Part shown: positions 1 through 64,000 of the stretch, one piece after another
Layout of the letters: every line of letters begins with the position of its first letter
Numbering within the stretch: position 1 is the stretch's first letter
Source: Myxococcales bacterium
Lineage (GTDB): Bacteria; Myxococcota_A; Polyangia; Polyangiales; Houyiibacteriaceae
Length of the DNA stretch: 64,000 nt
Direction: 5' to 3'
Assembly (NCBI GenBank): GCA_024640845.1
Contig: JAHEEE010000145.1
Location: forward strand, 456-64,455
The notes under the pieces: model-generated
Database searches by the model: none
Seen by the model: the letters and a program-made list of their open reading frames with translations, nothing else
What the model was told of the DNA's origin: nothing
Translations under genes and position numbers: made by a program

Positions 1-2572
1 TCAGCACGCGCGCCTGGTCTTCGTGGGCTTGGCCGTCCTTACCGTTGGTCTTGGTTCGGCGATTCCCTGGATCCAAGTCGATACCGACCCCGAGAACATG
101 CTCGCGGAGGACGACCCCGCCCGCGTCTTCCACAACGAGACCAAGGCGGAGTTCTCCCTCCACGACCTGATCGTCGTGGGCGTCGTGAACGAGTCCGACG
201 ACGAAGGGGTCTTCAATCCCGAGTCGCTGACCCGTATTCACCAGCTCAACGAGCACCTGAAGTCGATCGATGGCGTCATCGCGCGGGACGTGCTCGGGCC
301 ATCGACGATGGACAACATCGAGCAAGCGGGTCCCGGCACGATACGCTTCGAGTGGTTGATGGAGCAGCCGCCAAAGACCCCCGAAGAAGCGCTTGCGATC
401 AAGGAGGCCGCGCTTCGCCTTCCCATGTTGCGAGGCACCGTGGTCTCGGAGGACGGCAAGAGCGTCGCGCTTTACGTCCCGATTGAGAACAAGCACGAGA
501 GCCATCGCATCTCTGAAGAGATCGAATCCTTCATCGCCGGCCTTGGCGACAACAACGACGACTTCTACATCACGGGACTTCCCGTTGCTGAGGACACCTT
601 CGGCGTCGAGATGTTCACGCAGATGGCGGTCAGCGCGCCCCTCGCTGCGCTCGTCATCTTCCTTCTCATGTGGTGGTTCTTTCGGTCCTTTTCGCTGGTT
701 CTCTCTCCGATGATCGTTGCGATGACCACCGTGATAATGACGATGGGCGCACTGATTGCGAGCGGCTTTACCGTTCACATCATGAGCTCGATGATCCCGA
801 TCTTTCTGATGCCGATCGCAGTGGTCGACTCGGTGCACTTACTTTCGGAGTTCGTCGACATCTATCCGAAGTCCGGCGATCGCAAGAAGGCCATTCGCGA
901 AGTCGTGGGGCATCTCTTTGCGCCCATGCTCTATACCTCGCTCACGTCCGCGGCGGGCTTCCTTTCCCTGATGTTGACGCCGATTCCCCCGGTTCGGGTC
1001 TTCGGTGGCTTCGTCGCCCTTGGCATCGGCATTGCTTTCATCCTCACGATTCTCTTCGTTCCAGCGTACATCGCGGCTCTCCCAGAGAAGCGATTGGCAG
1101 CGCTGCTATCGAGCAAACCTGAAGCCAACGAGGGCGGCTTTCTCGGACGCATGGTCGAGGCCGTGGGCGCCAAGAGCCTTCGCTTCGCCAAGCCCATCCT
1201 CGTTCTGACCGTCGCGGTCATCGCGGTTAGTGGTTACGGAATCTCGCAGATCAACATCAACGACAACCCCGTCCGTTGGTTCAAGTCCTCTCACAAGATA
1301 CGCGTGGCGGACGAAGTCCTGAACCGGGAGCTGGCTGGCACCTACACCGCTTTCCTCATCATGAAACAGGACGTGGACGCGGAGCGCGCGATCGTCGCAG
1401 CCGGTGACGCCGCCGTCGAGGGAGCGAGCGACCCGATCCGCGCCAAGTGGAGCGAGCTCAAGACCGCGGCAGAAACCGCGAGCAACGAAGGGGTCACCAA
1501 CGTTTCCGATGCTCTCGTCGAGGCGACGTCGGACCTCGTGTTCGACACGGCTGGCGACGAGTCCGCGCAATGGCAGGCGGTACAGACCGCCCTCGAGGAA
1601 GCGCAGACGGCTTCCAAGACCTTCCAAAGCCCCGAGCACCTCGCCTACATCGAGCAGCTCCAAGAGAAGGCGGAGTCCCTGCCTCTCGTTGGCAAGACCA
1701 ACTCGATCGCGGATGTCGTGAAGACCGTTTACCGCGAGCTGATCAGCGGTGAGGAAGAGGACTACCGAATCCCCGATACGACCGAAGGCGTCGCGCAGAC
1801 GCTTCTTCAGTTCCAGTCGTCTCACCGGCCCGATGACCTCTGGCACCTCGTGAGCCCAGACTACCGCGAGAGCGCGGTTTGGATGCAGCTCAAGAGCGGT
1901 GACAACCAAGACATGCTCACGGTGAAGACGGAAATCGACGGGTTCCTCGCTGAAAACCCGCCACCCGAGGGCCTTCATGCCGAATGGGCCGGCCTCACCT
2001 ACATCAACGTGGTTTGGCAAGAGGAGATGGTCGGTGGGATGCTCGAGAGCCTGATGGGCGCGTTCGTCATCGTGTTTCTCATGATGATGATCCTGTTCCG
2101 GTCGCCGGTCTATGGCGTGCTCGCGATGGTGCCGCTCACGATCACCATCGTGTTCACCTACGGGCTCATCGGCCTCATCGGAAAGGATTACGACATGCCG
2201 GTCGCCGTGCTGTCATCACTGACGCTCGGCCTCTCGGTCGACTTCGCGATTCATTTCCTCGAGCGGGCGCGCTCGATCCAGGCCGAGACCGGCAGTTGGA
2301 GCGAAACGATGACGCTCATGTTCCAGGAGCCCGGTAGGGCGATCACCCGCAACGCGATCGTCATCGCCATTGGCTTCCTACCGCTCTTGGCGGCGCCACT
2401 CGTTCCCTACAACACCGTCGGCTTCCTGATGGCCGCCATCATGGCCGTCTCGAGCATCGTCACCGTGATGCTGCTGCCCGCGATCATGATCAACATCCAA
2501 AACCGGCTTCCCACCAAGAAAGAACAGGCCAGCGCCGACAACTCGGCGCAGCTGAAGGAGCAGACGACATGA
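1..2572 (+). CDS. MMPL/RND-superfamily membrane exporter (5' end runs off the window)
   Basis: 849-aa ORF whose frame stays open back to nt 2. Two blocks of hydrophobic helices are separated by large soluble regions, the typical MMPL/HpnN-like topology. The stop overlaps the next start (ATGA at 2569-2572). Confidence 0.85.
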   Translation, partial: QHARLVFVGLAVLTVGLGSAIPWIQVDTDPENMLAEDDPARVFHNETKAEFSLHDLIVVGVVNESDDEGVFNPESLTRIHQLNEHLKSIDGVIARDVLGPSTMDNIEQAGPGTIRFEWLMEQPPKTPEEALAIKEAALRLPMLRGTVVSEDGKSVALYVPIENKHESHRISEEIESFIAGLGDNNDDFYITGLPVAEDTFGVEMFTQMAVSAPLAALVIFLLMWWFFRSFSLVLSPMIVAMTTVIMTMGALIASGFTVHIMSSMIPIFLMPIAVVDSVHLLSEFVDIYPKSGDRKKAIREVVGHLFAPMLYTSLTSAAGFLSLMLTPIPPVRVFGGFVALGIGIAFILTILFVPAYIAALPEKRLAALLSSKPEANEGGFLGRMVEAVGAKSLRFAKPILVLTVAVIAVSGYGISQININDNPVRWFKSSHKIRVADEVLNRELAGTYTAFLIMKQDVDAERAIVAAGDAAVEGASDPIRAKWSELKTAAETASNEGVTNVSDALVEATSDLVFDTAGDESAQWQAVQTALEEAQTASKTFQSPEHLAYIEQLQEKAESLPLVGKTNSIADVVKTVYRELISGEEEDYRIPDTTEGVAQTLLQFQSSHRPDDLWHLVSPDYRESAVWMQLKSGDNQDMLTVKTEIDGFLAENPPPEGLHAEWAGLTYINVVWQEEMVGGMLESLMGAFVIVFLMMMILFRSPVYGVLAMVPLTITIVFTYGLIGLIGKDYDMPVAVLSSLTLGLSVDFAIHFLERARSIQAETGSWSETMTLMFQEPGRAITRNAIVIAIGFLPLLAAPLVPYNTVGFLMAAIMAVSSIVTVMLLPAIMINIQNRLPTKKEQASADNSAQLKEQTT

Positions 2573-3378
2573 AGACCGTAACCAAGACCTGGTTGGTGGC
2601 TCTCGCCGCCGCGATCCTCCTCTCGAGTCCCTCGGCACACGCCGAGGCGGGAGATCTCGCCAACGCGAGTGAGATCGTGAACCGAACCAACGCCGCTCAG
2701 TACTATGCGGCCAACGACGGACGGGCACTAGTCCGAATGAAGATCGTAGACAACAAGGGCCGCTCCCAACGCAGGCAGTTCGCTGTACTGCGACGAGACG
2801 TGAAAGACGGAGGCGATCAAAACTACCTCGTCGTCTTCGACCAGCCGGCCGATGTTCGCAACACCGCATTTCTCGTCAAGAAGCACACGGGCAAGGACGA
2901 CGACCGCTGGCTCTACCTGCCAGGGCTCGACTTGGTGAAGCGAATTGCCGCGAGCGACGAGCGCACGAGCTTCGTTGGCACGCACTTCTTCTATGAAGAC
3001 ATCTCGGGGCGGCATCCGTCGGAAGATACCCACCAGCTCGTCGAAACGACGGACACCGAGTACGTGGTGAAGAGCACGCCCAAGAGCGAAAAGGGCGTCG
3101 AGTTCGCGCACTACATGCTTCGGATCAACAAGAAAACCTTCTTGCCAAGCACGGTCGAGTACGTGAACGCGCAAGGGAAGGTCTACCGACGGATCGAGAC
3201 CGTCAAGGTCGACGACATTCAGGGCAAGCCCACCATCACGCGTCTCAAGGTCAGTGACCTCGAGTCGGGCGGCTACACGCTGAGCGACGTCAGCAACGTC
3301 GAGTACGACCTCGGCATCCCCGACGACATCTTCGTCGAGGGGTCTTTGCGCAACCCGCCCCAGAAGTGGCTTCGCTGA
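2569..3378 (+). CDS. LolA-like outer-membrane lipoprotein-sorting family protein
   Basis: Signal peptide MKTVTKTWLVALAAAILLSSPSAHA. About 270 aa, the size and sequence style of the LolA-fold proteins usually encoded next to MMPL exporters. Translationally coupled to the exporter. Confidence 0.65.
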   Translation: MKTVTKTWLVALAAAILLSSPSAHAEAGDLANASEIVNRTNAAQYYAANDGRALVRMKIVDNKGRSQRRQFAVLRRDVKDGGDQNYLVVFDQPADVRNTAFLVKKHTGKDDDRWLYLPGLDLVKRIAASDERTSFVGTHFFYEDISGRHPSEDTHQLVETTDTEYVVKSTPKSEKGVEFAHYMLRINKKTFLPSTVEYVNAQGKVYRRIETVKVDDIQGKPTITRLKVSDLESGGYTLSDVSNVEYDLGIPDDIFVEGSLRNPPQKWLR

Positions 3379-3386
3379 GTAGAACG

Positions 3387-5006
3387 ATGAAACCGACGAT
3401 CTGTAAGACGAAGCAGTGTCGAAGTGGCGTTCCGTCGCTCCGGTGCTTGGCCGTCGCTGCCCTGGTCTTTGCGGCTGTCGCCTTCGCGTCCGGCGCATTC
3501 GCACAGGATTCGGAGGCTACGGCCGCAAGCGTCGAGGAGGGCGTCGGCGAGCCCGACGCTGGACCAAGTACCGCCGCCGACGCTGAGGCGAAGGCCGAGC
3601 CGAGGGCAGAGGAGACACTGCAAGCGGAAGTCGAAGGTCCGGTGGATGCCGCCGAGAGCGCCAAGACGCCAGAGGAGCTCGCTGGTGACGCCGCCCAACA
3701 GACCGGCGACGACGACTGGGACGAGTTCGACGATTGGGTAGAGGAAGACAGCGGCGATGGAGGAGGCGCGAGCGGCAAGGCGTGGGGCTTTCAGCTCGGC
3801 GGCTTCGTCGAGGGTCTCGTCGCTCCGCGCGTGGTTCAAAGCAGCGCGAGCGCGAACGAGTTCGTTGCTGGCGAAGCGCGCTTTCGACTCAACCTCGACG
3901 CGACCCATGATGTTGCAAGCGCCCGCTTTCGCGGCGATGTCTTTGCCGATGCAGTCGAAAGTCGCATTTGGTTCGACATTCGAGATGCGTCGATCTTCGT
4001 GCGGGGCGGCGATTGGTTCAGCATGCGCTTCGGCCGCCAAGTGCTCACCTGGGGCACGGGCGACTTCCTCTTTCTGAACGACCTTTTCCCGAAGGACTTC
4101 AACTCCTTCTTCATCGGGCGCGCCGACGAGTACCTGAAGGCGCCGTCCAACTCGATTCAAACGACCTTCATGATGAAGAAGGTCGGCCTCGATCTCGTCT
4201 GGACGCCGATCTTCGAGCCGGACCGCTTCATCGACGGGGAGCGTCTGTCGTTCTTCAATCCGCTGACCGGCCAGATCCAGGGCGACCGCTCTCCCTTGAG
4301 CCCACTCGATCCGACCTTCCCCGAGAAGCGGCTTCGGAACGGCAGCGTTCATGGGCGGCTCTACGGGAGTGCCGGTCCGGTCGAGCTCGCGGCTTACGGT
4401 TACGTCGGGTTCTGGCCCCAGCCGACCGCCCTCAGCGGGCCGCTCGCTCCACCCCCCGACGCGCCGACCGCGGCTTTTGCAAGGCTTGCGGTGTACGGCG
4501 CCAGCGTTCGCGCGCCCCTCGGCGGCGGCCTCATGAACGTGGAAGGCGCCTTCTACGACTCGTTCGACGACCGCGCAGGCACCGATCCGACGATTCCCAA
4601 CTCGCAGTTCCGAGGTCTCGTCGGCTACGAACGCGAGCTCTTTCCGAAGTTCCAGATGGGGCTCCAGTACTACCTCGAGTACACGTTGAAGTATGACGAG
4701 CTGACGGCTCCGGGCGACCCACCAGGTTCATACTGGCCAGAGTATCTGCCGAACCGATTTCGCCAGTTGATCACGCTGCGACTAACCCAGCTTCTCCTGA
4801 TGGACAAGCTCGAGCTCTCGCTCTTCACCTTCTTCTCGCCTGACGAGCTCGACACCTACATCCGTCCGCGCGTCACCTACAAGATCATCGATCCGCTGGC
4901 CATCGTCGTGGGCGCGAACCTCATGTTCGGCCGCTATGACTACACGTTCTTCGGCCAGCTCAAAGAGAACACGAACGTGTACGTGAGAATGCGTTACTCG
5001 TTCTAG
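3387..5006 (+). CDS. Putative outer-membrane beta-barrel protein with acidic N-terminal linker
   Basis: ATG at 3387 followed by a signal peptide (...AFASGAFA/QD). Asp/Glu-rich low-complexity stretch, then alternating beta-strand-like sequence. C-terminal ...YVRMRYSF ends in an aromatic residue, as in Bam substrates. The ORF-track GTG at 3366 overlaps the upstream stop and is less likely. Confidence 0.6.
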   Translation: MKPTICKTKQCRSGVPSLRCLAVAALVFAAVAFASGAFAQDSEATAASVEEGVGEPDAGPSTAADAEAKAEPRAEETLQAEVEGPVDAAESAKTPEELAGDAAQQTGDDDWDEFDDWVEEDSGDGGGASGKAWGFQLGGFVEGLVAPRVVQSSASANEFVAGEARFRLNLDATHDVASARFRGDVFADAVESRIWFDIRDASIFVRGGDWFSMRFGRQVLTWGTGDFLFLNDLFPKDFNSFFIGRADEYLKAPSNSIQTTFMMKKVGLDLVWTPIFEPDRFIDGERLSFFNPLTGQIQGDRSPLSPLDPTFPEKRLRNGSVHGRLYGSAGPVELAAYGYVGFWPQPTALSGPLAPPPDAPTAAFARLAVYGASVRAPLGGGLMNVEGAFYDSFDDRAGTDPTIPNSQFRGLVGYERELFPKFQMGLQYYLEYTLKYDELTAPGDPPGSYWPEYLPNRFRQLITLRLTQLLLMDKLELSLFTFFSPDELDTYIRPRVTYKIIDPLAIVVGANLMFGRYDYTFFGQLKENTNVYVRMRYSF

Positions 5007-5032
5007 GGATTTGCAACGAAAGGAACACGAAA

Positions 5033-5233
5033 ATGAACATCGACAAACTGGTTTTTCGAGTCGCTGGGGTGATGATCATGACCGGCGTGGTACTTGCCTT
5101 CATTCACCACATCGGATGGCTCGCGCTTCCGGCGTTCGTCGGCCTCAACATGTTTCAGGCCTCCTTCACTGGCTTCTGCCCCATGGCGAGCATCGCAAAG
5201 CGCTTCGGCGTCGAGCAGGGAAGCGCGTTCTGA
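5033..5233 (+). CDS. DUF2892 (YgaP C-terminal-like) small membrane protein
   Basis: 66 aa with two hydrophobic helices and the characteristic ...FQASFTGFCP... motif. Confidence 0.6.
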   Translation: MNIDKLVFRVAGVMIMTGVVLAFIHHIGWLALPAFVGLNMFQASFTGFCPMASIAKRFGVEQGSAF

Positions 5234-5254
5234 GTGTGTGATCTTGCCGGGCTG

Positions 5255-7465
5255 CTAGTTTCGACCGTCGGCGTGGCAATCTAGGCAGAAGTTGGGGGGC
5301 GCAGGACCACTCGGGTAGTTGCGCACCTCTCTGTGCTTCGGATCCAACTCGCTTCGCGTGTGCTCGCCATCATGGCACCCGACACAGTCGGCGTTCTGGC
5401 CGCCGACCGGCGAGCCCAGTGCCACGTTGTGACAGGACGCGCAGTCGTTGCGGTATCGCGAGTGGGCTCCCGATTGAATCGGGAAAGCGCTTTCGGGATG
5501 GATGCCACCCGTGGCGGGAAGCCACGCCGACGTCGCATGGCAGCCCAGGCAGTCGCCCGTGCCTGGGTGTGTCGTAGTCGTCGGACGTTGTGATTCGTGA
5601 CAGTCGTAGCAGCGGGTCGGCGTCGGAGAATGTGCGAACGCTGACGGTGTCCAGACCGGATACGAGTGATGACAGCTCGCACACTCCGGGTCGTAGGTTT
5701 GCGTATGGAACGGGTTGTTCGAGCGGGGTTCGCTTCCATGGCAGCCGATACAGGTGGCCGGGAGGGGCGTATGAAGTGCCACCGGGTCGGCAAGTGTCCA
5801 GTCGGTGACGACGTGGCAGCCCGCGCAGTCACCGAGGCCCGCGGCAGATTGGTGCGTCGGCGTCGCGGGCCGCAGATCGCCATGGCAAGCGTTGCAGGCG
5901 CTCGGCACGGGTGCGTGAAGGAAGTCAGCCTGTGTCCAATCCGGATAGTTTCGGTGACAGCTGGCGCACTCTGTCTGCGAGACCTGCGTGTGGAAAATCG
6001 TGGGCTGCCGCGGCTCGTTCTGGTGACACGTCAGACAGGATGCCGGAAGCGGCGTGTGGAGAGTCGCCGGGTCCGCTGCGGCCCAGCTCGTGACGAGGTG
6101 GCACGATGCGCAATCGCCCTGGCCCGCCGCGGTTTGGTGTGTGGCAGTGTTTGGCCTCTTGTCCGAGTGGCAGTCTACACAAGTGCTCGGAGCGGGTGCA
6201 TGCGGGAAGTCCGCCAGCATCCAGTCTGGATAGTCGTAGTGGCAGCGGGCGCACTCGGGCTCTACCGACTGGATATGGTAGGTCGTGGGCTCTCGCGGCT
6301 CGGTTTGGTGACACGTCCTGCAAGACGCTGGGAGCGGCGCGTGGAGCGCGTCTGGGTCGGTGATTGTCCAGTCGTCGACGACGTGACAGCGGGCACAGTC
6401 GGCGAGCCCCGCGGCGGACTGATGGGTCGGTGTGCTGGGTCTCAGATCGCGATGACAGTCGCTACAGACGCTCGGCACCGGCAAATGCAGGAAGTCGGCG
6501 GGTATCCATTCCGGATAGGTCCGGTGACAGCGTGCGCACTCCGGTTCGAGGACCTGAGCGTGGAAGATCGTGTCGGGTTGCGAGTCGTTTTCGTGACACG
6601 TGAAGCACGACGCCGGAAGTGGTGTATGGATGGCCTCCGGGTCCGTCGTCGCCCAATCGTCTACGACGTGGCAACCGGCACAATCCGCGCGACCGGCAGT
6701 CGAGTCGTGCGTCGGATCCATGGGCCTCTCTTCGCTGTGGCAGTCGGTACAGGTGCTTGGCACGGGCGCATGAGCGAAGTCGGCGGGTACCCACTCCGGG
6801 TAAGTCTGGTGACAGCTCGCACACTCCGTCTCGACGGACTGAGTGTGGAAGACGGTCTCCGGTAGCGGGTCGTTCTGATGGCACGTGCTGCAAGACGCGG
6901 GCAGGGGAGTGTGAAGCTCCGCCGGGTCCGTGACGGCCCAATCGCTGACGATGTGGCAGGAGGCACAATCCGCCTGGCCTTGCGGCGCCTGGTGCGTCGG
7001 CGTGTCCGGTCTCCGGTCGGAGTGACAGTCCATGCAGACGCGTGTTGCTGGCGCGTGAAGGAAGTTTGCCTGCATCCAATCCGGATAGCTCCGGTGGCAG
7101 CCAGCGCACTCGGTCTCAAGATCCTGAGTGTGGAAGACGGTCTCTTGTCGGGTCTCGTCTGCATGGCAAGAGATGCACGATTCCGGAAGCGGCGTGTGGA
7201 TCGTCGTAGAGACTGCGGGCACCCACTCGCGCTCCGTGTGGCAGTCCTGACAGGTGGTGGGTAGCGTCTCGTGCGGTGGGCTCAGCGCGGCCTTGCGGTC
7301 CGCCTCATGGCAGGTGAAGCATTCGGCTTGGACGATGATGCCAGGCTCGTGAGACGGGGCGGCCGTACCGCTGCAGCCGGCACCGATCGAAGCCCCCGCG
7401 CTGACCGCGAGCACCACAGGCCACACGAGCCGCCGATGGCAACTAACCCCCATGGGTGATATCAT
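5255..7465 (-). CDS. 29-heme c-type cytochrome lipoprotein
   Basis: 736 aa. Signal peptide with lipobox (...SIGAG/C). I counted 29 CXXCH motifs, with extra His at regular spacing consistent with bis-His ligation. Confidence 0.9.
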   Translation of the reverse strand: MISPMGVSCHRRLVWPVVLAVSAGASIGAGCSGTAAPSHEPGIIVQAECFTCHEADRKAALSPPHETLPTTCQDCHTEREWVPAVSTTIHTPLPESCISCHADETRQETVFHTQDLETECAGCHRSYPDWMQANFLHAPATRVCMDCHSDRRPDTPTHQAPQGQADCASCHIVSDWAVTDPAELHTPLPASCSTCHQNDPLPETVFHTQSVETECASCHQTYPEWVPADFAHAPVPSTCTDCHSEERPMDPTHDSTAGRADCAGCHVVDDWATTDPEAIHTPLPASCFTCHENDSQPDTIFHAQVLEPECARCHRTYPEWIPADFLHLPVPSVCSDCHRDLRPSTPTHQSAAGLADCARCHVVDDWTITDPDALHAPLPASCRTCHQTEPREPTTYHIQSVEPECARCHYDYPDWMLADFPHAPAPSTCVDCHSDKRPNTATHQTAAGQGDCASCHLVTSWAAADPATLHTPLPASCLTCHQNEPRQPTIFHTQVSQTECASCHRNYPDWTQADFLHAPVPSACNACHGDLRPATPTHQSAAGLGDCAGCHVVTDWTLADPVALHTPLPATCIGCHGSEPRSNNPFHTQTYDPECASCHHSYPVWTPSAFAHSPTPTRCYDCHESQRPTTTTHPGTGDCLGCHATSAWLPATGGIHPESAFPIQSGAHSRYRNDCASCHNVALGSPVGGQNADCVGCHDGEHTRSELDPKHREVRNYPSGPAPPNFCLDCHADGRN
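5485..7198 (-). repeat. Six tandem ~95-aa tetraheme repeat units inside the 29-heme gene
   Basis: The unit HTPLPxSCxxCH..FHTQ..ExECAxCH..YPxW..A.F.HAP.PS.C..CH...RP..PTH....G..DCA.CH.V..W...DP..L recurs six times. Boundaries are approximate. Confidence 0.8.
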
Positions 7466-7477
7466 AGCCCGAACATG

Positions 7478-7497
7478 ATTAACCCGACTAGGTTAAT
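7478..7497. promoter_or_regulatory. Inverted repeat ATTAACC-N6-GGTTAAT upstream of the 29-heme gene
   Basis: Perfect 7-bp arms in a visibly AT-rich 94-bp gap, 13-32 bp upstream of the start codon at 7465. Confidence 0.3.
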
Positions 7498-7559
7498 TAA
7501 AAGTGCCCCTAGAATCAAAGCCTTACCTCGCTTCGGCCTTCGAAAGATGGAGAGTCTGC

Positions 7560-8345
7560 TCAATGACCGGCCAGGGCGGCGGCCGGCATCGCGAAGCGTG
7601 AGTCGTCGAGGGGCGGGTTGACTTCCACGGTCTCGACGGTGAGGGTGTGCATGTCACTCGATCCCTCGGTCCGCGTTTCCTGGCGGTGCGGGATGAGGAG
7701 ACCTCCCTCGGTCGGTTGCCAGTCTCGGTAGAAGGTTTCGACGCGCCGCTCGCGCCCACCGACCGTACGTAGGGCCTCGACCTTGAGCTCGAGACCGCTT
7801 TCCGGGTCGATGTACACCCAGCGCGCGGCACCCCTGGGCAAGGTCACCTCAAGCTTGACGGCATCCCGCCCCTCAACCGACTCCGTCCCCAGGTACTCCA
7901 CGTTGTGTCCACGGGGGCCGTAATCGAAGAGGAGGCCGTAGAGGTCGGCTGCGTCCGCCGTCTCACGCAGCTCCTTCTCGGTCATCGGCTCGGGTGCTGT
8001 CCGCCCCTGGAACGGCACGAGCTTCCACCCCTCTTTGCCGTCGGTGCACTGGATGGCGGTCTCCCCGTCGAAGACGAACTCGAGGCACATCTTGTCGGGC
8101 CGCTTCTGCTCGAGCACGTACGGCACCTTCATCCCCTTGCCCACGTCCATCTGGCCTGTGAGGCGAAGCGAGGAGACGGCGTCCCAGGAGTCGTCCCCGC
8201 CGCGCGCCTCGATGTTTTCGGCGACCAAGTTGCCTATGGCCCGTGCGCGTCCGAGCGGCGTCCCAGTCCAAGAAAACAAAAAGAGCGTCACCAGGCCGAG
8301 CCCGAGGGCCGCTGCGAGCACGGATATCAACGTACTTCGTTTCAT
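7560..8345 (-). CDS. Secreted LolA-fold-like (outer-membrane lipoprotein-sorting family) protein
   Basis: 261 aa with an N-terminal hydrophobic anchor or signal. Sequence style resembles the LolA-like/DUF4292-type lipoprotein carriers. Only 6 nt from the upstream gene. Confidence 0.5.
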   Translation of the reverse strand: MKRSTLISVLAAALGLGLVTLFLFSWTGTPLGRARAIGNLVAENIEARGGDDSWDAVSSLRLTGQMDVGKGMKVPYVLEQKRPDKMCLEFVFDGETAIQCTDGKEGWKLVPFQGRTAPEPMTEKELRETADAADLYGLLFDYGPRGHNVEYLGTESVEGRDAVKLEVTLPRGAARWVYIDPESGLELKVEALRTVGGRERRVETFYRDWQPTEGGLLIPHRQETRTEGSSDMHTLTVETVEVNPPLDDSRFAMPAAALAGH

Positions 8346-8351
8346 AGATCT

Positions 8352-8864
8352 CTACCTCACCACCAGCCCATCGACGCGGAACTCACCGATCTCGATGCTG
8401 ACTTGCTGGCCCGATTTCACTAGCTGGCCGGGGTTGGCAAAGAACATCCAGTAGGTGCGTCCCTCGATGGGCGCGTTCGAGTTGCGGAGCGCGCCGGTTT
8501 TGGCCGGCGTGGGCACGACGAGCGTTGCGCCCGTCTCCGTGTGGGTCAGCGCCGGCTTGGTCTGGCGCTCGAACAGCGCCTTCGCCTTCTCTGCGTCGAG
8601 CACGCGGTACCGAAACTCGAGCATGTAACCGGCCGCGGTTTGTCGCACGCCCATGAGCTCGACACCCCAGCGGCGCTTGATGTAGGTCTTGTCGCGGGGG
8701 TGGTGGGCCAGCTCGGCCGAGGCCGCTGTCGCAGGGGAGACGGTGGCCTGAGCCGATCCCTCGAGCGCTCGCACTTCGGGCGCGGGTCCAACGAGGGCAC
8801 CGGCGATGGCGAGGCCGACCGCGAGAAACCCTAGGAGCGACCGGGAGAAATGTAGATCCACCAC
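8352..8864 (-). CDS. Secreted hypothetical protein
   Basis: 170 aa with a signal-like N-terminus (LLGFLAVGLAIAGALVG). Coding-like composition. Sits 10 nt downstream of the giant gene. I recognise no motif. Confidence 0.55.
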   Translation of the reverse strand: MVDLHFSRSLLGFLAVGLAIAGALVGPAPEVRALEGSAQATVSPATAASAELAHHPRDKTYIKRRWGVELMGVRQTAAGYMLEFRYRVLDAEKAKALFERQTKPALTHTETGATLVVPTPAKTGALRNSNAPIEGRTYWMFFANPGQLVKSGQQVSIEIGEFRVDGLVVR

Positions 8865-8874
8865 CTAGCCCTCC

Positions 8875-11800
8875 CTAGGGGATCACGCAGGTGCCCTGGT
8901 TGACCGGGGGCCCTGAATTGGGCGGGCAGTCTGCGTCGACCGCGCAAGTCGCCCCAGCGTTATCTCCGAACTCACAGATTCCGGGTGCGTCCTCGTCGGC
9001 GCCGATGTCAAAGTCGCCTCCCAGCGGCCGGACATCGTTGTCGTAGTCCATGCTCGGCGCATTGGTCGCTGAGCCGGCGTCGATCGCCGATGAAGGCGCG
9101 GCGATGTGGTAGTTCCAGGGCGCGCTTCCGTCCGGCCAGGCCTGCGTCAGCGGACCGTAGCGCACGTCGATCCAGGCCGCGCCGCCCTCGTCCAGCGCGG
9201 GAAGCGCCAGCATCGGGCCAGGGGGGGTCTCAAGGGTGCGACCACCATTGCAGTAGGCGTTCACCAGCCCAGGGTCACCCGACGTATTGCTGGGGTCGTA
9301 GCCGCTTGCGTCGGTCAGCACCGAGGAGACCGGGTCGAGCATAAAGCCTCCGCCGAGGACCCCGAGATCCTGGTAGTTCGCGGGGGAGGGACACTCCCCG
9401 ACGATGCTCTGGCTGAGGACTGGCATGAGCCCGGCGCCCGCGGGCAGGGTGGCATCGTAGTGGAAGGAGCGGTTCTCCCACACGATGTTGTTCGACAGGA
9501 TCGGGTTCGAGAAGTCCCGGTAGTTGCCGGTGTTGTTTTGAACCGGGATGGCGGCGTTGAGCGCTGTGCTGTGGGGCTCCGAGGAGATGCCCGCCGGCTG
9601 GTTCGCGGAGACGTTTGGGTCCCCAGTCGTGAACGTGGCGGAGACCGTCGCCGTGCTGTCGTTGTGAGCGATCGTGTTGTTGACGATGAAGCTGCGCGCA
9701 GTGTCCTGCGTGGACACCCCGCCGCCCGACCAGCCCGCGACGTTGTTGACGATCATGTTGTTGTTGAGCGTCACGGCGTACCACATGCCAGGTCTGGCCC
9801 TCCCGTTATTGGGGTTGTTCGAGTTGGGGATGTCGCGGCCGTTGACGAACTGGGTGCGGACCCCGCCGCCGTGTCCCGCTCCGGCGTGGTTGCCCTGGAT
9901 GAGGTTGGCGTCCACGAGGACACTGCCCGAACCGCGGGTGAGGCCGTCGACCGCTGGCGGCTCTCCCGCAATGAACAACCCGCCCCCGGACCGCGTCGTC
10001 GCTTGAGCGAACGACTGGTTGAGGACGATCCGGTTGTCCTCGATCACGCCGTTGTTGCTGAGGCCCAGGTGCCCGATGCCGCCCCCATCGCCCGTCGTGA
10101 AGTTCCCGCAGACGAAGTTGTGGCTCACGACGTAGAAGTCGCTGCCGGTGCAGAGCGAAAGACCGCCGCCGGCCCCGCCGAGGCCACCGTTCTGGATGAT
10201 CGCGTTGTCGTGGATCTTCACGTGTGGGTTGAAGGCGAAGGGGCCCTCTCCGGTCAGCTCGAGGAACGGCCGGCCGACACGGATGCCGCCGTGGTACGAG
10301 CCGGCGTTGCCGAACACGCGGTTGTTGGCGATCTCGAGGCCGTGCGCGTACCCGTTGACGAAGATGCCGCCTCCGATGTCGCCACCTGTGATCGAGAAGC
10401 CGTCGATCCGAGACTCGAAGCTCCGGAAGGCGCTGGCCGGCGGCGGGCCCTCGCCGGAGTCGAACACGCCGAGCACCGTGATGGCGGCACCCTCCTCGGT
10501 CTCGACGCCGGCGGCCCCATCGGGCTGGGTGGGCAGGGCGTCCACTTCATCGGTGCAGCCCGCTCCGATCCCGAAAACGCAGTCCATTTTTGCCCGCCAC
10601 GCCGCCATCGTTTCCGCAGGGCGCTTTGCGGCATTGAGGAAGGTCGAACCGGCGCCCGCGCCCTGCAGGCGGACGGGCTTCCACATGATGACGAGCTCGT
10701 CGTACGCGCCCGGCTCCACGAGGATGAGCGCGCCCCGCGGCGCATTGTCGATGGCGTCTTGGATCGAGCCACCGGCCGCCACGCGGATCGGAATCTCATT
10801 GGACACGGTGACCGTCGCGGAGTGGACCGTGGAATTTCCATTGTCGCGCGTCACGACCAGCTCGCCGCTCATCTCCGTTGCCGGCGCCGTTGCCTCGATC
10901 GTGTCCGCATCCCAGCTGGTGATGGCAAGCGGCACGCCACCCACGGTGACGCTGCTGCCCGGTCCCTGAGCTCCGAACCCGAAGTCGCGCTGGATCGTTT
11001 TTTGCGCCGCGGCCCCGCTCGCGAGTGGTCCCTCGTAGGCCGGGTTCGGCACCTCGACCGAGCTGCCGAGGGAGTGGATCGTGAGGGTTCCGCCCGGGGC
11101 GACGAGAGGCCCCGCGCCCGTGCCGTCTACCTGGCGAACCGACGGCGTACCCGCAGGGAGCGCGCAATCCGGCGGGTTGTATCCGGAAGCGAAGGCCGAC
11201 ACTGGGAGCACCGGCGTATCGAGATACGTCGTCGTCCCCGGCATGTATTGGAACGTGTAGCAGAAGTTGCTGTACGCGGGGTTGTACTGGGGGTCGACGA
11301 TCGACTGACCGGGGTTGGCCGGGTCGGGGATCGGGCCCGGGTCGTTCATGCACGTGGTGAGCATCGCGGGTGAGTAGCCGCTCGGCGAGGGCATGTTCGC
11401 CGTGAACGTGGACGGCACGAGCCCGTTGATGCGCCCCCACTGGTCGGAGTAGATCCGCGAGATTTCCGCGCCCCGGTAGTCGCGGATCGAAACCGGCACG
11501 AAGGGGGGCGCCCACTTCTCACCGAACTGCGGCGAGAAGATGCTGAACTCCTGCGCCAGGTCGTCGAGAACCATGCCCGCGAAGTGGCCGGCGATCGGCG
11601 CTCCGGTGAAGAGGAAAAAGTCGGCGGCGGCTTGTCCCTGGTCGGAGAGGATGACCTCTTTGCGGTCGCAGAGCGGCCTCAAGTCGCCGGCGAACGGCGC
11701 CTCGATCATCTCGTCGGGGAAGAGGCTCAGGTACGGAGGCACCTCACGCATCTCGCCGACGCACCGCGGCTGGGCGAGCCCGGGCTCCGGGCCCATCGCC

Positions 11801-14800
11801 GCCAGTACGGTCGCTAGGTTGGGCATGATCATGACCATCGCGCCGCCGGGCATCATCATCGCCACCGGCGCCATGCCGAAAGCGTCCCCGAAGCCGACGT
11901 TGTTGTCTTCTTCCTTCAGAAGATCGTAGCCGGGCGGGGGCACCACCTCGACGACGTACTTGCCGGGCGGGATATCCATGAACGCGTAGCCGCCGTCAAA
12001 GACCGCTGGCCGAGCCTGGTTGAAGTTGCGGAGCCCGTCGTAGCATTTGTCTACGGGTCCACCCGTGAGGATCGCATCGCTCGGGTCGGCGCCGGGGCAG
12101 CCCGTCGGCAGGCTGTCGTCCCAGCTGTCGGTCGTGGTCTCCTCCACCAGGGCGAGGGCGGTCGTCAACGCGCCATTCGCATCGAAGTGCGCCTGGATCT
12201 GGGTCGCGGTCAGCGCAGATTCATAGATCGCCACTTCATCGATGGTGCCGTCAAAGATGTGGCCCCTCGCACCGACGGGGTCCGAGTCGGCGCCGATCGT
12301 GATCGGCAAAGCGTTGACGTTCGTCGTGGCCGTTCCGAGCGCAACGCGATCCACCTCGACACCGTCGACGTAGAGGATCGCGTCGGTGCCATCGAACACC
12401 CCAACGACGTGGAAGGTGGTCCCGGCGGGCGGCGTGGTCGGGGCTTCCGCGATCACCCAAGCCGTATCCGTGCTGTTCCGGACTTGGAAACGCAGCTTGC
12501 CCTGGTTGAGCCACAGCAGCCACGCTCCGGTCACACCGATCTCGTCCTTCACCACGATCCGATGCCCCTCCGTATCGATCGTGTTGGCGTTGACCCACGC
12601 CTCCACCGAGAACGCGCTATCCGACAGCGCGGTCACACCGGTGTCGACGAAGTCGGTGGTGGTCGTTCCGTCGAATCCTGCTGCCGTATTGGGGCTATTG
12701 CCGAGCAGTCCCGTCGCCGGCAGCGTCACCGTCGACCCATAGGTGCCATCACTGCCCCCGGTCTGATCGAGCGCTGGTCCCACGGTCGTTGATTCGCCCA
12801 GACGGTAGTAGTGGTTCGGCCCGTCGGCGAGAACGGTACTCGCGTAGGCGCTCGTCTCCACCTCCCGGTAGAGGCGGACCTTGACGCCCGGTATGCCCGG
12901 CTCCCAGGGCTCGCCGACGGCGAGCCGCGGGTCATTCTCGGCGCGGGTCGATGGATAGTAGACGATCCCCGAGATGCCGCCGTTTTCACCCGGTGCGTAG
13001 GGGGCCTTGCCCCATTCGAAGATGCTCGTCTGGCCGAGGAAGCCCTGGAAGCCCTCGGTGAGGACGGGGCCGAGCTCGGTGCGCGTCGTCGACATGCCGT
13101 CCGCCTGCACCTGCGGGTTGAGGACGTTGCCTGTCGCGCTCACGTCGCCCCCGCCGTCGACGGTCACGGTCAGGCCCGTCGCCTTGAAGCGCGTGAAATC
13201 GACCTCCAGCACCTGCCAGTGAAAGAAGGGGAATGTCTGGTCGAAGGGCACGAAGCCTTCGGTGTCGGTCGGGAAGGACTGATTGACCGTGCCGTCGCGC
13301 CAACGCAGGTTCACCGCCTGCTCGGCAACGGGCCCCTCGTCGGGATCACGAATGCCGTTCTGGTTCTCGTCCAGGAACACGTTGTGCTCGGTGCGCGCAA
13401 ACCATTGGAAGACGGGCACGTTGCCGACTGCTCCCCCACCGGGCAGCTCGACTCCGCGGTAGGCGATGATCTGATCGAGGTAGCTGTCCCAGACCACGAG
13501 CTGATAGCTGCCGTCGGGTACGTTGCTGATCGTGAAGTTGCCATCGGCGTCTGCCTGGACGGCGGCGATGTTGGGACCGAGGCCACCGGCGGAGTTGAGG
13601 CCGACCCAGGCTCGGGTGTGAGCCAGGGCGTCGTACGATTGGCTGTCCCAGAGCGTTTGGTCGGGCGGGCGGGACATGTGAAGGTTGGTGACGCGTCCCG
13701 TGACGGTGTTGGCGCCGCCTGGATTGACGAGGTTGTCGGGGTTGACGAAGCCGACGAACACGTGCCAGCCGGCGGGCCCGAACTCTTGGAAGAAGGGGGG
13801 CTCGCCCGCCTTCACCCAGGCGTCGATGACCTTGGTTCCTTCGATGGTCGAGGTCTGCGTCCAGGTTTCCGGGCCCGGGGGCGCGACGGCGATCACGCCG
13901 TACTTACCGGGGTAGAGGTTCTTGATGAGCGCCTGGCCCACCAGACCTGCCTCCTGGTTCGCCACGGTATTGGGGCAGGTGAGGATGACCCCCATGGGTG
14001 GCGGCGCATCCCCAAAGCAGTCGAGCGAGTTCTGCAGCGGATTGCCGAAGGCATCCTGCATCATCGTCCCGCCCGAGATGCCATAGCGTCCGCCGGCATC
14101 CTCGAGGGTGATCTGGAAGCCGCCGAGGCCGAGGCCCGCCTCGCCGCCGTCGACGGCGCCGTTGGTCGGGCTGCTGTCCTCGAAGACGTAGACACTGATC
14201 TGGGCCGAAGGCAACGGCTGCTTGTTTACGGTGACCGTCACCGCCGTGGCGGCGGGCGGAATCCGGGCGCCGCCTATGGTGTGGCCCGTACCGGTCGCCG
14301 CGTCGGCGGGCAGGACCGAGACGTAGTAGTGCTTCGTCGGGTCGAGCGCGAGCTGGGCGAACTCTGTGGCGCCGCTGCCCTGCGCCACGATCGGCATGTA
14401 GCTTTTGTGGAAGTTCGTTGCCAGCGTGTCCGTCGGGGGAGGCACGACGCTTGGGTCCGGCTGCCACATCGCGTCCTCTTCGACCACCCAGCGGTAGTCG
14501 GTGACGGCGACGTCGAGGGGGTCCTTCACAGTCAGCGCGATGTTGGCGACCGGGTTGATGTTTAGCGTCACCGTCGCGGGATTACTCAGCCCGCTGCCGT
14601 CGCTGGCGCGATAGGAGAAGGTCGCGGCGGTGCCGCCCGTGTACTCGAACGAGCCGTCGGCATGCAGCGTGAGTCCCGCGGGGGCGGTTCCCTCGATCAC
14701 CGCCCTGAGCGTATCGCCGTCCGGGTCCATGTCGTTGCCGAGGACGCCGGGGGCCGCGACTATGATGTCTGGCCCAATCCCGTTGACATAGGGTCCATCG

Positions 14801-16803
14801 TCGGCCGCTACTGGGAGGTCATTCTCGAAGGAGACGTTGAGGGCGACTTCGACGAGCGTTCCGTCGCCGGCCCTGTAGGTAAAACCATCGCTGCCCGAGA
14901 AGTTTTCGTACGGCGTGTAGGTGAATGAGCCGTCGCCGTTCAGTACGAGCATGCCGTTCGACGGTCCGCTCACCAAGGTTGCACCCGAAATCCCGCCGGG
15001 GGCGGCGCCGATCAGGGCGGTGTCTTCGATGGCGTCATAAGATGTGAGCACAGGATCCGGGGGCTGCGTCGGAGGCGGAGAACCGGTGCCTACTTTCAGG
15101 TACGCCAGCATCCCGCCGTCCGCCTGGTTGTCGCTGCTGAGATCGAGCATCCGGTCGAAGAGCGGGTACGTCGCATCGACGGCGGGCACGGCGACGAGGA
15201 CGTCGAGGGTCTTGCCCGCGGGCAGGAGCGACGATGCCTGGCGCCGCAGGAGTCCCGGATACGGATTGCCGTCTTCCGCGACCGGTCGCATGTCGAGGCC
15301 GACGATGGCCGGTGCGTGAGAGCGCAGCCCCGCGTTGAGGAAGCGCAAGAGGAGGTCTTTGCCCGGCATGCCCGCAGGTATCGCCGGGGGCGGCGACGCC
15401 GTGTCGTACGACTCAGCGTTGATCAGGAAGTAGGTCGGATTGTAGTCGACCGTGCAGGGATAGCCGACGTCGCCGACCGCGTATTCGGCCAGGTTGACGC
15501 ACGCATGGGTCAGCGGCAACGCCATCCCCGCTGCCTCGGCGACCCGCATGTTCTGCCACGGGTCGATCTCGCTGAAGAGCGCCACGGGCTCGGCGTTGTT
15601 CGCATCGAAGTGCGCCTGGATCTGTGTTGCGGTCAGCGCAGATTCATAGATCGCCACTTCATCGATGGTGCCGTCAAAGATGTGGCCTTTCGCACCGACG
15701 GTGTCCGAGTCGGCGCCGATCGTGATCGGCAAAGCGTTGGTGTTCGTCGTGGCCGTTCCGAGCGCAACGCGATCCACCTCGACACCGTCGACGTAGAGGA
15801 TCGCGTCGGTGCCATCGAACACCCCAGCGACGTGGAAGGTGGTCCCAGCGGGCGGCGTGGTCGGGGCTTCCGCGATCACCCAAGCCGTATTCGTGCTGTT
15901 CCGGACCTGGAAGCGAAGCTTGTCCTGGTTGAACCACAGGATCCACGCCCCGGTCACACCGATCTCGTCTTTGGCCACGATCCGATGTTGTCCATCCGTT
16001 GCGGCGGCGTTGACCCAGGCTTCCGCGGAGAACGCGCTAGCCGACGTGGACGTCACGCCGGTATCGACGAAGTCGGTGGCGGTCGTTCCGTCGAATCGAG
16101 CAGCGCTGTCGGTGCCGTAGCCCAGCAAGCCCTTCTTCACCGTCGACCCGTAGGTGCCGTTGGTGGCCCCCGACCCCAGATCGACGGCTGGATCCGCGTT
16201 TGTTGATTCTCCAAGACGGTAATAGTGGATCGGCCCGTCGGCGAGAACCGTACTGGCGTAACTTGGGGTGCTGGGATGCACGATCAAGGCGCCATAAAGG
16301 CCCATCGGCACCTGGATCGACGATTGAGTCCCGCTCTGGTAGAGGTAGGTGCCGGGGCGTAAGGGGCTCCAGGTGTAGTCGGCCGTGAGATCAGGCGCCG
16401 TCTCATGGGTGAACGACTGGACGCGCCGCCTCCCCTGACCGTCCGTGCTCCACTCCGGGTCACCACCGCCGGCCTGACCCGGGATCACGATGGAGACCGG
16501 CGTATCCAGCGTGTTCTTCAGATGAATCGTCAGCGTGTCGGTGTCCGAGAGATGGATCTGGGGCCCGGGCGCGTCGGTCTCGGACGGGAGATCACAGCTG
16601 GTGAAGGTCGCATCCGTGCATAGCGCGAAGCCCCACATGGGGACCGTGCCGCCCTCCCCGGACAGGACCTTGTCGAAGCCCTGCGCCTGAAGGTAGACGT
16701 CGTTGGCGGCGGCGACGGCGGGTGAGACGCTCGCGGCGAGGAGGAGGCCAGCGCATGCAAGCACGGCTGTCCTAAAAATGGCCTTCAGTAAGGTCGATCG
16801 CAT
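8875..16803 (-). CDS. Giant (2,642 aa) secreted multidomain protein. Domains: ligand-less MCO-like cupredoxin pair, 2x LamG, cadherin/VCBS-like, SdrD-B/CarboxypepD-like, IPT/TIG, right-handed beta-helix, Cys-rich tail.
   Basis: Start moved to the ATG at 16803 (MRSTLLKAIFRTAVLACAGLLLAASVSPAVAAA signal peptide, GGAGGAGAAG upstream, 17 nt after the upstream stop). Domain calls come from sequence style. Cupredoxin: PGPQIHL...LYGALIVH. LamG: FDGT..FV.....FS.EAWV...LYVDG. Cadherin-like: DGSFTYTP..F.G.DGFTY, GNDMDPDGD. TIG: SVTVGGVPL. Beta-helix: GG.FV.G....I.NN runs. Confidence 0.9.
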   Translation of the reverse strand: MRSTLLKAIFRTAVLACAGLLLAASVSPAVAAANDVYLQAQGFDKVLSGEGGTVPMWGFALCTDATFTSCDLPSETDAPGPQIHLSDTDTLTIHLKNTLDTPVSIVIPGQAGGGDPEWSTDGQGRRRVQSFTHETAPDLTADYTWSPLRPGTYLYQSGTQSSIQVPMGLYGALIVHPSTPSYASTVLADGPIHYYRLGESTNADPAVDLGSGATNGTYGSTVKKGLLGYGTDSAARFDGTTATDFVDTGVTSTSASAFSAEAWVNAAATDGQHRIVAKDEIGVTGAWILWFNQDKLRFQVRNSTNTAWVIAEAPTTPPAGTTFHVAGVFDGTDAILYVDGVEVDRVALGTATTNTNALPITIGADSDTVGAKGHIFDGTIDEVAIYESALTATQIQAHFDANNAEPVALFSEIDPWQNMRVAEAAGMALPLTHACVNLAEYAVGDVGYPCTVDYNPTYFLINAESYDTASPPPAIPAGMPGKDLLLRFLNAGLRSHAPAIVGLDMRPVAEDGNPYPGLLRRQASSLLPAGKTLDVLVAVPAVDATYPLFDRMLDLSSDNQADGGMLAYLKVGTGSPPPTQPPDPVLTSYDAIEDTALIGAAPGGISGATLVSGPSNGMLVLNGDGSFTYTPYENFSGSDGFTYRAGDGTLVEVALNVSFENDLPVAADDGPYVNGIGPDIIVAAPGVLGNDMDPDGDTLRAVIEGTAPAGLTLHADGSFEYTGGTAATFSYRASDGSGLSNPATVTLNINPVANIALTVKDPLDVAVTDYRWVVEEDAMWQPDPSVVPPPTDTLATNFHKSYMPIVAQGSGATEFAQLALDPTKHYYVSVLPADAATGTGHTIGGARIPPAATAVTVTVNKQPLPSAQISVYVFEDSSPTNGAVDGGEAGLGLGGFQITLEDAGGRYGISGGTMMQDAFGNPLQNSLDCFGDAPPPMGVILTCPNTVANQEAGLVGQALIKNLYPGKYGVIAVAPPGPETWTQTSTIEGTKVIDAWVKAGEPPFFQEFGPAGWHVFVGFVNPDNLVNPGGANTVTGRVTNLHMSRPPDQTLWDSQSYDALAHTRAWVGLNSAGGLGPNIAAVQADADGNFTISNVPDGSYQLVVWDSYLDQIIAYRGVELPGGGAVGNVPVFQWFARTEHNVFLDENQNGIRDPDEGPVAEQAVNLRWRDGTVNQSFPTDTEGFVPFDQTFPFFHWQVLEVDFTRFKATGLTVTVDGGGDVSATGNVLNPQVQADGMSTTRTELGPVLTEGFQGFLGQTSIFEWGKAPYAPGENGGISGIVYYPSTRAENDPRLAVGEPWEPGIPGVKVRLYREVETSAYASTVLADGPNHYYRLGESTTVGPALDQTGGSDGTYGSTVTLPATGLLGNSPNTAAGFDGTTTTDFVDTGVTALSDSAFSVEAWVNANTIDTEGHRIVVKDEIGVTGAWLLWLNQGKLRFQVRNSTDTAWVIAEAPTTPPAGTTFHVVGVFDGTDAILYVDGVEVDRVALGTATTNVNALPITIGADSDPVGARGHIFDGTIDEVAIYESALTATQIQAHFDANGALTTALALVEETTTDSWDDSLPTGCPGADPSDAILTGGPVDKCYDGLRNFNQARPAVFDGGYAFMDIPPGKYVVEVVPPPGYDLLKEEDNNVGFGDAFGMAPVAMMMPGGAMVMIMPNLATVLAAMGPEPGLAQPRCVGEMREVPPYLSLFPDEMIEAPFAGDLRPLCDRKEVILSDQGQAAADFFLFTGAPIAGHFAGMVLDDLAQEFSIFSPQFGEKWAPPFVPVSIRDYRGAEISRIYSDQWGRINGLVPSTFTANMPSPSGYSPAMLTTCMNDPGPIPDPANPGQSIVDPQYNPAYSNFCYTFQYMPGTTTYLDTPVLPVSAFASGYNPPDCALPAGTPSVRQVDGTGAGPLVAPGGTLTIHSLGSSVEVPNPAYEGPLASGAAAQKTIQRDFGFGAQGPGSSVTVGGVPLAITSWDADTIEATAPATEMSGELVVTRDNGNSTVHSATVTVSNEIPIRVAAGGSIQDAIDNAPRGALILVEPGAYDELVIMWKPVRLQGAGAGSTFLNAAKRPAETMAAWRAKMDCVFGIGAGCTDEVDALPTQPDGAAGVETEEGAAITVLGVFDSGEGPPPASAFRSFESRIDGFSITGGDIGGGIFVNGYAHGLEIANNRVFGNAGSYHGGIRVGRPFLELTGEGPFAFNPHVKIHDNAIIQNGGLGGAGGGLSLCTGSDFYVVSHNFVCGNFTTGDGGGIGHLGLSNNGVIEDNRIVLNQSFAQATTRSGGGLFIAGEPPAVDGLTRGSGSVLVDANLIQGNHAGAGHGGGVRTQFVNGRDIPNSNNPNNGRARPGMWYAVTLNNNMIVNNVAGWSGGGVSTQDTARSFIVNNTIAHNDSTATVSATFTTGDPNVSANQPAGISSEPHSTALNAAIPVQNNTGNYRDFSNPILSNNIVWENRSFHYDATLPAGAGLMPVLSQSIVGECPSPANYQDLGVLGGGFMLDPVSSVLTDASGYDPSNTSGDPGLVNAYCNGGRTLETPPGPMLALPALDEGGAAWIDVRYGPLTQAWPDGSAPWNYHIAAPSSAIDAGSATNAPSMDYDNDVRPLGGDFDIGADEDAPGICEFGDNAGATCAVDADCPPNSGPPVNQGTCVIP
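12176..12846 (-). repeat. LamG-domain DNA repeat, copy 2 (intragenic)
   Basis: Aligns with 15599-16260. Includes identical runs of 54 nt (12211-12264 = 15634-15687) and about 85 nt. Confidence 0.9.
15599..16260 (-). repeat. LamG-domain DNA repeat, copy 1 (intragenic)
   Basis: Partner of 12176-12846. Inserted between the two cupredoxin-like domains. Confidence 0.9.
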
Positions 16804-16820
16804 GGCTCTTCTCCTCTGCC

Positions 16821-18176
16821 TCACTCGACAATCTCGATCTGGGGGGCTTCGATGATCAGCATGGTCATCATCCCGCCGGGGAAAACGTCGTTGTTCACCA
16901 TCTCGCGCTCGGTGTGCGAGTGCCACATGTACGCAAAGCCTGCGTTTGGATTGAGACCGCCCTCGCCGGGGGGAAGGCCGCCGGCCGCTCCGAGATAGGG
17001 GCTGCCGCCGTAGAAGCCGCCGAAGGTCAGGACGCTCTGACCGGGCAGGGTCACGGGGATCGCCCGGTTGTGGTCGCCGCACCACTCGCGGTAGTTATCA
17101 TCGGTCGCGACACTGTGATATCCGTCCGCGTCGGGGGTGCACGCGCTGCCGTCGCCCGGAGTGTGACCGTACATGTCCCAGCCGAGGTCTTTGCCGGTCC
17201 ACTCGAAGATCGCGTCGACCGTTCCGCCCGGCGCCGACGGAATGGTGAAGAGCAGCGGGCCAGCGAGCTGATTGGCGTCGGTCGCGCTAACGAGCAGGCG
17301 GCCATCACGGGCGAGGACGCGCGCGTGGTTCCCGTGGTGGTGGAAGGGATGCATATGGTGACCCGCGCCCACCACTCGCATCAGCAGCCGCTCGCCAGGG
17401 TGCATGCGCGGCATGCAGTTGTAGGGCTGGCTCGGCAGCAGATCGCGGCCGGCCGCGGACATCGTGTCCGGCGCCGCGCGACCGTTGAGGAGCCAGTACT
17501 CCGGAACGTACGGCTCGGTGATGACGTCGATCGGTCCGGGTCCCGAGGCCTGTAGCTCCGCCGCCCGGTGGATGTCGATGTCCACCTCGCTCAGGAGGAA
17601 CAGGTACTCGCGGTCGAAGCAGGTGCCCGAGTGGCCGTAGGCGGAGGCGGTGCACCCGGCGGCGGGCCCCGCCGGCTCGACGATGAGCGCCCCGTAAAGG
17701 CCCATCTCGACCTGCAGATCCGGTCGCGTGCCGCTGTGATACTGGTAGGTTCCCGGTTCGCCGGCCGTGAAGGTGTAGGTGACGGACCCGCCGAGCGGGG
17801 CTTCCTGGGTCAGGAGGCCCGGCACGCCGTCCGTCGATGTCACTTCGTGACCAGGGAACAGGATCGACACGTTGCCCGCGGCTGCGGGAAGCGCGTTGTG
17901 GAGAGTGACCGTGACTGTCGCACCTTCCGTCACGATCAACGTCGGCCCGGGTAGCTGCATCGGGTCGGCGCCGTCGCTGTAGCCCCACGAGTAGATGGAC
18001 CCGCCGTCCGCGATGGAGATGTAGCCCGCGCTCGCCGTGAGCGAGAACGTTGGGCCGGCCACGCCGTCGATCCCGGCACGTGCGGCTTCAGGAGCCATCA
18101 GCAACACCAACGTGGCGGCGAATGAGAACAACCGGACCACCCGGAAATTTCGCTTCTTTGTCTCGAACCTAGTCAT
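16821..18176 (-). CDS. Two-domain multicopper-oxidase-like protein lacking the type-1 Cu site
   Basis: 451 aa with a signal peptide. Domain 1 motifs are degenerate (ILFPGHEV, YQYHSGT). Domain 2 has a canonical HPFHHHG (HxxHxH), but its last motif reads WHSHTEREM...GGMM where HCHxxxH is expected (Cys to Ser, His to Glu). Confidence 0.85.
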   Translation of the reverse strand: MTRFETKKRNFRVVRLFSFAATLVLLMAPEAARAGIDGVAGPTFSLTASAGYISIADGGSIYSWGYSDGADPMQLPGPTLIVTEGATVTVTLHNALPAAAGNVSILFPGHEVTSTDGVPGLLTQEAPLGGSVTYTFTAGEPGTYQYHSGTRPDLQVEMGLYGALIVEPAGPAAGCTASAYGHSGTCFDREYLFLLSEVDIDIHRAAELQASGPGPIDVITEPYVPEYWLLNGRAAPDTMSAAGRDLLPSQPYNCMPRMHPGERLLMRVVGAGHHMHPFHHHGNHARVLARDGRLLVSATDANQLAGPLLFTIPSAPGGTVDAIFEWTGKDLGWDMYGHTPGDGSACTPDADGYHSVATDDNYREWCGDHNRAIPVTLPGQSVLTFGGFYGGSPYLGAAGGLPPGEGGLNPNAGFAYMWHSHTEREMVNNDVFPGGMMTMLIIEAPQIEIVE

Positions 18177-18186
18177 TGCCGCTCTC

Positions 18187-19449
18187 CTAGTTGATCCGGA
18201 TCTCGGTCATCATTCCGCCGAAGTTTTCGGCGTCGTTTGCCAACTGGTGGAGGTTGGTGGTGTAGAGGAAGTAGGTGCTGCCCGGCGCCAGTCCTGCGGT
18301 GTCGAGGATCACGTCCGCGGACTGACCACCGCCGAGCGTCACCGAGTTGGTTTTGTAATAGAGGTTGTTGCCCCAGTCGTCGCGCAGCAGTCGCGCATCC
18401 AACGCGACCACCTCCATCGGGATCCCGTTCGTGCCCAGTGTGTTGAACTGGGTGACGTTGAGGTTGGAGATGCGGAGCAGAATGCGGTCGCCCGCGTTCG
18501 CCGTGATCAGGCTCGACACCGGTTGCGAGGGTCGGCCATCGGTGGAGAGGACGCCCGCGTTCACGGTGTCCGGGTAGCCACGGCCGTTCAGGAGGAAGTA
18601 GCGGTCCTTCATCCCGGCGAAGGGCAGTGGCTGCACGTTGAAACTGGCGTCGTGGAAGTCGGGGTCGAAGGAGCCGATTTGGATCGGCACTTCGACGTCG
18701 TACCGCGTGGAACCGTCGCCGTCGTTGTAGGCGTACGCGTCGCTCGGAGCGTGACCTACAGGGCAGACACTGCCAGGGACCGCGGGGTCGTCAGCTATGG
18801 TATCGCAGCGGTTCTGCCTCGGCCGCACGTACAGGTTGCCGAGCATCCCCATTTGCATGTGCTCGGTGGCCTCGACGTGGCAGTGGTACATGTACGTACC
18901 GGCGTCCTTGGCGTTGTAGTAGTAGGTGAAACTGGCCCCCATGTTGATCGAAACCGAGGCGTCGGGGACACCGTCGAAGATCGACGCCGCCTGCGGGAAG
19001 CCGTGCCAGTGGATGGTGTGGGGGTCGAACAGATCGGGCCGAAACGCCATCCCGACATTGGTGTTGGTCAGAAAGAGCTCGTCGTCTTCGTCGACCACAA
19101 TCGTCGGAGCCGGACTGTTCGCCGCGAGCATTCCCTGCTCCATGACCCATCCGGGATACTGTTCGGGCGGGACGGGGGCGTCGTCAGGGAGCGCGATCCG
19201 GGCAAAGCTGAAGATGTACTGCTGCTTCTGCGCATCATCGGCCATCGTCACCAGACCGTCGCCTGACGCGACGTGGTCGCACTTGATCCCCGCTTCTCGC
19301 GTCGTGTCGTCGCCGTCGGTGTTCGGGTGCAGGACCGTCTCGGTCGGGCATTGGACGTAGATGTTGCTTTCCTGAGCGCTTGCGGTGGCGGCCACGCACA
19401 GCACGGAGATCACGATGAGCGCCGGCCGGCGCGTGTTTCTCAAGACCAT
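18187..19449 (-). CDS. Two-domain multicopper oxidase with all Cu ligands in domain 1
   Basis: 420 aa. N-terminus ...NTRRPALIVISVLCVAATASA is a possible Tat or Sec signal. HTIHWHG and YHCHVEATEHMQMGM lie in the first cupredoxin domain. The second domain has no His motifs. Confidence 0.9.
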   Translation of the reverse strand: MVLRNTRRPALIVISVLCVAATASAQESNIYVQCPTETVLHPNTDGDDTTREAGIKCDHVASGDGLVTMADDAQKQQYIFSFARIALPDDAPVPPEQYPGWVMEQGMLAANSPAPTIVVDEDDELFLTNTNVGMAFRPDLFDPHTIHWHGFPQAASIFDGVPDASVSINMGASFTYYYNAKDAGTYMYHCHVEATEHMQMGMLGNLYVRPRQNRCDTIADDPAVPGSVCPVGHAPSDAYAYNDGDGSTRYDVEVPIQIGSFDPDFHDASFNVQPLPFAGMKDRYFLLNGRGYPDTVNAGVLSTDGRPSQPVSSLITANAGDRILLRISNLNVTQFNTLGTNGIPMEVVALDARLLRDDWGNNLYYKTNSVTLGGGQSADVILDTAGLAPGSTYFLYTTNLHQLANDAENFGGMMTEIRIN

Positions 19450-19530
19450 GTCACTCGCTCCTTCCCGAAGGAGAGACAGTGCCTGGTTGGCCAGTCTCGC
19501 GTCCCGGCAGGGGTTAAGGAAATCGCGTCA

Positions 19531-19546
19531 GATCTTGTGATCTTGT
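19531..19546. promoter_or_regulatory. Tandem direct repeat GATCTTGT x2 upstream of the MCO operon
   Basis: Perfect 8-bp repeat, 82-97 bp upstream of the MCO start (19449), in the 180-bp gap below the AraC-type gene. Confidence 0.25.
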
Positions 19547-19629
19547 GTACAGGCGGATGCGAAGCTGTGAGCTACCTCACGAGTCGCGGCGGCCCATCGC
19601 CCCTAGGTGATCCCCCGGCAGCAGGCGCT

Positions 19630-20130
19630 CTACAAGGCTGCATCATGAAGCGTCGGTGCGATCTCTTCCCACCGGGGCGGACGTCCTGTGGGGTTCTCAT
19701 GCCAATAGCGGTGCACGATCTTCTTACACTCGTATGGTGTGATTCCCGTGCATTTCTTGAAGGCTCGTTCGAAGGTCCTGAGATCTTTGAAGCCGACGGC
19801 TAACGCCAAGTCGACGATACCATGATCGTGGTTGCTCAGCAGGAGCAGCGCGCGATTGATCCGCTCGCGTGAGAGCCAGTCATGGAAAGAGATACCTACT
19901 TTCTCCCGGAACAACCTGCAGAAGTACGTCTTCTCGAGCGCGACGAGCTTGGCCGCGTCAGCCAGACTGAACGGTTCGTCGAAGTGTTCGTCGACGTGCC
20001 GCTTGATCTTCGCCAAACGCGGGCAGAAGACGAACATGTGCTCGTTGATTGGAGAATCCAGAAGTAGCTGCGCTGCAGACAAAACGGACGACCACCATGT
20101 CCTGAGCCATCCTCTTGGGGGTGGGCCCAC
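19630..20130 (-). CDS. Small AraC-family (MarA/SoxS-like, DNA-binding domain only) transcription factor
   Basis: Double HTH signature (...FSLADAAKLVALEKTYFCRLFREKVGISFHDWL...IVDLALAVGFKDLRTFERAFKK..G.TP). No room for a ligand domain. The start is uncertain: GTG at 20130 or ATG at 20037. Confidence 0.75.
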   Translation of the reverse strand: MGPPPRGWLRTWWSSVLSAAQLLLDSPINEHMFVFCPRLAKIKRHVDEHFDEPFSLADAAKLVALEKTYFCRLFREKVGISFHDWLSRERINRALLLLSNHDHGIVDLALAVGFKDLRTFERAFKKCTGITPYECKKIVHRYWHENPTGRPPRWEEIAPTLHDAAL

Positions 20131-20201
20131 CAGGCGTGGAGAAGCTCACCCGACTTCAAATAGCTGACGCGAAGGTCTTTTTTTTCTTGTTTGGTGTCAA
20201 T

Positions 20202-20217
20202 ACGTAATTGATTACGT
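20202..20217. promoter_or_regulatory. Palindrome ACGTAAT-TG-ATTACGT in an AT-rich divergent intergenic region
   Basis: Perfect 7-bp arms inside the conspicuously AT-rich stretch 20160-20377, between the AraC-type gene and the 8-heme gene. Confidence 0.3.
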
Positions 20218-20377
20218 TATTGTCGACTCGGAGCGATTTTAACTATCTGAATTTCCTTATGACTTCGCGTGTCTTAGGCTTTTTACACGTCTTCGGGGGT
20301 GCGCAGCCCAGCTACCTAAGTTAAGCCTAATGTGCTATTTTCTAAGAGTTCGAGTTTCTCTTATCTGGCGAGTGGCG

Positions 20378-21064
20378 ATGCGACTTATGTGGATCGGGGT
20401 CCTAGGCGCAGTGGTGCTGGCCGCGGCCTGCACGGGCAGCACACAGGACCACGCAAGATTGGAGGTTCGCAGCAGTGATTGCGTCGTGTGTCATGCGGAT
20501 GACGTACAGCACGCGCTCAACCCTCCGCACGAAGGCTTTCCCGACACCTGCGGCAGTTGCCACGGCAACGAGGCTTGGAGCCCGGCGGCGTTCCAGCACA
20601 ACTGGCCTCTCAACGGTGCGCACGCGATGCTCGAATGCGCCGCCTGCCATCTTGGGGACCCACCCGTCTATGCGGGAACGCCTACGTTGTGCGTCGGCTG
20701 CCACCAGGACGACTACGACAGCAGCCCCTTTCCGGGGCACGCCGAGTTTCCAACCACCTGTGAGAACTGCCACACCACGACGGCATGGAGCCCAGCCACG
20801 GGAGGCACCCATCCCGAGAATGCGTTTCCGATCCAAAGTGGGCCGCACTCACGATACCGGGACGACTGCGTCTCGTGTCACAATCCCGAGCTTGGCTCGC
20901 CCGTGGACGGTGAGAATGCTGATTGCGTCGGTTGTCATGATGGACAGCACACACGCGCACAGATGGATCCCAAACACATCGAGGTTGGTGGTTATCCGAG
21001 CGGTGCAGCCCCTCCGAACTTCTGCTTGGATTGCCACGCGGACGGCATCAACCGCGACGACTAA
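20378..21064 (+). CDS. 8-heme c-type cytochrome lipoprotein
   Basis: ATG at 20378 gives MRLMWIGVLGAVVLAAA/C, a lipobox. 8 CXXCH motifs. The C-terminal ~85 aa are homologous to the C-terminus of the 29-heme protein. Confidence 0.85.
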   Translation: MRLMWIGVLGAVVLAAACTGSTQDHARLEVRSSDCVVCHADDVQHALNPPHEGFPDTCGSCHGNEAWSPAAFQHNWPLNGAHAMLECAACHLGDPPVYAGTPTLCVGCHQDDYDSSPFPGHAEFPTTCENCHTTTAWSPATGGTHPENAFPIQSGPHSRYRDDCVSCHNPELGSPVDGENADCVGCHDGQHTRAQMDPKHIEVGGYPSGAAPPNFCLDCHADGINRDD

Positions 21065-22377
21065 GCTTCGCCATACTTGGTGACGATCTCGATGCCGACA
21101 TTCTGAAGCAAGTCGGTCGGAGCCGTACCACCGACTTGGACCACCACAGCGTCGTTGTCGATGGAGATCGGCTCTCGCGACGCGTTCCGAAGCGAGACTC
21201 GATCCTGGAAGATCTCCTCGATCTCGGTTCCCAAAAGCGCCGTCAGCCGGCCGCCCTCGATCTCGGCTTCGATGCGCTTGCGATTCGGTTGACGGCACCT
21301 TGCAAAGGTGTTTTTCCGGTAGCTGATGGTCACCGACGCGCATTTTCCCCCATCGATCAATGCGAACGCGGATTCTACCGCCGCATTGCCACCGCCGACC
21401 ACCAAAACGTGCTGGCCTTGGAATGCCTCCGGCTCGATCACTCGGTAGACCACTTTAGACTGCTCCTCGCCGGGCACGTCGAGCTTGCGCGGAGAGCCAC
21501 GGCGGCCGAGCGCCAACAAAACGTTTGCGGTCTTGAAGACGCCTCCGCTGGATGACACCAGCCAGCTATCATCTGGTCCGCGCTCGATGTGCTGCACGAG
21601 CTCTCCGACCGCGACCTGCAGCCCGGTCTTGTCTCGAATGTCCTCCCAGAGCGTCACCAGTTGCTCTTTGCTCATCTTTCTCTTGGATACGCGGCCGTAC
21701 ATCGGGAAGTCGAGCGCTCCGGTCATCACGACCTTCGCGCGCGGATAGTGCGTGATCGTGCCGCCAAAGGCTTCACGCTCGAGCAGCAGCACACGCAGCC
21801 CCGCCTCCATCAAGCGAAGTGTCGCGCTGGTTCCGGCGGGGCCGGCGCCGACCACGACCGCATCCAGGGACTCGCCTGCGCCCCTGCGATCGCCAGCGAC
21901 GATGTGGTCCGCGGCTTGCCGGCCCTGGGAGACCGCATTGCGAATGAGTCCCATGCCGCCAAGCTCGCCGACGATGTAGATGCCTGGCTGGTTCGTTTGA
22001 AAGTCGGGATCGACTTCGGGCAGCTCGAGACCGCGCTTGGCCGTCCCGAAGACGAGGGAGATGGCCTGGACCGGACAGGCCGATGCACAGGCGCCATGTC
22101 CGATACAACCGAGCGGGTTGGTCAGCACGCCTCTGCCGTTGACCACGGTGAGCACGCTCTTCTCCGGGCAAGCGTAGACGCACGCCCCTGAGCCAATGCA
22201 GCGGAGTGGGTCGATTAGCGGATGAATGCTGGCCGGGACGATGTCGCCCATCGCGCTGAGCGCCTCAAGATCTCGCCGGCCGGTCTCAGTGCGGAGCTGC
22301 TCTCGCTTTTGCAGGAAAAGGCTCAGAATCCACGCAAACGCGACCAAAAAGCCCAGTGCAATCCAGGTGCTGCTCAT
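21061..22377 (-). CDS. Membrane-anchored 2x[4Fe-4S] ferredoxin-domain / FAD-NAD(P) (thioredoxin-reductase-like) oxidoreductase
   Basis: N-terminal TM helix (WIALGFLVAFAWILSLFL). Two cluster motifs: CIGSGACVYACP and CIGHGACASACP. Dinucleotide folds VVVGAGPAG and LVVGGGNAA. Start taken at the ATG at 22377 (the ORF runs to 22407). Its stop overlaps the convergent 8-heme stop. Confidence 0.85.
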   Translation of the reverse strand: MSSTWIALGFLVAFAWILSLFLQKREQLRTETGRRDLEALSAMGDIVPASIHPLIDPLRCIGSGACVYACPEKSVLTVVNGRGVLTNPLGCIGHGACASACPVQAISLVFGTAKRGLELPEVDPDFQTNQPGIYIVGELGGMGLIRNAVSQGRQAADHIVAGDRRGAGESLDAVVVGAGPAGTSATLRLMEAGLRVLLLEREAFGGTITHYPRAKVVMTGALDFPMYGRVSKRKMSKEQLVTLWEDIRDKTGLQVAVGELVQHIERGPDDSWLVSSSGGVFKTANVLLALGRRGSPRKLDVPGEEQSKVVYRVIEPEAFQGQHVLVVGGGNAAVESAFALIDGGKCASVTISYRKNTFARCRQPNRKRIEAEIEGGRLTALLGTEIEEIFQDRVSLRNASREPISIDNDAVVVQVGGTAPTDLLQNVGIEIVTKYGEA

Positions 22378-22444
22378 GAGAAGTTGGCCCTTTTGTGTCA
22401 ATCCCACCCATTTTGGTATGCTGCAAGCGTAACATGCAGGGCGG

Positions 22445-23359
22445 GTGGGGACCCGCTTGCTGTGGGGTAGCGTGGGGACAGAGGCGAAGAGCGGTCGTAA
22501 GCGCCGCGCGGATCGGAGCGCCGTCTTGCTGGTGCTGCTGGGGCTTTGCGTCCTCGGCTACATGCTCTGGGATCTCGGCGAGGACTTCTACCTCTCCGAC
22601 CTTCAGTCGAGGGTCGAGCATGGCGACTACGAAGCACTCCGACCGGGAGGTCTCGTCGGACATGGATACGGCATCGTCGGGACGATCCTGATCCTCGCCA
22701 ATCTGCTCTATCTCGCGCGACGCCGCTTCGCTCGGTGGTCGCTCGGCTCGATGGCGACTTGGCTCAACCTGCACGTCTTCACGGGTCTCGTCGGCTCGCT
22801 CCTGATCCTCTTCCATTCCGCCTTTCAGTTTCGGACACCCATCGCGGTGGTTACCGCGATTAGTCTCGGCGTCGTCGTGGCCACCGGGATCGCAGGCCGG
22901 TATCTCTATGCGCTCACGCCGCGTCCTGACCGCCAGGCGCTCGAACAGGCCCTGGCGTCGTTGGACGAGCTAGCACCCGGATGCAGTGCCCGCGTGTATC
23001 ACGCACTGGCGATTCACAAGGTCACCCAGGTCGACACGCACCGCTGGTTGCTCGCCAAGCTCGCGGCGATCCCCAAGTGGGCGCGCGACGCACGCTCGCG
23101 CGGTTTCATCGTCAGCTACGTCATCGAGGATGCTCCCGTTGCGGACATCCTCCAACGCAAGGAGCGAAGACGCTTTCGGAAGGCAAAGCGGGTGGTCCGC
23201 AAGTACGCAACGCGTGAGGTAGTCGCCACCATGGCCTCGTCGCTGCTTCAGTCCTGGCGCGGGCTTCATAGGTTTCTTGCCTTGATTCTCATTCTGTTGG
23301 TCCCCGTCCACATCGCGGTGGCTTGGATCTACGGCTATCGCTGGATCTTCTCGCAATGA
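22445..23359 (+). CDS. Polytopic membrane protein with two H-x13-H helices (putative di-heme cytochrome b / quinol-interacting anchor)
   Basis: About 5 TM helices. HVFTGLVGSLLILFH and HRFLALILILLVPVH each space two His by 13 residues. GTG start. The stop overlaps the next start (ATGA at 23356-23359). Confidence 0.65.
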   Translation: MGTRLLWGSVGTEAKSGRKRRADRSAVLLVLLGLCVLGYMLWDLGEDFYLSDLQSRVEHGDYEALRPGGLVGHGYGIVGTILILANLLYLARRRFARWSLGSMATWLNLHVFTGLVGSLLILFHSAFQFRTPIAVVTAISLGVVVATGIAGRYLYALTPRPDRQALEQALASLDELAPGCSARVYHALAIHKVTQVDTHRWLLAKLAAIPKWARDARSRGFIVSYVIEDAPVADILQRKERRRFRKAKRVVRKYATREVVATMASSLLQSWRGLHRFLALILILLVPVHIAVAWIYGYRWIFSQ

Positions 23360-24996
23360 GCGGACGCGCCACCGCCTCGATCATCATCGGCGTCGCGATG
23401 CTCGCCGCGGTGGCTGCCGGGGCCTTCGTCCCGAGGAGAACGGGCGCCCAGTTTTTATCGCCAGGGAAGCTCAGCAGCGCGCATGCGGAGATCGATGGCG
23501 ACGCCAACTGTAGCGAGTGCCACTCGACCGGGAGACGACTCGATACCGACTCCTGTCTCGGATGTCACGACGATCTTCGTGCTCGCATCCGGCAAGGACA
23601 AGGGCTCCATAGTCGCCCAGACTATCAGCAGAAGGACTGTGGCGGTTGTCACGTCGAGCACCTCGGGAGAAACGCCAAGCTCGTTCGGTGGCCTGGGGGG
23701 AGCGAAGCGCGGTTCGACCACCGAATGTCCGGCTGGCCGCTCCGAGGCGCGCACGCATCGGTTCGCTGCGCGGAGTGTCACGACGTGCCCAATCGTCGAG
23801 GAAACGCGACATATTTGGGGCTGAGTCGCGATTGCGTCTCTTGTCATGAAGATCCTCACGAGGGCACGTTTGCCGGCGCAGAGTGCACATCGTGTCACAA
23901 CGAAACCGACTGGGCTCAGGTCGACAACGTCCGAGCCAACCATCCCGGTCTGAGCCTCGCCGCCGGGCACGCGAAAACCAAGTGCGAGGACTGCCACGAC
24001 CAGGGCAACGTCGCGCCCCCGAGCATGGGATCTTCCTGTGTCTCCTGTCACGCGCAGGTGCATGATGCTGCGTTTGGCGATCGCTGCGAAAACTGCCACG
24101 CCGGCATTCGTTGGTTGGGTCTTCCGCGCAAGATCGGGTTGCAGGCGCACCCGAAAACAGGGTTCCCGCTCGAGGGGCTGCATCGAGACGCTCCGTGTAA
24201 GGGCTGTCATTCGCCCAAACTCTCGCCGGAGCGTCGCTACCGGCAGCTCGAGTTCGATCAATGCAGCGACTGCCATCGCGACGCCCACCGCGGGACCCTA
24301 GGGAAAGTGGATTGTGCAACCTGTCACGACGAGCACGGGTTCTGGCCAACATTGTTTAGCATCGAGCAGCACGGCCGCACGCGATTCCCCTTGGAGGGGA
24401 AGCATCAGGCGGCGCCCTGCACGAGTTGTCATCAGGGCAAACGGCCCCGCGTCAACCTCGAGCTCGCTGCCAAGGCCTGCGTCGATTGCCATGACAATCC
24501 CCACGGAGCGCAGTTCGCCGATGAGATGCGTTCCGGTGGGTGCGCGACTTGCCATTCGGAACGGGGTTGGGAGTCGCCCCGCATCGACCACAGCACATGG
24601 CCGCTCACCGGGGCCCATTCCGAGGCCGCGTGTGACAGCTGTCACACCCCTTCCAAGCAGGATCGACTGAGCGGTCGCGGAGCGACGTATGCGGGGGCGC
24701 CGCGCGAGTGTTCGGGTTGCCATCGCGACGTTCACGCGGGGCAGTTCCGGCTCACTTCGCCGGAACGAGAATGCGACGCCTGTCACATCACCCAGGCGTT
24801 CGAGATCGATGCCTTCGACCATGCGGAGCTCGCGTCGTACCCGCTCGAAGGCGAGCACGCCGACCTCGAGTGCGTTGCCTGTCACAAGAAGGAGCGTCTG
24901 CGGAGCGGCGCGCGCCCGGTGCGATATCGGCTTGGATACAGCGAGTGCGCCGATTGTCACGCGAACCCGCACGCCCGGAGAAAGGGAGCACGATGA
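23356..24996 (+). CDS. 20-heme c-type cytochrome (periplasmic or membrane-tethered)
   Basis: 546 aa from the ATG at 23356, with an N-terminal hydrophobic segment and 20 CXXCH motifs. F.H.....PL.G.H....C..CH repeats of the c7/c3 style. Confidence 0.9.
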   Translation: MSGRATASIIIGVAMLAAVAAGAFVPRRTGAQFLSPGKLSSAHAEIDGDANCSECHSTGRRLDTDSCLGCHDDLRARIRQGQGLHSRPDYQQKDCGGCHVEHLGRNAKLVRWPGGSEARFDHRMSGWPLRGAHASVRCAECHDVPNRRGNATYLGLSRDCVSCHEDPHEGTFAGAECTSCHNETDWAQVDNVRANHPGLSLAAGHAKTKCEDCHDQGNVAPPSMGSSCVSCHAQVHDAAFGDRCENCHAGIRWLGLPRKIGLQAHPKTGFPLEGLHRDAPCKGCHSPKLSPERRYRQLEFDQCSDCHRDAHRGTLGKVDCATCHDEHGFWPTLFSIEQHGRTRFPLEGKHQAAPCTSCHQGKRPRVNLELAAKACVDCHDNPHGAQFADEMRSGGCATCHSERGWESPRIDHSTWPLTGAHSEAACDSCHTPSKQDRLSGRGATYAGAPRECSGCHRDVHAGQFRLTSPERECDACHITQAFEIDAFDHAELASYPLEGEHADLECVACHKKERLRSGARPVRYRLGYSECADCHANPHARRKGAR

Positions 24997-25910
24997 GGCG
25001 TCTCACAGGCATCCTGCTCTGCGTGACCACTCTCGCGGTGGTCACGGCGATGGCGGTCGCCAAGGAGCCCGGCGAGAAGATCGATCGCTCGAGCGCATCC
25101 CGTCACAACTCGATCACATTGGGCATGGATTGCGGAAACTGCCACACCCCAGATGGCTGGCACATGGCCGGAGGGAAGTCCGGGGAGCGCTTCGACCATT
25201 CTAGAACCGGGTTTCCTCTCTCGGGTCGACACGCATCTGCTGCGTGCAACCAATGTCACAGCGGTGAGCGGCGTGTCACTCGCGAATGCGAGAGTTGTCA
25301 TGAGGACCCGCACCAGTCGCGTTTGAACCGCCGATGCTCGAGCTGTCACTCGTCGCGCCGATGGAACGACATGGGGCCGTTCGAGCTCCATCGGCGGACC
25401 CGGTTCCCGCTCACCGGGATGCATGCGCTCGCCGACTGCACCGAGTGTCACATACGCAACAACGAAAGGCAGTGGACTACGATCCAGAGCGACTGCTTTT
25501 CCTGCCATGCGTCCGACTATCTCGATCCGAATGTTCACCCGAGCCACCGCGGGACGGCTACGTCGCCGCCGTTTCCGCAGGACTGTTCGCAGTGCCATGT
25601 CGCAAGCGCATGGAGTCCCGCGTTCATCGATCCCACCAATCTCGCCTCGCCGGCTGCCGCAGCAGTCAGCGCGAAGCTCGGCGGGATGCTCATCCCGGCC
25701 GACCACGACAGGTCCTTCCCGATTTCGCGCGGTCCGCATCGCGGCGCTCCTTGCAATGGCTGCCACACCTCTTCTCGCGCGCCGAGACTCGTTCTGTGCA
25801 CCGGATGCCACGCCCACAACCCCATCAAGCTCCAGACTCAGCACGGACGCCGGGTGTCTAGCAGTGGGGCCGCTTGCCTCGGATGTCACCCAGGAGGGAT
25901 CGCACGATGA
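24993..25910 (+). CDS. 10-heme c-type cytochrome, soluble periplasmic type
   Basis: ATG at 24993 overlaps the upstream stop (ATGA). Cleavable signal with no lipobox (LAVVTAMAVA/KE). 10 CXXCH motifs. Confidence 0.9.
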   Translation: MRRLTGILLCVTTLAVVTAMAVAKEPGEKIDRSSASRHNSITLGMDCGNCHTPDGWHMAGGKSGERFDHSRTGFPLSGRHASAACNQCHSGERRVTRECESCHEDPHQSRLNRRCSSCHSSRRWNDMGPFELHRRTRFPLTGMHALADCTECHIRNNERQWTTIQSDCFSCHASDYLDPNVHPSHRGTATSPPFPQDCSQCHVASAWSPAFIDPTNLASPAAAAVSAKLGGMLIPADHDRSFPISRGPHRGAPCNGCHTSSRAPRLVLCTGCHAHNPIKLQTQHGRRVSSSGAACLGCHPGGIAR

Positions 25911-27583
25911 CGCGATGGCTCCTGCTCGGATGGGCGGTCTTGGCTCTGCTGGTGTTCTCGCAGGGCGCTCGGGCCGCATCGCGGCAGAGCGTCACTGTGA
26001 AGGTCGTCGACGTCGCGGGTGGGCGAGCGTATCTACGACCCGGTGAGTCCGCCGGTATTGGCGTTGGTTCCGTCGTAACCGTTCGGGGTCGTCGGTACCG
26101 CGTTGCCGGCGCGACCGAACAACACATCGTCGTCGAGATGAAGGAACGCGAGCTCCGAATAGGGATGACCGGAGTGGCTACCGCGAAGCGCCCCGAGGCG
26201 GCACCAGCCGAGCTTCCGACTCCCGAGCCACTGAGCGCCTACGAGGACCAGTGGCCGGACGCCGTCCCCCCCGCAAACGGGCAGACCCCTGAGTACGTTC
26301 CGTTGGGAAACTGGTCCGACCGCCAAAGAGTGGACCTCGCGCTTTCGACGAACGTTGGCGGCGTCATCGGGCTCAAAGAAAGCGAGTCGTCATTCGGGCG
26401 GGCTTCATTGCGCACCCGCCTTCATGCCGAGCCGTTCGAACAGCCCGTCTTCTTCGACGTCGATTTCGCCCTGCAGTCCTGGTTCGGAGGGGGCATCAGC
26501 AACCGTCCGGGCGGCTCGTCGCGACCGCTCGTGCTGGTTCGCGACCTCCAGTTTGGGTACGGCACGGCGCAAAGCGCACAGGTAGGTTTGGGGCGCATGC
26601 CGTTCGTCGCGGTCGGCGTCGGCCAGCTCGACGGGGCGCGCGTGCGGTCCCCATCGTGGGCGGGATTCTCCATCGGCGCTTTCGGCGGCACCTTGCCTAA
26701 TCCCTTGGACAACCTGCCGAGTCTCGAGGCTACCCGTTTTGGCGGAGAGCTCGTCTATCAGAATCTGGCTCTCGACGCTCAGCCCTTCGTCGCGCTTTCT
26801 GCCCATGGCTCAGTCTTCATGGGCAACATCGACGAGCGCCGCGTCAACGCCGAGTTCAGCGTGTTCCCTGGCAACGGTAGTCTGGCCGGTCATTTCGAGC
26901 TCTCGGTTCACGACGAGAACAACATATGGCAAGCGCCAAGGGTTCAAGTCAGCGCCGCTGGTCTGGACGCCTCCGTTCGTATTGGGCTCTTTCAGATCTC
27001 GGGCCGCTTCGACATGCGCTACCCGGAGCGCTCCTTGTGGCTGACGAACTACCTGCCGCTAGGCTACCTGTGCAACACGGTTCCGGATCCGACATCGAGC
27101 AATGGCGACCAGCTGGTCTGCCAGAACAGTAGCGACGCCCGATACTTCGGCGGATTGGACATGAGCTTCTCGTTCTCGCGGCTCGTCCTGCATGCAGGAG
27201 GCAATCTCGTCCACAGCGAGACCGAGGATGAGTTCGAGCAGCTCGCCGGCTATCTCCAGGCGCGAATTCTGCGCATTGCCGAGATCGCCTGGATGGACTT
27301 GTCGGTCGCGGCATACGCACGCTCGTTCGTGTCCGACTACGCCGCCCGCCTCGCGGCGGGCGTCAACATCGGCCAGGCGGGCGAGATCTCCGCATACTAT
27401 CGGGTGTCTCTGAACCAATACAACGCCTCACCCGACAACTTCCTACAGCAGTCGGCCGGTGGGATTTTCTATTGGTCGATCCTGGACGACCTCGATCTTG
27501 GTCTTCGTGTCGACGGCATGTTCGGCGAAGACGTGAGCGTCCTCGTGCTCGGCTCAAATCTGACTTGGCGGCCGTCCTGGTGA
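25907..27583 (+). CDS. Putative outer-membrane beta-barrel (porin-like) protein with small N-terminal soluble domain
   Basis: ATG at 25907 overlaps the upstream stop (ATGA). Signal peptide ...FSQGARA/AS. Long alternating beta-strand-like sequence. C-terminal ...NLTWRPSW. Confidence 0.7.
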   Translation: MTRWLLLGWAVLALLVFSQGARAASRQSVTVKVVDVAGGRAYLRPGESAGIGVGSVVTVRGRRYRVAGATEQHIVVEMKERELRIGMTGVATAKRPEAAPAELPTPEPLSAYEDQWPDAVPPANGQTPEYVPLGNWSDRQRVDLALSTNVGGVIGLKESESSFGRASLRTRLHAEPFEQPVFFDVDFALQSWFGGGISNRPGGSSRPLVLVRDLQFGYGTAQSAQVGLGRMPFVAVGVGQLDGARVRSPSWAGFSIGAFGGTLPNPLDNLPSLEATRFGGELVYQNLALDAQPFVALSAHGSVFMGNIDERRVNAEFSVFPGNGSLAGHFELSVHDENNIWQAPRVQVSAAGLDASVRIGLFQISGRFDMRYPERSLWLTNYLPLGYLCNTVPDPTSSNGDQLVCQNSSDARYFGGLDMSFSFSRLVLHAGGNLVHSETEDEFEQLAGYLQARILRIAEIAWMDLSVAAYARSFVSDYAARLAAGVNIGQAGEISAYYRVSLNQYNASPDNFLQQSAGGIFYWSILDDLDLGLRVDGMFGEDVSVLVLGSNLTWRPSW

Positions 27584-27617
27584 CGTGAGATAAAGGCTTT
27601 TCGCCAAAGGAGGAGCT

Positions 27618-28736
27618 GTGGCGAAGACGATTGCAATCCTTACGAGCGGCGGCGATGCGCCGGGCATGAACGCTGCCGTTCGAGCGGCGACGATGGTCGC
27701 GTTGGCAAAGGGCCATCGCATGCTCGGTATACGCCACGGCTATCGCGGTCTTCTCGACGAGAAGATCGCCCCGCTCGAGGCGAACCGTGTCAATAGGATC
27801 TTGCGTGAGGGAGGAACGATTCTCCACTCGTCGCGCTGCAAGCGGTTCCACCACGTCGAGCATCGCGAGCGCGCGCGCGCGGCGCTCACCAAGCACGGCG
27901 TCGATGGCCTGGTCGCCATCGGAGGCAACGGCACGCTCACGGGGCTGACGCTTCTGAGCGATCCGGCCGAAGCCGGCGACTGGCCCGTCCAGTGCATCGG
28001 AATCCCCGCCTCGATCGACAACGACATCGCTCTCACGGGCTTGGCGATTGGGGTCGACACCGCGATGAATACGATCGTCGAGGCCTGCGATCGCATTGCA
28101 GACACGGCCACCGCCCACGGGCGCACCTTCATCATCGAGGTGATGGGACGCGACTGCGGCTACCTCTCGATGACTGCCGCGATTGCATCGGGAGCCAACA
28201 TGGTGTTGTTTCCGGAGGCTGCGCGCACTGAGGAAGAGCTCGTGGCGTCCATGGTGAAGACGATTCTGAGCGTGCGGGAGCATCATCCCGAGGACCAAAG
28301 AGTCGTCGCGATCAAGGCCGAAGGCGTTCCAACTCCTACGGAACGTCTCAAAGAGTTGGTCGATGCGAAGCTCGCCGAGGTCACTGGCGAGGAAGCGCCG
28401 CACGAGGACGACGACATCGAAACACGCGTGACGGTGCTCGGGCACGTGGTGCGCGGGGGAAGACCAAGCGCGTTCGACCGCCTGTTGGGCAGTCGCTTGG
28501 GAAACGTGGCGGTGCGCGCCGTTTTGGCAGGGGAGCACCGAAAGATGGTGTCGTGGCTGCCCCCGATGGATCTCCCCGAAGGCGTGGGCACTCGCTCGCC
28601 CGCGGATCCGTACTGTTACCTCGTCGATCTGCCCGCGGTTCTCGCTGCGACGAAGGCGCTTCTCGAAGGGCAAAGCCCGCTGGCGCGCTGGCGGGCGACG
28701 GCGTTCGACGACCTCGAGGACGTGTTTCTGTTATAA
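27618..28736 (+). CDS. pfkA: ATP-dependent 6-phosphofructokinase
   Basis: Canonical N-terminus IAILTSGGDAPGMNAA, plus IGGNGT and MGRDCGYL motifs. AGGAGG precedes the GTG start. Confidence 0.9.
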   Translation: MAKTIAILTSGGDAPGMNAAVRAATMVALAKGHRMLGIRHGYRGLLDEKIAPLEANRVNRILREGGTILHSSRCKRFHHVEHRERARAALTKHGVDGLVAIGGNGTLTGLTLLSDPAEAGDWPVQCIGIPASIDNDIALTGLAIGVDTAMNTIVEACDRIADTATAHGRTFIIEVMGRDCGYLSMTAAIASGANMVLFPEAARTEEELVASMVKTILSVREHHPEDQRVVAIKAEGVPTPTERLKELVDAKLAEVTGEEAPHEDDDIETRVTVLGHVVRGGRPSAFDRLLGSRLGNVAVRAVLAGEHRKMVSWLPPMDLPEGVGTRSPADPYCYLVDLPAVLAATKALLEGQSPLARWRATAFDDLEDVFLL

Positions 28737-28743
28737 AGAAGAG

Positions 28744-29313
28744 GTGATTCGGCTGTCTTGGGTGGGGTTGGCCTTCGTCGCGGAGGCGCTTGCGTTGCTC
28801 GTCTCACCCGGGGCGTTCGCTCAAGAGGAGCCCGCCGTCCAGATCATCACCGAGCCGCCCAAACCAAAGCTCGGCCAGCTGCGTGTCGCCGGCGGCATCG
28901 GGTTTGGCTTTGGTTCCAACACGCTCTCGTTCGGGGTGTCGCCGCAGCTTTCTTACATCTTCAAGAAGATCGTCGAGCCCGGTGTCGCGATTCGCTATGA
29001 GTACACCAAGGACCGCCTCGTCGTTCCGGAGGCCACCTGGAATACGTTCGGCAGCTCGCTTTTCGTCAGGCTCTACCCGATCCAATCGCTCTTCGTCCTC
29101 GTCGAGGGCGAGCTGATCAACACGGGCTTCAAGCAAGGTGGTTTCAATTCCGGCCGTGCGAACTATGGCAACCTGCTTCTCGGCGGCGGGTACCTCATGG
29201 GGGTTGGCCGGGGCGCATTCGTCATCGTCGCACTCAAGGTGAACGTCTTCCGCAACCCGTTCTACCCGAGCAACATCCCGATCATCGGCTTCGGCGCGGG
29301 CTTCGGCTTCTAG
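28744..29313 (+). CDS. Small outer-membrane beta-barrel protein
   Basis: 189 aa. Signal peptide ...SPGAFA/QE. Gly/aromatic-rich strands. Ends ...GFGAGFGF. Confidence 0.55.
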   Translation: MIRLSWVGLAFVAEALALLVSPGAFAQEEPAVQIITEPPKPKLGQLRVAGGIGFGFGSNTLSFGVSPQLSYIFKKIVEPGVAIRYEYTKDRLVVPEATWNTFGSSLFVRLYPIQSLFVLVEGELINTGFKQGGFNSGRANYGNLLLGGGYLMGVGRGAFVIVALKVNVFRNPFYPSNIPIIGFGAGFGF

Positions 29314-30446
29314 GGGGCGCCGTCGAACAGATCTTGAAAGCCGCTTGGTTCGTGGCGGCCGAAGACGATTGTCTCGAGAATGCCGATGCCGGTCTTATCG
29401 CCCATCCTCGCGCGAACGACGTTGTGCACGTGAATGCTGCAGTATTCGTCCGGCTCGACCTCGTCGAGCTTCCAGCTCTCATAGCCGATCTCGAGCTCGT
29501 CCCGCCAGACGGCGTGACCCCACTCTGGGTGCTGGTATCCGATGCCCATCATTTGGAAACGAAAGATTGGCTCGAGCTCGATCTCGAGCTTGGTGCCGTC
29601 CCGCTTTACGAACACGAGTGTGGCGCCCTTCGGCCAGCGGGTCCCGCTCTTCCAGCGGATCACGTTCGTCGCCGACGCCATCTTCTCTTCGTCTACTTGG
29701 ACGATCTCTTTTGGCAAGTCTTGTTCGTCGGGATAGGTCTTGACGATCGACGCCGCGATCTCCTCTGCATAGCCATCGGGCAGCTCACGCGTCAGGAAGT
29801 GCGTGCAAAACCCATCGAAGTGAATCGGCGACCAAATCCAATAGACCGCCGGATCGCTCGTGAGCTTACTAGGCGCTCCTTCTTCGTACTCCCCCACGGG
29901 GCGCATGCCCCAGGACTTGTCGCGATTGCCGATGACCTCGCCCCGCTTCACCTCGAAGCGACGCCCTTTGATGGAAAAGTAGCCCTCCCAGGTGCCGTAC
30001 TGCGTGAAGCGCTGCGCGTCCATGATGAGCCGACTGCCGTCCCACATGTGGTTCTTCGGCTCTTGCACCGGCGGCGCCTTCGCGTGGAACGTCAGGTCGC
30101 ATTCGATCTCGGTGTCGTTGGGGTCGATTGCCACGCGAATGCGGCGCATCGGCTCCAGCACCTCGACTCGCATCGGTCCCGCGCTCGAATCCAGGGGGTT
30201 GTCGGCGATGCGTCGCGATGCGTGGAAGGAATGCTGAACGCCATCGACTGCGACGCTGAAGTGCGCGTCTTGCACGAAGCGGTTCGGATACCGACCGAAG
30301 CCAGCCTCGAACAGGAAGGTGCCGGACCTGTCGAAGCCGTTGAACCAGTACCGGTCGTACGCGTTCCGGTTGACGATCCCCATCTGGTTGATGGGAAGGG
30401 CGGCCTGATGGATCAAGTAGTCATCGAAGTCGGTGATCATGCTCAT
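29310..30446 (-). CDS. Conserved hypothetical protein
   Basis: 378 aa with coding-like composition. Translationally coupled to the upstream CoA-transferase gene (ATGA at 30443-30446). I recognise no motif. Confidence 0.65.
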   Translation of the reverse strand: MSMITDFDDYLIHQAALPINQMGIVNRNAYDRYWFNGFDRSGTFLFEAGFGRYPNRFVQDAHFSVAVDGVQHSFHASRRIADNPLDSSAGPMRVEVLEPMRRIRVAIDPNDTEIECDLTFHAKAPPVQEPKNHMWDGSRLIMDAQRFTQYGTWEGYFSIKGRRFEVKRGEVIGNRDKSWGMRPVGEYEEGAPSKLTSDPAVYWIWSPIHFDGFCTHFLTRELPDGYAEEIAASIVKTYPDEQDLPKEIVQVDEEKMASATNVIRWKSGTRWPKGATLVFVKRDGTKLEIELEPIFRFQMMGIGYQHPEWGHAVWRDELEIGYESWKLDEVEPDEYCSIHVHNVVRARMGDKTGIGILETIVFGRHEPSGFQDLFDGAP

Positions 30447-31555
30447 TCTCCCGGGTCGGGGTAGGTGATACCGCAGGCCGCGAAGACCTCTTCGTTGTCG
30501 GCGCCGCGCTCCGCCGCTGGCTTGGGGTCGGCAGCCTTGGTTCGCGAGAAGCGTGGGGCGGCAACCGCATGTTTGATGCCGCCGATGTCGACGAACGAGC
30601 CCCGTGCCTTGTGGTGCTCGTGCTCGAAGACTTCGGCAGCGGCGAGGACAGGCGCGTAGCAGACATCACTGCCGTCGAAGACCTCGTCCCATTCGTCCCG
30701 AGTCTTGCTGAGGAAAATTTCCGTCAGCGTCGGTCGGAGCTCGTTCCATTTCGCTGGGTTCAGATGATCCATCGGCGCGGGTGCCTTACCGACGAGATCG
30801 AGCTTTTCGAGGAGCTCCTTGTAGAACTGCGGCTCGAGCGAGCCGATCGAGATGTACTTGCCGTCTTTGGTTTCGTAAACGTCATAGAACGCCGCGCCGC
30901 TGTCGAGCAGGTTCTCCCCGCGCTTGTCGGACCAAAATCCCTGTTGCATCCCCGCGTAGATGCTTGCCATGAGCGCCGCCACACCATCGACCATGGCGGC
31001 GTCCACCACCTGCCCTTTCCCCGACTTCTGCGCCTCGAGCAGCGCGGTGACGACCCCAAACGCGAGAAGCAGGCCGCCGCCACCGAAGTCGCCGACGAGG
31101 TTGAGCGGGACTGTCGGGCGCTGCCCTTTGTGGCCGATCGCATGAAGCGCGCCTGCAAGCGAGATGTAGTTGATGTCGTGGCCCGCGCGCTTCGCCCATG
31201 GGCCGTCCTGGCCCCAGCCGGTCATGCGTCCGAAAACGAGCTTCGGGTTCGCCTCGAGGCAAACGTCGGGCCCGATGCCGAGGCGCTCCATCACGCCGGG
31301 GCGGAAGCCTTCGATGAGCGCGTCGGCAAATTCGAGCATCTTGAGGAGTGCGGCCTTGCCGTCCGGCTTCTTCAGATCGAGCGTGACGCTTTTCTTGCCG
31401 CGGCTCATCACGTCGAAGCTTGCCTGCAGGAACGAAGGCTCCGGTCGTCCGACGCGAATGACTTCCGCGCCGAGGTCGGCAAGCAGCATCCCGCCGAAGG
31501 GGCAGGGGCCGATGCCCTCGATTTCGATGATTCTAAACCCGTCGAGTGGTCCCAT
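30443..31555 (-). CDS. Family III CoA-transferase (CaiB/BaiF; alpha-methylacyl-CoA racemase-like)
   Basis: N-terminus MGPLDGFRIIEIEGIGPCPFGGMLLADLGAEVIRV is the family hallmark. 370 aa. Confidence 0.85.
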   Translation of the reverse strand: MGPLDGFRIIEIEGIGPCPFGGMLLADLGAEVIRVGRPEPSFLQASFDVMSRGKKSVTLDLKKPDGKAALLKMLEFADALIEGFRPGVMERLGIGPDVCLEANPKLVFGRMTGWGQDGPWAKRAGHDINYISLAGALHAIGHKGQRPTVPLNLVGDFGGGGLLLAFGVVTALLEAQKSGKGQVVDAAMVDGVAALMASIYAGMQQGFWSDKRGENLLDSGAAFYDVYETKDGKYISIGSLEPQFYKELLEKLDLVGKAPAPMDHLNPAKWNELRPTLTEIFLSKTRDEWDEVFDGSDVCYAPVLAAAEVFEHEHHKARGSFVDIGGIKHAVAAPRFSRTKAADPKPAAERGADNEEVFAACGITYPDPGE

Positions 31556-31558
31556 GGT

Positions 31559-32635
31559 CTACAGCTCCGATAGCGCGCGGCGCAACGTGATCGACGCGAG
31601 GTTTTCGTAGTCGAACTCGTTTTCTTCGTCGATGATTTCAATCTTTTTCATGTACTGCCCGACGCGCGCCATGTTCATCGAGAACCGAGTGAGCGCCAGG
31701 ATAGTATAGTAGTCGAAGTGGGTGGCCTTGCGCCCCGTGGACTCTTCCCAGCGCGCAATCGTTTCTTCCTTGCTCGGAACGCCGGCGAGCCGTTCGAGCT
31801 CGAGGCCCTCCGAGAAGCAACGGTCTGACGCAAGCCACCACGCGAGGTCCTGCACGGGATCGCCGAGGCGCGCCATCTCCCAGTCGAGGACCGCGACGCA
31901 CTCGACACCGTCGAAGATCTGGTTTGCGAGACGCGAGTCACCCCAGCAGAGCGCCACCGGCTGGTCCGGAGGCTTGTTGCCCTCCAAGTACTCGAGCGCT
32001 TTGCTGATGTCAGGATGTCGGGACGCTTCCATTCCCCAACGAAAATACTCCTGCCAGTAGTCGAGCTGTTGATCGAGCGGATTGTCGCCTCGCTTCGGCT
32101 CCGCGAGAAAGTCAAAGCCGAGGGCCTTCCAATCGAGCCGGTGGACTTTGCACATCGCTTCGAGCCCGTTCCACCAAATCGCCTCGCGCTCGGCCTCGGT
32201 GGTCTCTTCGGCTAGCCATCCTTCGTCGTGCATCGGCGGGTTGTCGGTCGGGATCCGGCCCTCGACGCGCGTCATCACGTAGAACGGTACTCCGAGCACT
32301 GATTTGTCGGCTTCGAGCCACCGTACGGTCGGAACCGGGACGTCGGTGTGCTCGAGGAGCTGCAACGCCTTCGCCTGAGCCGCCACATCGTAGTACGGAA
32401 ACATCACGTACTCTTCGGGCTCGAGCCTTGCGACCAGCCCCTCGCGGTGTTCAGCGCCGCCCTTCGGGTAAACGAGGTCGAAGAGCAGGGTGTCACTCGA
32501 GAAACCCGTGCTCAGAGGCGCGTCGAGATCTTCGATGCTGATCTCTTCAGCCGGCACGGAAAGCTTGGGCGCGAGCCACGCTCTGAGTTGCGCGGCGGTC
32601 TGATCGAGATCCCTCTCTTCGTCTGCAAACGCCAT
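31559..32635 (-). CDS. APH-like phosphotransferase family protein
   Basis: ...CWGDSRLANQIF... and ...VLDWEMARLGDPVQDLAW... (Brenner and DxD motifs of aminoglycoside/choline-kinase-like enzymes). Confidence 0.8.
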   Translation of the reverse strand: MAFADEERDLDQTAAQLRAWLAPKLSVPAEEISIEDLDAPLSTGFSSDTLLFDLVYPKGGAEHREGLVARLEPEEYVMFPYYDVAAQAKALQLLEHTDVPVPTVRWLEADKSVLGVPFYVMTRVEGRIPTDNPPMHDEGWLAEETTEAEREAIWWNGLEAMCKVHRLDWKALGFDFLAEPKRGDNPLDQQLDYWQEYFRWGMEASRHPDISKALEYLEGNKPPDQPVALCWGDSRLANQIFDGVECVAVLDWEMARLGDPVQDLAWWLASDRCFSEGLELERLAGVPSKEETIARWEESTGRKATHFDYYTILALTRFSMNMARVGQYMKKIEIIDEENEFDYENLASITLRRALSEL

Positions 32636-32681
32636 TCACTTGCCTCGTCACGGCGCGCGCGCCGCGGCTTTGCCATTTAGC

Positions 32682-33479
32682 CTATTCTTGCTCGCGGGGC
32701 GACCAATCGTTGACCACTCGAAAGAGGCGCCCGGGTGGGAGCGCGAGGCGCAAGAGCCGAAACATTTTGCTCACGCCGATCCACACCTGTTCCTGCCCGC
32801 TCTCGATGCCCCGTACCATGCGACGCGCGCACTCGTCGGGGCTCATCTTCTTCCAATTCTTCTCGGCGAGCATCTCCGTATCGACCACCGGCGGAAACAC
32901 TTCGATCACGCGTATCTGACCTTGCACATGATAGCGGAGGCATTCCGCGTACGCGTGCAAGCCCGCTTTGCTGGTACTGTAGATCGGCGTGTTCGCCAGC
33001 GGACCGAGACCGGCGGGCGAGCCGACGATGACGATCACCGGGTCGGGCGCTTCACGCAGCCCGTCGAGCATGCGCTGCGTGAGCTCGATCGGTCCCCACA
33101 GGTTTGCGTCGATCATCTTCTTGGCAACGCCGAGGTCGAGGTCGTTCGAGAGGGACTCGAATCCGAGGATCGCCGCGTTGCTGATCAGCGTGTCGACGCG
33201 ATGCCCATCCCGGGCGATGGCGTCGAGCATGTCTTGTAAGTCTTGCGAGCTCGTTAGATCGCACCGGTACGGATGGATGAGGCTCGACACAGCCGCGGTG
33301 TCTTCCAGCAGCGGCAGTCGCCGCCCGCAAATGAGGACAGTGTTGCCCTTGCTGGCAAGCTGCCGCGCCAACGCCCGACCGATACCCGTGCCGCCACCCG
33401 TCAGAAGGACTGTCCGCTCGATGAGATCCATGGACGCGAAGTCTGTGTCACCTTGAGAAAACCGCCACCGCCAACTCAT
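32682..33479 (-). CDS. Short-chain dehydrogenase/reductase
   Basis: LTGGGTGIGRAL cofactor motif and YSTSKAGL catalytic YxxxK. The start may instead be the internal ATG at 33431. Confidence 0.85.
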   Translation of the reverse strand: MSWRWRFSQGDTDFASMDLIERTVLLTGGGTGIGRALARQLASKGNTVLICGRRLPLLEDTAAVSSLIHPYRCDLTSSQDLQDMLDAIARDGHRVDTLISNAAILGFESLSNDLDLGVAKKMIDANLWGPIELTQRMLDGLREAPDPVIVIVGSPAGLGPLANTPIYSTSKAGLHAYAECLRYHVQGQIRVIEVFPPVVDTEMLAEKNWKKMSPDECARRMVRGIESGQEQVWIGVSKMFRLLRLALPPGRLFRVVNDWSPREQE

Positions 33480-34213
33480 CGCGGGAGCAGGGTCGAGCCG
33501 ATCAGGTAGAACGCAAGTAAAGCAAGCACGAGCTGGAACCAGAATACGAAGCGCTCTTTGGAGACCCGGCTTAATAAGTGTTTACCAAAGTACGTACCGC
33601 CGATGACCGCCGCGACGAGGGCTGCGAGCATCCCGATGTACGGACTGTAGTCGAAGCTCAGCGCGAGGAAGGCGGGGATCTTCAGCAGGTGCAACCAGGT
33701 TTGGCAGACCGCCTTGGTAGCGATGACCTCCTCGTTGTCGAAGTCGTCGCGAAGAAAGAACGGCGCGAGAAAGGGTCCCGTGGCCCCGACGAAGATTGTG
33801 AGCAGACCCGCTGCGAGACCGAGCACCCCATATGACCAGACCGGCGGGTTCCGAAGCTTTGGCTTGTACTTCCGCCACACGAGGAAGGCCAAAATGAACG
33901 CGCCGATCCACGCCCTGAACCAAGTGAGCTCGAGGTCCGCCCAGATGTTCGCCGCGATCGCAATGCCGACGGCAGCCGGGATCATGAACGCAAAGAAGAT
34001 CGACCAGCGGACGTGCTTGCGAAACGCCCAGGTTCGCGTCCAGTTCGAGGCAAGTTGCACGATGCCGTGCAGCGGCACGACGACAGGAGCCGGGAGGAGG
34101 GCGGTCATCACGCCGAGCAGGGTGACGCCGCCTGCCATGCCAAGAATCCCCGAGATCGTGGCGGTCACGAAGCAAGCGACGACCAACACGATGACGGTGA
34201 CCATCTCGAACAT
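33476..34213 (-). CDS. TauE/SafE-family sulfite/anion exporter
   Basis: 245 aa, about 8 TM helices, N-terminal ...ISGILGMAGGV... motif typical of DUF81/TauE. Confidence 0.8.
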   Translation of the reverse strand: MFEMVTVIVLVVACFVTATISGILGMAGGVTLLGVMTALLPAPVVVPLHGIVQLASNWTRTWAFRKHVRWSIFFAFMIPAAVGIAIAANIWADLELTWFRAWIGAFILAFLVWRKYKPKLRNPPVWSYGVLGLAAGLLTIFVGATGPFLAPFFLRDDFDNEEVIATKAVCQTWLHLLKIPAFLALSFDYSPYIGMLAALVAAVIGGTYFGKHLLSRVSKERFVFWFQLVLALLAFYLIGSTLLPR

Positions 34214-34276
34214 GGGCGGAGGCTAGCACTCGTTTGGGCTTGTGCTTCGGTTCGGTCGTCGGTATTCACGACAGTG

Positions 34277-34924
34277 ATGCCGGAGCGATCTCTCACTTTC
34301 CACTTCGACTACATCTCGCCGTACAGTTATCTCGCGTGGCACCGCCTGAAGACTTTCGCCCCCGAGCACGAGCTCATCGTGCAGCCGAAGCCAACGGTCT
34401 TTGCCGGGTTCCTCAACGAGTATGGGCACAAGGGCCCCGGCGAGATCGAGCCCAAGCGCGTCTATATGTACAAGGACTGCGTGCGCGGGGCGGCCTTGCT
34501 CGGGATCCCATTCGAGCCTCCGGCAACGCATCCGTTCAACCCGCTGCCTTCGTTGCGCGCGACGCTGCTCGACATGTCCGACGACACCCGGAACGCGCTG
34601 ATCACTCGGTTGTACGCGGCAACCTGGGCGGAGAGTCGCGACGTCGCATCACCGGAAATCGTCGCGGAGCTTTGCGCCGAGGTTGGCGTCTTGGATGCGC
34701 TCGACCGCATCCAAGACCCCCGGATCAAGAAGCGCCTCCTAGACCTGGGCCGCGAGGCCATCGCGCAGGGCGTGTTCGGCGTTCCCACGATGATCGTCGA
34801 CGGCGAGCTCTTTTGGGGCACCGATAGCTTCCCGCATCTCGAGCGATACCTCGCCGGCGAAGATCCTGTACGACCGGAAGACGCGCAACGCTGGGCTGAG
34901 GTGCAAGTGTCCGCGAAGCGCTAG
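34277..34924 (+). CDS. DsbA-fold 2-hydroxychromene-2-carboxylate isomerase family protein
   Basis: ATG at 34277. FHFDYISPYSYLAW N-terminal signature, and ...GVFGVPTMIVDGELFWG... near the C-terminus. Confidence 0.8.
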   Translation: MPERSLTFHFDYISPYSYLAWHRLKTFAPEHELIVQPKPTVFAGFLNEYGHKGPGEIEPKRVYMYKDCVRGAALLGIPFEPPATHPFNPLPSLRATLLDMSDDTRNALITRLYAATWAESRDVASPEIVAELCAEVGVLDALDRIQDPRIKKRLLDLGREAIAQGVFGVPTMIVDGELFWGTDSFPHLERYLAGEDPVRPEDAQRWAEVQVSAKR

Positions 34925-35974
34925 CTACTGATTGTTCCAGGCAACCATGCCGCCGCGCATCGAAGCGATGCGCTTGAAGCCGAGCTTCTCCAGCTCGAGC
35001 GCAACTCGGCCGGAGCGCCGCCCGGAGCGGCAGATCGTGATGACTGGGATCTCCTTGTCCCAGGCCTTCGAGGCTTCATCCACGGTGCCCATCGGAACGA
35101 CGTCCACCCCGTCGATCTTCCCGTCGGACTCGGCTTCGTCGATCTCCCGCACGTCCACCATTCGGACGGCCCCCTTGTTCTCGGCCACCCAAGCGACAGA
35201 GACTTCCGGGATGCCCTCGGGGCTCCGCTCGATCGCGGCCCAACCGCGCTCAGGGAGCGGATCGCCGGACATCGAGCTCGGCGGCACTACGCCCGCGTGG
35301 AGATTGGCGGGCACCGCGATGCTGAGCTTCTTTGGTGCCGGCAGATGCAGATTGTCCATGATGCTAGCGAACTCTTCCTCGGTCTTTCCGTCACCGACCC
35401 GAGGGTTGTGCCGCTTCTCCTCGCCAACGGTCGATGACGTCATCCCACGGTAGTCGTGCGCGGGACAGATGATCGTGTCGTCGGGGAGAGTGAAGATCTT
35501 GTCATGGATGGAGCGGTAGAGCGTCTGTGCGCTGCCTTGCTGAAAGTCGGTTCGTCCGGTCCCACGAACGAACAATGCGTCGCCGGTGAACGCGTATTTG
35601 TGATCGCTCGTCACGAAGGTCACGCAACCATCGGTGTGGCCCGGCGTCGTCCGCACCTCGAGCTCGAGGTTACCGAACTTCAGTCGGTCCCCATCTTTCA
35701 CAGCGACATCCACGCCTTCCGCACCGGCGGCCGCGCTCATCACCACCTTGCAGCCGACGCGTTTTCGCAACATGCCAGCGCCCGTGATGTGATCTGCGTG
35801 AGCGTGTGTGTCGAGCGTGTAGACCAGCGTCAACCCCAGCTCGCTCAGAAGCTTGAGGTCGCGCTCGACTTGGTCGATGACGGGGTCGATCAGGACCGCC
35901 TCGCCCGTCTCCTCGTCGCCGAGGAGGTACGTGTAGGTCCATGTTTCGTGATCGAAGAGCTGACGAAGTAACAT
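34925..35974 (-). CDS. Persulfide dioxygenase (ETHE1-type metallo-beta-lactamase) fused to a rhodanese domain
   Basis: ATG at 35974 (MLLRQLFDHETWTYTYLL). THAHADH metal motif. C-terminal rhodanese loop CRSGRRS. Confidence 0.85.
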   Translation of the reverse strand: MLLRQLFDHETWTYTYLLGDEETGEAVLIDPVIDQVERDLKLLSELGLTLVYTLDTHAHADHITGAGMLRKRVGCKVVMSAAAGAEGVDVAVKDGDRLKFGNLELEVRTTPGHTDGCVTFVTSDHKYAFTGDALFVRGTGRTDFQQGSAQTLYRSIHDKIFTLPDDTIICPAHDYRGMTSSTVGEEKRHNPRVGDGKTEEEFASIMDNLHLPAPKKLSIAVPANLHAGVVPPSSMSGDPLPERGWAAIERSPEGIPEVSVAWVAENKGAVRMVDVREIDEAESDGKIDGVDVVPMGTVDEASKAWDKEIPVITICRSGRRSGRVALELEKLGFKRIASMRGGMVAWNNQ

Positions 35975-36104
35975 GAGTCGCCTCCCGGAGTGCTTGCCGG
36001 CGCCGCCTGCGCCCGGCCTAAGTCCCTGAAATAACAGCACTCATACGCCTCTGCAAACACCGCTCCGAGAAAGCACTGGCAGTCGGGCGCGCCTGCTGCT
36101 TTGT

Positions 36105-36545
36105 ATGGCCCTCATGGAGTCATTTACACCCATCGCGTCCACGCTTGGAGGCGTTTTGATCGGCATCGCGGCCGCGGGCTTGCTGATGTTCCACGGACGG
36201 ATCGCGGGCATTAGCGGAATCGCCGGCGGCATCTTTCGTCGCGAGCCAGGCGACATCTCGTGGCGCGTCATGTTCTTGGTCGGCCTGTTCGCCGCGGGCG
36301 TTGTCTGGAGCTACTTCCGACCGCTGGACTATGCATTCGAAATCGAGCGGTCGACCCTCGCGCTCGTGATCGCAGGCCTCGCCGTCGGAATAGGCACCCA
36401 GCTCGGCAGCGGCTGCACGAGTGGTCACGGGGTCTGCGGCATCGGGCGTCTTTCGAAGCGTTCCACCGTCGCGACGATCACGTTCATGGCGACTGCTGCC
36501 GCGACCGTATTCGTCGTCAACGAAGTGCTCGGAGGCGCGATATGA
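36105..36545 (+). CDS. YeeE/YedE-family sulfur-compound transporter, half 1
   Basis: [12 protein letters not shown] motif. 4 TM helices. Confidence 0.8.
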
Positions 36546-37015
36546 AGGTCAAGGTCGGCGCGTTCCTCGGAGGCCTGGTGTTTGGCATCGGTCTCGTGAT
36601 TTCCGGGATGACGCAGCCCGCGAAGATCGTGGGCTTCTTCGATTTCTTTGGCAGCTGGGACCCGAGCCTTGCGTTCGTCATGCTTGGCGCGACCGCGGTG
36701 TACACGCCTGTGTACCGTTGGGCGGTGCGCACCTGGCAACGACCGATTTGGGCCCCTGCGTTTTCGCTGCCGACACGCAAGGATATCGACTGGCGTCTGA
36801 TCAGCGGCTCGGCGGTATTCGGCGTTGGCTGGGGGCTCGGCGGATATTGCCCAGGACCCGCGTTCACATCGCTTGGCGCCGGGTCACGTGAGGCCTTCAC
36901 TTTTGGCGCCGCGATGTTAGTCGGCGTGGGTGCGTATCAGCTTTTCATGAAAGCTCGTGAGGGTCGCACCGGTGGACCGGTCGACCCGCAAGCCGCCGCC
37001 ATGATCGACGGATGA
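36542..37015 (+). CDS. YeeE/YedE-family transporter, half 2
   Basis: ATG at 36542 overlaps the upstream stop (ATGA). Hydrophobic, with ...[12 protein letters not shown]... motif. Confidence 0.75.
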
Positions 37016-37076
37016 GCCCCGTAGAGCAACTTCGTCGCCACGGGGCTTCGCCCCAACAGGGCGTAGGAGGGGTTCG

Positions 37077-38873
37077 GTGCTCCCGGTAGTCGATTGGGTG
37101 CGCGGCTATCAGCGCGCCGATCTTGGCCCCGACGTGATCGCTGGCCTCACGACGGCCGTCATGCTGGTACCGCAGGCGATGGGCTATGCGCTTCTTGCGG
37201 GGCTCCCGCCGATCGTCGGACTCTACGCCTCGGTTGCGCCCTTATTGTTATACGCGGGGTTGGGCACCTCGCGGCAGTTGGCAGTCGGCCCGGTCGCGAT
37301 GGATTCGATCCTCGTCGCGGGTGCGGTCGGCGCGATCGCGACCGTTGGCGTCGAGCAGTACGTTCTCATCGCTGCCGCGCTCGGGATGATGGTCGGCGTC
37401 GTGCAAGCGGGGCTGGGGTTCTTGCGCGCGGGTTTCTTGGTGAACTTCCTGTCGCGGCCCGTCGTTGCCGGCTTCACTGCCGCTGCCGCTTTGATCATCG
37501 CGGCGAGCCAGCTCGGACATTTACTGGGGGTCGAGGTTCCCAGGACCCATCATGTGCACCGCGTCGTCTGGGAAGCGCTTCGGAGCTTCCCCGATTGGTC
37601 GTGGCCGACGCTTGCCCTCGGCGCGGGCTCGGTGATCGCACTGGTGGTCTCGAAGAAACGCTGGCCGCGTTTGCCGGCTGCGCTGGCCGTCGTCGTCGTC
37701 GCCACCCTGGTCGTATGGTCGCTGGGTTTGTCCGGACGCGGCGTCGCAATCGTTGGAGACGTGCCCGCAGGTTTGCCCGGGTTCCGGATTCCCAAGGTCG
37801 ATAGGGCGATCTTGGTTGAGCTCATTCCGGCCGCTCTGACCATCGCCCTCGTCTCGTTCATGGAGGCGATTTCGGTTGGTCGGACATTCGCACAGCAATT
37901 CCGGTACGACATCGATCCAAACCGCGAGCTGGTCGCCCTCGGCTTCGCGAATTTGGCCGGCGGCGTCACAGGAGGTTATCCGATTGCGGGCGGCTTCTCG
38001 CGAACGGCCGTCAACGTCCGGGCGGGTGCTCGCACGCAGCTTGCGGCGCTCGTCACCTGCGCGGTCGTCATCATGACGCTGCTCTTTTTGACCCAGGCAT
38101 TCTTTTATCTTCCGAAGGCCGCCCTCAGCGCGATCATCGTCGCAGCGGTCGCGGGCTTGATCGACATCCAAGGCGCCCGGGAGGTCTACCACGTCAAACG
38201 CGCGGATTTCTATCTGCTCGTGCTGACGTTCTTCGCCACCCTCTCTCTCGGTATTCAGTGGGGCATTCTCGTCGGCGTCGGAGCATCCGTGCTTCTCTTC
38301 TTGGTCCGCACGACGCGCCCCCACTTCGCTGTGCTCGGCAGGGTTCCCGAATCGCAAACGTATCTCAACGTCGCCCGTCATCCGCACGCCGAAACGCTCG
38401 AAGGCATCATCCTCGTCCGCATCGATGCGCAGTTCTACTTCGGCAATGTGAGCTTCTTGAAAGAAACCGTGCGGAGGCTCGTCGACGAGTCGGAGGCGCC
38501 GGTTCGCTACTTCGTGCTCGAAGCGGCCGGCGTCAACGATCTAGACTCGGCCGCCGCGGCGACCCTGTCCGAGCTCGATGAAGAGCTCGCAGCCCGAAAC
38601 ATCAAGCTCGTCCTGACGCGGATCAAAGGCCCCGTCCGGGATGTGCTCCACCGAACCGGTCTGCTCGACAAAATGGCCCGGGAAGGCCGTCTTTACCTCT
38701 CCACCCACCGCGCCATCGAAGTGCTGCGCTCGGGAATGGCCCTCCCAGACCTCTCCCCCGAAGGCGACGACCCAAGAGAAGACGCCGACCAAATCGGCTG
38801 CGGCATGCTCAACCCGCAAAGCCCAGAGCCTGGCCAGGATTTCTTCGCGACGTTGCGCAAGCACAAGCCCTAG
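37077..38873 (+). CDS. SulP-family anion (sulfate) permease with C-terminal STAS domain
   Basis: 598 aa. N-terminal ...GLTTAVMLVPQAMGYALLAGLPP... signature. STAS-like tail. Confidence 0.9.
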   Translation: MLPVVDWVRGYQRADLGPDVIAGLTTAVMLVPQAMGYALLAGLPPIVGLYASVAPLLLYAGLGTSRQLAVGPVAMDSILVAGAVGAIATVGVEQYVLIAAALGMMVGVVQAGLGFLRAGFLVNFLSRPVVAGFTAAAALIIAASQLGHLLGVEVPRTHHVHRVVWEALRSFPDWSWPTLALGAGSVIALVVSKKRWPRLPAALAVVVVATLVVWSLGLSGRGVAIVGDVPAGLPGFRIPKVDRAILVELIPAALTIALVSFMEAISVGRTFAQQFRYDIDPNRELVALGFANLAGGVTGGYPIAGGFSRTAVNVRAGARTQLAALVTCAVVIMTLLFLTQAFFYLPKAALSAIIVAAVAGLIDIQGAREVYHVKRADFYLLVLTFFATLSLGIQWGILVGVGASVLLFLVRTTRPHFAVLGRVPESQTYLNVARHPHAETLEGIILVRIDAQFYFGNVSFLKETVRRLVDESEAPVRYFVLEAAGVNDLDSAAAATLSELDEELAARNIKLVLTRIKGPVRDVLHRTGLLDKMAREGRLYLSTHRAIEVLRSGMALPDLSPEGDDPREDADQIGCGMLNPQSPEPGQDFFATLRKHKP

Positions 38874-38880
38874 ACGACTT

Positions 38881-38904
38881 CAGCGCCAGCGCCAGCGCCA
38901 GCGA
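38881..38904. repeat. Hexanucleotide microsatellite (CAGCGC)x3 plus one imperfect unit
   Basis: cagcgccagcgccagcgccagcga lies between two convergent stops. Confidence 0.6.
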
Positions 38905-39774
38905 TTACGCGTCGACCGCGAGGTAGATCACGTCATCACCCACTTCGACCTCGTCGTTCGGCAACACGGCGTAGCAACGCCGACTCACGCGGATCTCTGT
39001 GACGCGATCGCGGCCAACGAGCGTACCCGGCTCTAGCTCCTGGAATCCGGTCCATGGCGAGCCGAAAGCAAAGTTCTCACTTGGCTTCGTGATCGTTTCG
39101 ACCACGTGGACGGCCTTGGCCTCGTTGCCGCTGGGCTCCTGCCCATCATCAATCGCCCCCGTCGTGCGTAGGAAGCTCAATCCGATGTTGTAGGCTTTGT
39201 TTGCGATCTCAGGGTCGCCGTGGGCGCCGCATTCGACTGAGATGGCAGGGATGCCGGCGAGCTTCATGAATCCAATGATCACCTTGTCGGCGAGTCCGTA
39301 CCAGGATTGCACCAGGTACGAAATGCCGATGCGTTGTGCGATCTGGTCGATCTGCGCTTCACCGTTGCTGACGCCGAAGGCGGGCGTTGCCGTTGTCGCG
39401 GAGTGGAGGTCCAAGAAGATGTCGAGGTCGCCGAGCAGCTCTTTGAGCTCGAGGACGCGATGGTGCTCGTAGGCCCACGCCTCCTTCCGCAGCGTGTCCA
39501 TGAATGCGAAGTCCCAGAGCCGGTTCAAATCCTCGCCTTCGGGGGTATGGCGGAGGCCGAGCGAGGTAGCCACGGGGTTCGCGTGGATCAGAAAGAGCGT
39601 GCCATTTGCAGGGGCCAGCGCGCGGCTTTCGAAGTCGCCCGCGAGCCTTTGAACCGCGAGCGCGCCGCACGGCTCGTTTCCGTGCACCGAGCCGCACACG
39701 CCGGTGTAGGGGTGGGGCCAATCGGCGGAGGCCGAGATCCGCAGTACGCCTGGTTTCACTTCTTCGAGGTACAC
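38905..39774 (-). CDS. Succinylglutamate desuccinylase/aspartoacylase (AstE/AspA) family Zn hydrolase
   Basis: GSVHGNEPCG and ...FLDLHS... motifs. Start set at the GTG at 39774, 2 nt after the upstream stop. The longer ORF (to 40302) would overlap the upstream gene. Confidence 0.7.
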   Translation of the reverse strand: MYLEEVKPGVLRISASADWPHPYTGVCGSVHGNEPCGALAVQRLAGDFESRALAPANGTLFLIHANPVATSLGLRHTPEGEDLNRLWDFAFMDTLRKEAWAYEHHRVLELKELLGDLDIFLDLHSATTATPAFGVSNGEAQIDQIAQRIGISYLVQSWYGLADKVIIGFMKLAGIPAISVECGAHGDPEIANKAYNIGLSFLRTTGAIDDGQEPSGNEAKAVHVVETITKPSENFAFGSPWTGFQELEPGTLVGRDRVTEIRVSRRCYAVLPNDEVEVGDDVIYLAVDA

Positions 39775-39776
39775 AG

Positions 39777-41306
39777 CTATCTCTTGGTTTCGCGGTCCAG
39801 GACTTGCCCGGTCGTCTCGAACCAGTGGTCCGCTTCGGCGGGGCTCTTGCCGACGGCCGTGATCCCGAGCTTCCCGTGTTCGCTGAGTGCGCCAGTGAAG
39901 TGGAAGAGCACGCCCGATTCCGACCAAGTTTGATAATGCAACCCGTCGACTGCGGCAATGTCGAACAGGTCTTCGACGAGCAATCCGCGGTAGCTCTCCG
40001 CTTGCATCGAGTCCGTTGCAACGTAGAACTGCGGCTCGCCCCGCGGCGTGAGGTAGAGGCCGGTCGACGGATCGTAGCGTCCGTCGGTCATCATACGCAG
40101 CAGCATCATAGGGTGCGTCGTGCCGCCCAGCCGCAGGTTGGTTTCGATGGCGTACTGTCGCCACACGCCATCGCCGGCACGGACGCAAATGAAGTCGACG
40201 GCGAGCCGACCGACTGCCCCCTCTGACTGCAAGACTTTGGCAACGCGCTGCGCATCCTCTTGAATCGTCATCCGATAGTCGGCGTCGGCTGGAAAACGGC
40301 ACCCGGCGTAGATCTGATCATCGATGCCTTCGACGAGCTGGTCGTGCGTCGAGATCAGATCGAGGCTTCCCGTCGGCGAAATGCGGAGCTGGCAGCTCGG
40401 AGCTCGTTTGTCCGAATCCTCTACGAAGGCCTCTACGATGCCTCCCTCACGCTCGAGCTTCTCCAAGAAGGTTGCCCAGGTCTGGCGGCCGTCGACGAAT
40501 CGCATCTTTGGAAGCGCGTCGGCCACGGCTTGCTCGCGCGACTCGCGGCTCGTTCCGTGGCCCGGCGCCACGGCGGCGAGAGTCTTCAAATCGAAGATCG
40601 CGTTGCCATGCCCGCTGAAGCCGGTGTTGTGCTTCACGACGACACGCTCGAGGCCTTCTGTCTCTTGCCAAAGTCCGTCGATCGCATGCACGAGGTCGGC
40701 TTCTGACTTCAGATCTTCGGCGCCCGGAAGCAATGGCACGCCTGCTTTTCGAAATGCCCAGCGCGAGCCGCTCTTGGTCCCGAGCCACTGCAAATCGGGG
40801 TCGACGCCGTAAAGGGGGACGCCAAGTGCGACCGCGAGGCGGCGTTCGAGCTCCGACACGGTGAAACAGGTCATCAGGCCGCACTCCGGCCGGATCAGAC
40901 TACGAAGGCGCGCGATGACCCGCGGCCGCTGCAAGATCTTTTGAGAGAGCGGCATTAGCGAGCTGTCGAAGAGCGAAAGCACGGTAAGCCGTCGACGCAT
41001 GTGCTCGTTGGGAATTCCGCTCACCAACGAGAGCATGTAGTCCACCGCAGCCGGGTGAATCGGCGCCGAGCTGATGTAGATCAAGCGAGCGCGCGGATGC
41101 CGAAGCAGATTCAGCGCGAATAACATGCGCTCTTCGTAATGAATCGCCCCATCGATCGCGATGGTGTCGATTCCGTCGAACGACAGCGAAGGCACCACCA
41201 CGATGTCGCGCGGTTCGGGTCCATCGCCGTCGGCCAATGCCCAACGCGGCCCAAGGTGGGATTGGAGCTCGCGAAATGCATTCATTTCGTCGGCATCGCC
41301 ACCCAT
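39777..41306 (-). CDS. ATP-grasp-like ligase family protein (pre-ATP-grasp N-domain type)
   Basis: ATG at 41306 preceded by AGGAG. 509 aa. The central region resembles an ATP-grasp fold (…VVKHNTGFSGHGN…). The call is tentative. Confidence 0.6.
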   Translation of the reverse strand: MGGDADEMNAFRELQSHLGPRWALADGDGPEPRDIVVVPSLSFDGIDTIAIDGAIHYEERMLFALNLLRHPRARLIYISSAPIHPAAVDYMLSLVSGIPNEHMRRRLTVLSLFDSSLMPLSQKILQRPRVIARLRSLIRPECGLMTCFTVSELERRLAVALGVPLYGVDPDLQWLGTKSGSRWAFRKAGVPLLPGAEDLKSEADLVHAIDGLWQETEGLERVVVKHNTGFSGHGNAIFDLKTLAAVAPGHGTSRESREQAVADALPKMRFVDGRQTWATFLEKLEREGGIVEAFVEDSDKRAPSCQLRISPTGSLDLISTHDQLVEGIDDQIYAGCRFPADADYRMTIQEDAQRVAKVLQSEGAVGRLAVDFICVRAGDGVWRQYAIETNLRLGGTTHPMMLLRMMTDGRYDPSTGLYLTPRGEPQFYVATDSMQAESYRGLLVEDLFDIAAVDGLHYQTWSESGVLFHFTGALSEHGKLGITAVGKSPAEADHWFETTGQVLDRETKR

Positions 41307-41375
41307 TGCTCCTGTATAGCACGGCGGTGCCGGATTTACTTGCGATGCGGCCGCGAGAAGTGCACAAGATCCCCC

Positions 41376-41642
41376 GTGGCTGTCGTCATCGAATTGCTCA
41401 TCCCTTTGGCCGTCGTGGGACTCATCGGTTGGGGGCTTTGGCTTTGGTACAGGCTCAAGCTCGCACGCGCTGAAGAGACCGAACGCATGCAGGAAGAGCT
41501 CACCGAGCTCCGAGCCTACAGGCGGGACACCGAGGCCCGCCTTCAGGCCCTGGAAACGATCGCGACACTCGGCGAGGGCAGGGTGCGCATCGACTACAAA
41601 GACGTGGGCGACGACGACGAGACCCGCAAGCGCCAAGGCTGA
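41376..41642 (+). CDS. Small TM + coiled-coil protein (PspB-like?)
   Basis: GTG at 41376. One TM (LLIPLAVVGLIGWGLWLWY), then a charged helix ...TEARLQALETIA... reminiscent of PspB. Ends 2 nt before the next gene. Confidence 0.35.
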   Translation: MAVVIELLIPLAVVGLIGWGLWLWYRLKLARAEETERMQEELTELRAYRRDTEARLQALETIATLGEGRVRIDYKDVGDDDETRKRQG

Positions 41643-41644
41643 CC

Positions 41645-42223
41645 ATGGCTGATATTCCGACAGACGATCGGGCGAGGGAGGGGCTGTTTGGCTTTCTCTC
41701 GCGCCGGCGGTTTTTGAAAGCGAGCCTCGTTGCCGGAGGTGCGATCCTCGGTGTGGGCGGCGGTGGATTGCTCGCGCTGAGGGGCCGTGCGCCATCGGTC
41801 GATGGCCTCCGAGTCCTCGACGATCATGAGTACCAAACGCTCGAGAGTCTGGTTCAGGTCATGCTTCCGGCGACTGACGAGATCCCCATCGATGCGGCAT
41901 CGATGGATCTTCCTCGCGCATTCGACGCGTTTCTCACTGGCGAGCCCGAGCACAACGTGAGGGATCTTCGCAAGGCGCTGGTGCTGGTCGAGTTCGGCCC
42001 TCTCGTGTTCGACAAGAAGATCACCACCTTCTCGCGCCTTCCGGTCGATGAGCGCACCGAGCATTGGAATAGCTGGGGAACGAGCGATCGCTTGCTTCAG
42101 CGGCAAGTCAGCATCGCGATGCGGAAGTTCTTCAATCTGGTGTACTTCGATCACGAGAGAGTGTGGCCCTATATCGGCTACCCCGGTCCGTCCCTGAAGC
42201 GCCAGCGAGGAGTTACCCCATGA
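41645..42223 (+). CDS. Tat-signal small subunit of a GMC-type dehydrogenase (gluconate 2-dehydrogenase subunit-3-like)
   Basis: Twin-arginine motif SRRRFLKASL. Translationally coupled to the GMC oxidoreductase gene (ATGA at 42220-42223). Confidence 0.7.
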   Translation: MADIPTDDRAREGLFGFLSRRRFLKASLVAGGAILGVGGGGLLALRGRAPSVDGLRVLDDHEYQTLESLVQVMLPATDEIPIDAASMDLPRAFDAFLTGEPEHNVRDLRKALVLVEFGPLVFDKKITTFSRLPVDERTEHWNSWGTSDRLLQRQVSIAMRKFFNLVYFDHERVWPYIGYPGPSLKRQRGVTP

Positions 42224-43749
42224 CAGGGGCGATTGTAGACCTGTCGCGCGAGTCGCTTCCCGAGTCCTTTGCGACGGAGATCTTGATCATCGGCTCCGGC
42301 TCGAGCGGGGCGACGGCCGCGCGCCTCCTCGGCGAAGCAGGCCACGAGGTGGTCGTCCTCGAAGAAGGGCGCGATCTGATCGGCGCCGAGCGGACGCAAC
42401 GCGATGCGGCCATGTACGACCAGCTTTACATGGACCGCGGCGGGCGCGCTTCGCACGATCTGTCCATCAGCGTCCTCCAAGGGAGAGTGCTCGGAGGCGG
42501 AGGGGTGATCAACACCTGCGACGTGGTTCCAATCCCGGAGGGTGTGCTGAATCACTGGGCGACCAAGTATCAGCTCGAGGACTTTGCGCCGGACAAATTC
42601 GAGCCCTTCGCACGGGGCGCGCTCGAGGATCTCTCGGCAAGCCGCATTCCTGAAGACCTCATCAACGTCGCGAATGCGAAGCTTCGTCAAGGCGCTGAAG
42701 GACTTGGTCTCCGCGGCGAAGTGATGATGCACAACCGAGTCAGCTGCCGCGGTCTCGGTACCTGTCTCATCGGGTGTCCGATTCACGCGAAGCGAAATCC
42801 GCGTATGGTTGCCATCCCCAAAGCGATCGCTGCCGGTGCTCGCGTTCTGACTCGAGCGCGCGCCGTCAAGATCAGCAAGGCGAATCAGGAGGTGAAAGAA
42901 GTCGAGGTTCGTGCGCTCGATCCGCGCGGCTATCACGAGCACGGGAAATTCACGATTCGCGCCAAGATCGTCATCGTCGCGGCCAACGCCATCGGATCGG
43001 CGCAATTGCTGCTCCGTTCCGGCGTTGGGAACGGGCACGTTGGAAAGAACCTGATCCTTCAACCTCAACTTCCCATCATCGGCCTCTTCGACGAGCGCAT
43101 CGCAGCGTTCGATGGGATACCTCAGGCGTACGCGATCACGGAGTTCGAGGAAGAGGACAACCCGGAGTTCGGGCTTTGGGGCTATCGAATCGAGGCGATC
43201 ATGGGCACGCCCGGCATCGTATCCACCATGCTGCCTTTTACCGGCGCGCCCGGAATGCACGGTATGGCCCAATACGATCGAATGGCAGCGTCGCTCCTTC
43301 TCGCACCGGACCGACCCTCGGGGCAGATCGAGGTTGCGCGCGACAGAAGGCTCACGATTCGGTACGAGCAACGCCCAGACCACCAACAGCGCCTGCGGGA
43401 CGCCGCGGAAAACGCCGCCAAGGTATATCTAGAGGCAGGGGCCCGCGAAGTACTGGTCCCGACGGTCCCAGCGGTCTTCATCCGGTCGGCCAAGGAAGCA
43501 AAAAAGGCCCAAGAGATCTCGTTCGCCCCGGCAACGGCCCCGATGATCAGCGCGCATCAGCAGGGCACCGTGCGCTTTGCCGCGTCGGAGCGAGACGGCG
43601 GCGCCGATCTCGACGGCCGAGTCTACGGCACCAAAGACATCTATGTATTCGACTCGTCGGGCTATCCAACGACCGCATCCAGTCACACGATGACCCCGAT
43701 CATTTCGTCATCGAGAATGTTGACCGCGAAACTCTTGACGCGGATCTAG
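42220..43749 (+). CDS. GMC-family FAD oxidoreductase
   Basis: ILIIGSGSSGATAA dinucleotide fold. C-terminal ...HQQGTVRF... and ...DSSGYPT... GMC signatures. Confidence 0.85.
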   Translation: MTGAIVDLSRESLPESFATEILIIGSGSSGATAARLLGEAGHEVVVLEEGRDLIGAERTQRDAAMYDQLYMDRGGRASHDLSISVLQGRVLGGGGVINTCDVVPIPEGVLNHWATKYQLEDFAPDKFEPFARGALEDLSASRIPEDLINVANAKLRQGAEGLGLRGEVMMHNRVSCRGLGTCLIGCPIHAKRNPRMVAIPKAIAAGARVLTRARAVKISKANQEVKEVEVRALDPRGYHEHGKFTIRAKIVIVAANAIGSAQLLLRSGVGNGHVGKNLILQPQLPIIGLFDERIAAFDGIPQAYAITEFEEEDNPEFGLWGYRIEAIMGTPGIVSTMLPFTGAPGMHGMAQYDRMAASLLLAPDRPSGQIEVARDRRLTIRYEQRPDHQQRLRDAAENAAKVYLEAGAREVLVPTVPAVFIRSAKEAKKAQEISFAPATAPMISAHQQGTVRFAASERDGGADLDGRVYGTKDIYVFDSSGYPTTASSHTMTPIISSSRMLTAKLLTRI

Positions 43750-43754
43750 TGGGG

Positions 43755-43949
43755 TTATTCTTCTTCTACCTGTATCGATTGCGTTGGACACATCATGCAA
43801 GCATCTCGTGCCTTGTCTTCTAGGTCGGGCGGGATGTCGTATGTTTGAATCCTGAGGCTTCCGTCCTCTGCGAACGAGAAGAGCTCGGGTGCCTCCTCGC
43901 AACAAACCCCGTAGTGGTTACAGGTGGCGGAGTTGTACATGATCTTCAT
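43755..43949 (-). CDS. Small single-cluster ferredoxin
   Basis: 64 aa. C-x5-C near the N-terminus and C..CP near the C-terminus. Start overlaps the upstream stop (ATGA). Confidence 0.75.
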   Translation of the reverse strand: MKIMYNSATCNHYGVCCEEAPELFSFAEDGSLRIQTYDIPPDLEDKARDACMMCPTQSIQVEEE

Positions 43950-44377
43950 GGCTTGCTCAGTAGCTCTTGCTCTTCGTGTTCCATGTCGTCGCGGATTGCG
44001 CGGGCCAGCTCGCGAACGCCCGTGACGAGCTTCGCGCCTACCTCGGTTTCATCCAAGTCGTGAATGATGCGATCGAAAAGCTCGCGCTGCCCCTTGTGCT
44101 CTTCGAGCATCCCTCCGACAACCGCATCCCCCTTGCCATCTGTTGCCAGTGACGGGAGTTGATACTCCTCGTAGTGTAGGTGCTCGAGCAGCACCTTTCC
44201 GAGGGTTTGTAGCTCGTCACGCAGCGCCAAGACCGCTTCGGCGTCTTCCTTGCCCACGCGCTCCGTCAGGGCTTCGACACGCGCGAGCAGTGCGGAGATC
44301 TGCGCATGCTCACTTCGGATACGCGATCTGACTTCGTCCGGCGTCTCCGGCGTTTGAATGTCCGAACCGCTGTTCAT
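43946..44377 (-). CDS. Hemerythrin-like (HHE cation-binding) domain protein
   Basis: 143 aa, helical, with H/E pairs (HLHYEE, EEHKGQ, DMEHEE). Confidence 0.65.
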   Translation of the reverse strand: MNSGSDIQTPETPDEVRSRIRSEHAQISALLARVEALTERVGKEDAEAVLALRDELQTLGKVLLEHLHYEEYQLPSLATDGKGDAVVGGMLEEHKGQRELFDRIIHDLDETEVGAKLVTGVRELARAIRDDMEHEEQELLSKP

Positions 44378-45421
44378 CTATGCTGCGGCAAGCCGCCGAC
44401 GTCGCTCGGCCAGTGTGAGCGGCTTGCTCACCTCCTTGACCCCATCATACTCGTCTTGCGCCTGCTTGTGGTACCAGTCCGGATAGAAGTGGGTGCACCA
44501 CTTGCGGAAATCGGCAATCGGGCCGTCGCCGTCACAAAGCATGGGCTGGTTGAAGAAGGCCTTGTTCTCCCAGACGGGCGCGTCCTCCTCGAGCTGCCGC
44601 GCGATCTCCCTCGTGAAGGCCCTGCCAACACCCTCCGTGATTTCCGCGCCGCCGATCTTCTTCACGGAAAACGAGAAGCGAACGTCGCAGTATTCATCGT
44701 CGATCGGCGTGACCGAGGCCATGTTGGTCGTCTCGACGATGCCTCGGAAACGGCTTACCGAGAAGCCAAAGCCGTGTACCTCGACGTCTAGCTCGCCGGT
44801 CACGTCGCCGCGCGGCGTGTTGTAGAGCGCGTCGGTGATCATCTTGATGTGCGGGTATTCGAGCTTGATCGTGTGCGGTTGCGGGACGATCTCCATGCCG
44901 TGAACGTACCGGAAGTGCGCCTTGTCGACGACGTTCTCGCACATGTCCTGGTTGTGCGTGCGTAGCTTCCAGCGCTGCTTCCAGTATGGCGTCCAAGCCT
45001 CGTTGTTCCATTCGGGGATCTCGGGAATGTCCCATTCGGGCTCTTTGCCTTCGATGTCGTGCCAAACCATGATGATGCCGTTGCGCTCGATCACTGGCCA
45101 TGCCGTGACACTGGCTTTGCGTGGGAGGTGTTTGGCATATGGCACTTTCGTGCACTTGCCCGTTCCATCGAACTTCCATGCGTGGAACGGACATACGATG
45201 CCGTCTCCCTCGACCTTGCCGCCGTGCCCGAGGTGAGCGCCCATATGCGGGCAGAACGCGTCGAGCACGCTGACTTCGCCGTCTTCCGTGCGGAACATGA
45301 CCATTTCGACGCCGAAGTACTTGAGTGGCACGACATCGCCGCTCTCGAGCTCGTCCGAGTACGCAACCTGGAACCATCCCCGTGGGTAGCGTGGAATCGG
45401 AAATCGCGGTCTCTTGCTCAT
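44378..45421 (-). CDS. Rieske [2Fe-2S] non-heme-iron oxygenase, KshA-like, paralog 1
   Basis: CPHMGAHLGHGG...CPFHAWKF Rieske motif. ATG at 45421 with AGGAGAA upstream. Confidence 0.85.
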   Translation of the reverse strand: MSKRPRFPIPRYPRGWFQVAYSDELESGDVVPLKYFGVEMVMFRTEDGEVSVLDAFCPHMGAHLGHGGKVEGDGIVCPFHAWKFDGTGKCTKVPYAKHLPRKASVTAWPVIERNGIIMVWHDIEGKEPEWDIPEIPEWNNEAWTPYWKQRWKLRTHNQDMCENVVDKAHFRYVHGMEIVPQPHTIKLEYPHIKMITDALYNTPRGDVTGELDVEVHGFGFSVSRFRGIVETTNMASVTPIDDEYCDVRFSFSVKKIGGAEITEGVGRAFTREIARQLEEDAPVWENKAFFNQPMLCDGDGPIADFRKWCTHFYPDWYHKQAQDEYDGVKEVSKPLTLAERRRRLAAA

Positions 45422-45434
45422 GGCTGTTCTCCTG

Positions 45435-46409
45435 TCATTCCGCCGCGTCCGCAGCCCTATTTCGCGGCGTGTAGAATTGCGAGTACCAGCGGCGGAATTC
45501 GCCAATCGGACCGTCGCCGTCGCACAGAATCGGCCGGTCTAGGTAGATCTTGTTTTCCCAGATCCGGACGTCTTGCAGATAGCCGTCCCGCATGTTGTCG
45601 ATGAAGTGGTCGATGAGATCGTCGGTCATTCCTTCGACCGCCTTCATCGAAACGCCGAAGCGAAGCATCACGTTTTCATCGTCGATGGGGGTGTGCGCGT
45701 TGATGATGATGCCGAGCCCTTTGCCGTACATCTTGGTTACCTGATACGCGGGCCCGTAGTATGTCGCGGTCGACTCGAACTCGTCCTTGCCGCCGTGCAC
45801 GGGGTAGGCGATGGCTTTGATTTTCTGTTGGCCGATGTGGTCGCTGTAGGTGTTGCTGAACGAGCCCGGTATCGGATGCGTGTTGTGCACCGGAATGAAG
45901 TGGCCCGCGTCCGCGAGGTTTTCCGCGATGGCGAGCGGCGGCGTCTTGATCTGGAGCTTCGCGTAGCGCCATGGAAGAAACTCGGGATCTTCCCACTCTT
46001 CAATCGCGGGGATCTCCCAATCAGGCTGGCTCTTCTCGCGGTCGTGCCAGACGAAGATCATTCCGTTGCGCTCCATCACCGGCCAACATGCGACGCTCGC
46101 TTTGGGAGGAATGCGTTTGGCGTAGGGGATCTCGATGCACTTGCCCGCGCCGTCAAACTTCCATGCATGGAACGGGCATACGATGCCCTCTCCTACGATC
46201 CTGCCCCCATGTCCGAGATGCGCGCCCATGTGCGGGCAGTACGCGTCCAACACTTTCGCTTCGCCTGACTCGGTACGAAAGACAACGAGCTCCTGGTCGA
46301 AGCGCTTCAACGGCACGACATCGCCGGGGTTCAGCTCTTCCGAGAACATGAGCATGAACCAGCCGCGGGCAAAACCCGCCCAAGGGTTCGTCATCCTGTC
46401 GTTGTCCAT
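45435..46409 (-). CDS. Rieske [2Fe-2S] non-heme-iron oxygenase, KshA-like, paralog 2
   Basis: CPHMGAHLGHGG...CPFHAWKF. AGGAG precedes the ATG at 46409. Confidence 0.85.
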   Translation of the reverse strand: MDNDRMTNPWAGFARGWFMLMFSEELNPGDVVPLKRFDQELVVFRTESGEAKVLDAYCPHMGAHLGHGGRIVGEGIVCPFHAWKFDGAGKCIEIPYAKRIPPKASVACWPVMERNGMIFVWHDREKSQPDWEIPAIEEWEDPEFLPWRYAKLQIKTPPLAIAENLADAGHFIPVHNTHPIPGSFSNTYSDHIGQQKIKAIAYPVHGGKDEFESTATYYGPAYQVTKMYGKGLGIIINAHTPIDDENVMLRFGVSMKAVEGMTDDLIDHFIDNMRDGYLQDVRIWENKIYLDRPILCDGDGPIGEFRRWYSQFYTPRNRAADAAE

Positions 46410-46425
46410 CGGAAGCTCCTGAAAG

Positions 46426-46454
46426 TAGAACGTGTTTCACTAGAACATGTTTCA
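46426..46454. promoter_or_regulatory. Two tandem KstR-type (TnnAACnnGTTnnA) operator-like boxes
   Basis: TAGAACGTGTTTCA (46426-46439) and TAGAACATGTTTCA (46441-46454). Both match all eight fixed positions of the motif. They lie 17-45 bp upstream of the Rieske operon start. Confidence 0.5.
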
Positions 46455-46553
46455 ATTTGGCGAGACAGGCAAGCCGGATTTCTCTCGTTCGACTCGCGAA
46501 AAAGGGTGTGTCCAGGCATTGACCCGGAAAACTTAGACACTAGTTAGACATAC

Positions 46554-47981
46554 ATGGGCGCGGCTCGAAAACAAAAGCTGGTGATTGCGGGTGCCTCGGG
46601 CTTCGTGGGCCAGGCGCTCGCGCCGGCGCTGGCGGCGCGTTTTCACGTGATTGGCTTGTCGCGCACAGCCCGTCAGCCGGGGGGCGGATTCGACGAATAC
46701 CGCGCCTGTGATCTCTTCTCGCTGAGCCAGACTGAGGAGGCGCTCGAAGGTGCCGAGTACGCGGTCTATCTCGTACACAACATGATGCCGTCCGCCCGGC
46801 TGACGCAGGGCGACTTCGAAGACCTCGACATCGTGTGTGCGGACAACTTCGCGCGTGCAGCGGCAGCCGCGGGCGTCAAACACATTGTCTACCTCAGCGG
46901 GCTTTGCCCCGATGGCACGGAGCTGTCGAAGCACCTCAGGAGCCGTTGCGAGGTCGAGCGGACTCTGGCCAGCTACGTGGTCCCTGTTACCACTCTGCGA
47001 GCCGGCCTAATTCTCGGTGGGCGAGGTTCATCGTTTCAGGTCATGGCGCGTCTGGTTCGGCGCTTGCCCCTGATGATCTGCCCCCGGTGGACGAACACGA
47101 AGACCCAGCCGATCGCGCTTCGTGACGTCGTTAGCTTGATTTCGGGCGTCGTCGGTCGCGAGGATTGCTACGACCAGGCGTTCGACATCGGAGCGCCGGA
47201 CGTTGTCACCTACAAACAGCTGATGTCGATGACGGCGACTGCCCTGGGCAAACGCCGATTGTTCATTCCCTCGCGCGTACTGTCGCCTGGGCTCTCGCGT
47301 TTGTGGATCACGTTGATCACCGGTGCTCCGAAAGCGCTGGTTGGACCGCTGGTCGAGAGCCTCCGCCACGAGATGGTGGCCAAGGAGGATGGACTCGCCG
47401 CGCGGCTTGGCGTCGCTCTCACCCCGACCGCCGAAGCGATTCACCAAGCTGTTGCCGAGTCCGACGACACAGCTCCTCATGCATTCCGAGGCGGCGCCTC
47501 GCGCACCGGCCCGTCGCTCGTGCGCTCCGTTCAAAGAATGGCACTGCCGGCCGGTTGGACGGCGAAGCGCGCTGCAACCGACTACCTCCTTTGGCTTCCG
47601 CGTATGTTGAGCGGCCTGCTTCGCGTCGACCTCGCGTCCGTCAACCGCTTCCGGTTCGTGTTCGCTCCATTCGATCTCACGCTACTCGAGCTCGAGCGAG
47701 CACCAGAGCGCAGCAGATTGGACCGTCAGCTCTTTTACGTGACTGGGGGCGCTCTGCGCGGCGCCCGCGGGAGACCGCGATTCGAGCTTCGCCAAGTGCT
47801 CGGGGGACGAACTTTGCTGACGGTCGTCCACGACTACGAGCCGCGGCTTCCTTGGCTGCTCTACGTGTCCACTCAAGCCATTTTTCACCGTTGGCTGATG
47901 GGCCGGTTCGGAGCGCATCTATCGCTCCACCGCCCTCGCAACACCCGCATCTCAAACTCAGCGAAGGCCTTGTCTTCGTAA
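46554..47981 (+). CDS. NAD(P)H-binding (NmrA/atypical SDR) protein with a large C-terminal domain (DUF2867-like)
   Basis: LVIAGASGFVGQAL Rossmann motif. 475 aa. Confidence 0.7.
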   Translation: MGAARKQKLVIAGASGFVGQALAPALAARFHVIGLSRTARQPGGGFDEYRACDLFSLSQTEEALEGAEYAVYLVHNMMPSARLTQGDFEDLDIVCADNFARAAAAAGVKHIVYLSGLCPDGTELSKHLRSRCEVERTLASYVVPVTTLRAGLILGGRGSSFQVMARLVRRLPLMICPRWTNTKTQPIALRDVVSLISGVVGREDCYDQAFDIGAPDVVTYKQLMSMTATALGKRRLFIPSRVLSPGLSRLWITLITGAPKALVGPLVESLRHEMVAKEDGLAARLGVALTPTAEAIHQAVAESDDTAPHAFRGGASRTGPSLVRSVQRMALPAGWTAKRAATDYLLWLPRMLSGLLRVDLASVNRFRFVFAPFDLTLLELERAPERSRLDRQLFYVTGGALRGARGRPRFELRQVLGGRTLLTVVHDYEPRLPWLLYVSTQAIFHRWLMGRFGAHLSLHRPRNTRISNSAKALSS

Positions 47982-48005
47982 ACGCTCATTTGGAGGAACA
48001 CAAAC

Positions 48006-48521
48006 ATGCGAACCGATAAACTACTACTCACTTCCTTCCTTGCTTTGGCCCTCGTCGGCTGTGCGAAGGACGTGCCCCAACCCTCGACGCCGGCCCAAGC
48101 GGTGACCCAGCCCAACATCGTGACCGTCGCCGCAGGAGCTGGTCAGTTCAACACGCTGGTTGCAGCCGTGAAGGCCGCCGATCTCGTCGATACCCTACAG
48201 AGCCCCGGCCCGTTCACGGTCTTCGCGCCTACTGACGAGGCGTTCGCGAAGCTCCCAGTCGGCACGGTCGACAGCCTCCTTCTTCCCGAGAACAAGGAAA
48301 AACTCACTGAGATTCTCAAGTACCACGTGGTCGCTGGCGAAGTTCTCGCTGCCGACGTCGTGAAGCTGACCTCCGCCGACACGGTGGAAGGTCAAGCGGT
48401 GATGATTACCGCATCCGATTCGGGCGTTCGCGTCAATGACGCCAACGTCATCCAGACCGACGTGATGGCATCTAACGGCGTCATTCACGTCATCGACACC
48501 GTTCTGATTCCCTCATCTTAA
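48006..48521 (+). CDS. Fasciclin (FAS1) domain lipoprotein
   Basis: Lipobox [17 protein letters not shown] and [14 protein letters not shown]1 motifs. Confidence 0.85.
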
Positions 48522-48566
48522 ACGAAACGCAATTCCCAACCTAATCCTATCCTCTTCCTACAACCC

Positions 48567-48599
48567 GAGGCTGCCCGCTCATGGTGGGCGGGCAGCCTC
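48567..48599 (+). terminator. Stem-loop terminator candidate
   Basis: Perfect 12-bp GC-rich stem GAGGCTGCCCGC / GCGGGCAGCCTC with a 9-nt loop, 46 nt after the fasciclin stop. There is no strong T-tract. Confidence 0.55.
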
Positions 48600-48737
48600 A
48601 CCTTCTCTGGCACCGGGGCGGGTACGCAGAGTAAGGAGCCGGCAAATGATGAATGTACTCACCACCACCCCATTCATCGTCAGGCGAACTGCCGGGTGTC
48701 CAACCACTGAGTGCTCGCCCTGTTGCGTCTTTTAATC

Positions 48738-49652
48738 ATGAACAGCACTGCACAAGAAACAAATGGCCTCTACCCGATGCGTGTGGTTTCACGCCTGACG
48801 GGGCTCACCGCAGACACCATTCGCGTTTGGGAGCGTCGCTACGGCGCGGTCGACCCCGAACGGACAGACGGTAACAAACGTCGCTACAATGGAAGCCATG
48901 TGCGTCGCCTGGTGTTGCTCAGGCGTGCGACCGAGCTTGGGCATTCAATCGGCCAAGTTGCCACTCTTCACGACGAGGAGCTCCGGCGCATCATTGGGGA
49001 GATCGGCCCTGACATCGACAGCCAGGTCTCGCTCTACGACGCTCTTGTCGAAGACTACCTGGGGGCGATTACCAGCTACGACGTGCAGCGCGCCGAGTCG
49101 ATACTTACTCGTACCGCAGCGATTCTGCCTCCCATGACCCTGACGCTCGAGGTCATCGTGCCGCTGATGCGACGTGTAGGCGAGGCGTGGATCGCGAAGC
49201 AGCTTCGTATCTCTCACGAACACATCATCTCGGGCCAGCTTCGAAGCTTGCTCGGCACGCTGATGCGTCACACGGACCCCCAGCCCGGTGCACCCCGGAT
49301 CATCGTTGCAACGCCCCCGAGTCACCTTCACGAGTTTGGCGCCATCATCGGCGCGTTCATGGCGGCGAGCCGGGGCTACGAGCCGATCTATCTCGGCACG
49401 CACATGCCTTTCGAGGAGATCGCTGACGCCGCTGACCAAGCCGGAGCATCGATTATCTTGTTGAGCATCGCGCGGAGCTGTGAGCCGGGTGAACATCTCG
49501 GCCTCGTGGCAGGAATCGAGCTCCTCGCGCGAGGGCACGAGGTCTGGCTCGGACTGCCGGAGGGGCACGAGCTCGGTCACAACAACCTTCCTGCCAAGCT
49601 CTTGTACCGATACGAGGATCTCGACGCCCTCATGACAAGCCAAATCGGATAG
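48738..49652 (+). CDS. MerR-family regulator with C-terminal cobalamin-binding domain (CarH/LitR-like)
   Basis: MerR HTH (RVVSRLTGLTADTIRVWERRYG). C-terminal Rossmann-like B12 module with ...PPSHLHEFGA... (xHxxG). Start could be the ATG at 48738 or the GTG at 48711. Confidence 0.8.
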   Translation: MNSTAQETNGLYPMRVVSRLTGLTADTIRVWERRYGAVDPERTDGNKRRYNGSHVRRLVLLRRATELGHSIGQVATLHDEELRRIIGEIGPDIDSQVSLYDALVEDYLGAITSYDVQRAESILTRTAAILPPMTLTLEVIVPLMRRVGEAWIAKQLRISHEHIISGQLRSLLGTLMRHTDPQPGAPRIIVATPPSHLHEFGAIIGAFMAASRGYEPIYLGTHMPFEEIADAADQAGASIILLSIARSCEPGEHLGLVAGIELLARGHEVWLGLPEGHELGHNNLPAKLLYRYEDLDALMTSQIG

Positions 49653-49663
49653 ACTTCGCCGCG

Positions 49664-50812
49664 ATGGCGAAGTGCATCTTGTGGTCGGCTTGTCTGTCGT
49701 TGCTTTCACTTGGTGGCTGTAGCTCCTCGGACTCGGGTTCTGCCGGCGCCGGCGGCACGGCTGGCGCTGGTGGCGACTCCGGCGCGCGCTTGGTCGTGAC
49801 CGCAGATTGGTTGAACCAGTCGCTCACGCTCCTCGACTACGACAAGCTCGTCGACGGGCAAAGCGATGCGGAGGCATCGATCATCGGAGAAATCGATCTC
49901 TCCGACTGGGGACCCGGCCCCGTCGAGGTGGAGATCACGCCGGACGGAAAGACCGCCGTCGTTTCGGTTGGCCCGGCATTCTTCGATACGCTGCCAGCGC
50001 TGGTCGGTAATCCCGAGATAACTCCCGGAGGCACCTTGCTCATCGTCGACCTCGAGTCAGGTCAGGCGGAACAAGTGCAAACCGAAGACGTGCCCCTCGG
50101 CATCGCGATTAGCCCTGACGGGACCACGGCGTACACGGCCAACTATGGGACCAGCGACGCGCGTGGCGACAGCCTTTCCATCATCGATATCGCCGGTCGC
50201 CGTGTGATCGAGGAGGTCAACGTCGGCAGTGGCCCTGAACAGGTCGCGTTGAGCGCCGATGGGAGCCTCGGTATCGTCAACGTCGTAAGCGGACGCGGCG
50301 TACGCCTCTTCGAAACCGCTGATGTTGCGGGGACTCTGTCGGACGTCGTCGAAACCGGTTCCGATCCATCTGACGTCTCGTTCCTCGACGGCAACGATCG
50401 GGCCGTGACGGCGAACAGCTTCAGTTTTGACGTCACGCTCCTCGATACGTCCAATCCCAGCAGTCCGACGGTGCTCAACCGTACGGCCCTCGGCACCGGC
50501 GTTCCCTATGGGGTCACGTACGTGCCGGCACGGGACGAGGTCCTCGCGCCGGCAGCCGCAACAGGCACCGATCTGCCCACGTATCTCGTCACATTCACTC
50601 GAGACGCTGATACGTTGAATCCGAGCCTGCCGCTCGAATTGCCGGGAGACAACTTCCCGCTGACGGCCACGGCCGACTCGTCCGGCGACTTCGCGTTTGT
50701 GGCTCACATCGTCGATCACAAGCTGACGATCATCGAGCTCGACACCGGCGACACACGGTCGATCGAATGGCTCACGGAGTCCGGTCCGTCCTACGTCGCA
50801 GTCCAACCCTGA
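49664..50812 (+). CDS. Beta-propeller (YVTN/lactonase-like repeat) lipoprotein
   Basis: Lipobox LSLGG/C with a Ser/Gly linker. Repeated ...P.G.A.SPDG..A.V.N... blades. Confidence 0.7.
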   Translation: MAKCILWSACLSLLSLGGCSSSDSGSAGAGGTAGAGGDSGARLVVTADWLNQSLTLLDYDKLVDGQSDAEASIIGEIDLSDWGPGPVEVEITPDGKTAVVSVGPAFFDTLPALVGNPEITPGGTLLIVDLESGQAEQVQTEDVPLGIAISPDGTTAYTANYGTSDARGDSLSIIDIAGRRVIEEVNVGSGPEQVALSADGSLGIVNVVSGRGVRLFETADVAGTLSDVVETGSDPSDVSFLDGNDRAVTANSFSFDVTLLDTSNPSSPTVLNRTALGTGVPYGVTYVPARDEVLAPAAATGTDLPTYLVTFTRDADTLNPSLPLELPGDNFPLTATADSSGDFAFVAHIVDHKLTIIELDTGDTRSIEWLTESGPSYVAVQP

Positions 50813-50894
50813 ACGAACGATCAAGCTTCGAGCCCCGTTCCGCTCACGACGGAACACGGGCTACCGCGCGCGGTACCTTCTATATTGAAAGACG

Positions 50895-50918
50895 GAAGAA
50901 GAGGGGGGTCTCTTCTTC
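50895..50918 (+). promoter_or_regulatory. 5' leader hairpin GAAGAAGAG-gggggt-CTCTTCTTC
   Basis: Perfect 9-bp stem 15 nt upstream of the ATG at 50933. The G-rich loop could be the SD sequence. Confidence 0.25.
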
Positions 50919-50932
50919 GTTGGGGGTACTAC

Positions 50933-51835
50933 ATGTCTTGTCTTCGAAAGTGGGGGGTCGTTGGTTTGTTGTTTGCCGCGGTGCTGTGGATGGCGCCCGG
51001 GCAAGCACGCGCATATCCCGAGGAGCCCTACAGTCTCGACGAAGGTCCGAAGGCGCACACGAAACGCTTTCACCTCCTCGGCGAGCTCGGCCTCTTCGCC
51101 GCCGGCAAGCTAGAGGGCGACCAACGTTCGATTGTACTGAGCCCGCTGTTCGAAATGCGTTTCCAGCTCGCGTATAACTTCCTGATGCAGGTCCAGTGGG
51201 GCTTCTCGTACGCGAATGTCAAACAGGAGGGCGCAGGTGCCGAGAACGCGTTTCGCGTTGGCAACCCGTACGTGGCATTTCACTACCAGGGCAAGAAGAA
51301 CCAGTTCTCGTATCGTATCGGCGCCGGCGTCGGGATCCCCGCCGCCACGCTCTCCGACGACGTCAACGATCGTGTGATTCAGGGCGAAGCGTACCGCCTT
51401 GCGGCCGCTTTGCGCGGAAACACCAACTTTTGGCTCTGGGATCCGCACACGGTGAGCGTCATCGTTCCGATCGCGTTCGAGCGCAGAAAGCCGAGTGGCT
51501 TCCTCTGGGGCGCCTATCTCGACACCGGCGCGCTCATCAAGCTCAACGACAAAAGCCCTCGCACTTCCAAGACCGATTTCATCATGCAAATGGCCGCGAT
51601 GATGGGCTACCAAGCCACCGATTGGCTCCGCGTTGGCTCACGATTCACCTTCGTCTTGATTCCAAAGTTCAACGAGCAAAAGACGCAGCTTGCCGTCGAG
51701 CCCTACCTTCGATTCGGCAACGAGAATGGATTTGGCGCGATTCGCTTGAACATCAACATCGACAACCCCAACGGGTTCTCCTTCGACAAACGACAGGTAT
51801 GGGGCCTTCGGCTGGGCGGTGGCGCTTCGTTCTAG
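50933..51835 (+). CDS. Putative outer-membrane beta-barrel protein
   Basis: ATG at 50933 gives a signal peptide (...LWMAPGQARA/YP). Alternating strands. Ends ...LGGGASF. Confidence 0.55.
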   Translation: MSCLRKWGVVGLLFAAVLWMAPGQARAYPEEPYSLDEGPKAHTKRFHLLGELGLFAAGKLEGDQRSIVLSPLFEMRFQLAYNFLMQVQWGFSYANVKQEGAGAENAFRVGNPYVAFHYQGKKNQFSYRIGAGVGIPAATLSDDVNDRVIQGEAYRLAAALRGNTNFWLWDPHTVSVIVPIAFERRKPSGFLWGAYLDTGALIKLNDKSPRTSKTDFIMQMAAMMGYQATDWLRVGSRFTFVLIPKFNEQKTQLAVEPYLRFGNENGFGAIRLNINIDNPNGFSFDKRQVWGLRLGGGASF

Positions 51836-51929
51836 CGGCCGAGCAGACCTCCGTTGCACGCGGGGCGCAAAGCGCATATCGTCGCGGCGCTCCGGACGCG
51901 TGGTTGGGTCCGGGCCTTGGTTGGATATC

Positions 51930-52301
51930 ATGTTTGTCGTGCTTGCCCTCGCGGTGGCACTCTTCGTCTTTGTAATGGGGGCGTGGGGTGTGTTCGCTCC
52001 AGGGTCCATCTTCGCGTTCCTCTCCGGCTGGAGCTCGAAGACGGGATTCTGGCTCGCCGTATTGCTGCGCCTATGCTTCGGCCTCGCGCTTTGGTTCGCC
52101 GCGCCTGACACCCGTTTGCCCGCTCTTCTGCGCGGCCTTGGCGCGCTGGCCATCGTCATGGCGGCGGCCCTGCCGGTGATCGGCTACGCTCGCTTCGAGC
52201 GTGTGATCGAGTGGTGGACGAGCCACACGCCCTTCGTCATGCGCTTGTGGTCCTTGGTCGCCGTGGCGATTGGCGGCGTGGTGCTCTGGTCGCTGACCTA
52301 G
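51930..52301 (+). CDS. Small hydrophobic membrane protein
   Basis: ATG at 51930. 123 aa, about 4 TM helices. No motif recognised. Confidence 0.45.
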   Translation: MFVVLALAVALFVFVMGAWGVFAPGSIFAFLSGWSSKTGFWLAVLLRLCFGLALWFAAPDTRLPALLRGLGALAIVMAAALPVIGYARFERVIEWWTSHTPFVMRLWSLVAVAIGGVVLWSLT

Positions 52302-53593
52302 ACGAAGATCGGTAGGTCCGAGCCGGCGAGCGGGAAGGCCGCCTTGTAGTCGTCGGGCACGCCTGCCAGGTCGCGGAGCGCGCGATGCACGTCCGCGATG
52401 CCGAGTCGGGCCCCCTGCGATTCGTCCGGACGGCCGGTCGGCTCCAGCGTGACCGGATCCACCAAGAACAGGTTGTGCCGATCGTCGGTGCCGCCGATCA
52501 CGCGGTTCCCCGGGATGCCCGGACCCATCATCATCATGCTGCTGATCGGCCAGTGGTCCTTGCCGTTGCCGTTGTTGTAGCCCGGCGTGCGGCCGAAGTC
52601 CGAACCCATCACGATGGCCACCTTGTCGGCGATGCCCATGCGCTCCGCTTCTTGCATCGCGAAGTTGGCGCCGTTCACGAAATCGATGAGGCGCGGCAAG
52701 TGGTTGTTGTCGTGGTTTCCGTGCGTATCGAAACCGCCCATGCTGACGCTCACGCTGACCGAAAGGCCAGCTTGATAAGCTGCGAGGGCAACCTGGATCT
52801 GCCGCTGGAGCCGATCATCCGCGAAGTTCTCGGGCAGCGATTCGGAGACGCGCTTGAGATCGTCCTGACCGAGACGCGCCAAGATGAGCTCGTCCTGGCC
52901 GTCCCAGATCCGTGGAAGGCGCTGCCGCCCTTGAAGCCTGAGAAGCCGGAGCTGTTGCTCTCGCTGGATGACATCGGGCACGTCCTTGTGCCCGAAATAG
53001 TTCTCCTCGGAGCCCGTGGGGTCGGGGCGAGCCGGGAACGCGAGATTGTGCAGCAATCCGCCATCGCCGAGTGGCACCGCATTGGTGACGCCTTGGGTGT
53101 CGAGGTAACCGCCGTAGCCAATGAGCGGCATCGGCAGCGTAGGGCCGTGCGTCGCCGCGATCAGCGCGCCAATCGGCGGATGACCCTCCGCCGTCCGCCC
53201 ACTCCACGTGCCGCGCGTGCCCTGGTCATGACCGTTCGTGCCGGTGTCCATCCCGTTGATGACGAGTAGGCGCTGGTAGTGCTCTTGAAAGAACGCGTCG
53301 AGTGCGGTGCCATCGTCGCCGAGCGGCGCGTACTCGATGTTGCCCGCGGTACGGATGTCGCTCTTCAGGAAGCGGCCCATCGGGTCGTTCTCGTTCTCGT
53401 TGGCGCGGCCTTTCGGGTCGCAAAGGTGTGTCGGGTCCCAGCCGCCACCGGCGTGCATGAAGATCCAATAGGTGCCGGTGTACCCGGACCCGGCAATGGA
53501 CTGCGCGCTACCGCGGAGTGGGTCCACGACGGATGGCAGGACACAGGTCAGTCCTGCCATGCTTGCCATTTTCAAGAAATCACGACGATCCAC
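52298..53593 (-). CDS. DUF1501 (sulfatase-fold) protein with Tat signal
   Basis: MDRRDFLKMASMAGL twin-arginine signal. HAGGGWD and GGFDTHGNH motifs. Confidence 0.85.
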   Translation of the reverse strand: MDRRDFLKMASMAGLTCVLPSVVDPLRGSAQSIAGSGYTGTYWIFMHAGGGWDPTHLCDPKGRANENENDPMGRFLKSDIRTAGNIEYAPLGDDGTALDAFFQEHYQRLLVINGMDTGTNGHDQGTRGTWSGRTAEGHPPIGALIAATHGPTLPMPLIGYGGYLDTQGVTNAVPLGDGGLLHNLAFPARPDPTGSEENYFGHKDVPDVIQREQQLRLLRLQGRQRLPRIWDGQDELILARLGQDDLKRVSESLPENFADDRLQRQIQVALAAYQAGLSVSVSVSMGGFDTHGNHDNNHLPRLIDFVNGANFAMQEAERMGIADKVAIVMGSDFGRTPGYNNGNGKDHWPISSMMMMGPGIPGNRVIGGTDDRHNLFLVDPVTLEPTGRPDESQGARLGIADVHRALRDLAGVPDDYKAAFPLAGSDLPIFV

Positions 53594-53606
53594 TGCTAGT
53601 CCTCCC

Positions 53607-55853
53607 TCACTCGTACAGGTACCGGTAGTCGGCCAGGAGATAACTCACCGCCGCCATCCATGCGCGGATGGTGTACTCGGAGTCTCGGTTGATGCGACGG
53701 TCTTGCGGAAGCTCGGCGTCGGTGTTGCGATCCCTGTTCAACCGACACTGGTTGACCAGTTCCTCGCTCACGGAGCCGTCGCTCAGGCCTTGCCGTCCCA
53801 AGCTGTAGGCTTCCATGAGAACGCCAATCGTGGCGTTCAGCTCTTCGTCGCTGACGTCCTCGCCAAGCAGGCGGGAGTGAAGATGGCGCACGTTGTCACG
53901 CACCTGATCCGACGACTCTGACAACAGCGTGTCGCGGTCGATGTAAGGGAACAGAATCCGTTGGTTCGGCGGCTTCGAGAAGTCGTACGGTACCGCCGAG
54001 CAGGCAACTTCGTACGCCATTCGCTGCGCGAGGCTAGCCATGACGCCGTTTGGCTCGGTCACGCGCTGCGTGACCAGATCCGAATCGATCCCCCCGTAGA
54101 AGATGCGGTACTGGTTGAGCAGGTAGTCGGGCCGGCCCGAACGCTGCCGCCAGCGGACGCCCGTCGTCGCCTCGATCTTGCGGGACAGATGCTCGGGAGT
54201 GAGAAGGCGCGCCGTCCCAAAGGTCGAGAGCTCCATTTCCATCTCCGCGGTCATCGGCGCCGAGTTCTTGGCGCGGAAGTACGGGCTCAGGATGATCTCT
54301 CGCACCATCAACTTGAAGTTGTAGTTGCTTTCGATGAAGCGCTGCTGAATCGCGCGGAGGATCTGCTGTTGTAGGTTGTGTGCTCGCTTCAACGCTTCGG
54401 GGACGTTCGGGTCGATGGGCGGATCCGGATCGGGAAGAGACGGCGGCTCGCTGCCACCCATGCCACCGACGCCCATGTCGCCACCCATGCCGCCGAGGCC
54501 CATGTCGCCGCCCATGCCGCCGAGGCCCATGCCGCCGCCCATGCCGCCAACGCCGAGGCCACCGGCGCCGCCCATACCGCCGCCGGCCTTCATCCCGATG
54601 TCCTGCATCGAGGTTTCCGCCATCTCCGGCGTCATGCCTAGGCTGATATCGAGAAGCTTCTGGCCGGTGAGGCCCTCGAAGACCGTCTTGACCGTCGCCT
54701 GTGCGAAGCGTGGGTTCTTGGCGACCCGTTGCGCGAACCACTGGAGCGCGCGCTTGCGATCGCTGTCCGGCAATATCTCTCCATTGAAGCCTGGCGGCAG
54801 AATGTAGTCGGGACCGAACCATTCGCCCTTGCCGCTGTACTCGCCGCTCTCGTTCCAGTTCATGAAGAGACCGGCGACCGGGTCCATCGTGACGTGGCAC
54901 ACCGTGCAATTCGGGTTTTCGAGCGTCGGGTTGTCCCCAAAGTCGGCGCTCGCGTCGACTGGACGGCTTCCGAACTGGTTGATGTCGATGTCGAGAAAGA
55001 ACCAGTACGCCATGCGCGAGCGATGGCGGTTGATGTTGGTGTCGCTGGTTGGAAAGCGGTTCAAGAACATCGCAGAGGTCAGGATGCCGGCGTGCGGGAT
55101 GCCCGGAATCTGGACCTCTTGGAAGCTCTCCGGGTTCTCACCGACCCCTAGCGGAACGTCTGGAAGGCCGACCAAGGAGAGCGCCGAGAAGCCGTTCGCC
55201 ATCGTGTAGTCGGCGGTGAGAATTTCGGTAAAAGGACGTTCCGTGCGAATCACGTGCGCAATGAGCTCGAGCGGCTCGCGCGCGAGCGAGTCGTTCGTCA
55301 TGGCGGCCTTCTCGTCGTTGCCGGGGTATTTGCGCTCGAACCACCGAAGGTTCGGGTAGACTTCCTCGTCGAGAAGCTCGATGGCGTTCTCGCGACCGAG
55401 ATACTTATCGGTCAGGAAGTGATCGTTGTAGAGCTCGATGATTCGCTGCGAGAACGCCTCGTCCCGCATGATTTCCGCGAGCGACGCTTCGAGGCCAAGC
55501 TGGCCGTGCTCCGCCGTGATCTGCACTTGCCGATCCGTTGGGAGCTTGCCGCTGAGCTCGAGGCTCGCCTTTCGGAGCGTTTCCGTCCAACTGAGAAGCT
55601 CGAGCTGCCCCGTGTAGGGGTTCACGAACCCCTCCGATTCGGGACACGCGCTCAGGTCTTGAGTTGAGCAACCTCCAAAAAGCGTCGCTTCCTCCTTGCA
55701 GCCGGGCGCCGCGAGAGCGACGCCCAGCAGCAGGGCCAAAAACCCAGCCTTTAGGTTACCGTTGATGAACCGTTGACTCAGCTGCACAACCGATAGCCTA
55801 ACATGCGGAAAAACACCCGACAGGACTAAAATAGGTCCTCTGTACACCAGCAT
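53607..55853 (-). CDS. Large lipoprotein of the DUF1588/DUF1592-type family (CxxCH..DP motif) with an internal Gly-Met repeat
   Basis: Lipobox LAAPG/C. CTVCHVTMDPVAGLF motif. 748 aa. The start may be the internal GTG (VQLSQRF...). Confidence 0.7.
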   Translation of the reverse strand: MLVYRGPILVLSGVFPHVRLSVVQLSQRFINGNLKAGFLALLLGVALAAPGCKEEATLFGGCSTQDLSACPESEGFVNPYTGQLELLSWTETLRKASLELSGKLPTDRQVQITAEHGQLGLEASLAEIMRDEAFSQRIIELYNDHFLTDKYLGRENAIELLDEEVYPNLRWFERKYPGNDEKAAMTNDSLAREPLELIAHVIRTERPFTEILTADYTMANGFSALSLVGLPDVPLGVGENPESFQEVQIPGIPHAGILTSAMFLNRFPTSDTNINRHRSRMAYWFFLDIDINQFGSRPVDASADFGDNPTLENPNCTVCHVTMDPVAGLFMNWNESGEYSGKGEWFGPDYILPPGFNGEILPDSDRKRALQWFAQRVAKNPRFAQATVKTVFEGLTGQKLLDISLGMTPEMAETSMQDIGMKAGGGMGGAGGLGVGGMGGGMGLGGMGGDMGLGGMGGDMGVGGMGGSEPPSLPDPDPPIDPNVPEALKRAHNLQQQILRAIQQRFIESNYNFKLMVREIILSPYFRAKNSAPMTAEMEMELSTFGTARLLTPEHLSRKIEATTGVRWRQRSGRPDYLLNQYRIFYGGIDSDLVTQRVTEPNGVMASLAQRMAYEVACSAVPYDFSKPPNQRILFPYIDRDTLLSESSDQVRDNVRHLHSRLLGEDVSDEELNATIGVLMEAYSLGRQGLSDGSVSEELVNQCRLNRDRNTDAELPQDRRINRDSEYTIRAWMAAVSYLLADYRYLYE
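54453..54590 (-). repeat. In-frame Gly/Met-rich tandem repeat (GGMGGDMGLGGMGG...)
   Basis: About 46 codons of G/M (plus D, L, V, A) built from ~27-nt units (cccatgccgccgaggcccatgtcgccg seen twice). Confidence 0.85.
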
Positions 55854-56033
55854 ACAGGGACAAAAATGAACCTTTAGGGTGAATTATTTTGCGATCACTC
55901 TTGCATCGGCTGTCTAGTCTGCCAAGATCGCTAGAGAAAATTGGGGAGTTCAAGTTTCTTTTGTGAGTGTTGAAGCGCACCCCATTGAGATCAATTAGAG
56001 AAAGAAATTTCCAACTTTAGTGATCGGAGAAAC

Positions 56034-56534
56034 ATGTCTTACACATCCTCGCCGCTCGCGGCCATCATCGTTGTCGTGACCGTCAGTTCATTACTCTCCG
56101 GGTGCGGAGAGAGCAGCACAGCAGCCGAGCCGCGTCTGCGGAACCTGGTGTACTGCGAGAACCCGAACGTCGGCACGCCCTCGTGCACGCTCTCGGGATA
56201 CAGCTTGACGGACGACTCGGAGCTCGGTGCGAAGCTCCAAACCTGTGCGGCTGGGGGATGCCACGGGGACTTTGCGGTCACGACCTGGTCACTCGACTTG
56301 TCGGGCAGCGTCGAGGAGGCGTTCGCACCGCTGACGACCGTGATCGGGGCAAGCGGCGACGACCTGATCGACAGCTTCGATCCGGATTGCAGCTACATGC
56401 TGACCAAAGTCACCGATCAGCCGGCGGGTGGCTCACAGATGCCGCTCTCGCCACCGTACTGGAGCTCCGCCGAGGTGGATTGCTTCCGCGCGTACCTACA
56501 CGAGCTCCACCCGGCGCCGGCTGTGGCCGAGTAA
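56034..56534 (+). CDS. Small lipoprotein with CAAGGCH (C-x4-CH) heme-like motif
   Basis: Lipobox LLSG/C. 166 aa, 8 Cys in total. Divergent from the DUF1588-type gene. Confidence 0.55.
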   Translation: MSYTSSPLAAIIVVVTVSSLLSGCGESSTAAEPRLRNLVYCENPNVGTPSCTLSGYSLTDDSELGAKLQTCAAGGCHGDFAVTTWSLDLSGSVEEAFAPLTTVIGASGDDLIDSFDPDCSYMLTKVTDQPAGGSQMPLSPPYWSSAEVDCFRAYLHELHPAPAVAE

Positions 56535-56543
56535 GGGACGAGG

Positions 56544-57575
56544 TCAGCCGCGCTCGGCGCGGCGAATGCCGAGGTTGACGATCTTCTGAAGCAAGTCGAC
56601 GTAGTCCATGCCCACCTCCTTCGCAGCGCTCGCGAATTCCTCTTCCTCGGCAATGTCCGGATTGGGGTTGGCTTCGAGGAAGTAAAGTTGGCCTTCGTCA
56701 TTGAGCCGGAAGTCGATTCGCACGCAGCCATCGGTGCCTAGGCCCCTGCAGATTCGCCGCGAAAGCCGCGCAATGCGCCGCTCCAAGTCTTCAGGAAGCC
56801 CCTTGGCCCGCCCGAGCCGTACGTCGTACTTCTCCTGGTACTCGAGGTCCCACTTCACCTTGCGTGTGGCGATCCTCGGAGCGTCCTCGGGGAGCTTATC
56901 GAGAAAGATCTCCCAGGTTGGGAGCACCTGCAAACGGTGGTTCCCCAGCACCGATACGTACAGCTCCCGACCGGGAATGTACTGCTCGACGACCGCATCG
57001 GTCCGGATCTTCTCGTGAATGAACGCGACCCGCTCCTCGAAGGCCTTTTCGCTGTTGACGAGTGAAGCCTGCGCGATTCCGTAGCTCCCTTCCTCGATCA
57101 AGGATTTGACGATCAGTGGGAACTCGAGCTGTTTCGGCCGCTTGATCTTCCGATACCGAGGGAACACGCGAAACTTGGGCACCAGGATCCGATGGTAAGC
57201 CAGCACCTTCTTCGAAAGTGCTTTGTCCCGAGCGAGCAAGAGTCCGCGTGGATTGCAGCCGGTGTACGCCGTTCGCTGGAGCTCGAGGTACCCGACGACG
57301 TGCGTGTCGAAGATCGCCTCGCCGCCGAACTCCTCGAGTAGGTTGAATACCACGTGCGGCTTGAAGTCCTCGATGGCCCTTCGGAGCGGCGCGAGCTCAT
57401 CACTCAAGCCCACCATGAGCACCTCGTGTCCGAGCGCGTTCAAGCCTTCGCGCACATCGAACTCCGTCTTGAACGGCTCAACCTCCTCGGGAGGGAGCTT
57501 GCTGATGTCCTCGGGAGGGATGAGGCTCTCGTGCACCAAAACGATGATTCGCCGGCGTTTCAGAGTGGATGCCAT
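56544..57575 (-). CDS. D-alanine--D-alanine ligase-family ATP-grasp enzyme
   Basis: 343 aa. N-terminal ...IIVLVHE... pre-ATP-grasp domain. ...LEANPNPD... C-terminal ATP-grasp motif. Confidence 0.8.
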   Translation of the reverse strand: MASTLKRRRIIVLVHESLIPPEDISKLPPEEVEPFKTEFDVREGLNALGHEVLMVGLSDELAPLRRAIEDFKPHVVFNLLEEFGGEAIFDTHVVGYLELQRTAYTGCNPRGLLLARDKALSKKVLAYHRILVPKFRVFPRYRKIKRPKQLEFPLIVKSLIEEGSYGIAQASLVNSEKAFEERVAFIHEKIRTDAVVEQYIPGRELYVSVLGNHRLQVLPTWEIFLDKLPEDAPRIATRKVKWDLEYQEKYDVRLGRAKGLPEDLERRIARLSRRICRGLGTDGCVRIDFRLNDEGQLYFLEANPNPDIAEEEEFASAAKEVGMDYVDLLQKIVNLGIRRAERG

Positions 57576-58582
57576 GTGTCCCGTCGGTGGAGTAGGTGCA
57601 CCGTGTGCACCGTCAGCATGATGGCAAAGTCGAGCTTCGTCTGACGTTCCCCTTTGATGAGACGCAGCCTCAGCTCACGACATCGGCCGATGATATCACG
57701 AAGCACCTGGTCGACGGTGAACTGATATTCGCCGGTGAAAAGCGAGATCTGTTCGCGAATTTGACGCCGATTGCGGCGCAAAAACGAGGCGGCGGTCTCG
57801 TTGTTCCGGTATCGATGCGAGTCGCTGAAGATCTTCCGCAGATCCCGGTCGTACTCGTCGCTGAAGCCGGGGCTGTAGTGTTCTTGGCGGCGTTCGTAGT
57901 GACGGCGAAGCGTGTATCGGAGCCGGGGAAGCGAGTACGGACGTGCGCGTGATGAGACTTGTGGCTTTTTGCTGGACAGCTCCTCGGCGAGCTCGTCGAC
58001 GTACTCGAGCTTCCCGAGCGCACTGGAGCCCGCATACCGCTCCCGCCAGTTCGACCGCGGCGCCAACCACACCGCAAAGGTCTCCGCGAAGTCTTCGACG
58101 GGGTGCGCCTGCGCGTACCATCCGTCCAGGTGCTCGACGAAGCCCTTGCTCAGCGGATTAGGTCGATAGAACTCGGGGTAGGGCTCGGAGGCACGCCCGA
58201 ACGCTCGCTGCCATTTCCTTCTCCGCTGCAAGTTGTACGCGTGTTGGAGCGCGTGCCCGGCTTCGTGGCGCAGCAGGCGCATGCATTCCGTCCGCGTTCC
58301 GCCTTCGACCTCGAACATCATCTGGCGCTCGAGCCGCATCAGCCTCGGATGCGCGAGGTAGAACGGAATGCCTACGCCGGGGATGCCGTCGGGGGAGCAC
58401 CATTCGTCGCTGAGCCAGGTGTGGATCCGAAATCTATGCAGGCCGGAGGCGTCGAGCTCTTCGCGCAGTCGCTCGACGCAATCCTCTAGCCAAGTGTCTT
58501 CCATGATCAGGCCGAGGTCGCACAGACGAACATCCAGCAGCTCTTCGGTCGGCAGGTCTTCCCAGTCGATCGGCACGGCCAC
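57560..58582 (-). CDS. Putative zinc metallopeptidase (HExxH)
   Basis: LLRHEAGHALQHAY. 340 aa. Overlaps the downstream ATP-grasp gene by 16 nt. Confidence 0.65.
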   Translation of the reverse strand: MAVPIDWEDLPTEELLDVRLCDLGLIMEDTWLEDCVERLREELDASGLHRFRIHTWLSDEWCSPDGIPGVGIPFYLAHPRLMRLERQMMFEVEGGTRTECMRLLRHEAGHALQHAYNLQRRRKWQRAFGRASEPYPEFYRPNPLSKGFVEHLDGWYAQAHPVEDFAETFAVWLAPRSNWRERYAGSSALGKLEYVDELAEELSSKKPQVSSRARPYSLPRLRYTLRRHYERRQEHYSPGFSDEYDRDLRKIFSDSHRYRNNETAASFLRRNRRQIREQISLFTGEYQFTVDQVLRDIIGRCRELRLRLIKGERQTKLDFAIMLTVHTVHLLHRRDTWHPL

Positions 58583-58641
58583 CGCAGCTTGACGGATCTA
58601 TACCGAAGCTACAACAGGGTCGCCGCGATGATTGCGCGTCT

Positions 58642-59298
58642 TCACCACGGCAGCCGCTCGCCGTTCGCGTGCCAGAAGCCACCCGAGCCCTCCGGCTGGA
58701 GTGCATCGATGCGCGCGATCAATCCCGCTGCGGACTCTTCGGTCGAGACACCCGCGAAGCCGGTCATGCGTGTTGCGACCAGTCCCGGATGGAGGATCGC
58801 GACTGAGGCACGGCCGCGGAAGTCGTGTGCGAGGTTGACACCGGCCATGTTGAGCGCGGCCTTCGCCATCCGATAGCCATAGTAGGCACCCGAGCCGTTG
58901 TCGCCGATCGAGCCCATGCGGCTCGTGATCAGGATGATCTTTGCGCCTTTCGTGAGTCGGCTTTGAAGGACGTGCGTGACGCGTAGAGCACCCAACGCGT
59001 TGACCTCGAAATTACGACGAATTTCATCGAAATCGAGGTCGCGAAAGGTCTCGTTGGAGAAGATGCCCGCGTTGTTGATCAGGATGTCCGCCCGGGTGTC
59101 GCCGAGCGCCTCCGCCGCTTTTTCGAGCGCGGCTGTATCCGTGACCTCGACTCCTTCGATGATGCGTACGCCGAGCGCACGGAGCTCCGGGCTTGCTTCT
59201 CTACAGAGGGCGGTCACCTCGTCGCCACGCTCTGTGAGCTGGTGGCTGAGCTCGAGCCCAATCCCTCTATTTGCGCCTGTGATCACTACGGTTGCCAT
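58642..59298 (-). CDS. Short-chain dehydrogenase/reductase (CsgA/C-factor-like subgroup)
   Basis: VITGANRGIGLEL and YRMAKAAL (YxxxK) motifs. 218 aa. Confidence 0.85.
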   Translation of the reverse strand: MATVVITGANRGIGLELSHQLTERGDEVTALCREASPELRALGVRIIEGVEVTDTAALEKAAEALGDTRADILINNAGIFSNETFRDLDFDEIRRNFEVNALGALRVTHVLQSRLTKGAKIILITSRMGSIGDNGSGAYYGYRMAKAALNMAGVNLAHDFRGRASVAILHPGLVATRMTGFAGVSTEESAAGLIARIDALQPEGSGGFWHANGERLPW

Positions 59299-59358
59299 GA
59301 AACCCCCCTCCGACGGCTATCATAGGGCGTCGACGCGATTGTCGAGTGCTGAGCTCTC

Positions 59359-59625
59359 TCAAATGCTGACGTGAACCTCGTGACCTTCGTAGGCCGCGAT
59401 GCCCTCGTCCACCTCCTCGCCAAGCTTTTGAGCGAGGACCAGCAGCGAGCGAGCGATCGCCAGCTCGTCGCCGATGAGCGGCCGATTCGGGTCATCCGGG
59501 TTGCGCCGCGCTTTCCCATGCCCAACGAACTCGTTGCCGGCAATACTCAGCCGTGCCTGTGCGTCCGTCGCGTGACCTTCCTCGACGACCTCGACGGTTA
59601 CCGTGAATGTCTTTGCCTTGCTCAT
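59359..59625 (-). CDS. DUF1876-like small protein
   Basis: ATG at 59625 preceded by GGAGG. 88 aa. ...GHGKARRNPDDP....GDELA.AR.L... signature. Confidence 0.65.
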   Translation of the reverse strand: MSKAKTFTVTVEVVEEGHATDAQARLSIAGNEFVGHGKARRNPDDPNRPLIGDELAIARSLLVLAQKLGEEVDEGIAAYEGHEVHVSI

Positions 59626-59955
59626 GAGACACCTCCTCGAGCGACGACTCAACATAGGGAATCCAAGGATTTTGGTCTAGTGGCATCTTAAGTCCTAACG
59701 AAGCCCGGACAAGCCTGTCATCGTCTATGTGGGCGCTTAATTGAGCGCTTGCCGCCTTGTCGCGACGGCCGAGCGGGGCACCCCGGCGCGAGCACGTGCG
59801 TCGCGACCGATTCTCCGGTCCCAGTATTGCGACCTCCACGCATCTGCAAGTCGCCCGTCCCGTGAAACCCCTCTCGCGTTTTTTCGAGACCCGTGCGCAC
59901 CTCGACGCCCGGGCGTGGTACGCGAGCACCTCGCGAGGGGCACTGAGGGGCTCCG

Positions 59956-61575
59956 CTATGGGGTCAGTGCCCTTGCGGCACGAAGGCCCGAGTACACGCA
60001 GTCCGCAATCGACAGCCCGCTGACATACTGACGCGAGCAGATCCCGACGGCATTGCGCCCGGCGGCGTAGAGGCCCGGCACCACTCCGCCGTCCTCGCTG
60101 AGGACTTGGCCTGTTTTCTCATCGACGGCCAAACCGCCGAGGGTCATCACGGCACACAGGTGCCGCTTCGAGCCGAGCGAGCAGTCGATCGCGTAGTACG
60201 GTCCCTCAGGCATGGGGTGAATGCTCTCGTTTGCTTTCTCGAACGGGTCGCGGAGCTCTCCACGCGCTGAGCGGCTGTAGTCATCGAGGGTCTTCTGCAA
60301 GGTGTCGCGCGGTACGCCGAGCATCTGCGCGAGCTCATCGACGTCGTCCGCCTTCTTGCAGTTGAGGTAGAGGTTCATCAGAGCCGCAGCGCGCTGAAAC
60401 CACTGCAGCTTGCCGGGCTTCGACTGGTCGTGCGCGAGCTTCTTGAGATTTTCGTCGATGATGAGGGTGGCCACTCCGTGGTTCTGTTCGACCATCGCTT
60501 CCCCGATCTTCGCTCCGTACCAGAACTCGTTCGCAAAGCGCTCGCCGTTGCCATTGATCAGCACACCTTGGGCGAACGCGTTCGGCGGATAGAGAAAGCG
60601 CCAAGCCGAGGCACGATGCATCTGGTCGACTTTGCCACCCACGCTTTGCCCCAGGCGAATTCCGAAACCGTCGTCGCCGTGGGTTCCAAGTGGCAGCCCG
60701 GGTAGGTACTCCGGAATGTGCTCGGCGACCATCTCGCGGTTGAAGACGAACCCGCCTGCAGACAGAACGAGACCGTTCCGACTGCGAATCCTCCGGCTGA
60801 CCGAGTGCTCTCGTTCGATGGCGTCACAGCCTCGGCGAAGCTTTAGCGCCAGGCGTGGAGCGACTTTGGCAATCGCCGTCTCTGAGCGGTGAAGGATCCG
60901 GTGAAGCCCGCGCCACAAGCTGGACGAAAGCTCTTGGGCCTCCACACCGACGACACGGCCCTCGAGGTCGACGACGAGCCGACTCACCCGGGTCTGGAGC
61001 TGAATTCGAACGCCCCTGGCGAGGGCCGTCTCACGCAACGGGTCCGTGATGCGCGCCCCGGGAAACGCGCCGCCATCTGGGCGGTGCCCGCGCTGCGCAG
61101 GCGTCGCTCGTTCGTTGTAGGGCGGGAACAACTCGTTGCCCGAGAAGTAGAGGTGATACTCGTTGGTCGGATAGGAGGTCTTGACCGGACAGAGGTTGGG
61201 CAGAAACGGGACTCCCCGGTCGGTCAGCCACTTTAGGTTTGCCGGGCTCCTCTCGCAGAAGTCGCGAAGGGTCTCTTCGCTCACAGCGTCTTGGACCTCC
61301 ATCGAGAGGTAGCGGTACATGTTGTCGACCGTGTCCTGGACACCGGCTGCCTCTTGGATGTGCGTTCCGCCGCCGGCGTAGTACACGCCGCCACTAATCG
61401 CAGTGGCGCCGCCTCCTTCGAACCGGTCGAGCACGAGCACGTCAGCGCCGCGCTCGCGCGACTCGATGGCCGCAGTGACGCCGGCTGCGCCGAGGCCTAC
61501 GACAACCACGTCGGCAGCGTCGTCCCAATGCGCGCCATTCACATCATCCAATACGAGGGGTGTCAGGCTGCTCAT
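59956..61575 (-). CDS. FAD-binding dehydrogenase of the fumarate-reductase / 3-ketosteroid-delta1-dehydrogenase (KstD-like) family
   Basis: VVVVGLGAAGVTAA FAD fold and C-terminal ...GLYAAG... motif. Start is the ATG at 61575 or the GTG at 61596. Confidence 0.8.
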   Translation of the reverse strand: MSSLTPLVLDDVNGAHWDDAADVVVVGLGAAGVTAAIESRERGADVLVLDRFEGGGATAISGGVYYAGGGTHIQEAAGVQDTVDNMYRYLSMEVQDAVSEETLRDFCERSPANLKWLTDRGVPFLPNLCPVKTSYPTNEYHLYFSGNELFPPYNERATPAQRGHRPDGGAFPGARITDPLRETALARGVRIQLQTRVSRLVVDLEGRVVGVEAQELSSSLWRGLHRILHRSETAIAKVAPRLALKLRRGCDAIEREHSVSRRIRSRNGLVLSAGGFVFNREMVAEHIPEYLPGLPLGTHGDDGFGIRLGQSVGGKVDQMHRASAWRFLYPPNAFAQGVLINGNGERFANEFWYGAKIGEAMVEQNHGVATLIIDENLKKLAHDQSKPGKLQWFQRAAALMNLYLNCKKADDVDELAQMLGVPRDTLQKTLDDYSRSARGELRDPFEKANESIHPMPEGPYYAIDCSLGSKRHLCAVMTLGGLAVDEKTGQVLSEDGGVVPGLYAAGRNAVGICSRQYVSGLSIADCVYSGLRAARALTP

Positions 61576-61621
61576 CTGGATTGCGCAAGCTAGCACGGTG
61601 CTTCAAGGTCCGCAGCGATTG

Positions 61622-62686
61622 ATGGAGCTTCCCGTGACCCCAGAAGGCGTCGGCCCAGTGTGCTTGGTGACCGGAGGAAACGGTTACGTCGGCAAGCACC
61701 TCGTCCGCAGGCTGCTAGAGCTCGGCTGCGAGGTGCGCGCGCTCGACCTCGCGCCGTTCGAAGGCGATTCCCGCGTCAGCAGCATCGTTGGGGACATCCG
61801 TCGCATGCGCGAAATCGGCCCGGCGTTCGAGGGTGTCGATACGGTCTTTCACACTGCCGCGATTATCAACACCTTGACACTCGCGCGGCCGAGCGTTCGT
61901 CGCAAGGTTTATGGCGTCAACGTGAGTGGTACAGAGAACGTGATTCGGGCCTGCAGAGCGGCTGGCGTAAGGCGGCTGGTCTTCACGAGCTCGATCACGG
62001 TGGCTGTCGACCGTCCGGTCCGCGGTGCGGACGAAACCGCGCCCTATGTCGGCACCGATGGGCTCCCGGATCTTTACTCGCAGACCAAGAGCCGAGCCGA
62101 GAAGCTGGTGCTCGAGGCCAACGACAGAGACGGGCTCCGCACCGCCGCAGTGCGCCCAGGAGGGGTGTGGGGCCCGGGGGAAGGCGCCATGATGGTTCAC
62201 GATTTCCTGGAGCACCTTGCGGCGGGCGACTTCAAGGCGATGATCGGAAGTGGTCAGTCCGTGACCGACAACGTGCACGTGGACTCGGTCGTCGACGTGC
62301 ACTTTCTCGTCGCTCAGAAGCTGACCGATGACCCCGACTTGGTTGGAGGCCAAGCGTATTTCGTGAGTGACGACGAGCCGACAAATCCGGTGCTCTGGTA
62401 CAAACCCATCGTCGAAGGCCTCGGCTATTCCTGGCCCAAGGTGCACATCCCACGACCTTTGGCGTACGCGATCGCGTACCTCGGGGAGGTCGCTCACTAC
62501 TTCGGTGGGCCTTTTCCTACCGTCACGCGGCGAGGCGTCCTCTCGATCTGCTGCGACGCCTCCTTCCGTGTCGACAAGGCCAGAGCCCACCTCGGCTACG
62601 AGCCGCGCACGAGCGCTGCCGAAGGGATTCCCAAACTGATGCACGAGTTCAAGGCAACCCACGATCGACTGAAGGCCGAACGATGA
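61622..62686 (+). CDS. 3-beta-hydroxysteroid dehydrogenase/isomerase-family NAD-dependent enzyme
   Basis: ATG at 61622. LVTGGNGYVGKHL and YSQTK (YxxxK) motifs. Confidence 0.85.
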   Translation: MELPVTPEGVGPVCLVTGGNGYVGKHLVRRLLELGCEVRALDLAPFEGDSRVSSIVGDIRRMREIGPAFEGVDTVFHTAAIINTLTLARPSVRRKVYGVNVSGTENVIRACRAAGVRRLVFTSSITVAVDRPVRGADETAPYVGTDGLPDLYSQTKSRAEKLVLEANDRDGLRTAAVRPGGVWGPGEGAMMVHDFLEHLAAGDFKAMIGSGQSVTDNVHVDSVVDVHFLVAQKLTDDPDLVGGQAYFVSDDEPTNPVLWYKPIVEGLGYSWPKVHIPRPLAYAIAYLGEVAHYFGGPFPTVTRRGVLSICCDASFRVDKARAHLGYEPRTSAAEGIPKLMHEFKATHDRLKAER

Positions 62687-63411
62687 TCAAGCTCATCTAT
62701 CTGCTCTGGCCCCGTCAAACGATGGCGCCTGTGGTTAGACGAACCACCCTACTGGAACGCTGCGCGCCGAGGCTCCTCGAATCGGGAGCCCGCTATCTCC
62801 TGATGAACATCGACGACGACTTCGTCACGGCGCCATCTCCGACCCCGACCACGAAGCGGAACAACCCCTTTGTAGCCGAGGTCAGCGTATGGGTCGACGA
62901 CATGAATACACGCGGGGCATTGGAGTCGATCCTCGGCGACGCGGGATTCGACGTGGCCGGCTATCGCGTTCGCGAGCACGTCTACACGGACTACGGCGGC
63001 AACCCGCACGGAGAGCGGCGGGATTGGCCGGACGGAGAGCGCTCGCCGTACGTGATCTCGGTGACTCCGCTCGAGCGCCCGAGACGAATTCCCAAGGACA
63101 AGTGGATGAAGCACTGGTTCCACCGTCAAGGCCCGATGTCTGAAAAGATGCAGCCGCGCGCTCGCTATGTCCGCAATGTCGTGGACGAGGTGCTGACCGA
63201 GGGGGCGGTTCCCTACGCGGGGATTGTCGAGGAATCCTGGCCGTCCGCGGCCCACATGACGGACCCCTACGTATTCTACGGCGCCCGCAACCGGCTCGAG
63301 CTCATCAAGAACATGGCGATCATGGCTCAAAGCGTGGCTGCCTTCTTGCCGATTTGGAAGATCGTCAGCGTGACGACGAGCGAGTACTACGTTCGAAGCC
63401 GTCACGGCTGA
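62683..63411 (+). CDS. Hypothetical protein (EthD-like N-terminus?)
   Basis: Start overlaps the upstream stop (ATGA). MIKLIYLLWPR... resembles EthD-type starts. Function unknown. Confidence 0.45.
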   Translation: MIKLIYLLWPRQTMAPVVRRTTLLERCAPRLLESGARYLLMNIDDDFVTAPSPTPTTKRNNPFVAEVSVWVDDMNTRGALESILGDAGFDVAGYRVREHVYTDYGGNPHGERRDWPDGERSPYVISVTPLERPRRIPKDKWMKHWFHRQGPMSEKMQPRARYVRNVVDEVLTEGAVPYAGIVEESWPSAAHMTDPYVFYGARNRLELIKNMAIMAQSVAAFLPIWKIVSVTTSEYYVRSRHG

Positions 63412-63465
63412 GGGCGCGGTTTTCGCTGGACGCCGAGCGCTGTTTTCGATGATTCTCACCATTCG

Positions 63466-64000
63466 ATGCAAACCGACAGACGTGATTTCTTGAAGGTGTC
63501 GATGGCGGGGGCCGCGGCGCTCTCCACCATGAGCGCAGGCGCGACGTTGTCTGGCTGCACCTCGAGTGGGCCAGCCTCCGGCATGAAGCACCTCCGCCCG
63601 GAAGACCTCGATTTGCTGCGCGCGATGACGCCCGCGGTCCTGAAAGGGAAGGTCGGACCAGGCGACACCGCCGCGATCGATCAAACGCTGCAATCCTTCG
63701 ACACGCTGATGGAGGATCTCTCCGCTCCAGTCGTTGCGGGCGTGCTGCAGGCTTTCGACGTTCTCAACTTCGGGCTGACGCGGGGGCTCACGACCGGTCA
63801 ATGGGCCTCGTGGTCGAAGGCGTCGCTCGAAGACGCCGAGAGCGCGCTCGCTCGCTTGCGAGATAGCGGCATCGGTCTGCTCAACGCCATCTACGCCGCC
63901 GTGATTCGTTTGATCATCAGCTCGTATTATCTGATTCCCGAGAACGCGGCCTCCGCCGGATTCATGCCGCCGCAGAAGGTGGCGAGCATTCCGGCGGCGG
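63466..64000 (+). CDS. Tat-signal protein, second GMC-dehydrogenase small-subunit-like gene (3' end runs off the window)
   Basis: Not in the ORF track because it has no stop within the window. ATG at 63466 gives MQTDRRDFLKVSMAGAAALS (twin-arginine). The frame is open to nt 64000. Same style as 41645-42223. Confidence 0.6.
   Translation, partial: MQTDRRDFLKVSMAGAAALSTMSAGATLSGCTSSGPASGMKHLRPEDLDLLRAMTPAVLKGKVGPGDTAAIDQTLQSFDTLMEDLSAPVVAGVLQAFDVLNFGLTRGLTTGQWASWSKASLEDAESALARLRDSGIGLLNAIYAAVIRLIISSYYLIPENAASAGFMPPQKVASIPAA

Follow-up and report, generated by a model that had tools for sequence, protein, structure and literature searches.

The window analysed here is a stretch of 64,000 nucleotides of DNA from a Myxococcales bacterium, and all genes described below lie on its minus strand. 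Two of them encode two-cupredoxin multicopper oxidase (MCO)-like proteins with a signal peptide each, termed subunit A (positions 18187 to 19449, 420 aa) and subunit B (16821 to 18176, 451 aa). Directly upstream of A, and in the same orientation, is a gene for an AraC-family regulator (19630 to 20130). A and B are separated by 10 nt, with the sequence TAG GAGAGCGGCA ATG at the junction, where a GGAG overlaps the stop codon of A. Subunit A matches the Pfam families Cu-oxidase_3, Cu-oxidase_2 and Cu-oxidase (PF07732, PF07731 and PF00394), and B matches PF07732 and PF07731. The gene that follows (8875 to 16803) encodes a giant exported protein of 2642 aa, counted from the ATG at 16803, for which orthologues are found. 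The N-terminal ~615 residues of this protein (14959 to 16803), termed module C, represent a third cupredoxin-pair paralogue and match Cu-oxidase_3 (PF07732, 1.8e-7). Domains 1 and 2 of C occupy approximately nt 16264-16704 and 15004-15528 of the window, where C is split by a duplicated LamG domain. C is followed by cadherin-like/Big_9, SdrD-B-like, LamG, right-handed beta-helix and choice-of-anchor Q regions. None of the NCBIfam models is specific to A, to B or to the giant protein.

Three further genes are located downstream of the giant protein gene. S1 (8352 to 8864) encodes a small exported protein of 170 aa that belongs to no known family; no relative is found in Pfam, NCBIfam or PDB, even with a profile of 26 sequences. 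It is detected by tblastn in most loci with enough downstream sequence, and it lies after the cluster regardless of whether C is fused to the giant protein or encoded separately. S2 (7560 to 8345) encodes an exported protein of 261 aa with a faint LolA-like similarity. Among the loci that could be typed, S2 was detected only with the fused form of C, and even there some loci gave no match. A multihaem c-type cytochrome of 736 aa with 29 CxxCH motifs is encoded 95 nt downstream of S2 (5255 to 7465). It is a possible electron partner, and its association with the cluster is recurrent but not universal.

Copper ligands of subunits A and B

Domain 1 of A contains the ligands of a type-1 (T1) copper site (H144, C190, H197 and M202) and four histidines of a trinuclear copper cluster (H147, H149, H189 and H191). 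These residues are supplied by two motifs. The HTIHWHG motif (residues 144-150, positions 19000 to 19020), which was verified by translation, has the form H-x-x-H-x-H and provides one T1 histidine and two cluster histidines. The HCHVEATEHMQMGM motif (residues 189-202, positions 18844 to 18885) has the form HCH-x5-H-x4-M and provides one cluster histidine on either side of the T1 cysteine, followed by the T1 histidine and the axial methionine. Domain 2 of A does not contain histidine at any of the five positions equivalent to the B ligands, which are occupied by T333, N336, L338, Y396 and T398. The sequence-only reading of this locus had placed both motifs of A in domain 1 and no ligand in domain 2, and both assignments are correct. 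A satisfies the type-C criterion of two cupredoxin domains with a type-1 site in the N-terminal one. Its N-terminal extension of ~85 aa carries a conserved Cys/His pattern.

Domain 1 of B has lost all T1 and cluster ligands, and the corresponding regions read ILFPGHEV and YQYHSGT. That this domain is degenerate had been noticed before, and the description holds for these strings but not for every residue, because H147 of the YHSG sequence survives in 54 of the 77 B orthologues. Domain 2 of B retains H279, H281, H419 and H421, together with H276. The HPFHHHG motif (residues 276-282, positions 17331 to 17351), which is retained as had been proposed, aligns with HAIHTHG of domain 2 of 3G5W. The HSH motif (residues 419-421, positions 16914 to 16922) aligns with HDH of domain 2 of 3G5W and 2ZWN. 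The absence of cysteine from HSH had been read as a replacement by serine. The motif is present without cysteine, but this is not a special loss, because the solved type-C enzymes likewise lack cysteine here, with HDH at this site of their domain 2. HSH is followed by E423 and E425, both of which are invariant. B also carries an insert at residues ~335-400. The type-1 ligands are missing from B and C and are present in A only.

The best matches of both A and B are the homotrimeric type-C two-domain MCOs 3G5W, the blue copper oxidase of Nitrosomonas europaea, and 2ZWN, the metagenomic mgLAC. The top PDB match of A is 3G5W (8e-17). Domain 1 of A aligns with HTIHWHG and YHCH..H..M of 3G5W, and domain 2 of B aligns with HAIHTHG and IHDH of 3G5W and with HAMHSHG and FHDH of 2ZWN. 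Thus, in the alignment to two-domain MCO structures that had been suggested as a check, each half-site falls on the matching half-site. The two-cupredoxin fold of the type-C enzymes is common to A and B. Their domain 1 contains the T1 copper together with H-x-x-H-x-H and H-C-H, as in A, their domain 2 contains H-x-H twice without cysteine, as in B, and their cluster is located between neighbouring protomers of the trimer. The type-C classification follows PMC13151041, according to which the trinuclear cluster of two-domain MCOs is built by residues of two protomers; two protomers per cluster are also given in the description of 9CCK (PMC11761707). The type-C enzymes differ from A and B in that one chain has both half-sites, so that the cluster and the type-1 site each occur three times in the homotrimer. 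Neither A nor B has both half-sites on its chain, and both carry extra insertions. The distribution of the half-sites over two gene products, with none in the third paralogue, means that a ring of these proteins can hold no more than a single cluster and a single type-1 site.

Profile comparison by hhalign gives a probability of 99.8% for A versus B, 100% for B versus C (E 2.5e-43, with both domains covered) and 98.5% for domain 2 of A versus domain 2 of C. Judged from these alignments, the three proteins are paralogous to one another across both domains, and C is closest to B. The monomer AlphaFold models of A and B have a mean pLDDT of ~56, with the copper loops being worst. Foldseek searches with these poor models return 3G5W and 2ZWN on top, and also nitrite reductases; given their low TM-scores, these hits contribute nothing beyond the result obtained from the sequences.

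The PDB matches of A and B also include copper nitrite reductases, and no complex of the two proteins has been demonstrated. A and B may accordingly form separate homo-oligomers in which the metal sites are only partial, with A as a blue-copper electron carrier or a nitrite-reductase-like enzyme that uses a reduced site and B as a copper-binding or chaperone-like protein. This possibility is very unlikely, because A has the MCO-type H-x-x-H-x-H and H-C-H motifs, unlike nitrite reductase, and B retains the exact pair of H-x-H motifs of type-C domain 2. In addition, invariant and complementary sets of four histidines that are always encoded side by side are hard to explain if the two proteins never meet. 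In the nitrite reductases (NirK), the type-1 cysteine is not followed by histidine, and the type-2 site is formed by two histidines from domain 1 and one from domain 2 of the neighbour. The identification of A or B as NirK itself was ruled out by the ligand pattern, namely H-C-H and H-x-x-H-x-H in A and H-x-H twice in B.

Conservation of the ligands and gene order across genomes

The 80 A orthologues that were aligned are 55-76% identical to A of the window. All eight ligand columns are invariant in them (80/80 genomes), and only 15.7% of all columns are. The five histidine columns of B domain 2 are likewise invariant in 77 of 77 orthologues, with 11.5% of all columns being invariant. By a naive estimate, the observed invariance would arise with a probability of 4e-7 in A and 2e-5 in B, and the invariance of the ligands is far above chance. 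In the opposite domains, the ligands are essentially never present (~80 genomes from many phyla). The five B-ligand positions are occupied by T, N/Y, L, Y and T in domain 2 of the A orthologues, and the A-type ligand positions by V, V/L, P, (H), S, G, Q and L in domain 1 of the B orthologues. C has no cluster ligands at all; its ligand columns are empty, and its consensus from 74 genomes contains none of the eight A-type ligands and none of the four B-type cluster histidines. The fold-core motifs of C (PGQ..., SGT...Q..MGLYGALIV and GGM) are conserved like those of B. The single T1 site that had been predicted for the enzyme is confirmed to the extent that its ligands are found only in A, in 80 of 80 genomes.

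The 4 + 4 split recurs in 120 + 120 metagenomic homologues, and also in a beta-proteobacterial clade at 45% identity that includes Cupriavidus metallidurans CH34 and Paraburkholderia. A relative of A is present in 520 of ~185,000 species genomes, and more than 7,800 metagenomic proteins fall under the E-value cut-off in each of the three protein searches, among at most 8,000 scored candidates per search. The carriers include sulfur and iron oxidisers, Desulfobulbaceae, Acidobacteriota and Myxococcota, as well as tractable bacteria such as C. metallidurans CH34, Burkholderia cenocepacia and Ralstonia solanacearum. The proteins are annotated in these tractable bacteria only as 'multicopper oxidase domain-containing' or 'hypothetical'. 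All genes of the Paraburkholderia cluster are annotated as 'hypothetical protein', and the PLSDB records of CH34 are without annotation.

C demonstrates that the fold can persist without metal ligands, and the giant protein is adhesin-like. It is conceivable from these facts that the cluster histidines of A and B are evolutionary leftovers, and that the three cupredoxin-fold proteins serve a giant adhesin system merely as non-catalytic structural components, of which A alone might still bind a T1 copper. This explanation is hardly credible, because unused ligands decay, as they have done in domain 1 of B, domain 2 of A and the whole of C, whereas the 4 + 4 set has stayed unchanged in lineages ranging from Acidobacteriota to Betaproteobacteria, at identities down to 45%. 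The frequent presence of the copper chaperone SCO1/SenC beside the cluster, which it adjoins in at least 21 loci, also argues against it.

The order A-B-C is observed in all 71 fetched loci that are long enough to type, and A adjoins B in every locus that is long enough to judge. The median gaps are 11 nt between A and B and 16 nt between B and C. The 10-nt spacing reported earlier for the window is confirmed. In 35 loci, C forms part of the giant protein, and it is kept in the orthologous giants. The other 36 loci encode C separately, with a signal peptide of its own, and have the gene for the giant protein upstream. By the domain-fusion argument, this arrangement links the oxidase module to the giant protein. 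Type II secretion or pseudopilin genes adjoin the cluster in two loci (L001 and L088). No natural A-B, B-A or B-C fusion is found among the best 150 representative clusters. The many long 'giant + A' proteins were not counted as true fusions. They resemble read-through gene calls, because a segment like a C-terminal sorting signal is followed at the junction by the signal peptide of A itself.

Proposed A:B:C ring

Complementary half-clusters in A and B, together with a copper-less C, are present in every genome whose sequence extends far enough for a check. This result suggests that the enzyme probably works only as a mixed ring. A, B and C are likely to form a hetero-trimer that contains a single type-1 site and a single trinuclear cluster, is tethered by the giant protein and resembles an unfused ceruloplasmin, although the physical complex is inferred. 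A hetero-oligomer of A and B was the central proposal of the sequence-only reading. It is supported, in that all of its predictions that sequences can test are met, and it is extended by the ligand-free C, the most likely occupant of the third position in the ring. None of the chains has eight cluster histidines; four are present in A and four in B, in complementary domains, and their meeting in space is inferred. The number of ligands permits exactly one cluster per A:B:C set, with the assembly and its 1:1:1 stoichiometry being inferred.

A, B and the C module of the giant protein are three paralogues of a type-C two-domain MCO. According to the ring model, each protein would be exported by its own signal peptide. 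The use of type II secretion for this export is an inference. The six cupredoxin domains would then close into a pseudo-threefold ring, in which the eight histidines of the cluster are expected at only one of the three interfaces, that between domain 1 of A and domain 2 of B. The type-1 copper would be bound by A only and linked to the cluster by the His-Cys-His triad, such that electrons from an external donor may pass through it to the A/B cluster, where O2 would be reduced to water. This O2 reduction is inferred, and so is the loading of copper, for which the frequent neighbour SCO1/SenC is perhaps responsible. The metal-free C would close the ring and anchor the oxidase at the cell surface or on a solid substrate through the giant adhesin-like protein, which is presumed to be the surface tether. 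This anchoring rests on C being either fused to, or encoded beside, the giant protein. The substrate is inferred as well; it may be Fe(II) or mineral-bound electrons, as suggested by the Sideroxydans data described below and by the neighbouring multihaem cytochromes.

A ring of the A-B-B or A-A-B type would also contain one cluster, and the place of C in the ring therefore rests on co-occurrence and homology alone. The cluster at the A/B interface may be real in such a ring, or in a larger one, with C serving only to anchor the enzyme or to bind its substrate. The ligand pattern demands nothing more than a contact between domain 1 of A and domain 2 of B, and no data from fusions or models put C in the ring. 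Nevertheless, an assembly without C is rather unlikely, because C is a full two-domain paralogue that is nearest to B, its fold-core motifs are as conserved as those of B, and it is encoded directly after B in every typed locus, in 36 of them as a separate gene with a signal peptide. Furthermore, a homotypic B-B or A-A interface strands unpaired half-sites of four histidines. These points favour the A:B:C ring. More tentatively, and with considerable doubt, the hetero-trimeric two-domain MCO may be regarded as a living case of the intermediate that has long been postulated to connect homotrimeric two-domain enzymes with single-chain six-domain oxidases such as ceruloplasmin. On this reading, the secreted enzyme, tethered to the giant surface protein, would be an extracellular, O2-reducing endpoint for electrons from minerals or metals, such as Fe(II), with giant multihaem cytochromes encoded nearby supplying the electrons in some lineages.

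Relation to known multicopper oxidases

Ceruloplasmin, hephaestin and bacterial MnxG have six cupredoxin domains arranged in a pseudo-threefold ring with a single cluster at one interface, which is the end state predicted for A:B:C. In the classic model for the six-domain oxidases, a two-domain trimer was triplicated, and two clusters were then lost. In the ceruloplasmin-type enzymes, all domains lie on one chain, and the type-1 sites occur in those with even numbers. In contrast, A, B and C are three chains, one of which is fused to a 2000-aa surface protein, and the sole type-1 site is in an odd (N-terminal) domain. The six domains are not present in one polypeptide: each of the three genes has a start codon of its own and encodes a separate signal peptide. 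The sequence similarity of A, B and C is not to ceruloplasmin but to the type-C two-domain enzymes.

The iodide oxidase IoxA/IoxC of Iodidimonas and the Mnx complex (MnxG with MnxE3F3) are secreted MCOs that purify as multi-protein complexes. In both complexes, unlike in A and B, one subunit (IoxA or MnxG) holds all four copper-binding regions, and its partners do not complete the cluster. SCO1/SenC and type II secretion genes are located near the Iox genes (PMC9415286); a further paper listed for these multi-subunit oxidases is PMC5622069. A literature search for hetero-trimeric or split two-domain MCOs found only Nmar_1354, whose alpha-alpha-alpha' form arises by proteolysis, and complexes in which the catalytic subunit is complete by itself. 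A mixed three-protein ring is not yet described for multicopper oxidases, and to our knowledge, every structurally known two-domain multicopper oxidase is a homotrimer with three identical active sites. If the A:B:C ring is correct, an oxygen-reducing cluster that is formed only between two different gene products, in a widespread family, would be a new assembly principle for a well-studied enzyme class, and the completion of a ring by a dead third paralogue would likewise be new. The origin of ceruloplasmin-type oxidases by gene triplication and loss of sites would also become directly testable. Counting A and B as two independent laccases would inflate the number of oxidase genes in annotation pipelines.

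The only expression data come from Sideroxydans lithotrophicus ES-1, in which Slit_1816-1818 are co-induced on magnetite and their function is called unknown (PMC11429942). Two of these Slit proteins are described there as having canonical MCO motifs; half-clusters are not noted, and a hetero-oligomer is not proposed (PMC11429942). The protein abundances in ES-1 are not equimolar, the values being percentile ranks (PMC11429942). Slit_1812-1818 comprise two MCO-motif proteins and a third, much larger cupredoxin protein that also has adhesin and lyase-like domains, along with SCO1/SenC and several small hypothetical proteins. This cluster matches that of the window by description and through a Gallionellaceae orthologue, not by direct sequence comparison. 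Its induction on magnetite points to the oxidation of a solid-phase electron donor. The orthologous Gallionellaceae locus has the same layout. Similar clusters are reported for Paraburkholderia and Ralstonia (PMC11429942), and orthologues are found in both genera.

Complementary half-sites of A and B

Six genes are arranged head to tail on the minus strand of the window: those for the adjacent two-cupredoxin proteins A (19449-18187, 420 aa) and B (18176-16821, 451 aa), which resemble multicopper oxidases (MCOs); the giant gene (16803-8875, 2642 aa from an ATG preceded by GGAGAAGAG); those for the small exported proteins S1 (8864-8352, 170 aa) and S2 (8345-7560, 261 aa); and, 95 nt downstream of S2, a multihaem cytochrome gene (7465-5255, 736 aa, 29 CxxCH). 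The A stop and B start are 10 nt apart, with GGAG overlapping the A stop, and the gap between B and the giant gene is 17 nt. An AraC-type regulator is encoded upstream of A.

Both A and B match MCO Pfam families, and their best matches among solved structures are the type-C two-domain oxidases 3G5W and 2ZWN. Domain 1 of A contains HTIHWHG (residues 144-150) and HCHVEATEHMQMGM (189-202), which represent a full type-1 site and four cluster histidines. Domain 2 of B contains HPFHHHG (276-282) and HSH (419-421), and its domain 1 contains only the degenerate strings ILFPGHEV and YQYHSGT. The two motifs of A are aligned with HTIHWHG and YHCHVNVNEH..M in domain 1 of 3G5W, and those of B with HAIHTHG and IHDH in domain 2 of 3G5W and with HAMHSHG and FHDH of 2ZWN. 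A has T, N/Y, L, Y and T at the five domain 2-equivalent positions, and B has V, V/L, P, (H), S, G, Q and L at the domain 1-equivalent positions. The motif alignments indicate that A and B each retain one of the two half-sites present on a single chain of the solved enzymes. The sequence-only reading, in which the half-site motifs are split over domain 1 of A and domain 2 of B, is borne out by the motifs at these residues, and the alignment to two-domain structures that it proposed as a check places them on complementary half-sites. It also noted replacement of Cys by Ser in domain 2 of B. HSH without Cys is indeed present, but this is not a special loss, because a type-C domain 2 ordinarily lacks this Cys.

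Additional invariant residues are located outside the classical ligands. They are the C34/C57 pair, H41 and H59 in the N-terminal extension of A (residues 26-110, about 19120-19374 in the window), H266 of A, and H203, H369 and the H-S-H-x-E-x-E string (S420, E423, E425) of B. An additional metal site or a route for protons is a possible role for these residues.

Conservation across genomes

Every ligand is kept in the best 120 metagenomic homologues of A and of B. A relative of A is present in 520 genomes when one genome per species is scanned, and 80 loci were fetched. They represent Gammaproteobacteria (Thiomicrorhabdus, Woeseiaceae, Thiohalomonadales, Sedimenticola and Thioploca, among others), Thiobacillus, Acidobacteriota, Myxococcota, Desulfobulbaceae, Nitrospirota, Planctomycetota and Binatia. 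All eight ligand columns are invariant in 80 A orthologues, with a single His at any domain 2 equivalent in one sequence only. All five domain 2 histidines are invariant in 77 B orthologues, and the domain 1 equivalents remain non-ligand. Invariant columns overall account for 15.7% of A and 11.5% of B. The ligand pattern is unchanged in Cupriavidus metallidurans CH34 and Paraburkholderia, where identity has dropped to 45%; their beta-proteobacterial clade also includes a Gallionellaceae genome as well as Burkholderia cenocepacia and Ralstonia solanacearum.

The full A-B-giant-S1-S2 cluster is found on the CH34 megaplasmid (L086, 1331097-1360551) and in Paraburkholderia (L087), both genetically tractable. 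It is not annotated in the CH34 PLSDB record, and all its genes are 'hypothetical protein' in Paraburkholderia. In Thalassotalea sp. ND16A (L002, 5103-6382), the gene for A, the only subunit with a type-1 site, is broken into two ORFs (280 and 146 aa), with B and the giant gene intact, as the result of a frameshift or, alternatively, of a sequencing error.

Third paralogue and predicted ring

Two-domain MCOs are trimers, in which each trinuclear cluster is coordinated by residues of two protomers (PMC13151041; cf. 9CCK, PMC11761707), and type-1 copper is located in the N-terminal domain of the type-C enzymes (PMC13151041). Because A lacks the domain 2 half, and B lacks the domain 1 half and the type-1 site, an eight-His cluster is possible only at a contact between domain 1 of A and domain 2 of B.

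The first ~615 residues of the giant protein hold two more cupredoxin domains, the first detected by Pfam. This third paralogous module, C, matches B over both domains in profile-profile comparison (probability 100%, E 2.5e-43), and domain 2 of A matches domain 2 of C (probability 98.5%). The giant proteins of Thiomicrorhabdus, Thalassotalea and a Holophagae genome also contain it in conserved form. The consensus of C has none of the eight A ligands and none of the four B cluster histidines; a His equivalent to B-H276 is kept in 60 of 74 sequences. Ligands are kept by exactly one of the three domain 1s and one of the three domain 2s, on different chains. Judged from sequence, a pseudo-threefold A:B:C ring in which only one interface is active would be expected to show this distribution.

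Two gene layouts are observed. The order is A-B-[C fused to giant]-S1, usually followed by S2, in 35 loci, as in the window, and giant (without C)-A-B-C-S1 in 36 loci, where C is a separate protein (330-630 aa) that carries a signal peptide of its own. Another 11 loci are too short or ambiguous to be typed. The A-B-C order is constant in typed loci, with median gaps of 11 and 16 nt. The same A/B cluster could be housed in a ring without C, but we consider this improbable. The best explanation, and quite probably the correct one, is that the cluster between domain 1 of A and domain 2 of B would form within an A:B:C ring. The proposal that A and B constitute an obligate hetero-oligomeric, laccase-like enzyme with a single type-1 site is supported by the ligand split and its conservation, and is extended to a ring of three paralogues, the physical complex itself being inferred. 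No natural A-B fusion is found among the best 150 representative clusters. AlphaFold monomer models of A and B are of low quality, worst at the copper loops, so that Foldseek searches add little.

The type-C enzymes are the closest relatives of the A/B/C family, whose parts are ordinary MCO domains, but their defining property, both half-sites on one chain, is not met by it. Ceruloplasmin-type oxidases have six domains and one cluster. The predicted A:B:C assembly would be similar in this respect, but would consist of three chains and have its type-1 site in an N-terminal domain. In the known multi-subunit oxidases, iodide oxidase IoxA/IoxC and Mnx, the catalytic subunit is complete.

An HpiC1-like (PF22825) insert is present in the cupredoxin module of some B orthologues (606-631 aa; P0173, P0184, P0198, P0207, P0231, P0232) and of the Thiomicrorhabdus giant (L001, residues about 110-300), indicating that these modules tolerate lineage-specific domain insertions.

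Neighbouring genes and the giant protein

The copper chaperone SCO1/SenC is encoded near the cluster in at least 21 loci. In Thiomicrorhabdus and the Gallionellaceae locus, the neighbours of the cluster include genes for type II secretion or pseudopilins. The window and 9 of 58 long loci also encode very large multihaem cytochromes beside the cluster. In the window, the cluster is flanked by four genes for multihaem c-type cytochromes: that following S2 and three on the plus strand (20330-21064, 8 CxxCH; 23323-24996, 20; 24708-25910, 10). Similar giant cytochromes (21-39 CxxCH) adjoin the cluster in L028, L031, L063 and L064. A cluster that, by its description, has the same composition has been reported in Sideroxydans lithotrophicus ES-1 (Slit_1812-1818), where the three cupredoxin proteins, predicted to be extracellular and of a role called unknown, are more abundant on magnetite than with dissolved Fe(II); two are said to have canonical MCO motifs, and the split site is not mentioned (PMC11429942). 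No further paper citing these genes was found in the literature search. The magnetite data and the surroundings of the cluster make an oxidase drawing electrons from solid or metal donors plausible, as a reasonable guess and no more.

The giant protein contains cadherin-like, Big_9, SdrD-B-like, LamG, right-handed beta-helix and choice-of-anchor Q domains, a composition that suggests a cell-surface or extracellular location. Fusion of C to it in half of the lineages suggests that the oxidase is physically linked to this surface protein. In loci of the second layout, with the giant upstream of A (e.g. L037-L085), a single ORF spanning both is predicted by some gene callers (P0243, P0244, P0247 and similar). 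At the junction, a GGGCF motif rich in Gly is combined with a hydrophobic helix and KRR, an arrangement resembling a C-terminal sorting signal, and the signal peptide of A comes after it.

S1 accompanies A-B-C in both layouts and has the conserved core WG.E...R..AAGYML.FRYRV.D..KA...VP.P.K.G.LR...Y.M.F.NPG, with no relatives in Pfam, NCBIfam or PDB. LamG (Laminin_G_3) occurs twice in the window's giant (12176-12475 and 15599-15898; also 12586-12715 and 16006-16135), and at the DNA level the copies share 97% identity over 300 nt. The linker that joins the cupredoxin domains of C contains the second copy. This insertion is absent from the three orthologues compared, suggesting that the repeat arose either by recent duplication within the gene or as an artefact of assembly.

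Follow-up and report, generated by a model that had tools for sequence, protein, structure and literature searches.

A conserved gene cluster of uncultured myxobacteria, predicted to encode an electron route across the cell envelope

Gene content and layout of the locus

The 64,000-nucleotide stretch analysed here (the window) carries four consecutive forward-strand genes, joined by three exact ATGA start/stop overlaps (23356-23359, 24993-24996 and 25907-25910), with Shine-Dalgarno-like GGGAG and AGGAGG preceding the third and fourth starts. In GC-rich operons, overlaps of four bases occur often and are by themselves unremarkable. The second and third overlaps are also found in Sandaracinaceae loci (protein identity 36-53%), and the third is kept in L001 and L003, down to 36% identity. 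A sequence-only reading of this DNA had reported these overlaps, 20 and 10 CxxCH motifs in the two middle genes and two helices with H-x13-H spacing in the first product, all of which were confirmed. The composition that it proposed is supported: a co-transcribed set coding for one membrane cytochrome of the b type, a pair of periplasmic multiheme cytochromes and a barrel of the outer membrane. Its restriction to four genes was too narrow. Across ~50 related loci the set is accompanied by genes for an 8-heme lipoprotein cytochrome and a divergent ferredoxin-flavoprotein, both present in the window, and the six genes occur together in Polyangiales, Sandaracinaceae, Polyangiaceae and Haliangium loci. 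Judged by gene neighbourhood, the unit thus comprises at least six genes and is conserved in uncultured myxobacteria. Relatives in Planctomycetota exist besides the Myxococcota hosts. A multicopper oxidase island lies within the locus in this window and is absent from all related loci, and the conserved gene set contains no periplasmic catalytic subunit.

The divergent intergenic/leader region (22378..22471) was recognized by conserved blocks and a hairpin. In an alignment of 19 close relatives, the hairpin GCGGGT-GGGG-ACCCGC (22441-22456) and the blocks CCCTTTTGTGT and TAACATGCA are conserved; no sigma-70 consensus was found in this region.

A predicted di-heme membrane cytochrome with five TM helices

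Motifs, Pfam matches and an AF2 model (pLDDT 82) predict that the first gene (22445..23359, forward strand) encodes an inner-membrane di-heme b-type cytochrome, DUF4405-like and of the PCC3/PCC4 'IMP' class. Its true start is probably GTG 22472, which yields 295 aa, as in many homologues, rather than that of the longest ORF. Five TM helices are predicted, not the two initially described, with the His pairs on TM3 (HVFTGLVGSLLILFH; H110/H124) and TM5 (HRFLALILILLVPVH; H275/H289). The full pattern reads W106-x3-H110-x13-H124 on TM3, T147-G-x-x-G151 on TM4 and W271-x3-H275-x13-H289 on TM5. All four His are kept in all 28 homologues, at identities down to 44%, and in 137/138, 139/139, 124/124 and 123/123 cases, respectively, among 144 family representatives (one per cluster at 50% identity); the same invariance across the family holds for the two Trp and for [T/S]GxxG. 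The Lys/Arg distribution indicates an N-in, C-out topology, and a basic insert of ~110 aa between TM4 and TM5 is predicted to be cytoplasmic.

Pfam DUF4405 matched 20 of the 29 homologues (best E 2.5e-8), and others matched Ni_hydr_CYTB, Ferric_reduct or PepSY_TM. By these profile matches, the family is within the DUF4405/cytochrome b561/FRD (ferric-reductase) heme-b clan. A Foldseek search of the whole chain against the PDB gave no significant match. Heme b binding has been demonstrated experimentally for a DUF4405 protein (PMC11334425).

Predicted periplasmic cytochromes and outer-membrane barrel

The second gene (23356..24996, forward strand) encodes, by CxxCH count and Pfam, a periplasmic cytochrome c with 20 hemes, made up of c7-type triheme modules, which we propose to be a periplasm-spanning wire. 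The protein of 546 aa contains 20 CxxCH and 42 His, i.e. 27 aa per heme, and eight Cytochrome_C7 stretches. Its orthologues carry 20 or 23 hemes and share, after the signal peptide, the conserved N-terminus Q(L/F)LSPGxLSxxH..EGD..CxxCH. The third gene (24993..25910, forward strand) encodes a 10-heme periplasmic cytochrome c, identified by its CxxCH motifs and signal peptide, with 305 aa, 10 CxxCH and 23 His; this heme count is 10 throughout the ~50 loci. His numbers in both proteins suffice for bis-His ligation at every heme, and in several lineages the 20/23-heme protein and the decaheme are fused, with 33-36 hemes in one frame. We propose that the decaheme is inserted in the barrel as an analogue, not a homologue, of MtrA. 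Its signal peptide, which ends AVA before KE, is of the Sec type and fits placement in the barrel or outside it alike.

The fourth gene (25907..27583, forward strand) encodes a protein with a signal peptide and a C-terminal W, predicted by AF2 and Foldseek to be an outer-membrane β-barrel of ~22 strands. Its sequence had no matches in Pfam, NCBIfam or the PDB, and its homologues were found solely in the same type of cluster. The AF2 model (pLDDT 82 overall, about 90 over residues 142-558) shows a small N-terminal β domain, assigned to the periplasm, a disordered Pro-rich linker and the barrel itself. The top Foldseek matches of the model are all outer-membrane barrels (E 1e-10 to 1e-7), in agreement with the earlier assignment.

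Candidate surface cytochromes

Upstream lies a gene for an 8-heme c-type cytochrome (20330..21064, forward strand; probable start 20378), a predicted lipoprotein and candidate outer-surface partner. It has 8 CxxCH and 18 His, and a conserved hydrophobic stretch ending in Cys (LAAAC, followed by TGS); distant orthologues carry the classic lipoboxes LAGC, LSGC and VGC. Nearly all related loci have an orthologue, whose heme number ranges over 5-23.

A second lipoprotein multiheme cytochrome is encoded at 5255..7465 on the reverse strand, with 29 CxxCH, the lipobox IGAGC, internal repeats and c3/c7/MtrC-like Pfam domains. It and the 8-heme cytochrome are paralogues that share a C-terminal module. 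In four loci (L010, L013, L017 and L021) its full-length orthologue (74-76% identity) directly adjoins the 8-heme gene in divergent orientation. Because this neighbourhood is conserved in relatives, we count the 29-heme cytochrome as part of the system, where it is probably a surface-exposed end of the conduit.

A ferredoxin-flavoprotein fused to the membrane cytochrome in relatives

The divergent gene (21061..22407, reverse strand) is predicted from Pfam, PDB relatives and motifs to encode a membrane-anchored ferredoxin and FAD/NAD(P)-binding flavoprotein, which probably starts at ATG 22377 (438 aa) and not at the start of the longest ORF. An N-terminal TM helix is followed by a ferredoxin domain with two Fe-S clusters and an FAD/NAD(P)-binding domain, which has the thioredoxin-reductase-type ferredoxin-NADP reductase fold and two dinucleotide-binding motifs (Pfam Fer4_10 and Pyr_redox_3/2). 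The closest PDB relatives are TrxR-like FNRs and YpdA (7a76, 2zbw, 5ygq, 3ab1), and no redox-active CxxC was found outside the ferredoxin domain. The ferredoxin motifs CxxSxxCxxxCP and CxxHxxCxxxCP are kept, with a His conserved in a Cys position at one of the two clusters.

Of 54 related loci, 51 contain the flavoprotein gene, 35 of them as a direct neighbour; in the other three it was not found within 10 kb. L001 has it in the same direction as the membrane cytochrome gene, whose start it overlaps. The two proteins are fused in 21 of the 144 family representatives, in both domain orders, as Pfam confirms: the membrane cytochrome comes first in L071, L073, L075, L077 and P0298, and the flavoprotein first in L076 and L080 (Planctomycetota) and in many Myxococcaceae/Archangiaceae MAG proteins. 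Either order puts the Fe-S/FAD module on the side of the Lys/Arg-rich loops of the membrane protein, i.e. the cytoplasmic side. One representative (P0286) is instead fused to a 7-heme cytochrome c, and some relatives, L078 among them, have only the membrane protein and a 24-heme cytochrome. Since the flavoprotein is missing from these and from three of the 54 loci, the membrane protein can use other donors, possibly quinol.

Proposed route and its alternatives

The analysis shows which genes are present, their motifs and conservation, the fusions and the predicted folds; on these we favour, with moderate confidence, a trans-envelope conduit that exports electrons and draws them from the cytoplasm, either instead of or in addition to the quinone pool. 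NAD(P)H would be oxidized at the FAD of the membrane-anchored flavoprotein, and electrons would pass through two Fe-S clusters to the cytoplasmic-side heme b (H110/H275) of the five-helix cytochrome and across the membrane to the periplasmic-side heme b (H124/H289). From there they would enter the 20-heme cytochrome spanning the periplasm, then the 10-heme cytochrome lodged in the ~22-strand barrel, and finally the surface lipoprotein cytochromes (8-heme, probably 29-heme too), which would reduce an external acceptor. The route would run through about 40 c-type hemes. In this scheme we infer cofactor occupancy, subunit contacts, flow direction, donor specificity, external acceptor and physiological role. 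The sequence-only reading had traced an electron path from the inner to the outer membrane; the trans-envelope path stands, but the flavoprotein fusions indicate that its start shifts from the inner membrane or quinone pool to NAD(P)H in the cytoplasm. Such a route may bypass the quinone pool and need no quinol.

Two points suggest outward flow: a simple two-heme wire would move electrons with, not against, a membrane potential that is negative inside, and the donor NAD(P)H has a low potential. Such flow would dissipate the membrane potential rather than build it, so the pathway looks like a redox-balancing or extracellular-chemistry device and not a coupling site. Against this proposal, sending NAD(P)H electrons out of the cell while conserving no energy is expensive.

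The strongest competitor, which we nevertheless regard as rather unlikely, is a quinol-fed conduit, implicit in the sequence-only reading, where the five-helix protein would oxidize menaquinol like a cytochrome b subunit and pass electrons to the periplasmic cytochromes, with the flavoprotein as an accessory (for example in regulation or repair) or as a minor additional input. The H-x13-H pairs are similar to the ones in quinone-reactive b cytochromes, Ni_hydr_CYTB is among the weak Pfam matches, certain relatives lack the flavoprotein, and He et al. put forward this role for PCC3/PCC4 IMPs. However, flavoprotein linkage is near-universal, fusions arose in both domain orders, the topology puts the Fe-S module on the side of the cytoplasmic heme, and no recognizable quinone-site motif was identified.

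Electron uptake is less probable still. Here, external Fe(II), Mn(II), reduced minerals or humics would be oxidized and electrons would flow inward to the membrane cytochrome, then on to either the quinone pool or, for making NAD(P)H, the flavoprotein. PCC3/PCC4 clusters are known from Fe(II) oxidizers and have been proposed to act in oxidation, Mtr-type conduits are reversible, and the window has its multicopper oxidase island; yet that island is missing from all related loci, and the host MAGs belong to Myxococcota and are not known as lithotrophs. By established bioenergetics, inward flow through the two-heme wire would also oppose the inside-negative potential, and reducing NAD(P)+ with electrons of Fe(II) is steeply uphill, with no visible coupling device. 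The idea that nothing crosses the outer membrane, the cytochromes being a periplasmic electron sink or capacitor or serving a periplasmic reductase and the barrel an ordinary porin or export channel sharing the operon, draws on the barrel's lack of detectable sequence homology to MtrB/PioB but is very improbable, given that the barrel gene is confined to these clusters and overlaps the decaheme gene even at 36% protein identity, that lipoprotein multiheme cytochromes are co-conserved and that a periplasmic catalytic subunit is missing from the set.

Comparison with known systems

The design is not without precedent: PCC3/PCC4 porin-cytochrome clusters with a 'conserved inner membrane protein' were described from genome predictions by He et al. 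2017 (PMC5566968), and a Gallionellaceae survey also covers them (PMC10734462). That protein, of ~300 aa, has five TM helices, the third and fifth of which carry WX3HX13H and the fourth SGXXG (PMC5566968). Every published IMP motif is found in the membrane protein here, a likeness by described motifs, and both systems combine a porin, many-heme cytochromes and an inner-membrane protein of roughly 300 aa. PCC3 has a periplasmic cytochrome of 21-27 hemes and a variable, repeat-rich extracellular one, and in PCC4 subgroup II an Fe-S gene adjoins, or is fused with, the membrane protein gene. The PCC3/PCC4 hosts are Fe(II)-oxidizing Proteobacteria, whereas those here are Myxococcota, with Planctomycetota relatives. 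Here, an additional decaheme lies between the 20/23-heme protein and the porin, and the partner is a full ferredoxin and FAD/NAD(P) flavoprotein, often fused; a cytoplasmic donor is therefore the likely input, in contrast to the quinone pool proposed for the PCC3/PCC4 IMPs (PMC5566968). Judged by these motifs, the Myxococcota locus is a variant of a cluster type already predicted in 2017; it is not a member of the Mtr or Pio systems.

Profile and PDB sequence searches placed the components outside the CymA/ImcH/CbcL and Mtr/Pio families, as had been suggested. MtrCAB/PioAB/MtoAB share the decaheme gene directly 5′ of the barrel gene, the porin-cytochrome logic and a lipoprotein multiheme cytochrome as likely surface partner; the inner-membrane entry here is not CymA. 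The decaheme did not match the DmsE/MtrA family model (NCBIfam), to which the 20-heme protein scored 38.7 bits against a cut-off of 192, and the barrel gave no MtrB_PioB Pfam match. The solved MtrB barrel has 26 strands, compared with the ~22 predicted here.

Geobacter CbcL/ImcH with Pcc/Ext, and Tmc/Hmc, also couple a membrane b-type cytochrome to periplasmic multiheme cytochromes; CbcL has a c-type domain fusion, as in P0286, and Tmc/Hmc of sulfate reducers link periplasmic cytochromes c across the membrane to cytoplasmic Fe-S proteins. However, CbcL and ImcH oxidize quinol and have other folds, the Tmc/Hmc complexes contain HdrD/HdrE-type subunits and lack an outer-membrane module, and the NCBIfam models HmcA, TmcA, QrcA and ExtN/O scored far below cut-off. 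NOX, FRE and MsrQ-Fre share the path from NAD(P)H through a flavin and two stacked b hemes, with His pairs on TM3 and TM5, to a far-side acceptor. The heme domain of NOX/ferric reductases belongs to the same Pfam clan, although the Ferric_reduct model matched the membrane protein marginally (15 bits against 28). The dehydrogenase here is TrxR-type with a ferredoxin domain rather than the FNR-type FAD_binding_8/NAD_binding_6 of NOX/FRE, and the acceptor is a multiheme cytochrome chain rather than O2, Fe(III) or MsrP. The natural single-chain flavoprotein-heme domain fusions mirror the NOX architecture, and the logic of the system would, by analogy, be that of a bacterial NOX/ferric reductase joined to a porin-cytochrome complex.

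A conserved six-gene locus

The four ORFs previously read as a translationally coupled unit encode a membrane protein (22445–23359, + strand), a 20-heme cytochrome (23356–24996, +), a decaheme cytochrome (24993–25910, +) and a barrel protein (25907–27583, +). ATGA overlaps join them at 23356–23359, 24993–24996 and 25907–25910, exactly where that reading had placed them, and starts 3 and 4 are preceded by Shine–Dalgarno-like sequences. The four-gene unit is real but incomplete, as two more genes belong to it: 20330–21064 (+), whose product carries eight CxxCH motifs, and 21061–22407 (−), encoding a flavoprotein. Between the divergent genes, the intergenic region 22378–22471 contains CCCTTTTGTGT and TAACATGCA, both kept in 19 relatives, and a hairpin, GCGGGT-GGGG-ACCCGC at 22441–22456, overlaps the longest-ORF start of the membrane protein at 22445. 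Translation probably begins instead at GTG 22472 in the membrane-protein gene and at ATG 22377 in the flavoprotein gene. Inspection by eye showed no Fur- or FNR-like box in the conserved intergenic region, and a promoter and terminator scan gave nothing informative. On the far side of the operon (27618–29313), a phosphofructokinase gene begins 35 bp past the barrel gene, compared with ~2.8 kb off in relatives. It is followed by a gene for a 189-aa signal-peptide protein, Gly- and aromatic-rich, ending in GFGF and without a Pfam match, which is possibly a small outer-membrane barrel.

Nearly all homologues of the membrane protein and of the barrel belong to uncultured Polyangiales and other Myxococcota MAGs, their hosts including Myxococcales bacterium SG8_38 and Sandaracinaceae. 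Two distant membrane-protein homologues were followed to their contigs, giving loci L001 and L003. In L001, from a Sandaracinaceae MAG, six co-directional genes encode, in order, a multiheme cytochrome, a ferredoxin plus FAD/NAD(P) oxidoreductase, the membrane protein, multiheme cytochromes of ~600 and ~315 aa, and a 557-aa protein without a Pfam hit; the oxidoreductase and membrane-protein genes overlap at their stop and start codons. In L003 the oxidoreductase is divergent, the layout being that of the window. A scan of one genome per species yielded 80 loci, which were searched by tblastn with the six window proteins. The six genes occur together in nearly all well-flanked loci, found in Polyangiales, Sandaracinaceae, Polyangiaceae and Haliangium, and remoter loci (Kofleriaceae, Nannocystaceae, Planctomycetota) retain the oxidoreductase, the membrane protein and cytochromes. 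Adjacency was counted in 54 non-redundant loci that encode a full-length membrane protein and extend 2 kb or more upstream of it: the oxidoreductase lies inside the locus in 51 and is directly adjacent in 35, and most of the remaining loci have only the lipoprotein cytochrome gene in between. A minimal version of the system was seen in a MAG labelled Nitrospira sp. (L078:348-3077), in which a 24-heme cytochrome of very regular repeats comes after a five-helix WX3HX13H homologue; neither a flavoprotein nor a barrel lies nearby.

A ~12.9-kb block (7466–20329) splits the 8-heme gene from a 29-heme cytochrome gene. It encodes a 261-aa ORF, a 2,736-aa secreted protein with Cu-oxidase, Laminin_G_3, cadherin/Big_9 and beta-helix domains, two multicopper oxidases and an AraC regulator, and has a GC content of 0.66–0.67 compared with 0.60–0.64 nearby. 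The genes of this block were found in none of the related loci, and the block appears to be an island acquired by this lineage within the electron-transfer locus. A functional link to the multicopper oxidases was considered and, given this absence from every related locus, dismissed as a conserved feature.

The membrane protein resembles a two-heme cytochrome b

The membrane protein is 295–304 aa long. In an AlphaFold2 model its helices span residues 24–50, 70–94, 103–126, 132–157 and ~268–302, and a basic insert of ~110 residues separates TM4 from TM5. The two H-x13-H pairs of the sequence-only reading are present, H110-x13-H124 on TM3 and H275-x13-H289 on TM5, whereas the two TM helices it described are five by prediction. 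Both pairs are conserved in homologues. Across 28 homologues, the most distant at 44% identity, H59, H73, H110, H124, H275 and H289 do not vary. Among 144 representatives of the wider family, H110 is kept in 137/138, H124 in 139/139, H275 in 124/124 and H289 in 123/123, together with W106 (136/138), W271 (125/125) and [T/S]147-G148-x-x-G151 (at least 132/136); H59 and H73 are retained in just ~60%. The N-terminus, the TM2–TM3 loop and the insert hold 6, 4 and 22 Lys/Arg residues, against 2, 1 and 1 on the opposite side. This distribution suggests an N-in/C-out topology, which therefore puts H110 and H275 near the cytoplasmic face and H124 and H289 near the periplasmic face. As expected, the placement fits two stacked hemes.

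Against DUF4405 (PF14358) the window protein scores 14.6 bits, the Pfam gathering cut-off being 26.7, and 20 of 29 homologues match this family at E ≤ 0.01 (best E 2.5e-8). Other homologues match Ni_hydr_CYTB, Ferric_reduct or PepSY_TM, all in the two-heme cytochrome b clan. Judged by these profile matches, the window protein appears to be a divergent branch of this clan. A DUF4405 protein has been purified and binds heme b (PMC11334425). In a whole-chain Foldseek search of the model against the PDB nothing reached significance (BAR domains came closest, at E 0.37), so that the model gives no fold-level backing for membership of the FRD/b561 families. Designed armadillo repeats, which came up when the membrane-protein alignment (A1) was used for a PDB profile search, were discarded as spurious matches via the helical insert.

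A probable ferredoxin–flavoprotein partner, fused to the membrane cytochrome in some relatives

The flavoprotein has an N-terminal TM helix, without a twin-arginine motif and with a positively charged downstream flank, a two-cluster ferredoxin and Pyr_redox_3/2 domains. Its closest solved structures are thioredoxin-reductase-type ferredoxin–NADP reductases and YpdA. A TrxR/YpdA-type disulfide reductase was considered and rejected, since the protein has no CxxC other than in the ferredoxin motifs and scores 136 bits against a cut-off of 340 for YpdA and 67 against 343 for TrxR. The cluster motifs, CxxSxxCxxxCP and CxxHxxCxxxCP (CIGSGACVYACP and CIGHGACASACP; product residues ~69–112), are non-standard. 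His occupies the second Cys position in all orthologues where the second motif was found, and Ser is replaced by Cys only in distant lineages, namely Planctomycetota and a few distant loci. These His/Ser motifs suggest a His-ligated or 3Fe cluster at an electron exit point. We read the protein as a probable NAD(P)H:Fe–S module, for which NADH or NADPH may be the donor.

In four loci (L071, L073, L075 and L077), a single ORF of 734–762 aa comprises the membrane protein, an extra TM helix and the ferredoxin and flavoprotein domains; two Planctomycetota loci (L076 and L080) have a 740-aa ORF with the reverse domain order. Pfam bears out both architectures, and both orders are consistent with the N-in/C-out topology. 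A profile search run exhaustively over 1.84 billion cluster representatives returned 3,028 family members at E ≤ 1e-3, 238 of them at E ≤ 1e-30; the family amounts to ~3,000 clusters at 50% identity. The ferredoxin–FAD module lies in the same chain in 21 of the 144 best new representatives. An 867-aa metagenome protein from ENA (P0286) instead has the membrane cytochrome fused to a 7-heme cytochrome c, a CbcL-like arrangement. In one fusion cluster the named members are from MAGs of Archangium, Archangiaceae and Myxococcaceae, and their sole annotation is "NAD(P)-binding domain-containing protein". Fusions on both sides offer the strongest evidence here as to what would give electrons to the membrane protein and what would take them. 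In a further flavoprotein fusion (P0321, 873 aa), an inserted FHA domain separates the ferredoxin domain from the FAD domain, a hint of phospho-dependent regulation.

Periplasmic cytochromes, barrel and lipoprotein cytochromes

The heme numbers originally counted for the two periplasmic cytochromes stand. The 20-heme product has 20 CxxCH motifs, 42 His and ~27 residues per heme, and the decaheme has 10 motifs, 23 His and ~30 residues per heme, values that fit bis-His multiheme wires; Pfam finds repeated cytochrome c7/c3 modules in both. Orthologues of the former carry 20 or 23 hemes and share the mature N-terminus after the signal peptide, and those of the latter have 10 hemes throughout. In several lineages the two are fused as 33–36-heme chains, indicating that both act in one compartment, in series. 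The 20-heme protein has no sequence relative in the PDB, where the decaheme finds marginal matches to nine-heme cytochromes only.

The decaheme and barrel genes still overlap where protein identity is down to 36%. By sequence, the barrel product matches nothing in Pfam, NCBIfam or the PDB, the last having been searched with a 39-sequence profile at E ≤ 1. A confident AlphaFold2 model built from the 39-sequence alignment (pLDDT 82) predicts a beta-barrel for this product, as proposed: a signal peptide, a small N-terminal beta domain (26–94) and a disordered Pro-rich linker precede ~22 strands running from residue 142 to the C-terminal Trp. Its top Foldseek hits are all outer-membrane barrels (MOMP, OccK porins, FimD/PapC ushers and AlgE; E 1e-10 to 1e-7).

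A lipobox-like Cys is conserved in the 8-heme protein, whose distant orthologues have classic lipoboxes and 5–23 hemes. The 29-heme lipoprotein encoded at 5255–7465 (−) is its paralogue, and the two genes are direct divergent neighbours in four close relatives (L010, L013, L017 and L021). From the lipobox evidence and the conserved neighbourhood, by analogy with MtrC, the lipoprotein cytochromes would sit at the cell surface.

Proposed electron path and its direction

From this parts list, its conservation and the fusions, we infer an electron chain. NAD(P)H would reduce FAD and then the Fe–S clusters of the flavoprotein, and these the inner and then the outer heme b of the membrane cytochrome. 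Electrons would continue through the 20 hemes to the 10 hemes in the barrel, and from there via surface cytochromes to an external acceptor. The initial reading of a conduit is broadly right, but the electron source it implied differs from the likely one, flavoprotein-linked NAD(P)H. Quinol possibly also feeds the same membrane protein: the flavoprotein is missing from 3 of the 54 loci, and L078 has just the membrane protein and its 24-heme cytochrome.

The inside-negative potential favours outward electron movement along a passive two-heme wire, and NAD(P)H donates at low potential; on these general bioenergetic grounds the flow from NAD(P)H is expected to be outward. Inward flow, from Fe(II)/Mn(II) to NAD(P)+, would be uphill in both membrane and redox potential, and no coupling device is visible. 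The outward two-heme route would consume the membrane potential rather than build it, as NADPH oxidase (NOX) does. A role in redox balancing, reductive iron mobilisation or extracellular chemistry would therefore be more likely than one in respiration. We tentatively propose, with rather less than even confidence, that Myxococcota and some Planctomycetota possess a widespread equivalent of NADPH oxidase/ferric reductase (NOX/FRE) wired to a porin–cytochrome complex, a quinone-independent, potential-assisted route from NAD(P)H to the surface.

To our knowledge, all characterised Gram-negative routes of extracellular electron transfer draw on the quinone pool. A conduit that took its electrons straight from an NAD(P)H flavoprotein of the cytoplasm would have another point of entry, the fourth inner-membrane type beside CymA, ImcH/CbcL and Ndh2/EetAB, and through it the reduction of metals or electrodes would no longer be tied to respiration-linked energy conservation. 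Possible uses would be redox balancing in anoxic sediment, reductive iron mobilisation and the generation of reactive species. It would also give a testable function to the "conserved inner membrane protein" described in 2017 for the predicted porin–cytochrome clusters PCC3 and PCC4. The natural single-chain flavoprotein/Fe–S/di-heme b fusions are compact parts that could be expressed and assayed, and could perhaps wire engineered cells to electrodes. The family is large. It is also common among Myxococcota of soil and sediment, so it may have a part in the cycling of iron and carbon.

Comparison with known systems

The conduit had been called non-canonical, and Pfam, NCBIfam and PDB sequence searches place it outside the Mtr and Pio families. 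Against MtrA/DmsE (TIGR03508, cut-off 192 bits) the decaheme gives nothing at E ≤ 0.1 and the 20-heme protein reaches 38.7 bits, so neither is a member, and neither matches MtrA by sequence in the PDB. The barrel is not a member of MtrB/PioB (PF11854): it matches neither Pfam nor the solved MtrB in sequence, and its fold is that of a generic outer-membrane barrel. The membrane protein is likewise no member of NOX/FRE, scoring 15.1 bits against Ferric_reduct (PF01794; cut-off 28). The NOX/FRE dehydrogenase is of the FNR type (FAD_binding_8/NAD_binding_6), whereas that of the window combines Pyr_redox_3/2 with Fer4; the system may nevertheless work like NOX.

The closest likeness, judged from published motifs and gene content, is to PCC3/PCC4. 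These clusters combine a porin, many-heme cytochromes and a ~300-aa "conserved inner membrane protein" with five TM helices, WX3HX13H on TM3 and TM5 and SGXXG on TM4; in PCC4 subgroup II an Fe–S gene is adjacent or fused, and a quinone-active cytochrome b was proposed (He et al. 2017, PMC5566968). In PCC3 the periplasmic cytochromes carry 21–27 hemes; those outside the cell vary and are rich in repeats. The window protein agrees in length, in its five TM helices and in both WX3HX13H motifs (W106/H110/H124 and W271/H275/H289), and has T147-G148-x-x-G151 for SGXXG, position 147 being S or T in the family. Like these clusters, the locus in the window combines a porin, multiheme cytochromes and a membrane protein with these motifs. 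FAD/NAD partners are not mentioned in the supplements of He et al., which was also the only report of HX13H in the literature searched. Searches on Myxococcota porin–cytochromes, Sandaracinaceae multiheme cytochromes, ferredoxin–NADP plus multiheme clusters and quinone-independent extracellular electron transfer did not find this system, and the flavoprotein link and the Myxococcota system are described in no paper that we found. Overall, the locus is a real finding and, on the sequence comparisons made here, a new variant of a bioinformatically predicted cluster type, in which the flavoprotein link is the part that the literature searched does not describe.

What the first reader, a model, noticed from the sequence alone, without database searches (positions are those of the whole stretch)
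46426..46454. Two tandem KstR-type operator boxes in front of a KshA-like Rieske/ferredoxin operon of a Gram-negative genome
TAGAACGTGTTTCA and TAGAACATGTTTCA lie head-to-tail. Each satisfies every fixed position of TnnAACnnGTTnnA, the operator pattern reported for the TetR-type cholesterol-catabolism repressor KstR of Mycobacterium and Rhodococcus.

They sit 17-45 bp upstream of the first of two KshA-like Rieske oxygenase genes. Those are followed by hemerythrin and ferredoxin genes (46409 to 43755). The boxes also sit in the divergent promoter region of the 46554 gene.

No TetR gene is present in the window. Finding the actinobacterial-style operator here suggests a conserved or horizontally shared steroid regulon.
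Basis: partly seen in the sequence, partly recalled or inferred. Interest (0 to 1): 0.7.

Follow-up and report, generated by a model that had tools for sequence, protein, structure and literature searches.

The report
KstR-type steroid operator pair, Myxococcota
Two adjacent 14-bp palindromes in front of a pair of steroid-hydroxylase-like genes are a conserved binding site of the KstR type, the repressor known from the cholesterol-degradation genes of mycobacteria; here it sits in a myxobacterial genome, which points to a steroid-breakdown gene set in a phylum not known for one.

Summary
TAGAACGTGTTTCA (46426-46439) and TAGAACATGTTTCA (46441-46454) are the only matches to TnnAACnnGTTnnA in the window. 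They lie 16 nt upstream of the start codon of an operon on the minus strand: two KshA-like Rieske genes, a hemerythrin gene and a ferredoxin gene.

The window comes from an uncultured Myxococcota (Polyangiales-like) lineage. In 34 of 38 close relatives the same box pair, with the same 15-bp spacing, sits in front of the orthologous gene. The flanking DNA has diverged.

In 2.33 Mb of related Myxococcota loci the motif occurs 384 times, against none in simulations. Most sites lie upstream of homologues of steroid-catabolism genes: KshA, HsaA, P450, FadD, acyl-CoA dehydrogenases, Ltp-type thiolases and DUF35.

The motif also lies upstream of a TetR gene. That gene's best solved-structure and NCBIfam matches are M. 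tuberculosis KstR.

The window holds no TetR gene. However, 22 genomes of its own clade encode this KstR-like protein at the end of a box-headed operon.

DNA binding, the ligand and the steroid substrate remain inferred. I file it as a new member of a known kind: a KstR regulon outside Actinobacteria, in a phylum that earlier surveys of steroid degraders did not list.

The parts
46426..46439 (.). Proximal KstR-type box TAGAACGTGTTTCA. On the gene strand it reads TGAAACACGTTCTA. It lies 16 nt upstream of the kshA-like start codon.
   Evidence: PWM score 29.1 bits. The same box is present in front of the orthologous gene in relatives.
46441..46454 (.). Distal KstR-type box TAGAACATGTTTCA. On the gene strand it reads TGAAACATGTTCTA. 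Its centre lies 15 bp from the centre of the proximal box.
   Evidence: PWM score 29.7 bits. Most of its positions are invariant in an alignment of 24 orthologous intergenic regions whose mean column identity is 45%.
45435..46409 (-). kshA-like gene 1 (324 aa): a Rieske [2Fe-2S] monooxygenase oxygenase subunit. It is the first gene of the regulated operon.
   Evidence: Pfam KshA_C 1.2e-51 and Rieske 1.1e-22. Best PDB match is 3-ketosteroid 9alpha-hydroxylase 4qdc, E 5.3e-65 over residues 12-314. The CPH...CPFH and D..H....H iron-ligand motifs are visible in the translation.
44378..45421 (-). kshA-like gene 2 (347 aa). It starts at ATG 45421, 13 nt after the stop codon of gene 1, and is preceded by AGGAG.
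   Evidence: Pfam KshA_C 2.6e-39. Best PDB match 4qdc, E 5e-55. Start codon read. The orthologue in L003 aligns from 45421.
43946..44377 (-). Hemerythrin-domain gene (143 aa). It abuts kshA-like gene 2.
   Evidence: Pfam Hemerythrin 2.3e-11. It follows the Rieske gene in 36 related loci (cluster c1).
43755..43949 (-). Small single-cluster ferredoxin gene (64 aa), the last gene of the operon. It overlaps the hemerythrin gene by 4 nt.
   Evidence: Pfam Fer4_13 1.4e-10 and Fer4_15 2.7e-09. It is conserved after the hemerythrin gene in 32 related loci (cluster c2).

Best explanation
The two boxes are a tandem operator for a KstR-family TetR repressor that is encoded elsewhere in the genome.

Proposed mechanism:
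- One repressor dimer binds each 14-bp palindrome. The centres are 15 bp apart, so the two dimers sit on roughly opposite faces of the helix.
- The pair ends 16 nt before the start codon of the first kshA-like gene. Bound repressor would therefore cover the promoter or transcription start and keep the operon (kshA-like 1, kshA-like 2, hemerythrin, ferredoxin) off.
- By analogy with M. tuberculosis KstR, a CoA thioester of a partly degraded sterol or steroid side chain would release the repressor.

In this lineage the operon is one of at least three units carrying the same box. The second is an operon of SCP2, DUF35, two Ltp-type thiolases, a FadD-like gene, a third kshA-like gene and kstR-like. 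The third is a divergent pair: an amidohydrolase gene facing HsaA-like, hydratase and acetaldehyde dehydrogenase genes. Together they look like a 9,10-seco-type steroid-catabolism regulon.

Shown here: the motif, its conservation, its enrichment, its co-occurrence with the KstR-like gene and that gene's own box, and the homologies.
Inferred: binding, repression, the ligand and the substrate.
For: Motif identity:
- The boxes fit the published KstR operator (PMC1995591). Half-sites TAGAAC and TGAAAC both occur in mycobacterial sites listed there.
- The flank preference (A two bases before T1, 78% of 345 sites) matches the mycobacterial 'AnT(A/G)GAAC' sites.

Phylogenetic footprint:
- 34 of 38 close orthologous promoters carry two boxes at 15-bp spacing; 4 carry one.
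- The boxes are the only strongly conserved block of the intergenic alignment.

Enrichment:
- 384 strict matches (332 distinct contexts) occur in 2.33 Mb of related loci. Five Markov simulations gave 0.
- 72% of the matches lie outside called coding sequence, which covers 83% of the bases.
- Downstream genes are homologues of KshA, P450, FadD, enoyl-CoA hydratase, acyl-CoA dehydrogenases, a flavin reductase and YrbE.

Regulator:
- The TetR genes next to Rieske genes in L056, L067, L073 and L078 have M. tuberculosis KstR as best PDB match: E 8e-21 over the full length. Apart from one further unnamed TetR-family chain (3bjb, 2.4e-15, full length), other TetR structures match at about 1e-8 and mostly through the HTH region.
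- 57 of 80 KstR-like genes have a box within about 250 bp upstream.
- 22 assemblies of the window's own clade encode the protein, including the closest relative JBLYYU01.
- L204:3153-3731 has Pfam TetR_N and TetR_C_20. Its best PDB match is KstR, 2e-22. Its best NCBIfam match is NF033703 KstR at 6e-35; the next is FadR at 2e-11.
- In that clade a box heads the operon ending in kstR-like in 5 of 5 loci with enough upstream DNA. Another box sits at about -91 of the amidohydrolase gene in all 10 loci where the upstream DNA is held (at -74 in one; cut at the locus end in another).

Pathway context:
- The HsaA-like protein from relatives' operons matches PDB 2rfq at 4e-93; the clade's HsaA-like protein next to the amidohydrolase gene scores 398 bits on NCBIfam HsaA. 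An HsaC/BphC-type dioxygenase is also present.
- DUF35 carries the OB_ChsH2_C domain, and an SCP2 protein and Ltp-type thiolases are present.
- The window itself encodes a Delta4-(5alpha)-ketosteroid-dehydrogenase-like protein (4at0, 2e-70) and a 3beta-HSD-family protein.
Against: - No binding or expression data exist for any of these organisms; nearly all are metagenome-assembled genomes.
- The window's own genome beyond 64 kb was not available, so the presence of kstR-like in this very genome is inferred from relatives (92% or lower protein identity at the Rieske gene).
- The KstR-like protein scores below NCBI's equivalog cut-off (120.5 against 280 bits), so it is a distant family member. 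Its ligand may differ.
- In the window's clade no strict box lies directly upstream of kstR-like. Autoregulation would have to act through the operon promoter about 6 kb upstream.
- No sigma-70-type promoter was recognised by the simple scan, so the geometry of repression is not established.
- The window's operon lacks the hsaA-like and hsaC-like genes that many relatives carry between the two kshA-like genes. No KshB-type reductase was seen.
Confidence: 0.8

Rival explanations
1. The operator and the KstR-like repressor are real, but the regulon does not degrade steroids taken up from outside. It could act on another polycyclic or isoprenoid lipid, or remodel the sterols that some Myxococcota make themselves. 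The KshA-like enzymes would then have a different substrate.
For: - The KstR-like protein is below the NCBIfam equivalog cut-off, and so is the HsaA-like protein (398 against 450 bits).
- There are three kshA-like paralogues per genome, with unusual partners (hemerythrin and a small ferredoxin) instead of KshB.
- KstR-like genes also occur in Nannocystis and Plesiocystis (L193, L207, L211, L223). From my own knowledge, these genera make sterols.
- The extradiol dioxygenase is closer to BphC than to HsaC.
Against: The combination is the signature of the 9,10-seco steroid pathway, not of other known pathways. It comprises KshA-, HsaA-, HsaC-, HsaE- and HsaG-like genes, FadD-like genes, Ltp-type thiolases, DUF35 with a ChsH2 OB fold, SCP2, P450, KstD-like genes and YrbE/Mce-type permease genes, all behind one motif.
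Confidence: 0.15
2. The boxes are bound by a different regulator, for instance the CarH-like MerR/B12 protein encoded 2.3 kb away (48711-49652) or an unrelated TetR. The resemblance to the KstR operator would be coincidental.
For: A CarH-like gene is conserved near the operon in 21 related loci (cluster c8). The window has no TetR gene.
Against: - CarH binds tandem 11-bp direct repeats, nAnnTnnACAn (PMC8156234, PMC9304148). It does not bind 14-bp palindromes at 15-bp spacing.
- Repeats of the CarH kind lie separately at 46530-46551.
- The boxes also occur in many loci that have a KstR-like gene and no CarH-like gene, including directly upstream of the KstR-like gene itself.
- Relatives whose divergent gene is a sulfatase keep the boxes without the neighbouring CarH-like gene cluster.
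Confidence: 0.04
3. The two boxes are a chance duplication of an AT-rich stretch and have no regulatory role.
For: Within the window alone, 4 of 100 shuffles also give two matches to the loose pattern.
Against: The boxes are conserved in position, sequence and spacing in dozens of species whose flanking DNA has diverged. There are 384 sites in related loci against 0 in simulations.
Confidence: 0.01

Closest known systems
KstR (Rv3574 / MSMEG_6042) regulon of Mycobacterium and Rhodococcus
   Same: - The same 14-bp palindrome, TAGAAC-N2-GTTCTA, with the same tolerated variants (TGAAAC and TGGAAC half-sites) and the same flanking A/T preference.
- A TetR-family repressor with full-length similarity.
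- A box in front of the regulator's own transcription unit.
- Target genes that are homologues of kshA, hsaA, hsaC, fadD, fadE, ltp, cyp and the yrbE/mce permease genes.
   Different: - The host is Myxococcota, not Actinobacteria.
- The repressor falls below NCBI's equivalog threshold (about 120 against 280 bits).
- In the window's clade kstR-like is the last catabolic gene of a roughly 6-kb operon, not a divergently transcribed gene with its own box.
- The kshA-like genes are paired with hemerythrin and a small ferredoxin, not with kshB.
The two KstR motifs between Rv3570c (hsaA) and Rv3571 (kshB) of M. tuberculosis (PMC1995591)
   Same: Two copies of the motif lie in one intergenic region, next to genes for opening steroid rings A and B.
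   Different: In the window the two copies are directly adjacent (1 bp apart, centres 15 bp apart), and this spacing is fixed across the clade. I did not retrieve the spacing of the mycobacterial copies.
TetR-family operators that take two dimers on closely spaced or overlapping sites (QacR type; from my own knowledge)
   Same: Two palindromic sites lie too close for side-by-side binding on one face of the DNA. This implies dimers on different faces.
   Different: In the window there are two complete, separate palindromes rather than one long overlapping site. The stoichiometry is not known.
KstR2 (Rv3557c) regulon for steroid rings C and D
   Same: It is also a TetR repressor of steroid-catabolism genes released by a CoA-thioester catabolite.
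   Different: From my own knowledge its motif is different (AnCAAGnnCTTGnT). The boxes in the window do not fit it, and KstR2 was not among the significant PDB matches of the Myxococcota protein.

Membership tests
KstR operator (DNA site) | 14-bp palindrome with core TnnAACnnGTTnnA and consensus TAGAAC(N2)GTTCTA | tested here: met
   Both boxes fit every fixed position. The consensus is quoted from PMC1995591.
KstR operator (DNA site) | Lies in the promoter region of lipid or steroid-catabolism genes and is conserved among related species | tested here: met
   The boxes lie 16 nt upstream of the kshA-like start codon. They are conserved in 38 of 38 close orthologous promoters, 34 of them with both boxes. 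The motif is enriched upstream of homologues of steroid genes.
KstR operator (DNA site) | Bound by KstR protein in vitro, or genes de-repressed in a kstR mutant | not testable with these tools
   This needs EMSA or footprinting and genetics.
KstR repressor (protein, encoded outside the window) | TetR_N helix-turn-helix plus a KstR-type ligand domain, with full-length similarity to Rv3574 | tested here: met
   Pfam TetR_N and TetR_C_20. The best PDB hits are all KstR entries, E 2e-22 over residues 3-191 and 8e-21 for the more distant group.
KstR repressor (protein, encoded outside the window) | Passes the curated NCBIfam equivalog model NF033703 | tested here: not met
   It scores 120.5 bits against a cut-off of 280. 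It is still by far the best family: the next is FadR at 44 bits. The protein is therefore a distant member of the family, not an equivalog by NCBI's criterion.
KstR repressor (protein, encoded outside the window) | Autoregulation: the motif lies in front of its own transcription unit | tested here: met
   57 of 80 genes have a box within about 250 bp upstream. In the window's clade the box heads the operon that ends in kstR-like in 5 of 5 informative loci.
KstR repressor (protein, encoded outside the window) | Present in the same genome as the boxes | tested here: inconclusive
   It is absent from the 64-kb window. It is present in 22 assemblies of the same clade, including the closest relative. 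The window's own genome could not be retrieved.
KstR repressor (protein, encoded outside the window) | Released by 3-oxo-steroid CoA thioesters | not testable with these tools
   The ligand is known for M. tuberculosis KstR (my own knowledge, solved complexes 5cxg and 5cxi).
KshA (3-ketosteroid 9alpha-hydroxylase oxygenase) | Rieske CxH...CxxH cluster motif, mononuclear-iron ligands and the KshA_C catalytic domain over the full length | tested here: met
   Pfam Rieske and KshA_C. Full-length best PDB hits are KshA entries 4qdc and 2zyl. The motifs are visible.
KshA (3-ketosteroid 9alpha-hydroxylase oxygenase) | Works with a KshB-type reductase and hydroxylates 3-ketosteroids at C9 | not tested
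   No KshB-like gene was seen in the window or the related loci, but I did not search for one specifically. A ferredoxin and a hemerythrin are encoded instead. The activity needs an assay.

The most novel reading that the evidence does not exclude
Myxococcota carry a complete, KstR-controlled 9,10-seco sterol-degradation system. This would include uncultured Polyangiales-like lineages from soil and sediment, and cultured sterol-producing genera such as Nannocystis. Aerobic steroid catabolism and its actinobacterial regulator would then extend to a phylum that genome and metagenome surveys did not list. The ring-opening KshA enzymes would use a non-canonical redox set (small ferredoxin plus hemerythrin) in place of KshB.
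Probability: 0.45. Interest if true: 0.7.

Novelty: new member of a known kind. Interest (0 to 1): 0.6.

Why it matters
The 9,10-seco steroid pathway has been described as restricted to Actinobacteria and to Alpha-, Beta- and Gammaproteobacteria (PMC5790920; PMC4810484). KstR has been treated as an actinobacterial regulator. In this study the same operator, down to its flanking bases, and a KstR homologue organise homologues of steroid-catabolism genes in many Myxococcota genomes.

If this is functional, three things follow:
- It adds a widespread soil and sediment phylum to the organisms that turn over sterols.
- It gives a ready-made motif for predicting the regulon in metagenome-assembled genomes.
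- It shows a TetR-operator pair that stayed unchanged across phyla.

It can be tested directly in cultured Nannocystis strains, which carry the gene and the boxes.

Tried and rejected
- Exact-protein look-up of the window's Rieske protein, to find its source contig: not on record.
- First search for KstR-like genes by protein alignment: it returned only the 80 best loci, none from the window's clade. I solved this with a degenerate DNA pattern for the recognition helix VALGTxYKRF.
- Simple sigma-70 promoter and terminator scan of 46300-46650: nothing found. The promoter is therefore not placed.
- Search of the window for HsaA, HsaC, P450, acyl-CoA dehydrogenase, thiolase, FadD, flavin reductase, YrbE and KstR homologues by tblastn: only the two Rieske genes and a distant FAD-protein hit.
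- Alternative identities for the boxes, considered from memory and rejected on geometry:
  - LexA/Cheo box (GAAC-N4-GTTC; the window has N2).
  - Alphaproteobacterial LexA (GAAC-N7-GAAC; the window has N11).
  - LacI-type palindromes (central CG).
  - PsrA (GAAAC-N4-GTTTC).
  - CarH repeats (11-bp direct repeats).
- SdmA-type sterol demethylase for the Rieske proteins: only the N-terminal Rieske part matches, at 72-80 bits against a cut-off of 600.
- Literature searches linking KstR, KshA or steroid catabolism with Myxococcota, myxobacteria or Deltaproteobacteria found nothing relevant. The library lacks many subscription journals, so prior description cannot be excluded.

Full report
**The observation**

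The window reads ...CTGAAAG TAGAACGTGTTTCA C TAGAACATGTTTCA ATTTGG... The two 14-mers lie at 46426-46439 and 46441-46454. They form a direct repeat with a 15-bp period and 13 of 14 identical bases. They are the only two matches to TNNAACNNGTTNNA in 64 kb. The expected number is 0.29, and 4 of 100 shuffles give two matches, so the window statistic alone is only suggestive. A weight matrix built later from 345 related sites scores them at 29.1 and 29.7 bits. The next best position in the window scores 2.3 bits.

**The genes around the boxes**

Four tightly packed genes lie downstream on the minus strand:
- 45435-46409: Rieske + KshA_C.
- 44378-45421: Rieske + KshA_C. The real start is the ATG at 45421, behind an AGGAG and 13 nt after the previous stop codon.
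- 43946-44377: hemerythrin.
- 43755-43949: a 64-aa single-cluster ferredoxin.

The proximal box ends 16 nt before the first start codon, with GGAG in between. Both Rieske proteins match solved KshA structures over their whole length: 4qdc at E 5e-65 and 5e-55. The next family (SxtT and others) scores only about 1e-20 to 1e-22. A GMC oxidoreductase gene (42163-43749) converges on the operon.

On the other side lie three genes on the plus strand:
- 46554-47981: a 475-aa protein with an NAD-binding domain.
- 48006-48521: a fasciclin-domain protein.
- 48711-49652: a MerR/B12-binding regulator of the CarH type.

The window has no TetR gene. A KstR-like HMM run against all six-frame ORFs found nothing, and Pfam scans of all plausible small genes found no TetR_N domain.

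**Where the window comes from, and the footprint**

A scan of one genome per species found 251 relatives of the first Rieske protein. The 78 loci kept are almost all labelled Myxococcota (Polyangiales, Polyangiaceae, Sandaracinaceae, Kofleriaceae, Bradymonadia), and all are metagenome-assembled genomes. The closest shares 92% protein identity.

Upstream of the orthologous gene, 34 of 38 close relatives carry two boxes with exactly the same 15-bp spacing. The other four carry one.

In an alignment of 24 of these intergenic regions the mean column identity is 45%. The distal box and most of the proximal box are invariant or nearly so. This is a clear phylogenetic footprint.

More distant homologues (42-52% identity) also have the motif upstream. 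It appears as TAGAACGTGTTCTA, TGAAACATGTTTCA or mixed half-sites.

**A regulon, not a single site**

I called and clustered the genes of the related loci. I then mapped every match to T[AG][AG]AACNNGTT[CT][CT]A. Over all 274 loci fetched (2.33 Mb) there are 384 matches in 332 distinct contexts. Five first-order Markov simulations of the pooled sequence gave none. 72% of the matches lie outside called coding sequence, which covers 83% of the bases.

The genes behind the sites are homologues of:
- KshA;
- a cytochrome P450;
- FadD-type acyl-CoA synthetases;
- enoyl-CoA hydratase;
- acyl-CoA dehydrogenases;
- an HsaB-like flavin reductase next to YrbE/MlaE-type permease genes;
- a TetR gene.

In many close relatives the operon reads kshA-like, hsaA-like, hsaC-like, kshA-like, hemerythrin, ferredoxin. 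The HsaA-like protein matches the RHA1 3-HSA hydroxylase 2rfq at 4e-93. The dioxygenase matches BphC and HsaC structures. The window's version lacks these two genes, and they are nowhere else in the window.

**The regulator**

The TetR genes adjacent to Rieske genes in four loci have M. tuberculosis KstR as their best solved-structure match (E 8e-21, residues 4-184). Apart from one further unnamed TetR-family chain (3bjb, 2.4e-15, full length), other TetR proteins match at about 1e-8 and mostly through the helix-turn-helix region. An alignment of the four found 198 relatives in the genome collection. Of the 80 kept, 57 have a box within about 250 bp upstream of the gene.

None of those 80 came from the window's own clade. 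I therefore scanned for DNA encoding the recognition helix VALGTxYKRF. This recovered KstR-like genes in 22 assemblies of the clade, including JBLYYU01, which holds the closest relative of the window.

The clade's protein (L204:3153-3731) gave these results:
- Pfam: TetR_N and TetR_C_20.
- PDB: best match KstR, E 2e-22 over residues 3-191.
- NCBIfam: best match NF033703 'cholesterol catabolism transcriptional regulator KstR', 6e-35, 120.5 bits. That is below the equivalog cut-off of 280. The next family is FadR at 2e-11.

In this clade the gene is the last catabolic gene of a conserved cluster:
- [box] SCP2, DUF35 (OB_ChsH2_C), two Ltp-type thiolases, a FadD-like synthetase, a third kshA-like gene, kstR-like;
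- then rlmL, a housekeeping gene;
- then an amidohydrolase gene on the opposite strand, [box], and an HsaA-like gene (398 bits on the NCBIfam HsaA model), a 2-oxopent-4-enoate hydratase gene and an acetaldehyde dehydrogenase gene.

A box lies 177-418 nt upstream of the DUF35 gene in all five loci that extend far enough. Another lies upstream of the amidohydrolase gene in all ten loci where that DNA is held: at -91 or -92 in eight, at -74 in one, and cut at the locus end in one.

The lineage of the window therefore has at least three box-controlled units. One of them includes the regulator itself.

**Comparison with the known system**

Kendall et al. (PMC1995591) defined the KstR site as the palindrome TAGAAC(N2)GTTCTA with core TnnAACnnGTTnnA. 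They showed dimer binding to 29-bp probes, autoregulation, and two copies between Rv3570c (hsaA) and Rv3571 (kshB). Their table includes TGGAAC and TGAAAC half-sites and an A two bases before the first T. The Myxococcota matrix shows the same features: position -1 is A in 78% of sites.

In the window the terminal A of one box and the initial T of the other supply these flank positions to each other. The 18-bp extended sites therefore overlap by 3 bp, with centres 15 bp apart (about 1.4 helical turns). Two dimers would have to sit on different faces of the DNA. That is inference.

**Most likely mechanism**

Two dimers of the KstR-like repressor occupy the pair and block initiation, or early elongation, of the operon kshA-like 1, kshA-like 2, hemerythrin, ferredoxin. 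A CoA thioester formed early in sterol or steroid side-chain degradation releases the repressor, as in M. tuberculosis (the ligand is from my own knowledge).

Shown here: site, conservation, enrichment, regulator homology, co-occurrence, and a box before the regulator's own unit.
Inferred: binding, direction of regulation, ligand and substrate.

I put 0.8 on 'operator of a KstR-family repressor'. I put somewhat less, about 0.6-0.65, on the substrate being a steroid taken up from outside. The alternative is another polycyclic lipid or the organism's own sterols.

**Rivals**

- Chance is excluded by the comparative data.
- The neighbouring CarH-like regulator is an unlikely binder. CarH recognises tandem 11-bp direct repeats, nAnnTnnACAn (PMC8156234, PMC9304148), and such repeats lie separately next to the 46554 gene. 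The boxes also occur widely without a CarH-like neighbour.

**Novelty**

Surveys of genomes (PMC4810484) and metagenomes (PMC5790920) place the 9,10-seco pathway in Actinobacteria and in Alpha-, Beta- and Gammaproteobacteria. They do not mention Myxococcota or Deltaproteobacteria. My searches found no paper linking KstR or steroid catabolism to this phylum, within the limits of the library.

The kind of system is known, so I file this as a new member of a known kind. It has unusual features: a fixed tandem operator, three kshA-like paralogues, hemerythrin and ferredoxin partners, and kstR-like at the end of a catabolic operon.

It can be tested in culture. Nannocystis exedens DSM 71, Nannocystis sp. 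RBIL2, N. pusilla and Plesiocystis pacifica SIR-1 encode the KstR-like protein. The first two also show a box pair 1.5 kb upstream of the gene.

Noticed in passing
window 46508-46551 (and the gene at 48711-49652): Directly upstream of the divergent gene at 46554 lie two tandem 11-bp repeats, AACTTAGACAC and TAGTTAGACAT (46530-46551). They fit the CarH operator repeat nAnnTnnACAn. An inverted partner at about 46508 gives TGTCTAGG-N15-CCTAGACA in relatives. A CarH-like MerR/B12 regulator with the Wx9EH motif is encoded at 48711-49652. The intergenic region therefore seems to hold two independent operators, and the operon of the 46554 gene and the fasciclin gene may be light-regulated.
   Followed up: partly
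L005, L014, L015, L029, L031, L034, L035, L037, L038 (alignment A2, columns about 120-140): In a subset of relatives a sigma-54-like element, TGGCAC-N5-TTGA, abuts the distal box. The window has TGTCTC at that place and lacks it. The -12 part deviates from the TTGC consensus, so this may be coincidence.
   Followed up: no
window 59956-61596 (-) and 61403-62686 (+): This is a divergent gene pair about 13.5 kb from the boxes. One gene encodes a FAD protein whose best solved relative is the 3-ketosteroid Delta4-(5alpha)-dehydrogenase 4at0 (E 2e-70). The other encodes a 3beta-hydroxysteroid dehydrogenase/isomerase-family protein (Pfam 3e-51). No KstR-type box lies between them.
   Followed up: partly
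L001-L042 compared with window 44378-46554: The operon and its neighbour vary within the clade. Many relatives have hsaA-like and hsaC-like genes inserted between the two kshA-like genes. In about ten relatives the divergent gene is an arylsulfatase-like gene instead of the NAD-binding/fasciclin/CarH-like set. The box pair is kept in all variants.
   Followed up: partly
L193, L211, L223, L207; L147, L153, L210, L174: KstR-like genes also occur in cultured Nannocystis exedens DSM 71, Nannocystis sp. RBIL2, N. pusilla and Plesiocystis pacifica SIR-1. They also occur in genomes labelled Binatia, Dadabacteria and Rhodobacterales. In L210 and L174 the gene lies next to a kshA-like gene with boxes.
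   Followed up: partly
window 48569-48598: A GC-rich hairpin (GGCTGCCCGC...GCGGGCAGCC) follows the fasciclin gene. It looks like a terminator separating that gene from the CarH-like gene.
   Followed up: no
window 42163-43749 (+): A GMC-family FAD oxidoreductase converges on the operon. It shows only a weak resemblance to cholesterol oxidase (NCBIfam 53.7 bits against a cut-off of 850). A small TAT-signal protein gene (41645-42223) precedes it, and both are conserved next to the operon in relatives (clusters c4, c10).
   Followed up: no
window 8875-17085 (-), 20330-21064 (+), 23323-24996 (+): A 2736-aa ORF and two multihaem cytochrome c genes lie in the left half of the window. They have no apparent link to the finding. 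The large ORF was not analysed.
   Followed up: no
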